Below are positions 1-64,000 of a stretch of DNA of 64,000 nt, in pieces; within the stretch, counting starts at the first letter, position 1, and the number at the start of each line of letters is the position of its first letter. The DNA is from Acanthaster planci (taxonomy: Eukaryota): positions 1,739,667 to 1,803,666 of the forward strand of contig NW_019091356.1 in the NCBI RefSeq assembly GCF_001949145.1. Reading direction: 5' to 3'. The notes under the pieces were generated by a model, which was not told the origin of the DNA, searched no databases, and saw only the letters and a program-made list of their open reading frames with translations. Made by a program: the position numbers and the translations under genes.

Positions 1-3000
1 GTTTCACCCGGCAATGAGTGCGAGCCCACGGTCGGTGGATCCCGTTGCGCTGCCGTACTTCCGCGCCCTCTCGATCGGTGGATTAGGGACAGCAGGCTGC
101 TGGGTTTATGCCAGACCATTACTTTCTACTACACCAGCAACCAAAATATTGGACATGGAACCGGAGGGGACAAGATCATCAATGGATCCCTCGTGCGACT
201 GCCCATGCGAAATCGGTTCCAACCTCGTCTTCTGCCTTAATGCACTTACACAAACATTCATAAATGAAGGATTATTGACCAACAGGAACGGGGATTTCCT
301 GCAATTAAAAGAGAAACAAAAACAAAATCAGGTTCGCAGATTTGCGTCTGATCAGAGGCAGCACGGTGTGAATGGCAATTTACGTTTTCTTTTCATGATA
401 GTCTGATCGGCAACTGTGAGGCATTCACACGCCCATGCGTGGTTGGGGCGTCACGTCGTCAGTGAGTCGTGATATTGCAGATCCCCTGCGCCAAATAGAA
501 AAATCTAACAGCCCCCGGGCCCCCGGGCCCCCGCTCCAATTAAGGCATCGCTGGCCCACCACATGCTTCCTCGTTCAATCTGTGAGAAAACAGTGAAGGG
601 GAGACGCTCGGGGGGGGGGAGTTAAGGTTGGACACGCGTGCCGAGCCGAAGTGAGGCACTCAGTTCCCGACGCAGGGATAGCAAGCACGAGGAATTGGCC
701 CCAAGGGTGCGGTCGTGGGTCCCCCACTCTTAGCATACAAATTGCGCCTTAATTGGACGCGCACGTCTCGTTTTTTTCTCTGTTGTTTTTCCCTCAAAGT
801 GTCTCAAAGGACGCGACAGAATGTGTAAACGAGGTGGGCCGAGAACTGTCACCAGTTGTGGGTATAGTCTCGACTCCAACGTGAAGGCCAGTCTAGACAT
901 CACGATGCTTAAAGATGGTGTCAAGAGCTGTTATAATAAGGACTCACTCCAAGTGCCTGGGTCACTGAATGACCTGAACTACACCATTCTTTGAATCTGG
1001 AAACTATCGGGAAACGAATACAACCTGCCCACGATTTACAATCGCGGAGAGTTTCACTGTTTCGCTACACGTGTATAAGGTTTGATCTTAAAAGTTTTGC
1101 ACTTTTTCCAACAACACCTTCTTCATTTGAAAAGCGAAAATCCGGCGATAAAATTCTGTGTCAAAGTTGCGTGGTCGCGTCCACGCGCTTCACTCCCCTG
1201 ACGCCGAAGCGTCAGCAAAGAAACTTGAGAATTACATTCACCAAGGCTGCACAATCTGTAAGGGATTACTTCTTTCCGGATCATTCCTGCTCGAGGATGC
1301 CGCTGTACTTTTTTGGGAATCTCGCGGGACAAAGGAAAATGCACTTGTCCATCCATCCTGAAGAGCTATGCATATCCTCGAGAGTGAGCCAGGAGGGGTC
1401 AGTGTTCTCACGCGTAACTTGCTGCTCCAGGGCGGAAACATAAAAGAACCATCCGCCTTCAGAGGCGAAAATTTTCACCGCCGAGAGACCTGCATTGCCG
1501 GCGAGCTTTTAAAACAATTTCAGAACAAAACGGACCCACGCAAACGTGAAAGATGAAGTGGGAGGTAAAAATTGAATGGGGGAAAAATTCTCGAGGTGCA
1601 GCAAGAAGTCTCCGACATGACAAAAACAACGTTGGGTTCTTAGAAATACTTCTCGCGAGCGAACTTTACATAATTAACACCGCGAAGGGTGAAAGACCCA
1701 TCGTAGATCACGTGTAGGACGCCATATCACTGAATACGGCCGTATAAGTGTCCCTCGCGGTCACATCAACCGTTTAAGGACCACGTCGGCAGAAGACCCA
1801 TGATATTAGTGAGACGTTATTACACCGTCCAACATTATTATTTTTACAACATTACCAACAAGGCGTTTTGTGCTGGGCCAAACGCATGATCGACAAACCG
1901 ATCCCAGACATTAAAAAATATCGATTTCACTGCAGGCATGGTACATCATATAGGAATTATCTCACGGTAATATCTAGTCTTAAAATCGGCACGTATTCGT
2001 ACACGCTAATATCCCACGGGCATGGAATTAGTCGGGGGTGCCACGGCCCTGGGTTCCAAGCTTGAGCCATATGTATTCACAGAAATAAGCACGTTTATGG
2101 TCGTGGGATACAACAGCGAAATACAAAAGAGAATAATGCTCCAAGAAAGCCCACGCACATTTATTGGCCTTCCATCACGCATATACCGCCAAAAGCGTTC
2201 AATCTGTAAATGCCACTCGGTGGTTCCAGCATAGAACTGACATTTCGTGTCGTGACCAGGAGACTGTAGGGAATTATGAGCATAGTGGCGCCATCAGGAG
2301 CAATGTTACCGCTGATTACTTAATGTAGACATGTACGGCAACTTGGAGATAGACAACTATGATTAAAGCATGATCGTCCATTCCAATCCGAAGAAACCTG
2401 TACACAATAGGCATATTCCGACACTAGGGTCTGGTATCTATTCCACACTTTTTGAGATGAATGGACAAATCTCTTGCAAGTACCTTTACGGAGGAAACTT
2501 ACAATGTACAACTTGCAAATCAGAAACATTCGGGACAACGACTGTCTGTATTCAGTTATTCATAATCTGAATTATAATTTTCCCGCGCCCAATTCAGCAT
2601 GAAAAGCACAAAGGCTTTCCCTTCTGTAAGCGCGAGGGGAATGGATGTAGCTCTTTTACAAATCATCCGAAAGCGTGATTTATCCCATAGCCGGAAACTT
2701 GATATTGTATTTAAGTTGAAGTAGGCAGGTGTGGCCCTTTGCATTATAAATTCGATTTATGAACTGGACGTCTGAAAGTGAAGCTTTTAGTCAAGAAAGA
2801 GCCGGGTTATTTTTGGCCCATTTCATTGCTACCTCGATTTTTATGAAACTTGGCATACATGTAAAGACATTCCTTATCATTACAAAATGCGAACTTTGAA
2901 TTCAGTCAGACGTTTAGTTTTGTTGTTACGGTCATTTCCAGTTCAAGGCTACACGCGTGCCAGCCAGTGTGAATTGAGTACCGCACGGGGAAAAAAAATA

Positions 3001-3615
3001 CATTTTTGGCTGACCAGTCTAGGAAATGTGCGCGCTGCGCAAGAACAATTTGATGTTCGATTTTCGCCAAATTGGTGTGAATGACCGCAAAGACAGAGTT
3101 ACTCTAAAAAACTCCTAAAGGCTCAATCCTGAAAGAAAATGCACTGTGGAGACATCGGAAAAGCTGCTCTGCAGCTCTTTCAGGGTTACGGCACCCACTA
3201 TAACATCTCGGTATTATCGTTTGGGCTCGGTATTTTCCCGTAGCCCTCGGCCTGTATGGCGAGCGTGGCTTGCTGATGAAAAAAGGTTCAAGGAACTGGG
3301 GAGAAAAACGTACCGCTCAGCAAACTTTTGAGTTTATTCGGCAAAAAAAAAGGTAGAAACGATTGCAACCACCTTGGTAACTTCTTTTTGTTCTAAATCA
3401 CGTACTATTTTGGTCAGCAATTGCTGAGCGAGGGCATGGACCTCGGTCACTACCTCTTATTTCTCTGGACTTGCTACTGTTGATTTTGTGCTGGCTTTGC
3501 TATAATCGAGAGCCGAAGATCGAGGAAAAGCCCAAACTTTATGGGTCCGAGAAGTAAGAGAGGGGTACAGTTATCAGAGGCACAGGGAACTGAAGAAATA
3601 GGGTGGTAAATAAAG

Positions 3616-3676
3616 CAACCGATCCGACAACCCACCTCTACTTATAAGTGAGGCATGTGCAGCAAAATAGCCTGCA
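3616..3676. mobile_element. Partial copy (one end) of the MITE at 15799-16074
   Basis: caaccgatccgacaacccacctctacttataagtgaggcatgtgcagcaaaatagcctgca matches 15799-15862. Confidence 0.7.
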
Positions 3677-4090
3677 TAGTGAAACTGGTGGACGTTTACT
3701 GTAGACATTACTGCAAGGGGATCAGTCACAGCGCGGCTTTCATTGTATACGATTGTGACAGATTGTGATTGTGTGTGATTGACTGTGGTTGTTTGTGATC
3801 GATTGTTGCGCTCGTGCTCGTTATGGTACCATCAATGGCGTCATTGTCGTTTTATTTGTAACCTTGTTACAAGATTTGTACGAATTGGCGTCTGAATAAA
3901 AGATCACAACTTAGTTGACTACAGTTGTCCAGTGTGTGAAGCTTTCCTTGTACCCTTAACACCCCGCAGCCGTCGTTGTCGTAGAAGAATGATTAGGCCT
4001 ACTGGTGTTCAGTACTTGTACCTGATGTGAAGATGGATTTTCAATGTGTGTCGAAATAGGTACACTTTTAAAGAGAATTCTGACCTGTTT

Positions 4091-4410
4091 TGAACAAAGT
4101 TTGAGTACCTCACAGTGTTAACATAACACCGTGTGGTATCTCTCTTGTTCTCATCGTCCAAAAGGATGCTATAAAGTGCTCAATTATCACTACGTTTGAT
4201 CTATGTTTTACCTGTTAACAAGAAATATTTTCCATCAATGCGGAAACAGATACACGTTGGGATATGATTTCTGCTCTGAACAAATAGTCAAATGGAGTAC
4301 CACATTGTGTTAATACAACACGGTGTGGTATCTGCATTGAACTCAGATCATCGTCCAAGAGGATGCTACAAAGTGTTCGTTTACCATGATGTTTTATCTA
4401 TATTGCACTG
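4091..4410 (+). repeat. Two diverged direct repeats, ~190-bp period
   Basis: tgaacaaa...gagtacc...gtgttaa...gtgtggtatct...tcatcgtccaa.aggatgcta.aaagtg.tc at ~4091 and ~4277. Confidence 0.7.
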
Positions 4411-6218
4411 ATATCGTCACTTTAGACACCCCGTGGTGTTATAACGCCTAATGTCCTGATACCGCTGACACAGTAGTTCTGAAATAGCTGAGAACGACCT
4501 TGTACCTCATACCATTCCCCCCCCCCATGTAGGATTTTACGGGCAAATTTTCTTTTAATTCCTCAAAACTATTAACCTCGATCCTTATAATTGAGTGAAG
4601 TACAATTTTGACCAGAAAATGGAACTGAACTAATGTTATTCATATTTGAGTTTCTTTGTACTAGAGCCCCCTAAACAATGATGAAGTCAGCCATGTTTAA
4701 AACCACAGCTGTTATTATAGGGAAGGCAGCGTTTATTGATTTTTAGCTTGCATAACGCTACTTAACCTTGGGTAAAACAAACTTCAATTACCAGAAGCAC
4801 AGCACGGATAATGGGAAAGAAGTGGGAATGGTTCATGACAGACTCTACCAAAATATGTGAGGTTATCGTTAGTAATTACGAGAGGAACGGCCTCCGCACG
4901 AGAAGAAATCGTTACATCCACGAATTCAGAGAGAAAACAGAGCGGTTATTTCTCATTTTATTGGAAAAAGTCATCAATGTTATAGTGGTGTTGAGAAAAC
5001 CTACAGATCCGGAATTATTCCAGCTCCGTATTGATTTAACCAAATCGCATTTGCCTGCGAGTCACGATGCCTATATGACGGCGGGCAAACAAACGGCAAT
5101 CTGGCGCTTGGCTAGGCGCTCAATGTTCCACAAACAGTATCAATCACCCCATGTTGGAATGGAGTCCCATTTGGGACCGATCCCACGTCAGCTCTTCAAG
5201 TAAACCACGCGCTTGTAAATGGGCTTTAAGTCGGCGGACGACACTCTGAGCCGTTCAGCCGCTGAAGTGGCAATTTGGTGGCTGCTGTCTTCCTTGTGTT
5301 TTTTTTACTTGGCCGTGGCGGGGAAGACAGAAGCGTGAGTTTGATTGAAATGTTCCGAGGGTCCCCGTCTCGAGGCCCCCGTGACGGGAGTATTTGCACT
5401 AGGCCTTGCTAGCGACTCAGGGGGTTGTTTGTAGTAATTTCACGGGCAATCATCATCTTGATTGTTTTTGGCTTGTGAATGAGGGCTTCTCTGTCTTAAT
5501 TACACAATCAATTTTCGGATGAAGGAGCTGTCACTTTCCCTGGCACCGCCTACTCTGGAAACAACCTCCTGGGGAGGACGCCTTGAGCACTCTTCGCAGA
5601 CTTAACAATACACGCTCTTCCCTTCGCCATCAAGTGGCATTTTTCCACTTTATCGAGAAAAATTAGTGAACTAGCAAGCCACACTTCCAAATGATTTCAA
5701 GATAGATCACGGAGCTATGGTGACTTTTCCCCCACGACTCCCTCGCATCGACAGCGTGCAAAAGGGCAACTGAAGGAATGAAGGACAGTTATGGGACCAC
5801 GAGAGAGTGCAATTTTCCCAGCAACGGAGGCTCCCGTGGGGGGAACTGCACTTCGGTGGTTCACACCAAACGGCAATGCCATGCATCCGTTACGGTCGCG
5901 TGGCTACCAGCAAAATAAACATTCCCACCATGGCTTTTTGCAACCGTTGAGGGGGTGCTTCTGCTCAAGGCGGGTAGCAGTATTGTCACTATTGTGGACA
6001 CTGCTGTTCGAAGCTCACACCAGTTTCCCATGTATTCAACTGTCTCAGATATCAAAGTGAAATCTTTCAATACAATGTAGGGCGCCCTCCTTTGCATGGG
6101 TGAAAAGTCAAAACTGCAAAGAATGGAACCAAACGCGTCCTTGACAAGCTCTTGCCGTTGCGTCTTCCCGGTGCGTGATAAAGGTGGAGCCCTCCTGTAT
6201 CCGCCAAGGATAGCATGA

Positions 6219-6498
6219 CAGGGGCGGATCCGGGGGGCGTAGGGGGCACACGCCCCCCCCTCTTTTGCTTTCCCAAAAATAAATAAATAAATAAAACGAA
6301 AAGGAGAAAATGAGAGGGAGAAGAAAAAGGAGAAGCCATATTGCTTGAAATTGCGCGACTGAGCGCCCAGAATCCAATTCAGTCCTAGAATCTCTTAAGC
6401 GGGGCCCGGACCCCATGCCGCAAGGGTTTCGTGAGACGTGCTCGTGGGCATTGTACCATAGCTACCGCCCCCTTTTGAAAATCCTGAATTCGCCCATG
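6219..6498. mobile_element. MITE-like element with imperfect CAGGGGCGGATCC-type termini
   Basis: caggggcggatccgg at left; gaattcgcccatg at right (reverse complement catgggcgaattcagg); GC-rich ends; no clear TSD. Confidence 0.5.
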
Positions 6499-7964
6499 TT
6501 TGACGCACATCTCGCCAATGGGTTTGGCGGCTTCAGGTAACTGACAACCCGTCTCCGAATCGCCGGACGCCGAACACTATCTACCGTCATAATACCAACC
6601 CTTCCTGACATGCCTTCCGACATTCGATGCCAAACACAGTGGCAGTGCGCCCGCACGACCATCTACTCTACTCGGCATGGAACAGGATCGTTTGGATATT
6701 CAAAAATTTTGGATACGTATGTCGATGGGGAATAGTCTGGTTCCTGACCGTGCTTGTTACAGCATGTGATGTCTGGTATTAGAATAGTCAATTCTTCACT
6801 TCAAGGGTCAGATCTACGAACAGCACTGCCATGCTATACTCGGGAAAGTTGTCCAAAATAAGCAGGTACGTAAGTATATGTATCCGGGAGCGCAATTTCT
6901 TAAGATAAAAAGTTACAACCGCAAATAACCAATTGCAATATCACACTTTTTCTAATATTATTCAGAATGAAGAAGACAGGAGTGTTTTAGAGAGAGAATG
7001 GATGTAATAATTCACGGCAAACATAAAAACGGTAACAGACGTTGAAATTATAAACAATAAATAGGTCTACACGAGATAAATAGTTTAATTGCTATTGCTA
7101 CATTGAGGAGGAGGCGTAAGGAAAGTTATCTTTCCCGGACTTACTATTAAGCGCCAAGCTGGAAATAAAGTGATCTCTGGGGGACAAGGTTGTGCCAAAG
7201 AAGCATTAGGGGGGCACTCCTAAAAATAGATTCTCATAAACACCAATGATAAATCTTTATATTGCAAAATTATTTTTAGAATACAACTCTCAAAGGTGTC
7301 CAGGCTGGTCAGAAAAATTATGTTCCTCTTTCCTTTTCCTTTCAATATTTAGTGGGTTGACCGATGAATTTTTGCAAAATTCTCACCCAAAGCAAACACC
7401 CTAAAACGAAAGAAATTACACTGCCCGGAAAGATTGCCATTTTGAAAAGCATCCCTCTGCAAAACGACTAAATAGTACCACTTTCGGATCCGACTGCATC
7501 CAAATTGCTCAGAATTGGAAGCCCAGAGTCCGGGCCAGAGTTTCAGAGCCACATTTCTTCAATTACCCATTTCCATGACTCTCGGGAATCTCTAATATAG
7601 AATATTTTGAGTGTATAATTGTTATTAATGAGCTCGGCGGACATATTTTTCGCCTATTTGCTTGGGTGCACCCTTAGATGTGGCGTCAGTGCTACAAATT
7701 TGCGTCGAAGGGGAATTGCTGAAAGGGGCTGGACACTTGAGGGCGCACTACAAATTCTTCAAAGACAATGCCGGTGCCATCTGCCGATTAGCGTACAAGC
7801 TATTTGCTTTGTATTAAAAATTACGGTAGCATGTTTATTTTTAGCCCGGGTACGGTCCCATTAACAATCCCTGAGCAAAATACTAAGGGGGGGGGGGGGT
7901 TAAATCCCTATCCTAGGGGATTTACGCCCGTCCTTGACGTCATCAGAGCAGTGCGTTCCTTACC

Positions 7965-8340
7965 CGACAAAACGTCTCAAGGGGGAAACTTCTTTGTGTG
8001 GCCCTTAAGCGACACTGGATTCTTGCCACTGAGGATCCTGTCCCTTTTTCTTTCCATCAGCCGGCGTTCATACCCATCGAGTGCCTGTCACTTTACTCGA
8101 CAGGCCATGCTTTTAGTTCTCTGAAGCAGAAGTGAATAGACCAAGGTGGGAGACTGTCGGTGCCGGCAAGGACGTTATTGGGACGCATCGTCAGCGGTGA
8201 TCGGTGTAGAGGTTACAGTGAAGCAGTCAAAACAATAAAATCGGAATCAGAATGAAATCGACTAAAATCGACCACTGATGTCCCAGAGCCGGTACCAAGA
8301 TGTACACTGAGATACACTGGTATGTCTGCAAGAAGGCACC
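7965..8340 (-). pseudogene. Possible very old relic of the Ig-receptor family
   Basis: Short colinear minus-strand matches: QCISVY (cf. HQCLSV, HVLSVY), TPITADDASQ* (cf. SPLMTSDKASQV) and PLRRFV (cf. PTLRRFV). Short and by eye only. Confidence 0.3.
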
Positions 8341-9920
8341 ATAGCCACGAGCACAGTGTGTCCCACAACCTTCACACCAGATCCTATACCAAACGGGATT
8401 CTTAAACTGGCAACAGAGCCAACCCCACCCAAAATACATGCCTGCGTTGACCCAAAATAAAGCTGAATTTTAAATGTATCCCAGAAACACCACGCAGGCT
8501 ACATTGATTGATACTTTCCTGTTTTGAAAAGAATTCATGCAGTCATTTTACCCCGCTTTCTTTATTGACGGGAGGGGAGCCCTTTGAATTTATTATTTCC
8601 CTTCAACTCATGACATAGGGCGCTGAATAGTCAGACTGATAGTTCTCGTGGGTCAGGACGTGTTCAAGTATGAATTACACTGGAACTTTTGTAAGTTCTA
8701 CTCCTTTCTGCTTTCAAAGATGCGTTCCCTAGCATTGTTCTAACACAGCTGATACTCACTGGATACGCCACTCACTACTCGGCCTGGCCAAGGTCACATT
8801 ATCCAAACATATTTATTATCACAAAATTCACTTCGAAATGTAGAAAATAAAGAAAGTATAGATGGTCAGCGCATTATCAAAGGAACTTATCCTCTGTGCA
8901 GACGGGCATAGAGTCATTGTGGACGCAAGCACAAGGGAAAAAACCAATAGATTTCTTGCTGGTTATATTGTAATTAATTTCTGTCTCTCCTGCTCGCAGT
9001 TTCCTGTATAAATACTACACGATGTCCGAAACACTGCTATGTAACACCGTTAAAAGCCCTCATCAAGCATTACTACCGTCTGTCAACATCTCATTAACAA
9101 GAGAATGAATGCACATTGAAAGACCAACAAGAGATGTGAACCCTTATGACCGTTTGCCCATCAGTCGATCATAATATTAACATAAGCTTTGACATCACCA
9201 TTCAAAGGCGTCAATACCACAGATGACAGTGCGTGTTTGCTTTTAATAAGAATTTTGCTTGAGATGTGCCAGTACGTCTAAGCGATTTTGATCCGCACTG
9301 TCGCCTCAGGAATGATCAAAATGTGAAGGATAAATGTTGAGAAAGCATAAACATATACAAGCATAAAGTGTAGCTGTAAATGACTTTTCTTAGACACATT
9401 TTTTGCAGCAACTTTACACATTGCTTCAATGTACAAAAATATCTGACATCCCAATTAAGTTAAATGCACTGAAAATTGCAGATTTTGTTTTTGCGTTGAA
9501 CCTACATGTAAAAGTTGGGGCTACTGCTATATTCGAACCAGCTTCAATAATTAATACAAAATACAGTTAAGATCCGGTCATTTATTTCATTCACAAAACA
9601 AGAACTTACTAAGGTCATCAAAGTTCAGAGGTTTGGGCAGGCCCACAGTGGTGGGGACAAACGGGGGAGTGTACTGTTCGTATTCTATGCTCATCTGTAC
9701 AAAATCCTTTGAAGAATGGGAAATGTCACCACGCACATTTTAATCTTGAAGAACGTCTGATTAGCTGAATCCATTTCTCCTAATTCTTATGGCGGTCGAC
9801 CGAGGCCAGACGTCGAACCAATGGGAAGAGAGTAAAAGGAGCAAAAACATATGCCGTTCGAGGTGAGTACACAAGGAAGACGTCTGAGGGCCAATGTTCC
9901 CAGTACTGAAGTAATCAGAT

Positions 9921-10685
9921 TTAATTAGATGTAATCTGTTTACCTAAGACAGAGAGTATCGGCATGTTATTCGGCAACGTGTACACATCATCTTCAACTT
10001 TGTACCGCAGCGGGCTGAGATCTAAGCTACAATCTTCGGCAAGTTCCCCAGAAGAGTTGGTGTGGCCAAATCCACCCTTCCTCGAGAGGGTGTACAGGTC
10101 TTCCCCGACTTGGTATCGCTCCAGATTTCCATCTCGACAAGCCCCAACACTCTGCCCGCCATGAGCGAGGTCTTCAGAAGCACACGGGTCATTGCCGAAC
10201 CTCCCTCCCTTGGGGACTGTGTACAGCTTGTCGCCGACCTCTATCCGTGTGAGCTTTTCATCCGGTCGCCCTCTTGTGTGCGGTCTTCCCTCGGGATCTC
10301 GAGGGGAGCACGCGGGGTGTCCACGAGTCTTACGCAGGTGTTTTTCATGCAGGGCATAAAGTACTCCATTGACACGCATGTGGGCGGGGCGCAAGCGATG
10401 TTGAGAAGCCGCCCCTCCCCTTTGCGACGTGCTCCTATTTCTGGGTTCGGCTGTTCGAGAACTGAGCATCTCAATAAATCTTGCTGGGAAAAAGGCAGAC
10501 GCTCGTGGAGTGGAGGCACTGCGTTTTCTGCGCAGGTAGCAGGCGATGCCAACGGTGATGACTACAAGGGACAGCAAACCAAAGAGACAGCCGATGGCCA
10601 CGCCCGCCTCTGAAGTCCCGCGCTCAACCGTAGTCGATGTTTGAATCGTGGTGGTTGAGAAGGATAAATTGGAAACATTCTGCAT
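9921..10685 (-). CDS. Single-pass membrane protein with a very short ectodomain and four cytoplasmic tyrosine modules (transmembrane-adaptor-like; tail homologous to the neighbouring Ig receptors), ~254 aa
   Basis: First ATG at 10685 (the ORF track starts at a GTG). ~27 aa S/T-rich N-terminus with NVS/NLS sequons, hydrophobic GVAIGCLFGLLSLVVITVGIACYL, basic RRKR, then VNGVLYAL, VGDKLYTVP, VGEDLYTLS and VEDDVYTLP. An upstream spliced exon cannot be excluded. Confidence 0.75.
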   Translation of the reverse strand: MQNVSNLSFSTTTIQTSTTVERGTSEAGVAIGCLFGLLSLVVITVGIACYLRRKRSASTPRASAFFPARFIEMLSSRTAEPRNRSTSQRGGAASQHRLRPAHMRVNGVLYALHEKHLRKTRGHPACSPRDPEGRPHTRGRPDEKLTRIEVGDKLYTVPKGGRFGNDPCASEDLAHGGQSVGACRDGNLERYQVGEDLYTLSRKGGFGHTNSSGELAEDCSLDLSPLRYKVEDDVYTLPNNMPILSVLGKQITSN

Positions 10686-13600
10686 GGCCCCAGTACGATT
10701 ACGCGGTACTGCATGCACTGCCGATTACCCGGTTTGGTACTAAAATATGAAAATCAACTTCGGTATTTAAGCAAAGCGCTGAGTACTAAGGTGATCGTCT
10801 GTTATGATGTAGACAGTGATATAGTCGGTCAACAATTTTTTTCCACAGAAAGTTCGATGCTACTATCAGTGGCGAAGCATATGCAAAGAATTTCAGAAAA
10901 ATCACGCCACAAATCAAGATACTAAATGTAGAACAATGAAGTTCAGGCGTATTGTATCAAATACATATACATATATATATATAATACAATACTTCCCGCT
11001 TCAATGTTAAACTAGTACTAAACCCAACACTTTTTATTGAAATACATGCTGCTATGTAAACAAAATATCATATTAGAATAATACATGTTGAACGCTGTGG
11101 CATTTCCTCGTATACGTTATGTAGATAAGGGAAGTTGGTAGTCAGAAAAACATATTTAGCACGCACTCGAAAGCAAAAGAAAAGAGTAATCAAAGCATAC
11201 TCTCTCAAACAATAACAAAGGCTCTAACTGACACCCGGGCTTGTTTCCTTTTGCTAAGCTCCGGAGGCCGGCGACGGATAGAAGAACATAAGAAAAACTG
11301 CCTCATGTGGTTATATTAATACAGATAAATGTCGAGATATGGTCGAACGGGGGATGCACAGGGACGAACCTGGCAATTAAAATAAATCGCGCTTGTTGAT
11401 GAATGACAAGGACACTTTCGCAGTAACTGCGTCAAGAACCACAAACGGACATGTTACATGTGCTAATACTTATTTCACGTGTTAAAAATGCTTCACAATT
11501 CATCACTGACACCCCAGTCATATACATGTATGTAACGCCGTTAGGGGCGCTGGTGTCCGATGTCATAAAGAAAACCAAAATAGTTTATGGGAAAACTCTC
11601 ACAAAATTTACATTGATAATAAGCATTCATAAACACACCTATAGGAGTCATTATAAAGAGAAATATACACAGATTTGCAAACCTGAACTTCAGTTTTTTT
11701 ATTCATATGACGACTGACTCCTCCATTACGGTTACCATGACAGTACATGTATATAGCTATATACATGTATATAGCTCTTTAAAAATGCCAGATACTGTAT
11801 TTTACACTGGTTGCTATGTCGCTCATAAACGGAGCTGTTTTATCCAGCGATTATCAAGTTTAATTGAGCACATTCGCAGAAAAAAACCATGAAGTACACG
11901 CTCTCCCTGCAGATGTCACAAAAATTATAGTTTACCATATGGTGTGTGGTGATCGGCTACGAATGTCCACTTTGGGTAATAATGATCATGATGACGTGTA
12001 CGGGATTAGTGTACATAATCGCTGAGTACATATACTGCAAACTGGCCCTGTGCTGTTTCGGAGCTTAAGAATGGGACTAAATCAGAACAGTCAACAGAGA
12101 GTTCAACTTCGACAGAATGTAAATACTTCAAAATTCTTGTTTGGCATGCTGATAAAACTATGATGTTAAAATTGCAAGGTGTGAAATAAACACTATTGTT
12201 ATGCATAGTTATGACTAACAAAGGACCGGGTGTTGTCTTGTCAGCTTAGCGTATCAAAGGTGTTTGATCCACACCACGGTTTTACAGAGCATGCTCATTA
12301 TGAAACAATATACTCTAAAGACATCAGTTTACCTCCAATACAAGATCATTAACAGTTACAGAGAAAGTACATGAAAGTTAATTCTTTTGTGTTAGGTTGG
12401 ACACATATCGTCTTCCGGTGTAACAGTCTCATCCATCGGCCAAGCTCAAATCTCGGAATCTTAGCCGAACGCTCCAAACTTGGCCCGAACGTAGACGCAG
12501 TAAATGCCCTATTTATGTTCTCTAAAGGGGCGTGCCAAAAAGTTTCGCATCATATCATGGACACGTCGCTATAGACGTCCCTGTGTGTGTACAGGTGGCT
12601 TTCGCGGAAATTTCGTTGGGAATGAAAGCGCGTGCTCCTCACTACGACAAATCTGTCGACGTCAAAGTAATTTGGCATTAATACATGTTAAGTGCATTCA
12701 CAGGAAATATGACAATACCCCCCCCCGTGCGTCACTGATGTGTAGAAAATCTGGATCAACCCTTCCCCGGTCTTCATGTCTCTTCAGTATTAATCCAAGC
12801 CTGATTTAGACTTTGGGGAAACAGCAGACCTGTCATAGGATCGCGAATGAGTCAGGAAGCCAACCCCTGACAGACCCTTAAAACAACCATAAACGTCAGC
12901 TGCTAACCAGCGCGCAGCGTACGTGCGTAAGATTGGACAGATCAACTAGCCGGCCGGGAAAATGAGCGCGTTGCGGCACCGTGTATACTGTCATCCGGTA
13001 CGTTCTTCCGGAGTTCCAAACACACCGGATGAGTGAGACTGTGATACCGAATATGCACGTATGGATGCCACGTTATCAATTGCACGAAATTCGGGGAAGC
13101 CAACATAGTAACGTATGTTTATGGTGCTCATTACCAAAGTGCGCGTAAGCAAATTTTGCACTTAACAGCACAACACCAGGATATGTCTGGTTTCGCGCGC
13201 TCTAGAAGAAGAAGACTGTCTTAATCGACATGCAGGCAAAATTGGAAATCCGCTGGATAAAGCATTTTGTAGAATAACTTTGACTTTTGAACAAATTGTT
13301 TGCGTCAAATCTTGTAAATCCAGACATTCTGTAATGGAAAAATCCGTCATATATCTAATTTAAATTATTTTATGTCCCAATAAAACTTAATTCTTAGAGT
13401 CAGGAGTTATCGCTTCGTCGTGCTTTTGACAAAAAAGAGGATACCCTCGTAGCATGCTCTTGTAACTTAAGGGCAGACTTTTGAGTAATTCTTGCAGCAG
13501 CGAATCACGGGTCAAATGCAGTCGTGTATGCGTGTTTATGTGTACGTGTACGTGTGACATGCACATGTACATGTTCATGCTCATGTACTGAGGCGGACGC

Positions 13601-14019
13601 CACGACTTTGACGTCAGGTTACCGCACTGGTCAGTGTCCAATAGGAAATGTCTCTAATCTAACGATTCTACCTTATGAAATGGTGTCCGTTACTGACGAA
13701 ATCGGAACAATCTAATAGAAAATCGTCATTCTACTCTTGAATATACCATTTTGGTAATAAAATGGACACAAAAAGGCTTGAACGATACGAATTTGGGGTG
13801 ATTGACCTAATTATTAAAAGTTTTATCTGGCGGATTCAAAATAAACGCGTGAAATCAATGCGTTAAAGGTGAATCTTTAATTTGATGCTAGATTTTATGA
13901 GAAATTAATTGATGAAGTTAGTGCAAACTTTGCAATTTCGATTTTTTTTTCGTTAGAAAAGGGTTTGTATTAAATCCACTTTTCATGCTGTTGAGATCTA
14001 CCGTTACTTAAAGATCTTA

Positions 14020-14760
14020 CGAAACTCATTATATGATAATGTCCCACTTCCTTTCAAGCTCTTTATGCATACTGATTTATTCTCTTAGTGCATTAAATCG
14101 CTGTCGGTATTATATGGGTCAGACTGAAACTAGAAATCGCTGGTAAACAGAGCAAGACGTCTTCCTAATTGGCTGAGCAATCGACTTCTGTTTCAGTCAT
14201 GTAAACCAAAAATCTTCATCTTAGGTCGACCACAAATCGTGCTCATGCACTATACTATTTCCCTTCATTAAATGAAGTATGTTCAGGATTACAATTTTGT
14301 TATACATCAATATTTATCGGGTAACATTAACGGTGCAATGTGCACAGCAAAGGGGCGCAGCTGAAAAATTTGCTTGACGAACTGTTTTACCATATTCAAT
14401 TAGGAAATTGGAAACACCATAAAAACTTTAAAAGTGCTTTAAAAGTTAACAACCAATGGAAAATTCTGTCAGATGCGTATTGCTCAAACATCTTTCTTGT
14501 TCTAAACGTCATATCCAAATACATTAATTACATTTTCTTACAACGGACACATCCTTCCGTACGAAAAGCAGGTGACAAGCTAACGTGACACTGATGGGCT
14601 ACATGAAAAAGTATCCCTCAAAGTGAACGAAAGGAAGGCTGGGCCGACCGTCGTGTTCCCATCTCCCTTATTATATTAAGAATTAAAATACCATGCACTG
14701 CTGAGATCAGGGAGCATTTACACTTTATACGTCCTATTGTACAGGAAAATCAAAATACCA
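14020..14760 (+). repeat. Non-coding segmental duplication, copy 1 (copy 2 at 22900-23630)
   Basis: Colinear matches: cgaaactcat.atatgataat..gtcccacttcc, catactgatttattctcttagtg, acgaaaagcaggtgacaag, gtatccctcaaagtga, ctattgtacaggaaaa.tcaaaat. Confidence 0.85.
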
Positions 14761-14934
14761 ATCTCAGAAAATTGTTTAGCGCCAAAAACTGGTTTCCTTA
14801 AAGCTAGCCCACACTGTTTGTGTGAATTTTACAGTCGGTTGGGTCAGTTGCAATTGCTGAATTGAAAGTGAAAAGATGTATCATTATCCCAGCTTATGTA
14901 GAAAGGAAATTTTTAAAAATGTAGCTTGTTTCGA

Positions 14935-15200
14935 AGTCAGTGCTTTTCAGATACACTACATATTTATCGACAACAGATGAATGGGAAAATTCAGTACTCA
15001 GTGAAAATTTCTCTACTCACTGCCGACAGTTACCTGCGTTGTCCTTCTGGGACAAACGTGGCAGTCCAACCTACTTCCACACTCTGGTTCTGTGGATTTC
15101 GACTGAGAGACACTGATGCAATTCCGATGGAGAGGAGGCTTCAGGCAACAAACAGCACAAAAAGGATGCCAAACATTCTAAAGCCATTGCCTCTGTAGGG
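14935..15200 (-). pseudogene. Decayed 5' fragment of an Ig receptor (signal peptide plus partial Ig1), copy 1
   Basis: ATG at 15187: MALECLASFLCCLLPEASSPSELHQCLSV, frameshift, NPQNQSVEVGWTATF, deletion, SSVVDKYVVYLKST (compare SPGVDKYLVYLNRT in the 17753 gene). Confidence 0.7.
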
Positions 15201-15641
15201 ATTACTTAGTACAGAATCACAAAAATGAAACCATTAAATAAAAGTTTTTAGTCATAGGCCTAGTTACTGTTTAGAATGCATCAAGTTGACACGCACAACA
15301 TTAATGACTCCGAAGTGAAGAACTTGCCTATGATCATGTTCGTAAAAACGGGCAATACTTATTGGACATTTCCAAATTAAAATATCCTGCATTAAAATAC
15401 ACACCTCTATCGTTACCACACAATGCCTTGTTTGTAAACTGAAGAAGCAATAGGATGCGCTTGGCCACTAAGGATGCAAGAAAGACGTAAAAACCGTTCC
15501 GATATAGGAACATCATCCAAAGAAAAAAAACGAAACGTTGACTGACATTGATATCATCCATTGAATGAAAATGATAAAAAAATTTATTCCTGCAAAAACA
15601 AAACACAGGTACCTTTCCCCAATGGGTCGGTATGAGTTCAT

Positions 15642-16455
15642 TTAACAGCACCGGTTCACTGATCCTGGTGCAATGGTGGCACTACAATCTGGTATCAGGT
15701 ACGGATTCCCTTCCACTCGTTGAGTGCTAAGTAGGGTCACATCCGGTCTGCCTCTTGGCACAACACTCGTTTCCCTGAAAGGCTTGTGTCGATTAGATCA
15801 CCCGATCCGAGTACCCACCACCACTTATATTAAGTGAGGCCCGTGCAGCAAAATATCCTGCAAGAACTGTGATGCTAGTATAATTTCATATGACGCAATA
15901 CAGTAGGCAAACTTGTAAGTGAGGCTAGTCAGCGTCACGAAAATTTGCAAGCAGAAGGCTTTAACAAGCCTCCCTTATAAGTTTGCCCAATGTTTTGCAC
16001 CATACGATAATATATTGGCATCAGAGTTAGAGCATGGCTCACTTATAAGCAGCGGTGGGTAGTTGGATCAGGTAATTAGATCTGTCACCTTAAGGTCCTC
16101 CTGCCTCAGTACCGGGGACACTCTCTGCACTACCATGTCATTCACGAAGATGAATCTCAGAGTAATGATGACCACCTTGATCTGTTCCTGCTCCCATGGT
16201 GCTGAAAAACTGGGGATAAAGTCTTCCGGGAGAAAAAGTGGACGATAAGGGGCGAAACGTGGGGAACCCTTCGGGTCTTCGCTGACCACGGACCTCAAGC
16301 TGCTGGGCCCTTACAGGATTTCTTATCTTGTGTCGGTAGACCAAGATGCTAAGAATGGTAGCTACAACGATGAACACTGCGAGTGAGCCACCGATAATTG
16401 CCCAATGTAGCGCATCCCTGACATGTGTGGGGCTCGGAGATGCAGAACTGGGAGG
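15642..16455 (-). pseudogene. 3' part (stalk, TM, class-B tail) of an Ig-receptor paralog; premature TGA at 16138 and MITE insertion; 5' part lost in the gap
   Basis: Reads PPSSASPSPTHVRDALHWAIIGGSLAVFIVVATILSILVYRHKIRNP...EGFPTFRP...HHYSEIHLRE*. Past the MITE it resumes SNRHKPFRETSVVPRGRPDVTLLSTQRVEGNPYLIPD, which aligns with the tail of 34738-36150 (RNRHESSKET...AESPYLIPN). Confidence 0.75.
15799..16074. mobile_element. 276-bp MITE with imperfect ~45-bp TIRs and a 7-bp target-site duplication ATTAGAT
   Basis: Left end cacccgatccgagtacccaccaccacttatattaagtgagg; right end reverse-complemented tacctgatccaactacccaccgctgcttataagtgagc. ATTAGAT at 15792-15798 and 16075-16081. A paralogous empty site lies at ~20502-20520. 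Confidence 0.85.
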
Positions 16456-16480
16456 NNNNNNNNNNNNNNNNNNNNNNNNN
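16456..16480. other. Assembly gap (25 N)
   Basis: N run that joins two different receptor paralogs. Confidence 1.
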
Positions 16481-17753
16481 CAACAACCCAGTTACTGCTA
16501 TCACCAGACGAGTCGTCATGAGTAAGCGTTCCTTCAAGTCCGTCCCTCCGCCCGTTACTCCCTCCTTTACCAGCAAGTTCTTGTAAAGACTCACGCCTTG
16601 TTACTGGTTCGTGAAGGCGTGTATCTGGCACTACTGCATATACCTCATCTAGCTGGACGTCGACGGGGTGCTGAACAGAAGAAAGAGGGATGCTCTGACC
16701 GATGCGAGGTGTATCTTCATTTCGTGTTGGAAATGTGCCATCGACGTATATGTGGGAATCCCTCATTGAGTTGGACACAAAGCGTCTCAGAGTGGGCGCA
16801 GCTTGGTCGACTTGGTAAGATCTGTTCCTGGGTTTCCGTTGGTAACGACGATGTAAGGCAACACAAAGGATCATGGTAGCAACAAGGATTATCACTGCAA
16901 GCAATGAAGCACCGATAATTGCCCAATGTAGCGCATCCCTGACATGTGTGGGGCTCGGAGATGCAGAACTGGGAGATTGAGTGGACAGTGGCGGGGCCGT
17001 ATCATTCAGTGTCTCTGTAGCCACTAGTACCTGATACCAAGGGCTCTGCTGTTCACAATCAGAGCTGTAAGCGACGGTACATCTGATCTGGCTTTTGTTG
17101 TCAGATGCTATGAGCGGAGAGATGACCAGTCGATTTGTGGAAATTTTGAATCTGTCCGCAGTGTTACTAACAGAAACGGCGTGGTTGTCTGCATCCCTCA
17201 TTTGCCATCTTATCATGGAAGAGACTGGATAACAATCGGAATCACAGAAAAACTCCCCTTTACCACCAACAACTAGTCCTTCATTTTGAGTTACTGTGGT
17301 AGAGATGTGTACGTGGCAGATGGTTTGATTAGTTACGATTAGAATTGCGGAACTAGAAGACTTGAAGGAATCTCCTCTTCCGGATACATCGCAGAGGTAC
17401 TTCCCAGAGTCAGCTGAAGTAGCGTTGTTGATTACCAGCGTGTAGATCGTTGCCTCTCCAGTGCGATTTAAGTACACCAAATACTTGTCGACACCAGGTG
17501 AAGGGAGGACATCAGAGCAGTGCGACAATTGTCTAAGGTCTGAGCTACCACTTAGCTGCATTTTCCACGAGATCCAGTGATCGGCGCAACCGATATGAAA
17601 GTCGACATTGCACGTGAATGTCGCACTCCCACTTTCAGTAACACACTGGTTCTCTGGAATCAGACTGGCATGGCCATACGCCGGTGCGGAGAAGGCACAC
17701 ACCAGAATGCAAAAGTACGAAAGACTATCTGAAGCCATGGGCTCCCTGATCAT
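16481..17753 (-). CDS. Intronless two-Ig-domain type I receptor, class-A tail; 3' end runs into the N gap
   Basis: Signal peptide (MASDSLSYFCILVCAFSAPAYG). V-like Ig with FTC...ISW...YTLVI...DSGKYLC. Second Ig with FFC...IRW...LVISPL...IRC. TM WAIIGASLLAVIILVATMILCVAL. Tail with SHIY and EVYAVV. The ORF-track residues beyond the gap are out of frame and belong to a different paralog. Confidence 0.88.
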
Positions 17754-18039
17754 GTCAGCATCAGAACTGACTCACAATCAATTTCGTTTTGAATATTATG
17801 TACGTAATAAACCTGGATTTCAGAGTCAATTTGTGGAAGTTCCGACTGCGTCTTTGGTGGTATTAAATGGAAGGAGTCTGGTTACCTGGTCAAAATCGGC
17901 AGCCAAAACTCCACAGACGCCAGTAACTTGATTTGACAATGTCGATGAGGGTTTTACAGCCGATTCGGTCAGTTATAATTGAACTGAAAGTGAAGAATTA
18001 TCCTTGCAACAGCTGAAGTAAAAGTGGGAAAAAAACCTG

Positions 18040-18330
18040 GGGGTCTTTGGATAGCAAGTACTATTCCGAAATACTGAACACTTCTCGACAACAGATGTCT
18101 GGGCAATTTCAGCACTCAGGTCAGTATTGCCAATTAGCTGCCTTGTCTGGAATAGATTATTTGTGGCAGCCTCATATATATATACACACTCTGGTCCTGT
18201 GGGTTTTCGACCACGAAAGACACCGACGTGTTTCTGACGGAGAAGAGGCTGGCAGCAAAGGGCATAAAAAGGATGCACATGAATCTGGAGCCAATAACTC
18301 TGTCAGGATTACTTTATTTCATAAACATTG
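18040..18330 (-). pseudogene. Decayed 5' Ig-receptor fragment, copy 2
   Basis: Nucleotide similarity to 14935-15200 (tcgacaacagatg, cacactctggt.ctgtgg, aaaaaggatgc, ggattacttt). Confidence 0.6.
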
Positions 18331-19569
18331 AAACTGTGAATTGAAAATTACAACAACAGTTTCTTTTTGGAGAGCATAAATTTCACACGCAACGAAACCT
18401 CTATAATTATTATACGTATATTCGTAGGTTTGTTCACGGGAGGATTTTTTTCATTGAAAGGGAATTCCGTAAATATGCCAGTTTCATTATAAAATGCCAC
18501 ACTGAAGTTATCAAGGGAATAAACTGAAAGAACTTCCGTGTACGGATATCAGGTTTATACATTGGTCGCAGTAAAGAACATTGATGCATTTCTATAAACC
18601 TTCAGTAATGTCAACGCTCCCTTTAGATACAAAAGTTTGAATTTATCAATGGAACCAAAGTTGTCAAACGTGCTCCGTGTGATGTTCAGTTATGGAACAA
18701 ACAAATAATTAATAGAGCCATCACAGACTAATTGCTGGTAATCGTTCACGAACAAATTCAAATTCTATATCATTCACACTGGTGAAACTGTGTTACGTTG
18801 CAACATTCGTTTCACTAAATAACAGAAGTAACCTTAATCCCACAGGTGTGGGTATAATCATATTAAAATCAAAGGATTGAGGACTAGTAAGGTTACATTT
18901 CCTCACAATTTCCCTTGTTAATACTTCTACTTGTCAGTTTCGACATAAAAGATACAAATGCACAAATACAGTCCTAGCAAGCAATCAGAAGGAAAGCACT
19001 CCTCTTGTTAATATTAAAACACTGCTGATGATCGGTACAATTATCCTCCGGTACAACTATATCTCTCGTACACAGTAAACAAAAACTGCTGTACTCTTTC
19101 TGTCAAATGCTATTAACAAAAAAACATAATATTTCAAACAAAGCGGGTTCTTTCAAATTAGAGAAACAGCCGCCTGAAAACTACCTGCAATACTAAAAAT
19201 CCTTTCTAGGGATGTGCTTTTTTTCCCGGTATGTCAATTTCTGTATAACAAGGAAATGACTCCTAAAAGTCAGTGTAATTTAAGGTGAAACAAAACAGTA
19301 TAATGCAATCAAAGTTTCGAATGTCATTTCTGTACAGATTTGCAAAAACTAAAACAAGTCAAAAAGTATTGTGTTCACTTTCGCACAGTCGTATGCAAAG
19401 ACATATTTCGCAACAATGAAATTTTCACCAAAAAAGTGGATTATAAAAACACTCTCTAAACTACAACACTCCCAGGCCAGCCGACTGATCACAAGGCATT
19501 CAAGATTATTAAGTGAATGATCCAAAAATGATGACTAAAAACTGTCAGGCTTTTATGCCTACAANGGTC

Positions 19570-19920
19570 GTAGCGCACTCAGTCCTTTTCAAAGAATAAC
19601 TCGATATTTTTCGACGACAGATGCATAGGAACATTCAGCACTAGGTAACAATTCTCTGCTCAGTACCGCCAGTAAGCTGCCTTGTCCTCTGGGGACAAGT
19701 GTGGCAGTCCCTTCTACTTCCACAAGCTGGTTCTGTGGATTTCGACTGAGAGACACTGATGCAATTCTGATGGAGAGGAGGCTTCAGGCAACATATTGCA
19801 CAAAAAGGATGCCAACAAATCTAAAGCCACTGTCTCTGTCGGGATTACTTTTATTTCACAAATGTGAAACCGTGAAATACAAGGTTTTAGCCATAGTTCC
19901 TGTTTGGAAAGCACGCAACG
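19570..19920 (-). pseudogene. Decayed 5' Ig-receptor fragment, copy 3
   Basis: Near-identical core to 15050-15190 (ggttctgtggatttcgactgagagacactgatgcaattc.gatggagaggaggcttcaggcaaca); reads LLASFLCNMLPEASSPSELHQCLSV. Confidence 0.7.
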
Positions 19921-19981
19921 ACACAGTGAAGAGAATGCATGGAGAGAATGGGGAAAGGGCTCTTGTATATCTCCAAGAGAA

Positions 19982-20357
19982 AATGTGACCCGTCACAACA
20001 AAATGAGAGCAAAGTCAGATTCCGCTCTTTCCTGTTTTGAAAGTTCAAAATCATATTGAAGTGGAGGTCAATTTTTGGGTTTTGGGATATTTCGCGGGAT
20101 CATGTAGTTAAAAATGTCATTTTCGCAACAGTTTTGACAATAATGTTATTCGTGCATGGTCTGAAATGTTGAAACAATATTGGGAACAAAGGCGCAAAGC
20201 TGCCAGAATAATGTCACATCGTCACCTTATACTTTTACCCCAGGTGTTCCATGTACATGCTATTGGAAGCTCTTTTTCTGCTGAACTCCAAAATAACAAT
20301 ATCTCAATTTTTGAAAATTTTGACTTGCAGCTCATTTTGTGGCGACAGGTTACAAAT
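19982..20357. mobile_element. MITE-like element with ~35-bp imperfect TIRs
   Basis: aatgtgacccgtcacaacaaaatgagagcaaagtc versus reverse complement of the right end, tttgtaacctgtcgccacaaaatgagctgcaagtc. Confidence 0.65.
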
Positions 20358-20499
20358 ATCCTACACTTACTACACACCTTTACTTAACACATAATGCATT
20401 GCTTGTAAATTCACGAAGCAACAGGGTGCGCTCGGCTAGAATCAAGAATGCAAGAATCTTTCGGATACACAACCCCCTCTGAAAAATAAAAAAAATGAC

Positions 20500-21070
20500 A
20501 TATGTCGATTGGGTCTGTCACGTTGAGGTCTTGCCGGTTCTCTCGGAGAGTGTTTACTCTAAGCTTGCGTGCACATAACACCATATGGAGGAATTTTTAA
20601 AGTGACGATGTTGTTTGGGGCGTTCTTGACTCGATGGTGTGGCAGTACAGGGGAAATCTTGTGGTCATGGTTGACGTGGATAACGAGAGGTTAAGGATGG
20701 CGAACCCTCCCCCTCTTCGCTGACCAGGGATCTCACCCCCCCCTCTCTGGCGGGCCGTGGGGCACTTTCTAATCTTGGGTGGGTAGGACCAATACGCTAA
20801 CGATGGTAGGTGCAAGGACTAGAGCGGCGAAGCTATTGCCAAGAATCGACCACAGGACGACGAGCTGATCCGTGTTGGTATTGGTGATTAGCCGCGTTGC
20901 CCGCTGCAGGGTTGGGAACTAGAGAGGCGTAAACTTGTGCTGGAAATGGGGGGAGGGGTGGAGAACGATGGGGGGGGTGACGTCCTCGGCCATGGAAATA
21001 TTAAAAGAGGGGTATGACACCACATGACTCTATATACGGGTCGATGCTCATTACAGTAATGTACAGCTGT
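20500..21070 (-). pseudogene. Degenerate stalk, TM and class-B tail fragment
   Basis: KIRKCPTARQ...GQRRGGGFAILNLSLSTSTMTTRFPLYCHTIES aligns with KIRKHPVVRQ...EGFPTLRPSSSIPTTTRGNPVYFHTIKPES of 34738-36150; RDRPNRH at ~20502-20522. Confidence 0.7.
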
Positions 21071-21429
21071 ACATTACATTACATATAATAGGCCAAATAT
21101 CGTATTGGTTTCCCACAACTCAGTGTTACGATCACAAACCTGGTTTCCTGGTTTATTTGCTTAGATTGCCATTCTGTCCGTGGGGCTAAGGCACAAAGTC
21201 TTGTTACCCGCTCACTTTAATACTCATCTTACCATAGACGAGTCTTGGTACGGGTCAATGTCATGGCCAAACTCTACTTAAGCGCCCAAAACTGGTTTCC
21301 TTAAAGCTAGCCCACACTGTTTGTGTGAATTTTACAGTCGGTTGGGTCCGTTGCAATTGCTGAACTAAAAGTGAAAAGGAATATCCTTGCACCAGCTGAA
21401 ATAACAGAGGAACTAAAAAAAAAACTGGA

Positions 21430-21790
21430 GGTCGTTACGCAGTCAGTGTTTTTCAGCTATACTAAATATCAACAGATGAATGAACCAATTGAGCATTCGG
21501 TACAAAATTCCCTGCTAAGTGTCGCCAGTTCAGCTACCTTTGGGGACAAATGTGGCAGTCCAATACACAATCTGGTTCTGTGGATTTCGACTAGGAGAAA
21601 CTGATGGAATTCTGTGGAGAGGAGGCTGCAGGCAACAAACTGCACCAAAAGGATGCCAACAAATCTAAACCCATTGTCTCTGTCGGGATTACTTTTATTT
21701 AACAAAAGTGAAACCATGAAATACAAGGTCTTATTCACAGTTCCTGTTTAGAAAGCCTAAATTTCACACGTAACGACAGTGATGACTCAA
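21430..21790 (-). pseudogene. Decayed 5' Ig-receptor fragment, copy 4
   Basis: Same core (tctggttctgtggatttcgact...ggagaggaggctgcaggcaacaaac.gcac.aaaaggatgccaac); the flank at 21281-21375 is near-identical to 14778-14875. Confidence 0.7.
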
Positions 21791-21854
21791 AAGTGAAGGA
21801 AATAGATATGTGTTTGTGAAAAAAATCCCACACGTGATACAAACCTCGTTCATT

Positions 21855-22170
21855 ATTTTCTAATCTCGGGTGCGTAGGACCAATACGCCAACGACGGCAG
21901 GTGCTAGGACTAAAGCGGCAAAGCTATCGCCAAGAGACGCCCACAGGACAACGGGCTGATTCGTGTTGGTAGTGGTGATTATGCGTGCTCGGCTGAAGGA
22001 TAGGGAAACAAAGTGGCGTAAATTTGTGACGGCAGTTGGGGGGGTGAGATGGCGCGAGGTGGGGGGATGACTTGCTCGGCTAAGGAAATACGAAAAGCGG
22101 GATGGGGTGACACTTTATGACTCTATAGAGAGGTCGATGTTCGTGATATTGACGTACAGCTGTATATTAA
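21855..22170 (-). pseudogene. Second, truncated copy of the stalk/TM fragment at 20765-21070
   Basis: Colinear nucleotide similarity, e.g. tttctaatct.gggtg.gtaggaccaatacgc.aacga.gg.aggtgc.aggacta.agcggc.aagctat.gccaaga through gtacagctgta.att. Confidence 0.7.
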
Positions 22171-22899
22171 ATTCGTGCAGAATCACACATCAGAATGGTT
22201 TTTTTATTGTTTTCTTTTTAGAGTGATATTGAATGCATTTTAGTTGTTTGGCAGTCCAAAAATGCCTTCAAAATCCACTTCAAATTTTTGCTTACCACAA
22301 ATCCGAGGGGGTGATTCAATAGCCCATCCACCGACTCACAAAAGGGTCATACATACCCCCATCCCTGCGGGATTTACGCTCATGCTAGAGAGATTTGTTG
22401 GCTACTTACCCAACTCTCATTACAGAACTGGAAATGTTCAGCAATACCTGATACCAAAGGATCCACTGCTCACAGACTGTGAAATACGTGACCTAAAATC
22501 ACATTTGATTTACATTGAACACATAAGTGAAAAGATGAATACGTGTACTTGATTTGCTGAAGATGTAAATCAGTCCACGGTGTTTGTGGGAAAAAGCGAG
22601 TAATGCAAACGTAACAGAATCTGGGTAAGGGTCAGTGTCGCATTAAAATTCCTTTGGCTTGCTAAAGACAGTTCTCACATTTGAGTTGTTCTAAGAGAAA
22701 AAGTTGAAAAGGAATTTGACAGATGCCCGTGCTTACGTAGTACGGAGCTCTGGAAGTGCCATCCGACTTGTTGAGATCCTTACGTACTTTTTCTCGGGAT
22801 GCCTGCGCACTCAGATCCATTAAAATAACGATTTAATGCAATATGGGCTGATATTATGAACGTATTATTATATTTCAAAGCAAACATTGCATTTTTCCT

Positions 22900-23630
22900 T
22901 CGAAACTCATCATATGATAATAATGTCCCACTTCCGTTTAAGCTCTTTGTGCATACTGATTTATTCTCTTAGTGTATTAAAATCAGTTTCAGTCGACATA
23001 GATCTGACGAACACTGGTCAACAGAAAGAGATAACGTTTTCTTAACTACCTGAGTCCTCGACTTCTATCTCGCTCATTTATAAACAAAATATCTTCCTCT
23101 GAAGCTTTTACGTTGAACACAAATAGTGCTCACACATTACGCTGCTCCCCTTTTATAAAATGAAGTATTTTATAGGTTACAATTTTGCTATGCATGTACA
23201 TCAACATTTCTCAGGAAACTTTAACGGTGCAATGTGTACGACAAACGGCCACAGCTGAAAAACTTGCTCGGCATATTATCTTACCGTATTCAATCAGGAA
23301 ATCGTAATCACCATAAAAAGTTTAAAAGTGCTTTAAAAACTTCACAGCCAATGCAAATGCTGTCAGCTATGTATTGCTTGTACCTTCTTCTTGCTCCAAA
23401 CGTAATTTCCAAATAAATTAATTACATGTTCTACGAAAAGCAGGTGACAAGTTAAAGTGACAATGATGGGCTGCATGAAAAGGTATCCCTCAAAGTGACA
23501 ACAGGAAGGCTGGACCCAACCGTACTGGTTTCTGCCTCCCTAATTATTAAGAATTAAAATGACACCGGTGAGATCAAGGAACAACTACACTTCACAAGTC
23601 TATTGTACAGGAAAAATCAAAATGCTACTC
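22900..23630 (+). repeat. Non-coding segmental duplication, copy 2
   Basis: Colinear with 14020-14760. Confidence 0.85.
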
Positions 23631-24231
23631 TTAAAAAGCATATTATGTTAAACTACACATTAAGTACACATATTTAACCGAATACACTTAAATTCTGTGG
23701 AATTCTGGGTTCAATCTTGTATTATAACTCGCATCACAGTGCAACTGGCAAAGAAAAGATGAAAATATGCAAGGAATCATAACAGGCAACTTTCTAGCAG
23801 GCATGTTTAAGTGAGAACATTTGCACACTTTAATAAAAGGCTCACACTTGGGACTACTTTTTCAGACGCGTTCTCGCGAAGTACATGGACTTCCAAACAT
23901 TTGTGAGTATGCTGTACATTATTTTCACATGGAATGTGTGTGAAAACTAACTACTCTACTATTCACTACAACATAATCAAAAGTCGTGATCACGTGATCA
24001 ACTATAAAACTTATGGAAAACAAGCATGGTCGCTGTAGCTTAGTGTCTAACCACATTTCTCACCTTATCGTCTCATTGGTTTTGGTGTCATAGTTATTCA
24101 GTAATGAGTCACTAATCACGTTGGTCTCATAGTTTGGTTTGAGAAACGGGCAGGCATCCCTAAATGGACATGGAAGGTCATGATCAGGCCTCTAAAAGAC
24201 GTAGGAGTATTTACCAGAATATACAAAAACT

Positions 24232-25286
24232 TCAAAAAGGGTACACTTTATTGGGTAGGGTATACAGATCTTCCCCAACCTGAAATCTTACAGGAGCAAC
24301 AGACGATTTACTGCTGTTACCAGAAGAACTGTCAGAATATTCGGCGTTGTCAAGTTTCACTTTACTTGGCACAGTGTACAGATCTTCCCCAAACTGGACA
24401 CGAGTCGGGGTTCCTTCTGGTTGATCAATTCGCCCCTTATTCCCTCCGTTACCAGCGTGTTCTTGTGAAGACTCAGGCCTTGTTGCTGGCTCGCGCATGC
24501 GTGTATCAGACACCGCCGCGTATATGTCTCCTAGCTGGGGGTCAGCGGGATGCTGAGCAGAAGAAAGAGGGATGCTTCGACCGATGTCAGGTACATTTCC
24601 GGATCGTGTTGAAAATGAACCATCGCCGTATATGTGGGAATCCCTTCTTGAGTTGGGAATAAAGCGTCTCAGAGTAGGGGCGGCTTGGTCGACTTGGTGA
24701 GGTCTGTTCCTGGGTTTCCGGTGAGCGCAACGATAGAAGGTGACACTAAGGATGGTAGCTACGAGGATCAGCAAAGCAAGGATACCACCAATAACCAACC
24801 ACAATATCATAGGCGGACCCGTATCTGCATCGGTGATGCTCTGTGTTGGGCCTGGAGATATAGCATTAAGAGGTTGCGTTGGCAACTGCGTGAGAAACTT
24901 CAAGCCGGAATCATCCCGCGTCTGTGCAACCACTAACATCTGATACCATGCACTAAATTCTTCACAATCGGTGGTGTACACGATACTGAACTTGGCTTGG
25001 CATTGTATTTGGCTTCCGTTGTCTGAGACCAAGACTGGAGATAAGGTCAGTCGATTTGCAGAGGTTGCAAACCTGTCGTCGTTGTTAAGGAAAATTGCCT
25101 GGTTGGCTTCTTTCTTCATGAGCCACCTAACCGTAGAAGAGTTCTGGAGAGGATCAATGTCACAGCGAAAAGTCCCTTCACTACCTACAGTCAGTTCTTC
25201 CATTTGAGTGACTCTAATAGATAGGTTTTGATTATTTTGGCAGATGCTTTGATTGGTCACTGTTAGAAATGCAGGCTTTGAAGTGT
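24232..25286 (-). CDS. Intronless Ig receptor, class-A tail; second Ig, stalk, TM and tail visible; signal peptide and first Ig presumably inside the 536-N gap
   Basis: Open frame from the gap edge to TGA at 24232. D2 and stalk are very similar to 30428-31870. TM ILWLVIGGILALLILVATILSVTFY. Tail motifs SHIY, DIYAAV, EDLYTVP and EDLYTLP. The missing ~380 nt would fit inside the gap. Confidence 0.85.
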
Positions 25287-25822
25287 NNNNNNNNNNNNNN
25301 NNNNNNNNNNNNNNNNNNNNNNNNNNNNNNNNNNNNNNNNNNNNNNNNNNNNNNNNNNNNNNNNNNNNNNNNNNNNNNNNNNNNNNNNNNNNNNNNNNNN
25401 NNNNNNNNNNNNNNNNNNNNNNNNNNNNNNNNNNNNNNNNNNNNNNNNNNNNNNNNNNNNNNNNNNNNNNNNNNNNNNNNNNNNNNNNNNNNNNNNNNNN
25501 NNNNNNNNNNNNNNNNNNNNNNNNNNNNNNNNNNNNNNNNNNNNNNNNNNNNNNNNNNNNNNNNNNNNNNNNNNNNNNNNNNNNNNNNNNNNNNNNNNNN
25601 NNNNNNNNNNNNNNNNNNNNNNNNNNNNNNNNNNNNNNNNNNNNNNNNNNNNNNNNNNNNNNNNNNNNNNNNNNNNNNNNNNNNNNNNNNNNNNNNNNNN
25701 NNNNNNNNNNNNNNNNNNNNNNNNNNNNNNNNNNNNNNNNNNNNNNNNNNNNNNNNNNNNNNNNNNNNNNNNNNNNNNNNNNNNNNNNNNNNNNNNNNNN
25801 NNNNNNNNNNNNNNNNNNNNNN
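25287..25822. other. Assembly gap (536 N)
   Basis: N run covering the 5' part of the 24232 receptor. Confidence 1.
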
Positions 25823-27459
25823 GACCATGAAAGGACGTAGACAGTCGTCAATACTGACGTCCAAACTCACGACTCGGACCAAGTCGCGAATAGTGGCGCC
25901 AATATTCAAGTCCAAAATTCACACCCGCTCTCTGGATCGCGTATATTGTCACGAGCTTTTGTTCGGCAGGCGAGGTAGACCATGCCCGGGTTTTTGATGC
26001 CACGTGATTACAAGAATCGGAATATGGGTCATACCCTGGACTTGCAACACACAGTGTGTGTACGGGCTGCCGAAATAAATGGCCATGTTCTGCAGAATTC
26101 ACATGAAGTGCTAAGTTGCGTGTTGACGTCACTAATTGCTAAGTATAGCGTTGTGATTACCAAGCCGAATATCAAACCTACAAGGTGTAGATCACTGACA
26201 CTGCGCGGGGTCGACTTGACCTCACACTTAGCTTCTGTGGGAAAATGCGACAATATTCACTAGAAAAGGTGGTTTTGAGCGATTATTTTTTACTTCCTGT
26301 TTAATTTCCAAAAGGTTTCAAAGCAATCATTTCCCCAAAACCAAAGCACAATCAATATACAGGTCAGTACGTGTTACATGGCTTTTAAAAGCAGTTCGGT
26401 TGGTCAAGATGAAGGCAAACTACTCTGTTTACTTTGATTTCAACCCCAGCGTTGGTATCAATAACTTCAAATTAAAAGAAGCCACTCCCCTGAATGTGGA
26501 CCGATCTCAACAAGAAATGGCCTACTCCATTCCTGGCGAATCAACCACAAATTTCCTCTTAATTGTTCACTTGTCAAAACAAAGTTACCACTGAATCAGT
26601 TCATGGAATATGCAAATATGGATGAAAATGAAACGAAAATAGGAACAGTTACACAATTCTGTGAATTTCCACAAATCAACAACACTCAGAACAATCCGTC
26701 AAACCGCCATTTTACTAGTCTTGCTTTTTCCTAAGAACGACATAATCTGTTGTTTTTCTTAAAGAAACAAAAGGAAATGTGTTTTCATAACCGTGGATTA
26801 GAACTATAAAGTCACATTTAATGTTCTTTCCTCAGCAGTTTTTTATGGATCCCACCTAAAAAATTCAAAATGGTTTATTTCATATTTCCAAATATATGCA
26901 TAATTAACCGAAAAAGTCAAAATCGGGATTCAGTATTTAAGAGACGATATCAAAGTCTTGAGTCGAATTCTACTACAAAAATACTATTAATGTTTCGTTA
27001 CGTCTTGAAATTCATTTCTGATTAAGAGTACTGATTTACTTTTCCAACAATGTACAAATCTTGTCAACAGATGGCGCACGTACTTTATAGCGATCAAGCT
27101 TTGCACAACACATCGACTATCCTTGTAACTTATACACAGGCAAGTTGCCGTCAAAATGTTTCATTTCATTCCGTAATAGTCCTGGTATCCTACACACGCA
27201 TGGAACAAAACACAGATAGTGCATTCGATTAGTATAGCAGCTTCCATTTGGCTTTGGAACGTAAAGATTTTGCTCACCGTTCCAACAAAAATCCTCCGGG
27301 ACCATTCACACAATAAATTAAGTCAAGAATAAGCGAACAAGCCCCCTCGTCAGAACGTCAAAAACAGATGTAGACGAAATTTCTCATGCTGATACATAAA
27401 GGTTGCCCGCGATAACATCCCTTTCATTATGGTTTCATTACAATGCATGATTATAATAA

Positions 27460-28350
27460 TGATTCGATCACCAGTGCTTTCTGAATATGAAGACCCAGAC
27501 CATGCGGTCAGCTGGCGCTGGCGTGTTTCTGGCACCGCATTAAACATCTCCCGGATGCGAGTGGGCGGGCACTGAAGGAAGACAGAGGAGGCACATGGAC
27601 CAATGCGGGTGCGTCTGCGGGTCGCGTTGGAAACGCACCAATGCTATACAGGTGGAAATACCTTCCCGAGTCGGATATAAAGCCTCTTAACATGGGTCGG
27701 TTGACTTACTGAGATTTGTTTGAGGGTTTCCGATGTCTGTGACGATGGGAGACAGCAAGGATGGTACATGCATGGTTTATGCAAGGACGAACACTGCAAA
27801 GATATTACTGATAATGTAGCGCATACTGGTGCGTGTTGTTATCCGAGATGATACGTGTTGGGCTTGGGGATGCAGTACTGGGATGCTACGTTGGAAGGTG
27901 CGCGGGAAAAGCTTCTGACCAACATGGCTCTTTTCAGCCGATGAGGAAATGCTTCTGCTCGAGGCGGATTAACCTTTAAACCCCCCCCCGCCCCCAAAGT
28001 ATGTAAACTCATTCTGAAATTGGAGGGTTGAGGACTGTCAAGGTAAATTAATGACCAGCGTCTAGATCGTAGTATTTTCACGGCTATCCACACTAACCGA
28101 GTATTTCTCGCCATCGGATGGGTTGCTTTCTCAGAACGATGCCGCTGATCGGCAAACTTTTACAGTGGATTACTTCAATGGGACAGTCGACCCGAAAGTT
28201 GACATGACAGGTGTATATGGTAATCCTACCGGCAGTCACACTATGGTTCTGTGGGATCAGACTGCCACGCTAAAACTCCGAGGTAGAAGAGATAGGCAAA
28301 ACAGTGCAAAGCAAAATGAGGAAAGTTGTGCCCGTTGTGTCTCTGAATAT
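27460..28350 (-). pseudogene. Ig-receptor pseudogene, class-A tail
   Basis: Minus-strand translation gives PQNHSVTAGRITIYTCHVNFRVDC, then EKYSVSVDSRENTTI*TLVIN (stop at the conserved Tyr), PSTASPSPT, HRHRKPSNKSQ*, MLRGFISDSGRYFHLYSIGAFPTRPADAP and AVPETRQRQLTAWSG. Stops, frameshifts and loss of most of Ig2. Confidence 0.8.
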
Positions 28351-30427
28351 ACCAACATGAAACTAACACGTGCACTCAATGTAAGGTTTAACATATGATA
28401 TTCTAAGCTGCAGGCTCAAAAGTTTGAGAACCTGGATTTCGCATTTTATTCAACGAACATTCGTAGTTTTGCTTATCAAAATATTTATTGAAAACTGACA
28501 AGGAAAACATGGAAATTCTCAAAGATAGAAAATTTATTTCTTCATTTATTTATTTTCAACAAATTTCTGATGTTAAATCACTTTCACTGTATACATCTCG
28601 CACTTCGAGGGCTATTTTGTTTATTTGCAAAATGTCAACGTTGAGTCTTAAGCTCTGATGAATAAGGAAAGTAAAAGTACAGAGACGGTCACTTTCAAAA
28701 CCACGCATTGCTGTTATCTGTAAATACAGGAGTGAGTTATTATCAAAAATGATAAACTATGCGTGTTTCAGTTTGAATTTTTTTGAGCAAAGTCGATATA
28801 ATTGGAAATAAAAGGGCACAACCTGATTTTCAAATGTATAACTCGACTCGAAACTCCATCAATAGTTACTGATTCTAGAACCAACTGTTACATCAGATTG
28901 GATTTGGTACTTTCTGATAATAAATTCGATCGTATAGATTTATTTGGAGAATTTTGGGCGAACTACAAGATTCCTCACTGTTAGTGATGGATGAAATACA
29001 CGTGTACAATGTTGTACATTATTATGCATAAAATTGCCAAAAATGATACGAAACTCCAACATTAGACAAAACAGTCCGGTTTAAATGACAGCAAGTATCA
29101 AAGCAAAAATAAATGAAAGCAAATATAAAAAAATGTGATTTGAGGTGGTTCAAGAATTGCGTCAACAAATCGGTCATTCTACAAAATACTGATGAACAGC
29201 TCAAATCGTCACCTCTTTTCAACGGTGCCCACGAAATTCAAAGTCATATTTTTTCAGAAAGAACTGGGAAACCACCTAAACCTTATGAAATCACTTCCAA
29301 ATAAAGATGAGAACTGCACATATACTTTTTCTCACAAATCCTGCCACCGGCGCATGCACTTTTTATCAAATTTACAAGCAATAAGAAGAAACTGCTGCAC
29401 TCTGACAGTCATGTGCATTAATGATGCATTAATTTAGACACTACCAATCGCTGTTACAACTTCCTTGCGAGTCCAAGACATCCAGACTCTCATCTGTAGT
29501 GGACATGACACATACACAGACGCTGAATAGATTTGATATCCTAGAAAGATTATGTCCAGTGGCTTAACTACGGGAGATCACGGAGCCGGGGGTGTATGCT
29601 CCCAGCGGAAGTTAGTGTCCTGTCCCCCTTCAATGCGAAATTTTGGAATATGCACGACCTACGTACAAATCACAGTCACCTTAGTTTCAGTCAGATCAAA
29701 AATTAGGGCTTTGATTATGTCTTTCTATTAATAAATTTACACAACACCCTTATTACGTGTATATTACACAAATGCACATGTGCCGTGCTGTATCAACTGC
29801 TTCGGTCCGCAGTACAAAGGTATGGAACCCTTTAAAATGAGTGGATCATGTAATGCTTAATGTGTTAAGAAACATTTAATACATAACAGATATTCTGTAT
29901 ATAGAACTGCGGGCTCCATTTTGTGTTCCGTCAATAACACAAGTTTCTTTCATGCACTCAGATATCTCCTATTCGCTTTTTGGATGCACACAAAAGTAAA
30001 CACAAAAGCAAACGATTTTCACGGTGTACCGGTACATTAAGCCTTTTTGATAATTATAATTTATACAAAATTGGGTACTGTGTCGCAGATCTGGCGCAAA
30101 TATTGTGCCGCATTTTCATACAATTAAAACCCTATCCCCCCCAAAAAAATTGAACTGTCCATTCTTAAATCCTCACAATAAACATGAGTTTCGCGCCCGA
30201 ACTTAATTTACATGTTCAACTCTCCCATTAACAAGCCCAAAGTGAATAAAATGCAAGATGAAGGCCAATAGACCTCGCCTTGAATTTTACTCGGTTGCAG
30301 TTCATGTCATTTTCATCACTAAATTGTGTACCTATGACATTGGATATACTCAAGATGAATTGGTATGATAAACGACGCATTTTTAAATGTGGAAGATGCA
30401 AAACCGTCTCTCAAACATAGAATTTTA

Positions 30428-31870
30428 TTACACCGAATCTTCAACACTGTGGACATCTGAATGCGGCATTGTGTACAGATCCTTCCCGACCGTAAATCTC
30501 ACAGAACCAACACCCGATTTACTGCTGTCTTCAGACAAATCGTCAGAAGATTCAGTGTTGTCAAGTTTCCCTTCACTTGGCAAAGTGTACAGATCTTCTC
30601 CAACATGGACACGCGTCAGCGTCCCGTCCGGGCCAATTCGTTTTATGCGATTGCTTCCATTACCAGCGCGCTCTGTAGATGGGGGCCCGGACGAGGCAGA
30701 CAACTCATCCTGGCGTGTGTCAAGCACAGCATAAACGTCTCCCTGCTGTGGGTGGGCGGGGCGCTGAATAGAAGAAAGAAGGGTGCTTGGGCCGATATTA
30801 GGTGCATCTACGGGTCGTGCTGGAAAGACGCCACCGCTGTATATGTGGGAATCCCTTACTGGGTTGGGGACAAAGCGTCGTAAAGTGGGGGCGGCTTGGT
30901 CGACTTGAGATCTGTTTGGGGGTTTCCGATGCTTGCGACGGTAGAAAACGACAATGAGGATGATAGCTACGAGAACCATAAAAGCAAGGATACCACCAAT
31001 AACCAACCACAATACCATAAACGAACCCGTATCTGCATCGATGATGATCTGTGTTGGACTTGGGAATATTGCATTAAGAGGTTGCGTTGGCAACTGTGTG
31101 GGAAAATTCAAGCCGGCATCATTCCACGTTTGTGCAACCACTAACATTTGATACCATGGACTAATTTTTTCACAATCCGTGGTGTACATGATACTGAACT
31201 TGGCTTGGCATTGTATTTGGCTTCCGTTGTCTGAGGCCAAGACTGGAGATATGGTCAGTCGATTTGCTGAGATTGCAAACCTGTCGTCGCTGTTAAGGAA
31301 AATGGTCTGGTTGTCTGCTTTCTTCACGAGCCATCTAAACGTAGAAGAGTCCTGGTGAGGATGAATGTCACAGCGAAAAGTCCCTTCACTACCTACAGTC
31401 AGTTCTTCCTTTTGAGTGACTCTGGTTGATAGGTTGTGATGAGTTTGACAAACGCTTTGACCAGTCACGGTTAGAAATGCAAGACTTGAAGTGTCAATAC
31501 CTTCTCTCCCCGATATAGCGCAAGAGTATTTTCCAGAGTCAGCTGAAGTAACATTGTTAATTGCCAAGGTGCAGACCGTCGTATGGCCAGAGCTATTTAG
31601 ATGCACTGAATATCTCTCATCAACATAGGAATCATTCACACAACCACACCGCGACACTTTTTGGGATTCACTCTGGCTAATTACTTGTCTTGACCAGGAG
31701 ATTATGTTAGTTTCACAATCAACATGAAAGTCGGCATGACAGGTGAATGTCGAAGTCCCATCCTCAGCCACACTCTGGTTTTGTGGATATACACTAAGGA
31801 CATGGTGCGATTCTGATGCGGATGAGACATGCAGCCAAATGCAAACGAGTGCAAGAATAGCTGTAGCCAT
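30428..31870 (-). CDS. Complete intronless two-Ig-domain type I receptor, class-A tail (~480 aa)
   Basis: ATG at 31870 opens a signal peptide MATAILALVCIWLHVSSA (alternative in-frame ATG at 31921). Ig1 FTC..IISW..CTLAI..DSGKYSC; Ig2 FRC..FRW..LTISPV..IQC; TM VLWLVIGGILAFMVLVAIILIVVFY plus RRKHRK; tail SHIY, DVYAVL, EDLYTLP, KDLYTMP; TAA at 30428. Confidence 0.92.
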   Translation of the reverse strand: MATAILALVCIWLHVSSASESHHVLSVYPQNQSVAEDGTSTFTCHADFHVDCETNIISWSRQVISQSESQKVSRCGCVNDSYVDERYSVHLNSSGHTTVCTLAINNVTSADSGKYSCAISGREGIDTSSLAFLTVTGQSVCQTHHNLSTRVTQKEELTVGSEGTFRCDIHPHQDSSTFRWLVKKADNQTIFLNSDDRFAISANRLTISPVLASDNGSQIQCQAKFSIMYTTDCEKISPWYQMLVVAQTWNDAGLNFPTQLPTQPLNAIFPSPTQIIIDADTGSFMVLWLVIGGILAFMVLVAIILIVVFYRRKHRKPPNRSQVDQAAPTLRRFVPNPVRDSHIYSGGVFPARPVDAPNIGPSTLLSSIQRPAHPQQGDVYAVLDTRQDELSASSGPPSTERAGNGSNRIKRIGPDGTLTRVHVGEDLYTLPSEGKLDNTESSDDLSEDSSKSGVGSVRFTVGKDLYTMPHSDVHSVEDSV

Positions 31871-32199
31871 CGTCCCTGTGACAAAAAAACCGCTTGGAGA
31901 GCCATATAACCTAACACCCATCTCCAATGCTGAGGTATGTTCTGAAGCTGGATTTCTCACGCCTCAGCTATTTATTGTATGAATATTTCCATGCAGGTGC
32001 ATTGCTTACGTTCCCTTCACTTTCGTTCTCTGTCCACACCGAAAAGGTAATCAGGAAGCGCACTGTATGCCAGGCTTTCGGATATTAACTACATCACGCA
32101 CTAAGCCTTCAGAACCAAATGTGTATACACTAATATCTACACGTATAAACTACTGTTACATGTACACGAAACCACAGACTTTGCTCATCGGTTTTGGTA

Positions 32200-32850
32200 C
32201 TGATTCGTGCTTGGGGATGGGAGAGCCGGGAGGTTAAGTGGACATAGTGGCCTGGAGAGATTTACAACGGAACGATATAGTGTCTTGAGAGTCACTGAAA
32301 CCTGGAACCAAGGACTCTGCTGTTCATGGCATGTGGCGTACACGAACGTACAACTAATTTGAATTTCGTTGTCCGAGGCTACACAGGAGCGGACAGATGA
32401 CCAAACAGAAGTATGAAATCTGTCAGAGGTGTGAACGAAAACGAGAGGTTCTCTTTGAGTTACCCCGATGGATGAGTTTTGGGAGTTGGCACACATAATT
32501 TTATGCCTTGAACTGTCTCCGTGGGGAACACACTGACAGAGGAGCAGGAAGAACTATTCCTGGATAATGTATAGCAAAAATACTCCTTCCACTATCAGCT
32601 GAAGAGACGCTGTATAATTTACAGTGTGTAGGTCACTGCATCTTCGGTGCTATTCTGATACACTGAATATTTCTTGAAATCAGATGGTCTGGAAAGGTCA
32701 GCGCATCGCAACTGATCTTTAATCACTTGCCCAGTAAATTCCCACTACTTCGGCAATCGACTGAGAAGTTGGCCTGGCAAGTGAATACTGCAGGCCCATA
32801 CACGCTTTGGTTCTGTGGATTCACCCGAAGCGGGAAAAATGCACGCGATG
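32200..32850 (-). pseudogene. Ig-receptor pseudogene (Ig1 plus internally deleted Ig2 and stalk)
   Basis: VNPQNQSVYGPAVFTCQANFSVDC, KKYSVYQNSTEDAVTYTL*, SSADSG, then CANSQNSSIGVTQREPL...ASDNEIQISCTFVYATCHEQQSPWFQV. Stops and frameshifts. Confidence 0.8.
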
Positions 32851-34737
32851 ATCCCGAAAACGGGCGCGGCCATTGCCCTTCTCATCACACCACCGGGCTT
32901 CTTCCATTTAAGGAGATGAAACCATGGAATAGAAGATCATTTTTTGCACCGTTCTTTGGTCGAATTATGTCATGTTACGAACATAGATTTCTCAAGCAAC
33001 GACCTTTCCGTCATTGATAAAGTAATTGAGGATTTTGTATACGGCACTTTAATTTAAGGCGCGGTTTCAGTTTATATTTTTTAATTGCAGTTTCGATCTT
33101 ATAAGATTTATCAAAATATCACCTAATGAGAGTGCGAAGAAGAAGGAAATAAATAAAACTCGGTTGGACTATTTCTTGCTGGTCGCTCTTAAGATGATTT
33201 ATTTCTAGCTGGGCTCAGAACAGAAATCAGGATCCGATTATTGGACAAACATCTAGGAAAGACAACAATTTATGGTGGAAATTGTGCATCTTATTTAAAC
33301 CCGTGAGAACTAAAAGGGGGGAGAACAAGGCAACTAGAGAATGACGGATCTGCGTAAGGGAAAATTACCAGCTCCCTGCGTATTATAATTGTAAAGTTAA
33401 GCACTACTACAAATGTACTATCATTGGAAGAGGGGTAACCACTCCTATAAAAAGTCCAATGTATGGAAAACAGCACAGTATACACATAAAACAGTGTATG
33501 TTTCAGAGGATGGTAACATACGCTTAAAACACATTTCTCAACCATTGATGACTTTGGTATACAACACTAAACATGTTCAGTTAAACAGAAATCTCATGTT
33601 ACGGGGAATCCTTCCGTACATCAAAATCTTAACACATTATGGTTGAATATGATGCACACGTCGCCCATAATTTCTTAACACGAACAGCAAAATTTAAATT
33701 TACAGCAAGCATTGTACCTGCCAGAAGATTAGTGGAGGGGAAGGATCTACAGCATTACCAGCTTCTTATTGACAGCAATGGTATTATAGTCCTACATGAC
33801 AAGTATAACACAACATGTCTGAACGATCTATCTTTATGATAAAACTATGTTCAAACTGTTATACAAATATCAGCAAATCAAATTCCCAGATCGTAATTTG
33901 ACCATTGAACATAACCTAAGAAAGACTGACAAAAAATACAATCGTTCAATGCAATTGACCATCCTTGCTTTACAACAATCACAATTACATGAAAGATATC
34001 TAAAATTTCCTCACCAGAATCTAGTCCCGCAAGACTAAATTGCCGTCGGCCACAGTCACCTGTCAGGACTCGATGTAGCAACAGCTTTTACTTCAGAAAA
34101 ACGACCAAGGAGGAAAGCAAATGTGGCTATAAACTAAGGAAACAAAAAAGAAGAGAGAACAGCACTCTACGTGACTCCTCTCAGAACGGCATGCGCAGGA
34201 ATGGCCGTCTTGAATTTGGCGCTGCATCACGCCATACCCTGCGCATGCTTGGCTAGGCATCGACAATACAGTTTGTCCAGGCTATGTAAGGAAGAAATTC
34301 CTATTACATGTGGGGAAGTACATGTACGTAACCAAATGGATTCGCAGTACGCGAAATTCGGTTGGTTACACTAAATAAAAGATTACTCAAACGGTACACT
34401 GTAAAGGCTGTATTTACCTCAGTTGTCAAACTGAAAGTTCAAAGCTAGTGCTTCCTATCGGTAAAAGTTATTCATTTCTCAACACTTAACGAATAACCGA
34501 AAGCAAGGTAGCGTGCTTAGTAACCAAAGACAAAATGTTTACTTTCTTAGCTAAGTACAGCAGAAAACACAAACCAGTTACAATTACAAATTAATCATTA
34601 TTGGGTCATAAACTCCAGCAAAATAATAACACATTTAAAAGCATTGGTCATTGCCAAAAACTGAAAGTCTCAGTCAGAAATCTGGTAGATATGAACATTA
34701 ATTTTTCTAATCCAAACGAACTCCTGACACCTTTACA

Positions 34738-36150
34738 TCAATGAGGCGAGTAAGCAGTTACCATGATCTGTTTGTTCTGGTTCAATGCTCCTCGAGTAAA
34801 TGCGACATTACTCTTATTTGGTATCAGGTACGGACTCTCTGCCCCCTCCTGGATGTTGTGCAGGGTTAAATTCGGTTTGTCTCTTGACCAAATGATTGTT
34901 TCCTTCGAAGACTCATGTCGGTTTCTATCACTCTGATGTTCTCCTAGTTCTACCGGCGATGCTCCGTGCACCTGTGTGCGCACATCATCGAGACGAACTT
35001 CGGAGTAGAGGTGACTTTCTGGTTCCGTTCCACCGCTTTCTGGTTTGATGGTGTGGAAATACACCGGATTTCCTCTTGTAGTTGTCGGTATGGAAGATGA
35101 GGGGCGAAGCGTTGGGAATCCTTCGGATCTTTTCTTGGAACAGGCCTTGGGCTGACGCACCACGGGATGCTTCCTAATCTTAAGTAAGTAGACCGCAGTG
35201 CCAACGATGATAGCTCCAAGGATTACCAAGGCGAGGATGCTGCCGATTACTGGCCACACCCCGGACTGATAGGCATCGGTAGCGACAACGATCTGCGTTG
35301 TTCTCGTCACTGTATGCCGTGGTGGATCACGTGAAGTTTGTGTCGGCTTCAGCGTGTTCCTTGACAAATTCCCACTGGAAATGGAAAAATTCAAGGAGAA
35401 CTCACTCAATGTCTGCAGAACCAATATCTGGTGCCACGAACTTCGGCCCTCACAGCCTGTGGCGTATACAACCTCACATCGCACTTGACTTGCCTTGTCT
35501 GAGGTCATGAGGGGCGAGATAATCAGTCGATTAGCTGAAGTCGCGAATCTTCCATTAGTGTAAATGGGAACAGTCTCGCCAGCTGCTCCCTTCACGAACC
35601 ATCTAAACGTGGGAGCTGTTGGGTGGGCGTCAATGCCACAGTGAAACTCCCCTTTACTGCGTACTGCTAGGTCTCTTCTTTGAGTGACCACGACGGATAG
35701 GTTCAGGGGTGTTTCGCACAAAGTTTCATTGGCCACGGTGAGCACTGCGTGACCAGAAGTGGTAACGGCGGTTTGCGTTAATGCAACGCAGTAGTACTCT
35801 TCACTGTCAGCCGAAGTTACATCGACAATTTCCAGCGTGTAGATTGTTAAGTTTTCGATGCTGTTCAGAGAGGGTAAATACTTCTCGGCATTTGCTTGAT
35901 CGTTGACTGTTTCGCAGGTTGTAATTTCTACAGGTGCGTTGCGGTCACCATCAATGGGCTGTCTCGTCCAATAGATTATTTCACCTGCCGTGCAATTGAC
36001 CCGAAAGTTGGCGTGGCAAGTAAAGGCCGCAGTCCCACCCTCGACCACACTCTGGTTGTGCGGATTCAGGATGAAATATCGATCATAATTCGATGTGAAT
36101 GAGACTTGCAGGAAAATGCATAAAAAGAAACTTAGAGCCGCACCGGCCAT
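34738..36150 (-). CDS. Complete intronless two-Ig-domain type I receptor, class-B tail (470 aa)
   Basis: Signal peptide MAGAALSFFLCIFLQVSFT; Ig1 FTC..IIYW..YTLEI..DSEEYYC; Ig2 FHC..FRW..LIISPL..VRC; T-rich stalk; TM VWPVIGSILALVILGAIIVGTAVYLL; tail with NPVY, HLYSEV and SPYLIP. Confidence 0.92.
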   Translation of the reverse strand: MAGAALSFFLCIFLQVSFTSNYDRYFILNPHNQSVVEGGTAAFTCHANFRVNCTAGEIIYWTRQPIDGDRNAPVEITTCETVNDQANAEKYLPSLNSIENLTIYTLEIVDVTSADSEEYYCVALTQTAVTTSGHAVLTVANETLCETPLNLSVVVTQRRDLAVRSKGEFHCGIDAHPTAPTFRWFVKGAAGETVPIYTNGRFATSANRLIISPLMTSDKASQVRCEVVYATGCEGRSSWHQILVLQTLSEFSLNFSISSGNLSRNTLKPTQTSRDPPRHTVTRTTQIVVATDAYQSGVWPVIGSILALVILGAIIVGTAVYLLKIRKHPVVRQPKACSKKRSEGFPTLRPSSSIPTTTRGNPVYFHTIKPESGGTEPESHLYSEVRLDDVRTQVHGASPVELGEHQSDRNRHESSKETIIWSRDKPNLTLHNIQEGAESPYLIPNKSNVAFTRGALNQNKQIMVTAYSPH

Positions 36151-37675
36151 TCTGTTCTCCGATCACCTGACGGTGCTGAATGTGGGAGTCTTCTCAACAG
36201 GAAAAAAGTGATTCGATGTTAAATTACTTTACATATGGGCATAACATATGAGTCACCAAGTTGTTCCTTCTTTCGAAAGTCATGCCAGCCTGGGCATGGC
36301 AGCTCAGGAAAGAGAAAACAAAAGTTTCAGTCCATTGTGAAAACATGGATTCGCGTGTGAAATAATCCCACAAGCAATTCATTAACTACTCCAGGGAAGA
36401 AAAGATACGCGATGCATGAATTCCAAGGCATAACCACACTCGTGAGGTAATGCCGTCACAGATGCACTGATGTACAGGCATGCATGGGCAGCAAAAGAAA
36501 CATCAAATGTCAGAAACTGTTTTAAATCTACTGACCACCATTAAGAAAAATACTCAAAGACGGTGTGGAAAACCAAGAGATCTCAAACGGTTGATATACT
36601 GCAGAAGCTGCGCGATTAACAGTTTCCTCTACCTGATACAACCTCAATGCACTTTCTGGCCACGAGTCTTCTTTTTTCAGTTTGGTTTGGTTGCTTAATG
36701 CTATTATTGTTTTGTACTGTGTTTGGTTTAAGTTTTCCCATGTTTTAAATTACATGTATTTAATTGGCACTAATTTTTGAACTGTTACACATCCAGTCAA
36801 TGCTTCAAACTCCCTGAGGTTGGATAGGCCTATATGGTGATAGACAAGCAAACTGAAACTACTTGTGCATGGATACTGAGACCAATCCTCTAAGCCCCGC
36901 CCATGTTCTTCTGTGAATGTTTATAAATACTACTTGTGGAAAGGACGAAGGCAGGCAATATTTTTTGACAGTGATTTTTTCTTTAATCCAATCCAGAGAG
37001 GGGTGGTGGTGCTGTTTGGAACATGTTCGTTTTTTAACAATTCTTTAACAAAAATGCCCCTGGACTCAGCATGGAATTTGGAACACATTCAAATATCATT
37101 GGTCAACATGTCCAAATCCCATTTCACTCCATTAAGGCCTGTCACGCCAGTGACCTTGCAAATCCTGCTAACATTGGGACTCATAGGGACAAACTGCGGG
37201 TCCATGGTGATTCTGCAGATGTATTCATAATTTCCGAGAGGAAGGAACTTTAATTGATAACTTGTTACCTCACCTGTCAGGTAGCACCGTCTGTGGGACT
37301 CTTACTCTGTAGTCGGGCAATGGCCATTCTATCCCTTGTGGCAGGTACATGTTAACTGTATTTCAATGTCTGGCATTGTAGATAATGGTCCATCTTTGTA
37401 AACCTGCCTTTCCCTTGAGGTTTTGAATTAGAGGTCCTAGTAGAGCTGTTTTACAGCACGCTCAGAAACTACCTGTACATGATGATGACCATAACAGATA
37501 TATACAATATCATTACAATTCTTTGCTAAATAATGTTTCTCTAGATTATTATTAATCTATGCCTATCCAACATTGTAGTTGGTACTATATTGCACGGAAT
37601 ATTAAAAAAGTGAAATGTAATTACTCTATTTGGCATTTACATCCCTCCGAAAACACAAATGTTTAATTCGGGCGA

Positions 37676-37832
37676 TTCACAATTAGTGCGCCTCCAAGAG
37701 TTTGCAGCGCATTGGCCAATCACAACACACAAAATCTGTCCACTCTCCAAACACCAGATTAATGGCCGACAGATTTTGTGCACTGTGATTGGCCAATGCA
37801 TTGCAAACTCTTGGAGGTGCACTATTGTGAAA
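37676..37832. mobile_element. Palindromic (foldback/MITE-like) element, ~65-bp arms
   Basis: ttcacaattagtgcgcctccaagagtttgcagcgcattggccaatcacaacacacaaaatctgtc pairs with gacagattttgtgcactgtgattggccaatgcattgcaaactcttggaggtgcactattgtgaa. Confidence 0.8.
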
Positions 37833-39804
37833 TGCTCGTATTTATGTAGGGCCTACTCAAGCAATCCCTCCTCCAACTCGCAGATATTGAGCACCGCCCA
37901 TCGGTGGTGTTTCAATAATCTTAATTTAAATAAGCCACGGCAATAGTCACATATGTGCCCAGTCAACGCCATAACTAAAAACAAAATTTGCGATTTGCCC
38001 AGGGACCGAACAATACTGAACGCAAGAGTTACAATGATAGCCGCTTCTGGCTTTTTGGGATTATTTATCATGTTTATGCATGGAGAAATAAAACACAGTG
38101 GTTTATGTTTTGAATTCCGTGCTGGTAGGCCTACTAGTAGGGTTTAAATTTTGTGCGTGTCGAAACAAAGCATAGCCATTTCTGTGTTTCTTTATGTCGT
38201 GTGTAAATGCATTATCGGGCAACGATGCGTCCTTCTAATGGAAACATGCGAGCATGCTAAGGTTCCTCCATGTTTCATGCAATCTGCCTTCCATTCACAA
38301 AGACAACAATGGTATGGCTGGTGGCGACATCTTCAAAGTTCGAGAAAAAGTAAACGCTGACTCACCTTTTTTTAGCCAACAAAATTTTCCAACAGTTTCC
38401 ATAAAGTGAAGCTGACGTCCTGTGTATCTCTTTGTCCAAGTTTAAGGAGCAAAACAACCGTTCATATAATTATTTGTCAATCTTTTTCATCGGAAAGCGA
38501 ATCCACGTGATTCGCATTTCTGGCACATTTTGGACTGCCGCCGGCAGACGGATAGCGCAAAGCGCATGTCCAGGGTAGTGAAGAAATAGTCGGATGGCGT
38601 GCCCTTGCAAATTCTATCAAAACGAGACTTGGTACCAGATACTAGATGCGCAAAAGGTACGCTGTGGAACCGGCTACGTTTGTCAGTGGAAGAAGAAAAA
38701 ATTCCATGTTTCTTCTAAACATGATGATGTAAGCCAGGACTCATTGTGGTAATATGATCTTGTCTCTTGGTCAGACTAATCTAGAATGGATGCAAATTGT
38801 TATTTTAACGTCTGATTTGATTCACCCCGCGCCGCATGCACAGCAAAGGCCCACAGTCAAAGTAAGCCTAGGCCATGTGTCTGTGTCTGTCTGACGTCTG
38901 GGCTGCATGTAAGTGCCAAGTCAAACGTCGTATCATAAACGTAGCGCACTTCTACGTTTCCCTTGATTTTTCCCGTGCAGTGTTGCCAAACCTCTTTGTT
39001 GAAATATTGTAAAATCATTCACTAATATATACTGGAACTGATGCCATCTATAATACATGGTGCTGAACCTCTGTGAACATTTCAATGTCATGAAATGAAT
39101 CTGAAATACATAAAGTGGTGGCGTCCGAAAATTGGGCACGTTCAGCTGAGTGTTCCTGACTGACTTGCTGTTTATTGTGAGTGTTCCTTATGCGGTGCAC
39201 AGGACGTGCACTTGAACAAATTTCAGAGAACATTTATTGGTAAATGATTTATTTCATTATTAGGCTACCTCCACTCACATACCCAATCAGAACTTTCTAA
39301 GAAAATTATTTTAAAAAAGTGTGGGTTGATTTCTTATTTTTTATTCAAATTTTCAATGTGGATATGGGGGAAATCAGTGGTTCCGCATGCTGGTTCACTC
39401 GGTTCATTAGGCAGGTTGTGGCGTTAGTGAACCAAGGAGGTATTACCATCTGATCAGTGTGAAACAAGCAGGTCTAAGATTCCAAAGATTCCTTGATGTA
39501 CAGAATCAAGAAGAGACTGAGTGGTTGCATTCAGTCACATCTATTCTTCACTAACATCACGCCTGGTTTAATGTCAGAAAGAATGGTATCAATTGTCATT
39601 TGTACTTTGTATTCGCGATGCTTTGAAACACTAAAGAAGGCTTCTTCAGTTGTTACAGAGTTCATATATGTGATCGTGCGAACCAAGCTGACGTGCACAA
39701 AATTGACAGCTTTTTTTTCCCTCTCAGGTACAGTGCATGTGTGATGGATTGAAGATGGTATAGTTTGGAATACTTCAAAGTTCCGAGATTGAAAGCAATT
39801 TGTG

Positions 39805-40540
39805 ATGGTGCGACAACATCAGTTCTGCTTTGACACAGTGTCCAACTCACCCATGCACCAGGCAGCCTTCAATGGTGACCTGAAGTCCCTCCATGAGCTC
39901 CTTCGTACCCCTGACAACCACAAGATTATCAACCTCAAGAACCACCTGGGTTGCACCCCGCTGCGACTAGCGGCGACAACGGGCAGCCGGCCCTGCGTGG
40001 AGCTGCTTGTGGCCCATGGCGCTGACGTCAACCTGACAGACATCAAAGGCCAGACACCGCTGTTCGTTGCTGTCAAGAACAACCACCCCAGTTGCGTGCA
40101 GGCGCTGGTGTCTTATGGCGCCAACCCGAATGGCAGTCCCAACTGTCTAAGCAGTCCTCTGTTCATTGCAGCGATGCAGGGTCTCCACGAGTGCCTGCAG
40201 GTGCTCGTGCAAGCCGGGGCGGACGTCAACTGCTCCTTATTAGCGGGGCCATACATCCCGGCGACAAACACCCCCTTACACATCAGCTTCACCTACAGGC
40301 ACCGGCAATGCTTCCGAGCTCTGCTCGTCGCTGGCGCCGATCCCGATTGCGGACTGACGAGGAAGCACTTGGAAGGCAGGCCCTCCCTGCTGGATGCGGC
40401 CATCCAGTGGGGCGACATTTACTTCATCAAGCTTCTGGTTGAGTTTGGCGGCACGAGGACAAAGAACAACAGACAATTGAACAGGAAGATTGGTGGGGAG
40501 TCGGCGACCGAAAAGGAACTAGAGGTTCAGGCTTATTTAA
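39805..40540 (+). CDS. Ankyrin repeat and SOCS box (ASB-family) protein, coding exon 1 (ankyrin repeats)
   Basis: ATG at 39805 after an in-frame TGA at 39790; acceptor ttttttccctctcag at 39727. Ankyrin repeats SPMHQAA, GCTPLRLAA, GQTPLFVAV, SSPLFIAA, NTPLHIS and PSLLDAA. Donor A|GTGAGT at 40540/40541, phase 1. Confidence 0.9.
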
Positions 40541-41307
40541 GTGAGTTTGAATCTCACACTAACAATCTTCCACTGCACATGTATCATGTTGTCTTCAGCT
40601 TTTTTGTCACCAACCATATGCAGCTAAATCCCAGAGGCAAAAAAGTGCAAGAAAATCCCTAAAAAAATTCATTCAACATGCTTAGAAAATATTCATACAA
40701 CAGAATTAAGTCCTTTAATGCCACAGTGCCAAGTGTGAAGGGGAAGCATTGGTGACTTTTAAAGGGGAAAATCAAAGAAATTAGGTCAGGCAATCAGAGA
40801 CAGTGTGTAGAACGAATTTCATATATCATCAATATTAGTGGAATGACTTTTATTTGTTATTGAAGGGGTCCCACGCAAGCCCTTTCTTGAAAAAAAAAAA
40901 CAGTTTTGATGCAGCATGTTTGGGGTCGTCATGTAGTTCTCCATGGGCACACACTGCATAGGCACCCGAGTTGTGCATTTTGGAAAAATTACTGAAAAGA
41001 TTCCCATAAAGCGTGTGTCATTTTGAGAAACTGACACTCCATGCACCCCACGCTTTTTGTGAGTAAACAGTGTATTCGCATTATACAGGGTGCCCTTCCC
41101 AAAAGAAAAACCTAGTAGTAATGGTGAGATATATTTCTGCCAGTGTGACAACCTACTTTACAATGGTCTTTGTGTCCCTTTCCTCACCACAGTCTTGTGT
41201 TCCGCCCCTTTCTCCCTTTTCTGTTTGTATTGCACATTGGCTTCTGGTATCAGTAGACATGTTTTTTCATTTCACTGAAGTGTTGGTATTAATTTTGCAT
41301 CTGATAG

Positions 41308-41438
41308 GTGTACCTCTGAGTTTGCTGTCATTGTGCCGTTTGTCGGTACGGAATAGCCTTGGAGCGAAGCGACTTTCATCAGCCTCGGAATTGCCCCTGC
41401 CAACCTACCTGAAGAAGTACCTTCAGTTCCTCGTGTAA
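41308..41438 (+). CDS. ASB-family protein, coding exon 2 (SOCS box)
   Basis: Acceptor ctgatag at 41307, phase-compatible with exon 1. SVPLSLLSLCRLSVRNSLG...LPLPTYLKKYL* is a BC box plus Cul5 box. Spliced product 288 aa. Confidence 0.9.
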
Positions 41439-43007
41439 GGAGCCTTCAATCAATCGAAAAAGTTCAACTCATCTGATCTCTGTTTTACTCTTGGGCCAGT
41501 TTTCTGGATCTCAGCTTGTGTCTTGGCTTCTGTGCGCACCTGTTGCCCAAAATGCGTTTTCAAGTATTAAGTCCAAACAATAATCTACACGTACTTCAAA
41601 CTTCAAAAGCCAGTTTGAGTGTTCCCTAGTCTTGGTCCAAGATGCTAGTGCTCAACAACAGATCATGCATAGTGCACCTTCTAACAACCCAATAATTAGA
41701 CCAGGGTGCTTGCTTGCACGAATGTCTTGGGAATCTCATAGTAGCTGTTTAACTTTTTCTGTATTTTCTCTCTGAGCTTTCTGGGGAACCCATCAGCAAT
41801 CACAAAATGGTTTGTCAGTCGCACGACGGTTGCCAAGGTACACACCATGTGCAGAATTCAGCTGTGATGTGTGGTGATCAAGCATTCTGATTTGATAAGC
41901 AACACAGAGATCCAACCCCCCGGAACAACCACTGATATCGAATTGGGAGGTCACTGTTTTTTTGAATAATGATACTGCTGTTTACACCAGCAGTTTTAAA
42001 TAATTTACATAAAATGACCTCACCCCCATTTCTTTGAGATTCCCATGACATTAGGGAACATGCAGAGTACTTTATGAGAGTGACAAACATTACTACGGAT
42101 CACTAAGGTCTTTTGCCAAGACCAAGGTTCCCGTCCGTTGCAGAAAAATGAAGCTGCAGTGAGCAGCAAGTTTACAACTTAATTCATAAAACTGAAATCC
42201 TGAGTTGGAGAGGGAGAAAAAGTTTTAGAAAAACATTTGAGATGATGGGAATTGACACACTGTACTTGTCACAATTTGGGATACCTGTGCTACAAAACAG
42301 TCTCAGGTTTTTTACTGACGACTGCATATTGTAGTCTTTCGTGATAATCGCTTTCCCATATAGAGTACCATTACAAATGAAACTTGAAAGACTGGATAAC
42401 TATAGCTGCTCCGATCCCTCACACCCTCGCTCTTCTATTAAGCTGCACAGTGTCCCGGTATACAGGTCGAGTTGTGACATGAGGGTTTCGTGTCAGTGCG
42501 CGATGCCATTTTGTTTCCATAATGGGTTGTCTTGACTGGAGCTGCATGAAACATAAGTGGCTGTAAGTTGAATTACATTGAGATGACATAAAAAGGACTT
42601 ACATTTACTAGAGTTGGGCAGTTGCTTGATTCGAGTGTAAACAAGCATGTGGACTTGGGGAGCAAAAATGCCTTCCAATTCGAAGTGGTCACAACTCTCC
42701 CTATATACAGTGTGCAATAATGTATCCTAATATTTTTTTATTTGGGAGGAAATTTGAAGGGAAATTGATAACCTACTAAATCTCGGGTATCTCCAGATAA
42801 GCAGCAATGTTCAATAAGATTTTACCATGGTGTCATTTCGATTCAAAACCAACATTATGCATGTTGTTATACATTTTCTAATAAGAGTTTTTAGGGTTTA
42901 TGAACATGTACAAAAAGTTAAGCTTTAGTAATATCAATTTCAGTAAAATCCTTTATGTTGCCTGATTCCTAAACTACAAAGATTTTTCTTTTTTAAAAAA
43001 GTGATAT

Positions 43008-43070
43008 CTTTAACCCTAACAATCCTCAGTCCTCCAAAAGGTGAAGGATTGAGGAGTTTTAGGGTTAAGG
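43008..43070. repeat. Short hairpin / inverted repeat
   Basis: ttaaccctaacaatcctcagtcct...aggattgaggagttttagggttaa. Confidence 0.6.
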
Positions 43071-44961
43071 TTTTGAGGTTTTAAGGTCATTCATATTTTA
43101 CCAGTCACTGTTTATTGCCATAGATCCACTCTTTTCTTTCTGTGCTTGTCCCCTTGAGACAGGTGCAAGAGGTAGATATTAATGCACATGTATGTAGTAA
43201 TCATCGTGATCATAAACTAGAAATGATCAAAATGTTCACAGCTTGTGGAGTCCATAGTGAGACAATATCTTCCCAAGATTCACATCTCACCAGCACAAAT
43301 GAGTTTCATCGGTGTACTTTGAATCTACATGCATCAGTTCATTTTTAATGTTACACACCCAATTTCATGCAACAATATTTTATGCTTCTGTAGCATTCAT
43401 TAAGTTAAATAAGCACATGCATGTAGATGTAGGCATTCAACATTTTGTTCCTGAATGATTTCCCACTAATCTGCAGGTTGTGTGAATCCCACCCGACTTG
43501 AACAGTCCATTCAGGCGCAAGTAGTAATTCTTCGGGTCAAATATTGGTTAGCAGAAACCTGTACAAGGAAACATCTGCCCATTTCAGCCATGTAAACTAA
43601 ACAGGAATAAGGCAAAACAAATGAGGATTTGCAACTAGCATAGCAACGGACACTTCCCTTCACAGATATTAAGATTATTTGGGGCATGCCTTCATCCACG
43701 CTCAGGCCTGTAAAAATTAATTTTAATAAATTAAAAGAAAAAAAAAATCAACTCCACCACTGAATCAGATTTTACAGTTGCACTGGCAATTTATTTCCAT
43801 GAAGTCTGAAATGACATAATTACACTATGTACATCCACCATGACACTGCTAGCTTATCTGTGTTTTCTTAATATACCCACAAGAATAAACTTGTTCAGCT
43901 TTACTACGACTGTTTGTAAGAACTGAACTGTAGAACAAGAATGATACAAAAACTCTGGCCGCAGCACATCTTGGAGTAAACTTATGAAATACTTCATAAT
44001 TGATTTCAAATTACCTGAAATCTTTGAGTGTCTACGACAAATTCTGAAAGTTTCACTCGGACGAAATCTGCAATTTTTTAAAAGTAAACTGGTGAGTTCT
44101 TAGCTGTAAGCATGTGCTACTGAAAGCCTCACAATTCAGTTTTAAGTCCAAAACCTTTTAATAACAATCACCTGTTCACCTATAAAACCAGGTTGAGACA
44201 AACAGTTTACTGTGACGTTTTACCATCAAACCAGCACATATCAGCTCATATAGTTATCCAAGGGTTAATTATATATGACAAACCGAAACTTGTTTCAAAG
44301 AGGAAAAAAAAAAGTTCTTCACTCATGCCAGCCTTGACTACTCGGATTGCAGTATGTAAAGATATTCTAAGTTTTGCTGTTGAAACAAGTAAAAAACATA
44401 CACAATGGCAAAAAATTTGCTTTTTTCGGCCTTTAAAAAAGGCCAGGGTCAAAAAAAAGACACTTCTTATAGGCTGTTTTTAAAAGGAAGTAGTTTTGCA
44501 CTGCAAGGACAACAAATACATGAAGCTCTTTGAGGATAAGGAATGGACAACTACGACCACTTAAAATTTTGCCAGAACTGTTTGCTAAATTGTAAGATAA
44601 GCGAGTTTGCTACGTGCACTTTTACTCTTCACACAATAATCTGTGAATTTACGCCTGGCAATCCAACTACTTTTTTTATTTATTCTGTAAGTATTGCAAC
44701 TCAATCCAAATAAATATTCATACAACAAATGTACAAATTATTTTTAAATTAGTTTGCAGTGAATTGCATGGTGTACGTTAATATACCATTCAGTACGTTA
44801 AAACAATATGTATTAAGTTATGGAAGAATAAAGCTCATTAAATTTCTAGCGACGTCATGCAAATCTACAAGTAAAACTTACAGAAATGAAAATTAAAATG
44901 GCAAATGAACACCATGACAACTGGTCTGTCTTGTCAATACAAGCATTTATTCAAAAGCCTG

Positions 44962-45210
44962 CAGAAGCCAATTTCATAGAGCTGCTTAATTAAGCACAAA
45001 ATTTGCCTAAGCAGGAAAAAAATTTTGCTTAATAAACAAAGGTTACCATCTCAAACTGTATTTGTCATGCTAACCAAAACACGGCAAAGTATGACCCCAA
45101 AACAATAAACATCACATTGAGTTTTGGCTGGTTACCTGATTTATCCAGTAAGATTTTTTCGCGCTTAAAGCATATTTTGTGCTTAAGCAGCTCTATGAAA
45201 TTGGCCCCTG
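44962..45210. mobile_element. MITE with long imperfect TIRs
   Basis: gccaatttcatagagctgcttaa...gcacaaaat at left; attttgtgcttaagcagctctatgaaattggc at right. Confidence 0.8.
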
Positions 45211-45814
45211 GTTTGAAGAGACCATTTCTTCTCCTACATGTACTTCTCAAATAAATTCCCAATCTATGACACCTGTCAAACGATAACATTCAGCCGNGTA
45301 TATATCATGCTGTCAAAAAAACAGTTGGGTTGAATCATCACATGATGAACAGCTGAAGTTACATATATGCAATTTTTAAATTACTTTGTGCCGATGCCGC
45401 ACACTACAGGATGAATGACCGCACATTTTTTTTTACCCAGCAAGGGAAATGCAGCACCTCTCAATAGAAAATTACGACATACTGCACACTTTCAGACCTT
45501 GGGCCAATTTCACACAGCTACATGTATTTTAAAACGCAAACTTCTACCTAAACACGGGGACAGCTTATTCATCAGCATCTCATGGGACACGCTCAGCTTA
45601 CAAGTTTCATTCTTACTTGGTACGCCATGGTCAATCAAACTGAAAAAAGAAAACTAATGCCTGGACCACATCTATGAAACAATGCATATACTCATTGATC
45701 CTACAGAGACCAGATTTCATGGCAAAGATTTGATACTGTATGTGTGTATTGATCTAAATTAGCACAACGGTGAATACTTAAAACACATATTTAGTAAACA
45801 GTAGAGCTTTCCTC

Positions 45815-48800
45815 TCAGGCAGAGCCTGGCGATGGAGATGGACCTCCAGGACCCCCACCGCCTGCTTTAAAGATGGGCTTTCCAAGTAAGGATGCTGCTA
45901 CATTTGGTGGAGGCCTCAGACCAGGCGCTGCGGCAACCATCACTGGCCTGGCACCTGGAGGCAAACCAGGAGCCTGGACCATCCTGGGCACTAGCAATCC
46001 CTGCGGCATGGCCACTCTGCCGGGAATGGCTCTTCCCTGGGGTACGGCTAGCCCTCCAGGTACGGCTATGGATCCTGGCACAGCCATGCCACCGGGCACA
46101 GCCATGCCGCCGGGCATGGCCATGCCGCCGGGCACGGCCATGCCGCCGGGCATGGCCATGCCGCCGGGCAAAACAACACCCCCAGGAAGAGCCATTCTCT
46201 GAACTCCGGGAACTGGTGTTGCTGATGGGATGACGGTCCCAGGGAGTCCAACCCTAGCACCGGGCAGAGCAACAGCGCCTGGAATAGGGGCACCAGCTGG
46301 GAGAGCTATTCGGGGACTTCCCACAACTCCTGGGGCCATCCCGGGGGGCACCGACACCCGAATGGCTCCTGGAGGTAATCCTGGCACAGCGACTGAAGCA
46401 GCGGCTGGTGGACCTGATGGGTGCGCAAAGCGAATCATTCCCGGAATGGGGGTGCTGCCTGGGGGCCCAGGCAGGGCATGGATGGGAGATGGCAATCCAG
46501 GAACTGGGGATATCACAGGTACTGGAGAAGGAATCTGCTTTGGAGATGGTATCCGCATGGCATTAACAGGCAAGCCAGAGGGCGAGACAGCAATGGGGAC
46601 TGGACTCATCATTCGCATCGTACTCGGGTTGGGGCCTGGGCTAGCTACTTGCACAAGTGAAGGGCTCGGAACTCGCACCAGTGGACTTGTTGGTGAGTGT
46701 GACGGTTGAGGTGTAGAACAGGCTTTGGGTTGAGGACTTGGTGATGAGGCCGGCTGTTCAGTGACATTGTGACTCTGGGGAGGAGTGTGCAGTATCGGTC
46801 GTGCTTGTGGGGATGGTGCACGGACAGAGTGCATGCGGATGGGGACGCCCATTGGTATCAATGGACTTCCAGCTGTTGGTAAGGATTGAGCAGACGGAAT
46901 GGGCGTGCGTATGCGGATTGGAACCCCGGCTGGCCCCAGCATCACAGCTCCAGCCTCTGAGACCAAAACAGGGGGTGCACCTGGAACCACTTTCAAAATC
47001 TGCCTCGGGGGTACCATCTGGCCCGGTGCTAACTCTGGACTTGGAGTCAATACCTGACCTGGCAGTAATCCTGGACGAGCCAACAGGGTGCCTGGTGTTA
47101 AGGCAGGACCTGGTGACACTGTCGCTCCAGGAGTGAGAACAGGCGCGGGTGTCAGGGATGGTCCTGGAGATATAGATGGAGAAGGGCCAAGTGTAGGCCC
47201 AGCTGGCAGAACTTCACCCCTTTCTCCAACTAACAGCTGTGGCTGACCAGGAAGGGGTGGAATACCTTGCCCTGGGGATGGTAGGCTGACTGGCTGCGGC
47301 TGGCCTGGAGCAGCAAGGACAAGTGGTCCTGAACGTGGGGGCAGGACTTGCATAGGACGTGCCCCAACTATTTGACCAGTGCGAACATCAACAAGCTGTC
47401 CAGGGCGTGGACCAACCACTGGCCCTGGTGCACGAATCAATACTTGGCCGGTGCGAGCATCTATGACCTGGCTGGGAGGCTGTGCAACAACTGGCCCTGT
47501 GGGGCGGACAACCTGGCCGGTGCGAGCATCCACTAATTGCCCTGGGGGCTGAGCTAGGACAGGTGCAGCAGGGCGGATAACAACCTGACCAGTGCGAGCA
47601 TCTATCAGCTGACCTGGGGATGGTGTTATAACTGGAGTAGGAGGGCGGACCAAAACCTGACCAGTACGAGCATCTACCAACTGGCCAGGGACAAGAGCAG
47701 GACGGGTTGCTAGAACAGGACCTGGAGGCCGCACGATCACCTGACCGGCAGCCAGGTTGGGGTCGTGTGTCATCACCTGACCTGGTGGCATTGCCTGAAG
47801 TGCTACTCCTTCGTTGCCTGGGATAGCCTGAGGAGTTCCTTGGAGTCCTGGATGAGCAGCCTGAAGGCCTAGACTGGGATCCCCGTACTGTTCTGCATGC
47901 TGCCCTTCAGCTTCGCCCTGGGCAATGGGCATCATGTGCATTCCCTGGGCAAGCTGCTGTTCCTCGGCTTGAGCCTGGTGGCTTCCTTGCTGCATGGGGA
48001 CCTGTCCCTGGGACTGCATCATCTGCTGCTGCACATGGAGCCTTGCCTGCTCTTGCAGCTCACGGTATTTCTCCATCTCCTCAGGAGGTATTGACATGTC
48101 TTTCGCTTGGTCTGGTGGTGAGGGGGATTTCCTCTCTGCCTTACCACTGGACTCATCCTTCTTCTGTGAAGATTTAGCAGATGCTTCATTCCCACTCTGG
48201 TTCTTAACCTCTTGCTTAACAGTCTTATTGATCTTTGGAGCTGGTACTGAGGGGACTTTGAAGACATTCCCTACCTTGCCACCTGGACTATCTTTATCCT
48301 CATCATCACTTGCCGTACCCTCATCCCCTTTGCTCTTCCCAACAGAAGAATCCTGAGTTTTTCCTGGCAGAGCAGTAGATGCTTTTCCAGGCTTGTGAGT
48401 AGTAGATGGTGTGCTCTCTATTACAAGTCCTCCTCCTTTAGTCAATTGTGTCTGATCTTCCAAATTTGCTAAATTTTGCAGTAGGTCAGAAATCTTCTCC
48501 TTCGACTTTGTACTGATTCCTAAAGTCTGTTTATCACTCTTAAGACTAGGTTCTGAGGCAATGCTTTCCTTCAAAGCTTTACGAACTCGTTCTTTTAAGT
48601 TTGAGCATCCCGATGAGATCTTTGTACCTGTTACATCATCAACTTTCCTTCCTTTCATTGTCTCATCCTTGCGTTTATCAAGGAGAGACGGCCTCACACT
48701 AGTTCTACTAGAAACAGGTGATGGCCGATAAAGAGGTGACCGGCTTCTCGATCTTGAATACCTTGAAGAGCTCCTGTAATCGGAATACCTTCTGGGGGAA

Positions 48801-50924
48801 TTTGACCGTGACCTAGAACGTGACCAAGATCTTGATCTACTGTGTCTGCTTCTCGAATGGCGTCTGGACCTCTCATAGTCTGAATCGCTGTCGCTGTCTC
48901 TGTGTCTGCTATGACTCCTCCTTCGGTGAGATTTCCTCGAAGAATGGTCTTCATCACTGTAAGATCTGGAGCGACTGCGAGACCTGTGACCGGAATCCCG
49001 TCTATCAGATTTCCGGCATCTTTCATGATCAGATTCATCGTACGAATCATCACTATAGCCACGAGACCGTTTTCTGCGTCTGCTCCGTCGGTCGTAATCG
49101 TCATCAGAGCTGTAGTCACTTGCAGAGCGCTTCCTATGTCTTCGTTTCTGCTTCCTACTAGAGCTACCTGATTTATTCTCTTCATCATTAGACTCATGTG
49201 GAGAATGAGAACGATCACGAACATGTGAGCTCTTGGACCGGTGTCGTTTCTTCCTCTCATCGTCTGAGCGGTCAGAGCTTCGAGAGTGGCGAGACCTGTT
49301 GGAGCGTCTCCTCTTTCGCTTCCTTTTCTTACGTTTTTTTGCACGCCTTCGATAGGATGAGTCCTTGGGGTTTGCGGTGAAGTCCTCCAATGGTTCTTCA
49401 GTTTGGTTGCTGGCCACCACTGCAGTTTTGACACTCATATTGGGGTCTGGATCCTGGCTGGTCGAGGGCTGCGACTTTCCATCAGACATTGCAGGGGGTT
49501 CCTCCACTTTAACAGCAGAGTCACTGTTTTTGCTGACAAGCTTTCTAAACTCAAAATGCAATGGGTTTACACTATAAGAGATTACTGGCTCTGTCTGAGT
49601 GTAGCACATCATCTCCATAGGCCACGGTAAAGTTGTCTCATCATCTTTTCCTAGAACGGCAAGGTAACCCTCCTCAACCTTTTCCAAGACAGGACTGGAG
49701 GGTGGTTCACTATCAAGCTGGGATTGGGAAGCCTCTTGAGGAGCAGTTCCTTCCTGGTTTTGTTTTGAAGAACTATCTGCTTCCTGGTTTTTATTCTCTT
49801 CATCATTGCCACAGCCACCAACACACACTCCACTCACTTTCTCAACATTTGTATCACCTTCTGTTTCCTCTGTGCCTGGCTCCTTTTTTATCACACAACT
49901 CACTTGACTTGCTCCAACAGAATTTGTTTTTGTGATTCCATTCCCGTCTTTTGTTTTGGAATGTTCAAGAGTCTCACAGTTGGTTGCGTTTTCACATGGC
50001 CTTTGCTTTGGTTGAGAAGGAGCAGCTGGTTGGCTGTCTTTGATTTGGCATGGCAGGTTATCAGTTTGAGTTCTTTGGGGTTGGGGAGGCATATCACAAT
50101 TGGGATGATCCTTTGGTTCAGTCTTGGCATCAGTCCCAGACTCAGCGGAATTGCTTATTTCATTGCATGGTTTATTGCTGTTTGATTTGAGTCTCTTGCT
50201 GGCTGCCTTCCCATCAGGCTTCTTCTGGACACTGGGTCCATTTTGTGAGGAAGATTCGCTAGTTTTACTCCTTGAGATCTTAGCATTTGCTTTTACTGGC
50301 TTCGCCTCATATTTGGCTACCTCAGGCTGATCCAAAGTCCTTTCTGCTTTGATGAAGGTTACTGCCTTTCCACTTCCTTGTGAAGAGCTCGGTTGTTCAG
50401 CACCAAACGTTCGGTTAATCTTTACTTTTTTCGATTTCCTCGAACTCTTTGCTTGATTGCTGTCGGTCAATGAACTCTCAGGTGCATTTTCTGGGTCATT
50501 ACCTTGAGCAGCATTAGCCTGATCTCCCTCAAAGACTGACTTTGTTGCTATCCTGGTCAGAGTTTTCTTGGAGAAGCTGAATGAAATGTTGTTCTGCTTG
50601 TTAGTATTATCAAGCTCCTCCTGCCGACTTGGAGAAAGTCTCCTCTCCTGGGCAAAGGCCATCAGACGCTTCCGTGCTAGCGACTTGCCCCGCACCTCCT
50701 CTTGGGGGCCGTACTGCTTCCTGTCTGCTGTTCCCGGTGGTTTGTCGCCACAGGAATGACTTGTCGCTGCTGAGCGATGTTTGTCTCCCCCGCTATCCGC
50801 ACCTGGTTTGGGGTCATAGATGTTGGGCGGGGGCACACTGTTCCATCCTCCCCGGGATTCGCTAGATGTCACTTTGCTATCTCCTTTACCCTTCTTTGCT
50901 GTCTTTTCGCCACCATTGCTGGTA
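45815..50924 (-). CDS. GPATCH8: GPATCH8-like protein, giant terminal coding exon (5.1 kb)
   Basis: Acceptor ttttcag at 50925, phase 2, in frame with the 1685-aa ORF. GPATCH8/ZNF804-family motif VLGKDDETTLPWPMEMMCYTQTEPVISYSVNPLHFEF, K/R- and RS-rich region, PEEMEKYRELQEQARLHVQQQ, and a Pro-rich C-terminus. Confidence 0.9.
46020..46190 (-). repeat. Coding 18-bp tandem repeat (PGGMA[M/V]) in the GPATCH8-like C-terminus
   Basis: ccgggca(t/c)ggccatgccg repeated. Confidence 0.9.
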
Positions 50925-51488
50925 CTGAAAAAAAACCAAGAATCCCCTTTAATATTTCACAGGGGGAAATGGTTACTGCTTAGAAATGATTGTTGAAATG
51001 AAATCACAAGTTGATTAAAAGATCAGACACCATCAAAACATCCTGGCAACAAAATAAGATATTGAACAGACCCTGATAACTTGAAAAAGCTGAGAGAGTA
51101 TAAATAGATTACGACACTCTTAACGACCCAGGTCAACATGCAACTTATTCACTAACAGAAGCTTTGTGTGGTAGCCATCATCTTACAGGGCAGTTGTTCT
51201 GTTCCACAGTGAAACCACCTTTGTACACACTCTGTGGAACAAAAGCACTGGCCTCCAAGATGGTAGCAAAGCAAACCCTCTATCGCATTTGTATCCATTG
51301 TGTTCAATTAAAGGCCTATGACTATGATTTCTACCCTGCTGCTAAACCAAATCTAGAAACAGGAATATTTGCATAGTTCTTTGAGTATGTTTTATGAGTT
51401 GTTTTGACTTATTTCTTGTTTATCACAGGAAATAAATAGGAATTGCTGCAACGATGTACAAAAATACAGGTTTCCTTTCATCAAGTAC

Positions 51489-51625
51489 CTTTTTTCTACA
51501 GGCTGAGCTCTCTGCTGGGCCATTTCATGCAGCTTCTTCAACTCTTTCTGCCGCTTCTTTTCTTCCTTCTTCATCTTTGAGCCAACAGTTCGGCCAAACT
51601 CACGGGCCTTCAAATCCTTCAAGCG
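51489..51625 (-). CDS. GPATCH8: GPATCH8-like exon (coiled coil after the zinc finger)
   Basis: tag|RLKDLKAREFGRTVGSKMKKEEKKRQKELKKLHEMAQQR...|gt; 137 nt, phase 0 to 2. Confidence 0.92.
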
Positions 51626-52024
51626 CTACATTTTACAAAAGTTAAAAACAAAATCCTCTCTGATAAGCATCGTAGATTGGGTGAGGTAAGTCGAGCTATT
51701 TGAGAAGGTTCCCTTAAAAAAAGAGAGTGCATTCTTTAAACTTATGGGTGAGGGTAATTACATGTTATGTGTATCAGTGGGCGTACGTGCACTTGTAGTA
51801 CTTTTGTACAAATGTGACAAGACTCCTATTCCGAGTTAGTGGAAATTCTAATGACCACTTATGTGTATGAAGGTGACTGTATTAATGCTAACAGGCCATT
51901 TCCTTTGATTTTAATGTGATTTCACTCAAGGCTTTAGGGTTCATGGATATAATTCTTCTGCCATCTCTGATGAATTGGCATGGCAACCCTACCTGAATGA
52001 TGGGGGATGCATGAGTTTGTCTTA

Positions 52025-52497
52025 CTCCCTGTTTTGTGATGGTGGTGGTCTTGTGAGTTGATGTCATTCCCGATCTGTTTGTGATGGCAGTTGACTAGTT
52101 TTGCATGCTGATACAAGTCAGTACCTGTTTGTGATGGTGATCATGAGTTGATACGATTCCCAACTGTTTGTGATGGTGATCATACGAGTTGATGTGATTC
52201 CCTACCTGTTTGTGATGGTGATCATATGAGTTGAACAATTCCCTACCTGTTTGTGATGGTGATTATATGAGTTGATATGATTCCCTACCTGTTTGTGATG
52301 GTGATCATATGAGTTGATACGATTCCCTACCTGTTTGTGATGGTGATCATATGAGTTGAACAATTCCCTACCTGTTTGTGATGGTGATTATATGAGTTGA
52401 TATGATTCCCTACCTGTTTGTGATGGTGATCATATGAGTTGATACGATTCCCTACCTGTTTGTGATGGTGATCATACGAGTTGATATGGTTCTCATA
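52025..52497 (-). repeat. 41/42-bp minisatellite made of the zinc-finger exon 3' end plus its splice donor, ~10-11 copies
   Basis: Unit on +: cctacctgtttgtgatggtgatcatatgagttgatacgattc; units start at 52451, 52409, 52367, 52326, 52284, 52242, 52201, 52160 and ~52120, with two degenerate copies beyond. Confidence 0.95.
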
Positions 52498-52599
52498 TTC
52501 GGTGTGCTTCTTGTACTGCTTGTTGCACAGCTCACAATAGTAACTGGCTTTCATCTCCGACAAAGCGTCATCCTTAGCTTTCTCCTTTTCTGCGTTCTC
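52456..52599 (-). CDS. GPATCH8: GPATCH8-like exon (C2H2 zinc finger)
   Basis: cag|ENAEKEKAKDDALSEMKASYYCELCNKQYKKHTEYENHINSYDHHHKQ|gtaggg; 144 nt, phase 0 to 0. Confidence 0.93.
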
Positions 52600-53176
52600 C
52601 TGAAAAGACAACCATCTCCTTGGTTTGTACATGCCCTGACAGCTTCCTTTGAGCCCAAAGTTGAAACCCTTGTTTAATAACAACACATCAATGACATCTG
52701 AAACTAAGACAGTTATTTATAGAGTGCTGAAGTGGGATGTCACTTTGAACATGAAAGTGTAGTGCATATGAATTGACTATGCACACGTGTTGGTTCACAC
52801 GCCGGTTCTTGCTCTTTCACACATTGGTGTGCGTGGCTACCCACTATGGTACCCCGACGTGAAAAGGCTGCATCAACGAAGAAACAAAACTGGGAGGGGG
52901 GGTTCCCATGAGCATTCTCTGGGAGGAGGGCTTGCACCTACATTCCAACTGCACAGGACAACACAGAAGTTAATATTTCTTTCAACCCGACGCAACATCA
53001 CCTCACTGTGACTTGCGACTGGCAAACATTTAGGCAAATCACAACACCCTATCAAACAAATATGCACTTCAAGCAGGTGTGCCTCCTGCATGCGAGTAGG
53101 GTACCATCACAGTTATGGCCTCCTGACTCTAAACTCTGATTGCTGGATAAGACTACACACTCTATAGCAATCCCAC

Positions 53177-53263
53177 CTTGTATTTTTGACGGAGTTCTTC
53201 AGTGTCCTCTTTCTCCACCTCCATCTTGCGTCTGTGCACAGTGACCTCCTCTGCCTGCTCCAG
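53177..53263 (-). CDS. GPATCH8: GPATCH8-like exon
   Basis: tttacag|LEQAEEVTVHRRKMEVEKEDTEELRQKYK|gtggga; 87 nt; absent from the ORF track, found by manual translation. Confidence 0.92.
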
Positions 53264-53761
53264 CTGTAAATGCGGAATCATAACAAGGCTTGAGATATCT
53301 CAGAAATGAGGGGACAGTTTCGAACAATAATGGAAGCATTATTAATGTATAGAATTAGATTCCGTATCAGCTTCACTAGGTATGTTTGATTCGTCTGATT
53401 TCTGTGACGACATATTACCCTGTGCCCTATGTTCGCTCTGTGTATCAGTATGTGAAAAGCTTTGATCCGTGTCCTTTAGTCCTGGTGAAACTTCACCAAT
53501 TTTCAGGGGAAATCCGGTTTAGATGTAGCTCTCTGCATTGAGAGATCGGAGTCCTTGGTCCCCATTGCCATGATTGCAGCTGGTACATGATGTAAGGAGT
53601 ACCCATACAATCTCTTTCAGGCATAGATGTTCTTCAACCACAGTAACTCTCGGGTGATTTTTTTCCTTTTAAATCTTCTCCCAACTGAACAGACATTCCA
53701 AGGCTCAATCCCAGAAGCTAAACCAACACAATGAAACAAAGGAACGACGCGAATATCTCAC

Positions 53762-53829
53762 CTCCATCTCCATGCGCCCCATTCCCAAGCCATCTGACTT
53801 GATGATGATGGGCAACGGCTCGGTGCAAC
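53762..53829 (-). CDS. GPATCH8: GPATCH8-like exon (C-terminal half of the G-patch)
   Basis: cctcag|(G)CTEPLPIIIKSDGLGMGRMEME|gtgaga; 68 nt, phase 1 to 0. The N-terminal G-patch exon was not found in 53830-64000. Confidence 0.9.
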
Positions 53830-56800
53830 CTGAGGACCAAAAGCAACCAGCAAACCAGAGACAGAGATAAAAATCAAGCCAGAACCTCAACCCACCCGAG
53901 AAAAGAAAGAAAAAAAAAATGAGTCAGCCATGCCAAACAAGCCGGTAGGTCTCCCGACCCCCCAAAACTACTCTGGATCTGCAACCACGCTACTGTTAGG
54001 AATGGCAGGGAAAAAAAAGGTATTAAACAGTATTGTCAAATGACTGCATATATTTTTAGAGGAAAGGGAAAAACTGATGAGATGTTACTACTTATCTGAA
54101 ACCCTTGGTACAAAGAGAAGCTGAGGAATTTTTAAATTGGTTTTAGTAGAGCAACATAAATGTCTCCATAAGACAGTACCTACATGCTGTCTCATCAGTA
54201 CAGCACAACTGTATGCAACTTTCTTCATCATTTGTGTGATCTCAAGTTTTGTGAGCGAGTTCACTTCGAAGTCACAGTGTTCTGGTCCGTTAGATCTTTG
54301 CGACGTGTAGGAGATAGAAAACGGGCGCAGTTTGTTCCATGCCATGTCATAAATGACACCATTCAGAAGACAATAATGCTGTACTGAATGACAGGATGAT
54401 ACAATTATTTTTTAAAAAAAAAACATTTTGCAATCCTCTGTTTGTTTGAAGTGCTGCTTGTGGGGTAGGTGACAAAACTGTTTGCCACAAGAGGTGCTAC
54501 AACCTTGACTGATGTTATCTGCTTTATCCAACAACCAATGCCAGTCACAAAGATCAAACCTCAAGACACTGGATCTAAAAAAACAGGAATTGAAATGATT
54601 TGCCACTTGACGGAATGGTTGAATCATATTCCATGAACTGTGATTTCCTAGAGATATTTTTTTTCACATCTTGACTGGAGTTGACAATGAGGAACACAGT
54701 ACAACACGGGATCATGTTGCGCTGTGATACACGGTAAATTCCATTCTAACCTCTTTGCCAGAGTTGCAGAGTGCTTCTGTAAATCCTCCCGCACTCCAGA
54801 TGTGAAACAAGAGCGGACAAGCATTGCCAACATGATGGCATCTGAATGACATTTGGCTGTACCAGCAGACTCAACCAAATCTTAGTCTGTATTCCTAAAT
54901 GGAATATACTCTATATATGTTTGTTTAGAATACGATTCACCATTGTGCGCTGGCTACGGTTACACGTAGGTTATGAATATGTTCCAGTCATATTTGGCTT
55001 CCAAATGTGAATCCAACTCCCATGTAAGTTTCATCTCTAACCACGGAGAAACTGATTTTATGAGGCAGCTAACACTATGCTATGCCATGGACTAGATCTT
55101 TTTGCACATGGCTTGGTGTTGAAAGAAGCCCAACGTGACTAGAACAAATCCCCACCTTTTTGTAAAGCGTTTGGGCACTTGGAGGAATTTACAGCTACAA
55201 GGAATGCCTTTTTGAGTGCATTTCGCTACCACAGTGGTGACTACTGTATGTGAACTGCCAAGCTTTTTAAAAACAACAAGAAGGTTCAAAGCATGCACAC
55301 AACACCAAAACCATGTCTGTCTGAATCAACGCGTATCCTTATGATGGAAACAAATCATTCCTGCGTCAACACACAACTGATCTCTTGTGCTTCTTTCCAT
55401 TCAACACTGGAAACTTCATACCAGACAAACATGTGGATATTTTCAATGCGTCCGAGCGCATCCGAACATTGTGCACCCAGCCAAAATTGGCCACTGATTA
55501 ATGCATCCTCGGCTGTTTTTCCCCCAAACACTCTTTCCTACTGCAGTAACGCATCAAATGGCAAACAGATTTCATCCAGTGTCTCTTGTAAAATTGGGAA
55601 CCATTGTTTTTTTTAATTTGAAATAAGTACCACTGCATCACATTTTAACCTCCTTTGAAAAGGAACCTTTTTGTAATGCCTTAAAACAGGTACCAAGTTA
55701 TTACACGGGAACACCACATTGGACAAAAAAAACACAGAAACAGTTGAAATTTAAGCACACTGATTGAACATGAATAGAAATATAAATGCAATTATTCAAG
55801 CAGGCTCCCTCATAAAACCTTCAAGCTAGTCTTCAACTGTGAAAAATGTATTTGCTTTGTGTTGGGGGGGGGTTGTTTACACTTCATTTTTAAAAAGTTA
55901 CAAGAGTGCAGAAAAAGAAACAAGGCCAGAACAAATGGTTAAAATGATGATATCTGTGCACTGTTTACCGTGAGTCTAGGTCTCGGAGTGAATGTGTCGC
56001 TGTGGAGTACAAGGGAAAAAATTCAGAGAGATCAATATAGGGACAGACTGGCGGGGGGGGTAGGCTGGGGAAGGGATGCTTGTATTGTTTTTTTGGCTCC
56101 CTGATCGCAATAAACCATGCAGGTTTAAGCCAGGACGTCCAAGACACACGCACACAATTAATGACATTTTGACGGCTTTGACCTGGTGCCTATCAGCACT
56201 GAGCGGTCGGTCGTGATAACCTACTCGACCTGAGTTTATGTTTCGTCTGTTTGTTATTATACATTCTTGGTTTCAGAGCAACTTCAGAAATGCTTTGACA
56301 GATCATCGCATTGATTCAGTTGATGACAGAAGCAATATCTTCTCCATCTCTTTCTCTTTTGAAAGTTTTTGTCGTTTTCAATTCTTCTCTCATACATGTT
56401 CAATGCTATTTTACCTCATTTCTGAACATCGAAACCCCTCACCGCAGGATAACTTAAATCTGGCAAACTTTAATTCTTTTTTTTTTTCCCCAACCAATTC
56501 TAGATGAAAAGCCATGTTGACAGCAGTTCACAAAATGTGTAGTTATTTAACAATAGTTCTTAATCTTGTTTGCTTCTCTCCACAAATATGTTAGTGTAAT
56601 GTGCATATTTATAACGTGCATCCACAGGATTTCTTGGCCAGAAAGCGCACTACAGGTAAAGTGCAAGTGGTGTAAACAGTCCAATGCCAACTCCAAGTCA
56701 GTGCATGTTTGTACTGGGGAAAAAAAAGCACCTGACTATTTAGGATGATTTACTGCCTTTGGCGGCAGCTACCCAAAAAATTCCTATTTTGAAAGGTTAA

Positions 56801-59591
56801 AATACATTTTGTGCAACTTCCCAAACCTTTGCACATGAACCACTATAAACGTGAATGCTACCATGATTTTCATTTCAAGAACTGACAGGTGTTCGATGAC
56901 AAAGATATTTCAGAGGCAAAGAAAAATACATGTACACGTACAAGGACGGGAGAAGTAACCACCTGTACAACTTCTTTATCCTCCCCCGTTAAGGTCTACT
57001 TACCACAGAAGCAAACTTTACATAAACATGCCTTCAAAAAACTAAAAGAGCTGGGCATACTCTAACATGCAAAAGGTTGTTTTAGGTAATGAATGCACAG
57101 AAAAATGTGCAGAGAAGTGCAGTCCACACGTTCACACCTACTCATTCCACAGTTGTGGGGACAAACGCACGACATTTCACCTGTTTTGTGGGGACCAAAA
57201 ACCTTACAGGGACAGAGGAATGTTCCCACAACTCGGTCCTAATGTGCCGACAAAAGAAACTGTCTTTAATAGCCCGGTGAAGGCCCACCCACGGATGTGG
57301 ACTGCACTGCAAACAATGTCACTGACTCCAAATTGGTCTCAATATTTGACACCATAGCGAATATGCCCAGCCGGGGGTCAGTGAGTAGAAAGCCCATGAC
57401 CCAGCACATAACTATACAATACATTGCTGTTGTCCTCTGAGAGTATTGCAACTGCAAACAAGCTAGTGAATACCAGTGTCATTTTCAAACAAGCACCATC
57501 AACTCTGCCGTGCAGTTTGAACAAAGAAGCATGTGTCAGTACACAGTAGCACGTTTTTTTTTAATAGAAAACTCCATGTTGGGAGGGAGGAGGGAAATAT
57601 GGATGCAAAACAATGCCACTGATGGTAAAAAAAAAACCAGTTCTGATTTTAGGCAGGGTCTGGCATTGTGGTCTGCTCCTCCTGGTGAGTTCATGACCGA
57701 ACTACATGACACAAATGATAGATGTGACAAAAAGGAAAGAAGGAACAGAGAGTGGCAAAGTTGACAGACTGAAAGACATCACACATTCAACCAACACGGA
57801 CTTCAAGCGTCATCTGCTGATCAATTAACGGCAGCGGTATAACTTGGGTTTTGTGTTTATGAGGCGCGAGGTTACACTTCAGATAACTCCCAAGGAAACC
57901 TTTCTGTCGTCCAGTTTTTTTGGTTCTTGTTTTTTTTTCAATCCAATCTCGGAGTAGAGATAAGCGAGGCAGACGCACTGGCCTTCTGATGACCATGCAC
58001 ATTCCATTTCGCCTCTAAAGACCAAAGTTGCACCGCTGCGTAGTAGAATGAATCTGACCGCTGCGTGTTAGGGTGCCATGGGTGTGAGCGTGAACTGTTA
58101 AAAGGTCTAGAGGCATTTCCGTCAACTACGCGATACCAATGGTCCTCATTCCCTTGAAAGATCTATGTGTACACTATCATAAAAACGACTGTCGTATTTC
58201 AAGATCAATCATAAAAACGTCAAAGCACGACAAATGAACACAAAGAAGCATCCACACCTTGGGAGAACAAAGACACTACACATGTAAATGTTTGGGGTTT
58301 TCTATTATAAAGAGGTGATTTCAGAAGCTGAAGGGGATATGGGTTAGTGAATGTCTGCCGAGAATTATTGGAGGAATTTGAAAAAAAAAACAAGCCTGGA
58401 GAATACAATCAACAAAATGTAGAATTTCAGGTTTGACACGCAATGAGGGAGAAAAAAAATACCTCAGCAGTACAACCTTATCAGAGAACTGGATGTCAAT
58501 GTCTCATGCATGATAGGGTGGGGTTCCGCTGCCTAACTCGTTACAAGAACAGTGGCAAAAGTTCCCTGCATCACATTTTACAAAGTCCACGTGTACAGTG
58601 CACCGCACTGCTCCATTTTTAATAATCCATTCTGTTCTATCTCTTAATACAAGTAACGGCACATTTTGACGGCTGTACAGTAGGCAAACAATTTTTCCTT
58701 AAATGATGGTATCTCATTAATTCTGCAGGACTGGAAATGCAACGGAAATGAAATGCGGCAACCCATTTTTCGACCGACCAAATTCAAAAGGGTTGGGCGC
58801 GTTTGCAAGTCGCACAGAGGGACATTCAAAACACTGCAACAATGCTGTCTTACAGAAGTCACCATGTTGTTATGCATGATGCTTCCTTGTTTTACCGGTA
58901 TTTCAGTCATTCCCAATTCAACCGGGATTCATAAATCCTCTTCAAAAACGTTATGGAATCAGCACCCGGCATGTGCGAAGCAGCCCGACAGCTGTGCTGT
59001 CTCGTGTTTTTTTTTGAGTTTACCCTTTTACACCTGCTCATCCATTGTGTTTTGATTGATTGGCAATTTCGGAGACCCATTCAGGGTGAAGTAGCCACAG
59101 GCTAAAGAGGCTCATTAGCATAAGGAGAAAATAACAGCTGCACCTTTTTTTTCCACTCAGACTGGGATGGATATATCAAAAGTGTGCGGGAATACATACC
59201 AATGCACACTCTACTAGATACCAGGCTGGGCTTCAAAACAGGATAACTGGAGAGTGTAAAATAATGTTCAGGAAAAAAAAAAAAAATTTTGAACACAAAT
59301 GACACTTCCAATATCTAATTTCCGACCAATCATTCGAATAAGCCAGCAGATAAGCCAAAAGGATCTTCCCTTCCCCTCAGAATTTGATCAAGTTTTCAAC
59401 AGCACACACGTGCACGAGGGTTTCTGATCCCACACGGGAGACCGTCTTTACAACATATTGGTTTTGTTATGTCGGGGGAAAAAAACAGGGCAGCTGCTCT
59501 GGGCTTTGAGGAATGTCTCCTAGCAGGAAAATTTTGCCACAGTCCTTCTCACTTCTAAAAACACAAATGATTCAGACTCGATGTACTGGAA

Positions 59592-59687
59592 CACTGCAGA
59601 TTGATCTTGTACATGAGTACACACCCCCTGACCATGCACTGCCACTAGGGGGCGCTACATCCAAGTGACAGCGACCAATCTGCAGTG
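59592..59687. promoter_or_regulatory. Inverted-repeat element containing a consensus CTCF-type motif
   Basis: cactgcagattg...caatctgcagtg termini; CCACTAGGGGGCGC at 59642-59655. Confidence 0.5.
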
Positions 59688-62600
59688 AAGTGTATACGGT
59701 ATGAACATGTAAACCAATTATTACATCAAATTAGTTGACCTCAAATCAGCATAACATTCGTTTTCTCTCAATGCAACTGTTTCAAAAACTGTTAGGAATC
59801 AGTTAATCTACATAGCAACAAGCATTACCAAGCAGCAAAAGAGAGTGCAAGATTGACTCACAAAACAGCTATTGAGATTCTAAAAAAAAACTTACTGAAT
59901 CGGAACGAAAGAACTGAACCAAAACAGTATTCCCAAACTGAACCCCAAACGTGTCCCCTGTCACCTGAACAAATGCCGCTAGCAACAGAAATCACACAAG
60001 TATGAAATAGCATCTATGTATATAATTAAGACTTGTGATTGCTACGCGCTCATGCCTTGTTCAAGCTAGTGGGGGGGAAAAAGACAAACCCAGACAGGTT
60101 TTGTTCAGATGTATCGAAAACGTCTCCCTCTTTTTTGGTGACATTTCACATTGTCAAACACGAAGAAAAGGACCAAAGAAGTTAAAAAAAAACAAAAATT
60201 GATTTCTCCATTACAAAAAAACAGAAACAACCACTTTTTCAACTCGGGCAGAGTGTACTGAGATAGTAATAAAATGTTACATGTTTACAAAGTGCAATGG
60301 CAAAGGACTGGTCGGTATGTTACCTCATCTTGAACGAACATTTTGTGCTGATCACGTCGTCTGAAAGTCAAAAGTGTTGTCAGCCAACAGTTAATTGGAA
60401 GAAGGGGAAAAAAAACCAAAACCAAACAAGACAGAGACAGACAGACAATCGAGTTGACGGACAAAACCAGACAAACTTCATACTCCATGCAGAGTGTGCG
60501 CATGAGGTTGTCACAGCACAGCCATACGTATGTACTGTCTACAGACAGGATTACCATGCTGGCAAACACTCAGGTTCATCACACACATTCACACATACTG
60601 TCAATCAACCAATGACTTGCACCACAGACCTAAATATGCAATACCACGACTGCATTTTACTATGAAATAACCTACAGCTTGCTCAGAACTGGCAGTGACA
60701 TAAATCAGCATTGGAAATACCTACATTACGTTGATTTCAAATCCTACTTCAAATTGTGCCACAATTTCAAAACATTGTCCTGATTGTCATCTGACACTCT
60801 TACAATTGGCAGTCTGTGTTGTGCAAATTGCCAACGCAATAATCACTAAAGTAATTTTGTATGTGAATGAGAGATTTCCAAATGTCATTCCATTTATCCA
60901 GGTTTGTATATAACAACCAATATTCTGATTCCCAAACCTACTTATATAATACAGAACTGCATAAATGTGACTTGGAAAAGGAACGAAGAACGTAAACTTC
61001 CAACAATCGCAAGAAAATCATGCACAAACTTGCGACGGAATCAAAACCCAACTCAAACAAAGCAGATGTGACTACCAGCAATATAATTCCCACTGAACAA
61101 AAAAAAAAAACAAACCCATGTGGTGAAATCTGAATGTGACATTCTCATTCTCGATAAATAAATTAACAAATGAATAGAAAAATAAAGATTCTCTAGAATG
61201 GTGAGACAGAATCCCTTTAAAAAAAAAAAAAGTACCTGGAGGAAAGTGGATCTACCAAGCTGGCATGAAGTTACTGTGGGCAATACAAGAAAATGCAGAA
61301 ACAAACAAAAAAAAAAGTCGTCAAGGATTCGAAGACCTCCCAAAAAAGTGCCTTTAGTCGTAATGGTGAGTTGGGTATACATGTAGCTGTTAGTTGGGCA
61401 TGCATGCTTTGGCTTCGCAGGAAAGAAGAGCACCGACAAACAAAAAGATGACAGCTGGCAGTGCAAACTGTTTGGTTATAAAAGAAGAGATCGTTACTAA
61501 TGGGCGCGTGTGATCAGACAAGACGGTGGCAGAAGCGGCAGTTGGGAAATGGAAGGGCAAACAACACCATGACTGGATAATCAATGAAACTACACATACA
61601 TATGGAGTGAACACAGAAACAGAGGCAACGATTCATGCTGAGATGATGGACTTGTACGGGGTCAGGGTGGTTTGTGTTAAGAGATGACACAGTATTTTAA
61701 ATTCTGACTTGGATCGTAGCTCACAGACTGAGGAATAGTCAGGACACCCTTAGTCACGTACATACACATGCTCACGTATGTATTGAGAGAAGCAGTGGTA
61801 CCAGGTGCATGCCAGTCAAATTCAAAACACTGGCAATTTTACAATTCCCAGTGACAGCCACATTTTGTTTTACAAAGTTGATTTGTAAAAGGCCATGACA
61901 GTTTTGCCATGGATAAATAGATGTATGTGATCATTTATGAAGTACCAGGGTTACCAAAAAAAAAGGCGGCTCCAAGTTAAAGCTAAGCAGGAAAACAGAT
62001 AACAGCCAACATGCTCCCAGATGCATGCAGTCTGTGACTGGCTCCCCGTTTATTTTTTCCCTAATCATGTAAAGCAGCAACATCTGAATAGGGATCTGTG
62101 CTGTTATAGGCCCAATGCCCAGTCCCCATTTCCTTCAATGTGTTCACCCTTGAGCAAATTTCAGGCACCTTTACAAGGCGTAGCAATTATGGTAATACGA
62201 ACATGTTCCAGCAAAAATTCAATGCAATTACCAAGGATGCTCAAATCATAGGAAGAAAGAAAGACTTTATCGTATCAATGGCACAGGAGTGGATAGCGAG
62301 AATTGAATCCCCGCACAGAAATCTGAGAAACTTCAAGGTTTGCTGCTCCAGACCTTGATTTCATTTCAGGCAACTTGCAAAATGCTGTACAATTTTTTTT
62401 TCCCAAAGATCATGAAGCCCCTTAAAAATATGGCACTTAAAAGCCGTGCACTACCTTTCCTGTTTACAGCATTTGGAAATTTGTGAGTGCAGTAGTTATT
62501 TTGAGTTAAGAGACTGGCAGCAATGGTGTCAGGGTGGTCGGCCAAGAGAACTGACTGAAGAAAATGAAAAAAAGAAATAAAAATGGGCAGACGGATGGAA

Positions 62601-64000
62601 ATAAAATCTGCAACAAGATGAATGACTGCCTGAGGTTATTACACATACATGTACAGTAGGTTCCAAAAACCAGTCGAACAGTTCTCAGGTGGAAACTTTT
62701 CCAAATTTACAGTTTTTTTTCTGAACCATTCTGAAATACAAGGGGACTCTTTGGATGGAACTCTGCCAGACATCAGTTTGTGGGGGAGGTCACAAGCTTG
62801 TTAGGACAAATGTGTAGAAAAACAAATCGGATGAATCTAAAGCCGAGTGTCCCAGTGAACAAACTAGCAAACAGTTGGACAAATGGATGAATTGGACTGC
62901 AGGGATTAGCCAACAGACAAAGCAGTAATCAACCCCCCCCTTACAAGTTCAAGCTAAGGCCGTACAGGAATATTCTTTATGAGTCAAGAGATGGGTGTGC
63001 ACGAAAACAAAAACAATACGTTCTTGTACCACTGCGTACTTCTCATTTCGTGTGGATGACAAGAGGTGTTCATAAAATTATAAAAAGCAGCAGAAAATGG
63101 TAGACGTGTGTCTGGAAAATCTGACCCTCTGCCTGCATTAAGAAGCAGTATCACGTTCTAAGGGACTGTGATTCTGAACTCTGTTCTGTGCCTTCTTGTG
63201 AGTACTCTTCCTTAGTCTTTTTCACATGTCAGACTTTGAAGTGAAAAACCTTGTAATCAACTACACATTTTAAGGCACCTTTAAGGCTAAGCACCAATAA
63301 CAGAACGAGTACTCAGTTTTTCCCTCAAGAGATTTTGGAAGTTTCCCTAGTTTTCAGCTCCCAAATTCAAAAAAACTTGCCGGGTGATTGTGGCAAATTA
63401 TGAGGCTATGAGCAGTGAGCGCGGAAAGAACACTGCAACAGAGCATACAGACGTGGACGACAGGACGTGGGTAGTGACTGATGAGAGAGTGGCTGAGTGA
63501 GGAAAGCATGCATCATGCAAGACAGGCACGGGATGACGGCAAACAGGAAGGATTGCAACAGCACAGGAGTTAAAACGAAGCTCGTTCAGGCAAATGTTTT
63601 TCTACATATATCCATTCAATGACCACGTTATTCTAACTGTTAAAAAAGACAGAACAAAAAAAGTGGCATACGTGAAACGCAAGGATCAAAATAACTCTTA
63701 TCTCTGGCCATGTTCTGGAGGCAGTGCTAAACCTGTAAGAGAAACGAGGATATCTCGCCATTAGATTACAGTGGGTCTGTTGTAAATGGATCTAAGCGGT
63801 GGTACCAAGACAATGCATCCATGCACAGAGCTTGCGAGATGTGTTTGGGGGGGTGGAAAAAAATGTCAAATGAGAGGGCAAGTTCGGGTGCAAAACCAAT
63901 GGTGACTAGATGCCAAACTCACGGTGGATTTCAACTTACTATTAACACCAACTACATGTAAAAATGTACAGTTTCATCTGGTCTTTTGTTTGTTACTATT

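Follow-up and report, generated by a model that had tools for sequence, protein, structure and literature searches.

Known Transmembrane Adaptors and YxxP Scaffolds

The vertebrate lymphocyte adaptors known as TRAPs (LAT, NTAL, PAG/Cbp, LIME, LAX, GAPT, SIT, and TRIM) are characterized, in a published description, by a short ectodomain of a “few amino acids,” a single transmembrane (TM) segment, and a long tail with multiple tyrosines (PMC4861716). In LAT, two juxtamembrane cysteines, C26 and C29, are documented in two sources (PMC4861716, PMC10079008). YxxP is the consensus for the CRK/CRKL SH2 domains, is of pre-metazoan age, and is repeated in certain choanoflagellate membrane proteins (PMC5043372), and the YxxP tails of the membrane scaffolds DCBLD1/2 are phosphorylated by Fyn and Abl (PMC6029619). 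No evident ancestor of the vertebrate TRAPs is named in the literature searched. LAT, NTAL, LAX, and GAPT have Grb2-binding tyrosine motifs, for which the consensus is YxN. The ITAM adaptors DAP12, FcR-gamma, and CD3-zeta combine a small ectodomain with a Cys residue in the outer part of the TM segment, an acidic TM residue, and an ITAM.

The gene described here, g10, lies on the minus strand (9921..10685) of a 64,000-nucleotide window, the whole stretch of Acanthaster planci DNA that was analyzed. It is a single-exon open reading frame (ORF) of 254 amino acids with a 27-residue N-terminus, one TM segment, and a tail of ~200 residues. Like the TRAPs, it has a short ectodomain, a single TM segment, a multi-tyrosine tail, and no catalytic domain (none was found with Pfam). 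However, its glycosylatable ectodomain of 27 residues exceeds the few residues typical of TRAPs, its tyrosine sites are of the YxxP rather than the Grb2-type YxN kind, it has C49 alone where the palmitoylated TRAPs of the LAT type have two cysteines, and it is an invertebrate gene visibly derived from a neighboring receptor. The likeness to LAT, PAG, LIME, SIT, and TRIM proposed in an earlier note holds for the topology and fails for the motifs (YxN, ITIM, ITAM, and CxC/CxxC are all absent) and for homology, with no Pfam match above the cutoff, none among 382 scored candidates, and none among 12 profile matches. The best score in an Atlas search with g10 was 0.89, and the LIME1 cluster scored 0.86; both are leads only.

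Repeated cytoplasmic YxxP sites are common to g10, DCBLD1/2, the p130Cas-type scaffolds, and the choanoflagellate YxxP membrane proteins, to which it shows no demonstrated homology; g10 lacks the CUB/LCCL/discoidin ectodomain and the SH3/FAT domains, and has just two strict YxxP sites, each within a longer R-x-x-V-G-x-x-x-Y-T module. With DAP12, FcR-gamma, and CD3-zeta it shares the small ectodomain and the outer TM Cys (C33), but it has neither an acidic TM residue nor an ITAM, and the TM segments of the neighboring receptors have no basic residue. The two-Ig receptors encoded in the same window (g17, g24, and g30) and their database relatives (P0001, P0034, P0038, and P0045) are homologous to g10 in stalk, TM segment, and tail, with 30 to 33% identity over the TM segment and tail; unlike them, g10 has neither a signal peptide nor Ig domains, carries a duplicated module A, and is missing the SHIY site. 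The g10 gene is a real ectodomain-less derivative of a receptor, with a putative function only.

The Cluster of Two-Ig Receptors

The minus strand of the window between ~9.9 and 36.2 kb carries a tandem cluster of intronless receptor genes, g17, g24, g30, and g35, whose coding sequences each consist of a single exon encoding a signal peptide, two Ig domains, a stalk, a TM segment, and a tail. The g30 gene (30428..31921) is intact and has a class A tail with modules A and B. A class A tail is also found in g24 (24232..25866), in which the first Ig domain is hidden by a run of Ns (25287-25822). The tail of g17 (16362..17753) has no module A and enters another N run (16456-16480), and g35 (34738..36150) is intact and has a differing class B tail with no module. 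PDB matches for g30 are to generic Ig domains only. Eight broken partial copies are scattered through the cluster (at ~14.8-15.2, 15.6-16.5, 18.0-18.3, 19.6-19.8, 20.5-21.8, 21.9-22.7, 27.5-28.4, and 32.1-32.9 kb). The cluster (14775-36162, minus strand) is subject to birth-and-death evolution, and its tails fall into two classes according to whether they have the YxxP module (A) or not (B).

The Ig relic nearest upstream of g10 (14775..15195, minus strand) consists of a broken signal peptide and part of the first Ig domain; it is frameshifted and 82% identical to the relics at 19.6 and 21.3-21.8 kb. It was considered as the lost ectodomain of g10 and is probably not, as its 82% twin at 21.3-21.8 kb precedes a class B tail. 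The g17 gene meets the 25-N gap at 16456-16480 (within 16138-16491), beyond which its stalk is repeated at 90% identity, fused to a broken class B tail. The repeated stalk at 16138-16491 could be a chimeric duplicate or an assembly join.

Topology of the g10 Protein

The start codon of g10 has the context GCCATG. No N-terminal signal peptide was found, and Pfam returned no Ig match, the best hit being TM_ErbB1 with an E value of 0.021, below the cutoff. The absence of a signal peptide and Ig domain claimed in the earlier note is thus confirmed by Pfam and ORF inspection, as are the glycosylatable N-terminus of ~27 residues and the single TM segment that it described. Of the 27 residues of the stalk-derived N-terminus (10605..10685), 12 are Ser/Thr, and N3 and N6 lie in sequons. 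This N-terminus is predicted to lie outside, given the positive-inside bias of the basic residues flanking the TM segment (5 K/R versus 1). The only hydrophobic segment, residues 28 to 51 (10533..10604), has a Kyte-Doolittle (KD) peak of 2.63, a GxxxGxxxG pattern, two cysteines (C33 and C49), and no charged residue, and ends in C49-Y-L-RRKR. AlphaFold, run with 4 sequences (mean pLDDT, 47), predicts a helix at residues 26 to 57 with pLDDT of >90 over residues 31 to 50, and beta-hairpins on all three modules of the tail with pLDDT of ~44 to 55, too weak for use. C49 is the single juxtamembrane Cys of g10, which contains no CxC or CxxC motif; a Cys at the end of the TM segment is also found in g17, g24, P0034, and P0038.

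The likely 3′ untranslated region (9553..9920) is outlined by the contigs X1 (9671-9991) and X17 (9553-9740) and by reads of run X12. An AATAAA signal at 9581-9586, inside which X17 has an extra base, agrees with the end of coverage near 9550; contigs as such cannot show transcript ends. An out-of-frame upstream ATG in a weak context opens a 50-codon frame (10714-10562, minus strand) that overlaps the g10 start and could dampen g10 translation.

Tyrosine Modules of the Tail

The g10 tail is homologous to those of g30 and g24 (tblastn E value of 6e-10), with local alignment scores (z of 17 and 14, respectively) that were reached by none of 1,000 shuffles, and does not match the g35 tail beyond chance (z of 1.5). 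Module scoring and local alignment place three modules in it, A1 (10212..10253; Y155, YTVP), A2 (10083..10124; Y198, YTLS), an internal duplicate of A1 that has lost the Pro at +3, and B (9972..10013; Y235, YTLP). Among the 2,081 tyrosines in six-frame translations of the window, Y155, Y198, and Y235 rank 5 to 7, with scores of 30 to 37 (the next is 12), directly behind the four receptor modules from which the scoring was built. Y110 (10350..10391) ranks 39th of the 2,081 and is not a module copy; it is homologous to the RPAH..GD(V/I)YA site of the receptors and lacks their hydrophobic residue at +3. Where the earlier note had counted four tyrosine modules against two, the arrangement is A-A-B in g10 and A-B in the receptors, i.e., three modules versus two, with four main tyrosine sites in each; the first tyrosine site of the receptors (SHIY) is missing from g10.

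The R, G/V, Y, and T residues of the module are invariant in all seven aligned sequences, including those of the ENA proteins. YxxP is retained in two of the three g10 modules (Y155 and Y235), and the tail contains no YxN, YxxM, ITAM, or ITIM. Each module tyrosine of g10 is preceded by acidic and aliphatic residues, as preferred by Src and Abl. The D-x-Y-T at Y198 and Y235 partly matches the Cbl TKB ligand motif, (D/N)xpY(S/T)xxP (PMC2943896), whereas Pro stands at +3 in the module and at +4 in that motif. Simple YxxP binding does not explain the invariant R(-8), V(-5), and G(-4), which suggest a more specific binding mode. A reading of the module as the PP1-binding RVxF motif was rejected, that motif being found in one g24 module only.

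Origin of g10 and the Breakpoint

The DNA of g10 aligns to g30 from 10722 on, that is, from within the 5′ untranslated region (nhmmer E value of 2e-16). In the 39 nucleotides 5′ of the ATG, the best ungapped in-frame match starts three codons past the W of W-Y-Q, the end of the second Ig domain of the receptors; in this W+3 register 20 of 39 positions match g30 (best of 1,452 offsets) and 19 of 39 match g24 (best of 1,011), g17 places it in the top 5, and g35 gives no signal. A stop-Y-Q is found in register at 10742, and further upstream the identity drops to 20 to 27%. In-frame stops upstream of the g10 ATG are located at 10742-10740 and 10727-10725. DNA tests of the stalk and 5′ homology were significant (z of 2.1 to 3.5); at the protein level, neither the N-terminus against the receptor stalks (z of <0.4) nor the juxtamembrane tail (z of 0.6 to 1.1) reached significance. 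Because homology starts at this point and in the register of the Ig2 end, g10 is shown, as judged from the alignments, to be a class A two-Ig receptor truncated at the Ig2/stalk border, and the derivation from a receptor paralog put forward in the earlier note gains a mapped breakpoint. The relic upstream of the ATG (10686..10742, minus strand), which comprises the end of Ig domain 2 and the start of the stalk and is crossed by unclipped RNA reads, is still ~50% identical to the receptors, a hint that the loss of the ectodomain is not ancient.

Relatives in Sequence Databases

A collection of 15 billion proteins contains no exact match to g10, g30, or g35. Among 7,989 candidates scored, a search with g30 returned one relative, P0001 (45% identity), and a search with g10, limited to candidates of 139 to 445 residues, confirmed none of 382. 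In 1.84 billion proteins, a length-free profile search found 12 matches, none of them a g10 orthologue; sea-star proteins of the family are few in the collections. A metagenome scan confirmed none of 267 pattern matches, the alignments being too divergent for the method. Class A tails with modules A-B are found in P0034 and P0035/P0045, which come from short ENA contigs and hence are known without their N-termini, whereas P0038 and P0001 carry Ig-type ectodomain sequence. The ENA record P0040 (115 residues) consists of two B-type modules with acidic spacers and no TM segment and may point to use of the module outside the receptor family. The remaining profile matches appear to be of a generic kind, to TM segments or repeats. 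The tails of the relatives are 46 to 52% identical to those of g24 and g30, compared to the 30 to 33% between g10 and any of them, which marks g10 as an old or fast-evolving lineage. The literature listings and opening lines of abstracts that were searched contain no description of the cluster or of an echinoderm TRAP.

Transcription and Constraint

A DNA contig from another individual (X5) covers positions 8340-12839 in one gapless piece and shows 13 differences, which rules out an assembly error as the source of the g10 structure. The single difference within the g10 coding sequence, at 10089, is synonymous (P of 0.32, not significant). RNA read pairs on 9540-10889 number 0, 1, 1, 2, and 3 in the runs X6, X9, X10, X11, and X12, respectively, with 18 to 20% of each run read. 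These seven pairs over five runs and two contigs (X1 and X17, at the 3′ end) correspond to ~0.2 FPKM, similar to the receptor g17; sparse as it is, the RNA on g10 is colinear with the genome. No depth was seen in X11 or X12 over 10890-11939. The first mate maps to the plus strand in all seven pairs; strand is not taken as proof because X9 shows six and six pairs on a receptor-like stretch and the flanking islands have both orientations. These islands, at ~11980-12390 and 8790-9260 in unique DNA on either side of g10, collect RNA reads in both orientations, several of them clipped, and may represent exons of a non-coding transcript that is not annotated.

In all four comparisons of module regions, including g10 A1 against A2, pN (0.33 to 0.46) is lower than the saturated pS (0.70 to 0.76), the regions having been picked by protein alignment. 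In terms of sequence comparison, the lineage has therefore long been constrained, though the signal may predate the truncation altogether and cannot date the loss. The g10 frame is intact over 254 codons, while all eight other partial copies are broken; upstream of the ATG, the last 19 codons hold stops and a 3-codon insertion, but the 254 that follow it hold none. In simulations, a neutral frame of this kind survived in 2 to 26% of cases at 0.05 substitutions per site and in 0.15 to 9% at 0.1, with or without indels, and in <1% beyond 0.1 substitutions per site with indels. Given such survival at low divergence, the ectodomain may have been lost recently.

Possible Role and Alternative Explanations

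The main reading, to which we assign a probability of about 45%, is that g10 serves as a ligand-independent YxxP docking scaffold in the receptors’ own pathway, as an amplifier or a competitor. Translation would start at the stalk Met, the TM segment would insert with the N-terminus outside and both sequons, N3 and N6, glycosylated, Src/Abl-type kinases would phosphorylate the D/K-L-Y-T-x-P tyrosines, and Crk-type SH2 adaptors would dock on the phosphotyrosines. By doing so, g10 could supply extra docking sites (amplifier) or draw partners off the receptors (sink); with no means of sensing ligand, and with the same sites already present in the receptors, it fits these roles better than that of a relay for tail-less receptors. 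The scaffold reading draws on the breakpoint and its register, the intact frame with stops only before the ATG, the lower pN than pS, the invariance of the module, the synonymous-only difference in the coding sequence, RNA at a g17-like level, and the YxxP literature. Against it stand the lack of an orthologue and of protein evidence, constraint that is possibly older than the truncation, a relic that is still ~50% identical, neutral survival of 2 to 26%, the P of 0.32, the ~0.2 FPKM, the absence of the +3 Pro from A2, and the unexplained R(-8), V(-5), and G(-4).

The earlier note had pointed to 10700-10720 as the place where an Ig exon might be spliced in. Candidate acceptors have their first exon base at 10739 (strong) and at 10717 and 10708 (weak phase 1 CAGs). 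For g10 being the last exon of a longer gene whose upstream signal-peptide/Ig exon joins 10717 or 10708, it can be said that both CAGs are in phase 1 at an Ig-domain boundary, that the 13 codons upstream of the ATG contain no stop and keep the register of the Ig2 end, that an expressed island with clipped reads is found at ~11980-12390, and that a rare joint would be invisible in these runs, in which listing requires three reads; no splice joint was listed on g10, where this threshold is hardly reachable at such depth. However, the pyrimidine tracts of the two CAGs are weak (5 and 6 of 14), and an exon beginning at the strong acceptor, 10739, would run into an in-frame stop. Of the 8 reads placed from X11, the four on g10 cover 598 of 600 bases, so they are unclipped, and 128 of these bases fall past 10739; bin arithmetic on X11 indicates that all three acceptors are crossed unspliced, each by one or more reads and by one or more fragments, with none clipped there. 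With only one or two fragments, possibly of pre-mRNA, this evidence for an unspliced g10 is moderate. A profile of the family ectodomain found nothing significant in 10740-14775, no intact Ig or signal exon is present within 10740-16140, and the paralogs are intronless in their coding sequences and have no consensus donor after Ig2. No Ig exon joins g10 in the few RNA reads available, and a spliced upstream ectodomain is very unlikely.

If the ORF is complete, g10 might still be a transcribed, non-functional young remnant of a working three-module receptor whose ectodomain was removed by a recent deletion and which has not yet acquired a stop, a possibility to be taken seriously, if short of an even chance. 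It would then be a further outcome of birth and death in the cluster. The cluster holds eight other dead partial copies, the relic upstream of the ATG can still be aligned, transcription at ~0.2 FPKM could be weakly kept or gained, no orthologue was found, and the selection signal can be older than the loss. Yet stops and the 3-codon insertion occur before the ATG and not after it (suggestive, as the junction letters may be foreign), the ATG has a good context with two sequons directly after it, and neutral survival beyond 0.1 substitutions per site with indels is <1%. Alternatively, g10 would be a dedicated, palmitoylated, LAT/PAG-like relay that associates with the neighboring Ig receptors, carries their signal, and is required by them. 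Its topology fits the TRAP description (PMC4861716), Cys49 lies at the end of a TM segment with GxxxGxxxG, and g10 is linked to the receptors and has an additional module. Tandem duplication, however, accounts for the linkage, g10 has no YxN, ITAM, ITIM, or two-Cys motif, and g24 and g30 already hold modules A and B, and the TM segments of g10, g24, and g30 are all uncharged. An obligate relay of the LAT or DAP12 kind is therefore improbable, and the view of the neighbors as being in need of an adaptor does not fit receptors that carry the same modules on uncharged TM segments.

Returning to the docking scaffold, the complete evolutionary account, in which an Ig receptor shed its ectodomain, took a stalk Met as its start, carries an extra module, and is selected as a ligand-free hub, so that a transmembrane adaptor is caught arising, is tentative and on balance unlikely. 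If true, it would provide an independently evolved invertebrate counterpart of the vertebrate lymphocyte adaptors, with the breakpoint readable in the 5′ untranslated region, within an unannotated receptor family bearing an undescribed R-x-x-V-G-x-x-x-Y-T-x-P docking module. Such a case, its parent gene adjacent and its breakpoint mapped, would open the passage from receptor to adaptor to testing. Should g10 be a remnant, the value shifts away from it to the family of receptors and their conserved tyrosine module. The analysis also brings to light a group of intronless two-Ig receptor genes with fast turnover in a starfish that is an important predator of corals.

Other Features of the Window

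Palindromic or inverted-repeat elements at 15791-16077, 37665-37842, and 44967-45205 are likely MITEs; the first is inserted in a broken class B tail and attracts many repeat reads. The first coding exon of an ASB1-like ankyrin gene (39793-40662, plus strand), 100% identical to an Acanthaster planci RefSeq protein, provides a synteny anchor for the receptor cluster. On the minus strand, 45815-50956 and 52025-52716 belong to a gene that resembles GPATCH8; it has one exon of 1,713 codons and no Pfam match, and the end of its zinc-finger-like exon is tandemly repeated at 52025-52492.
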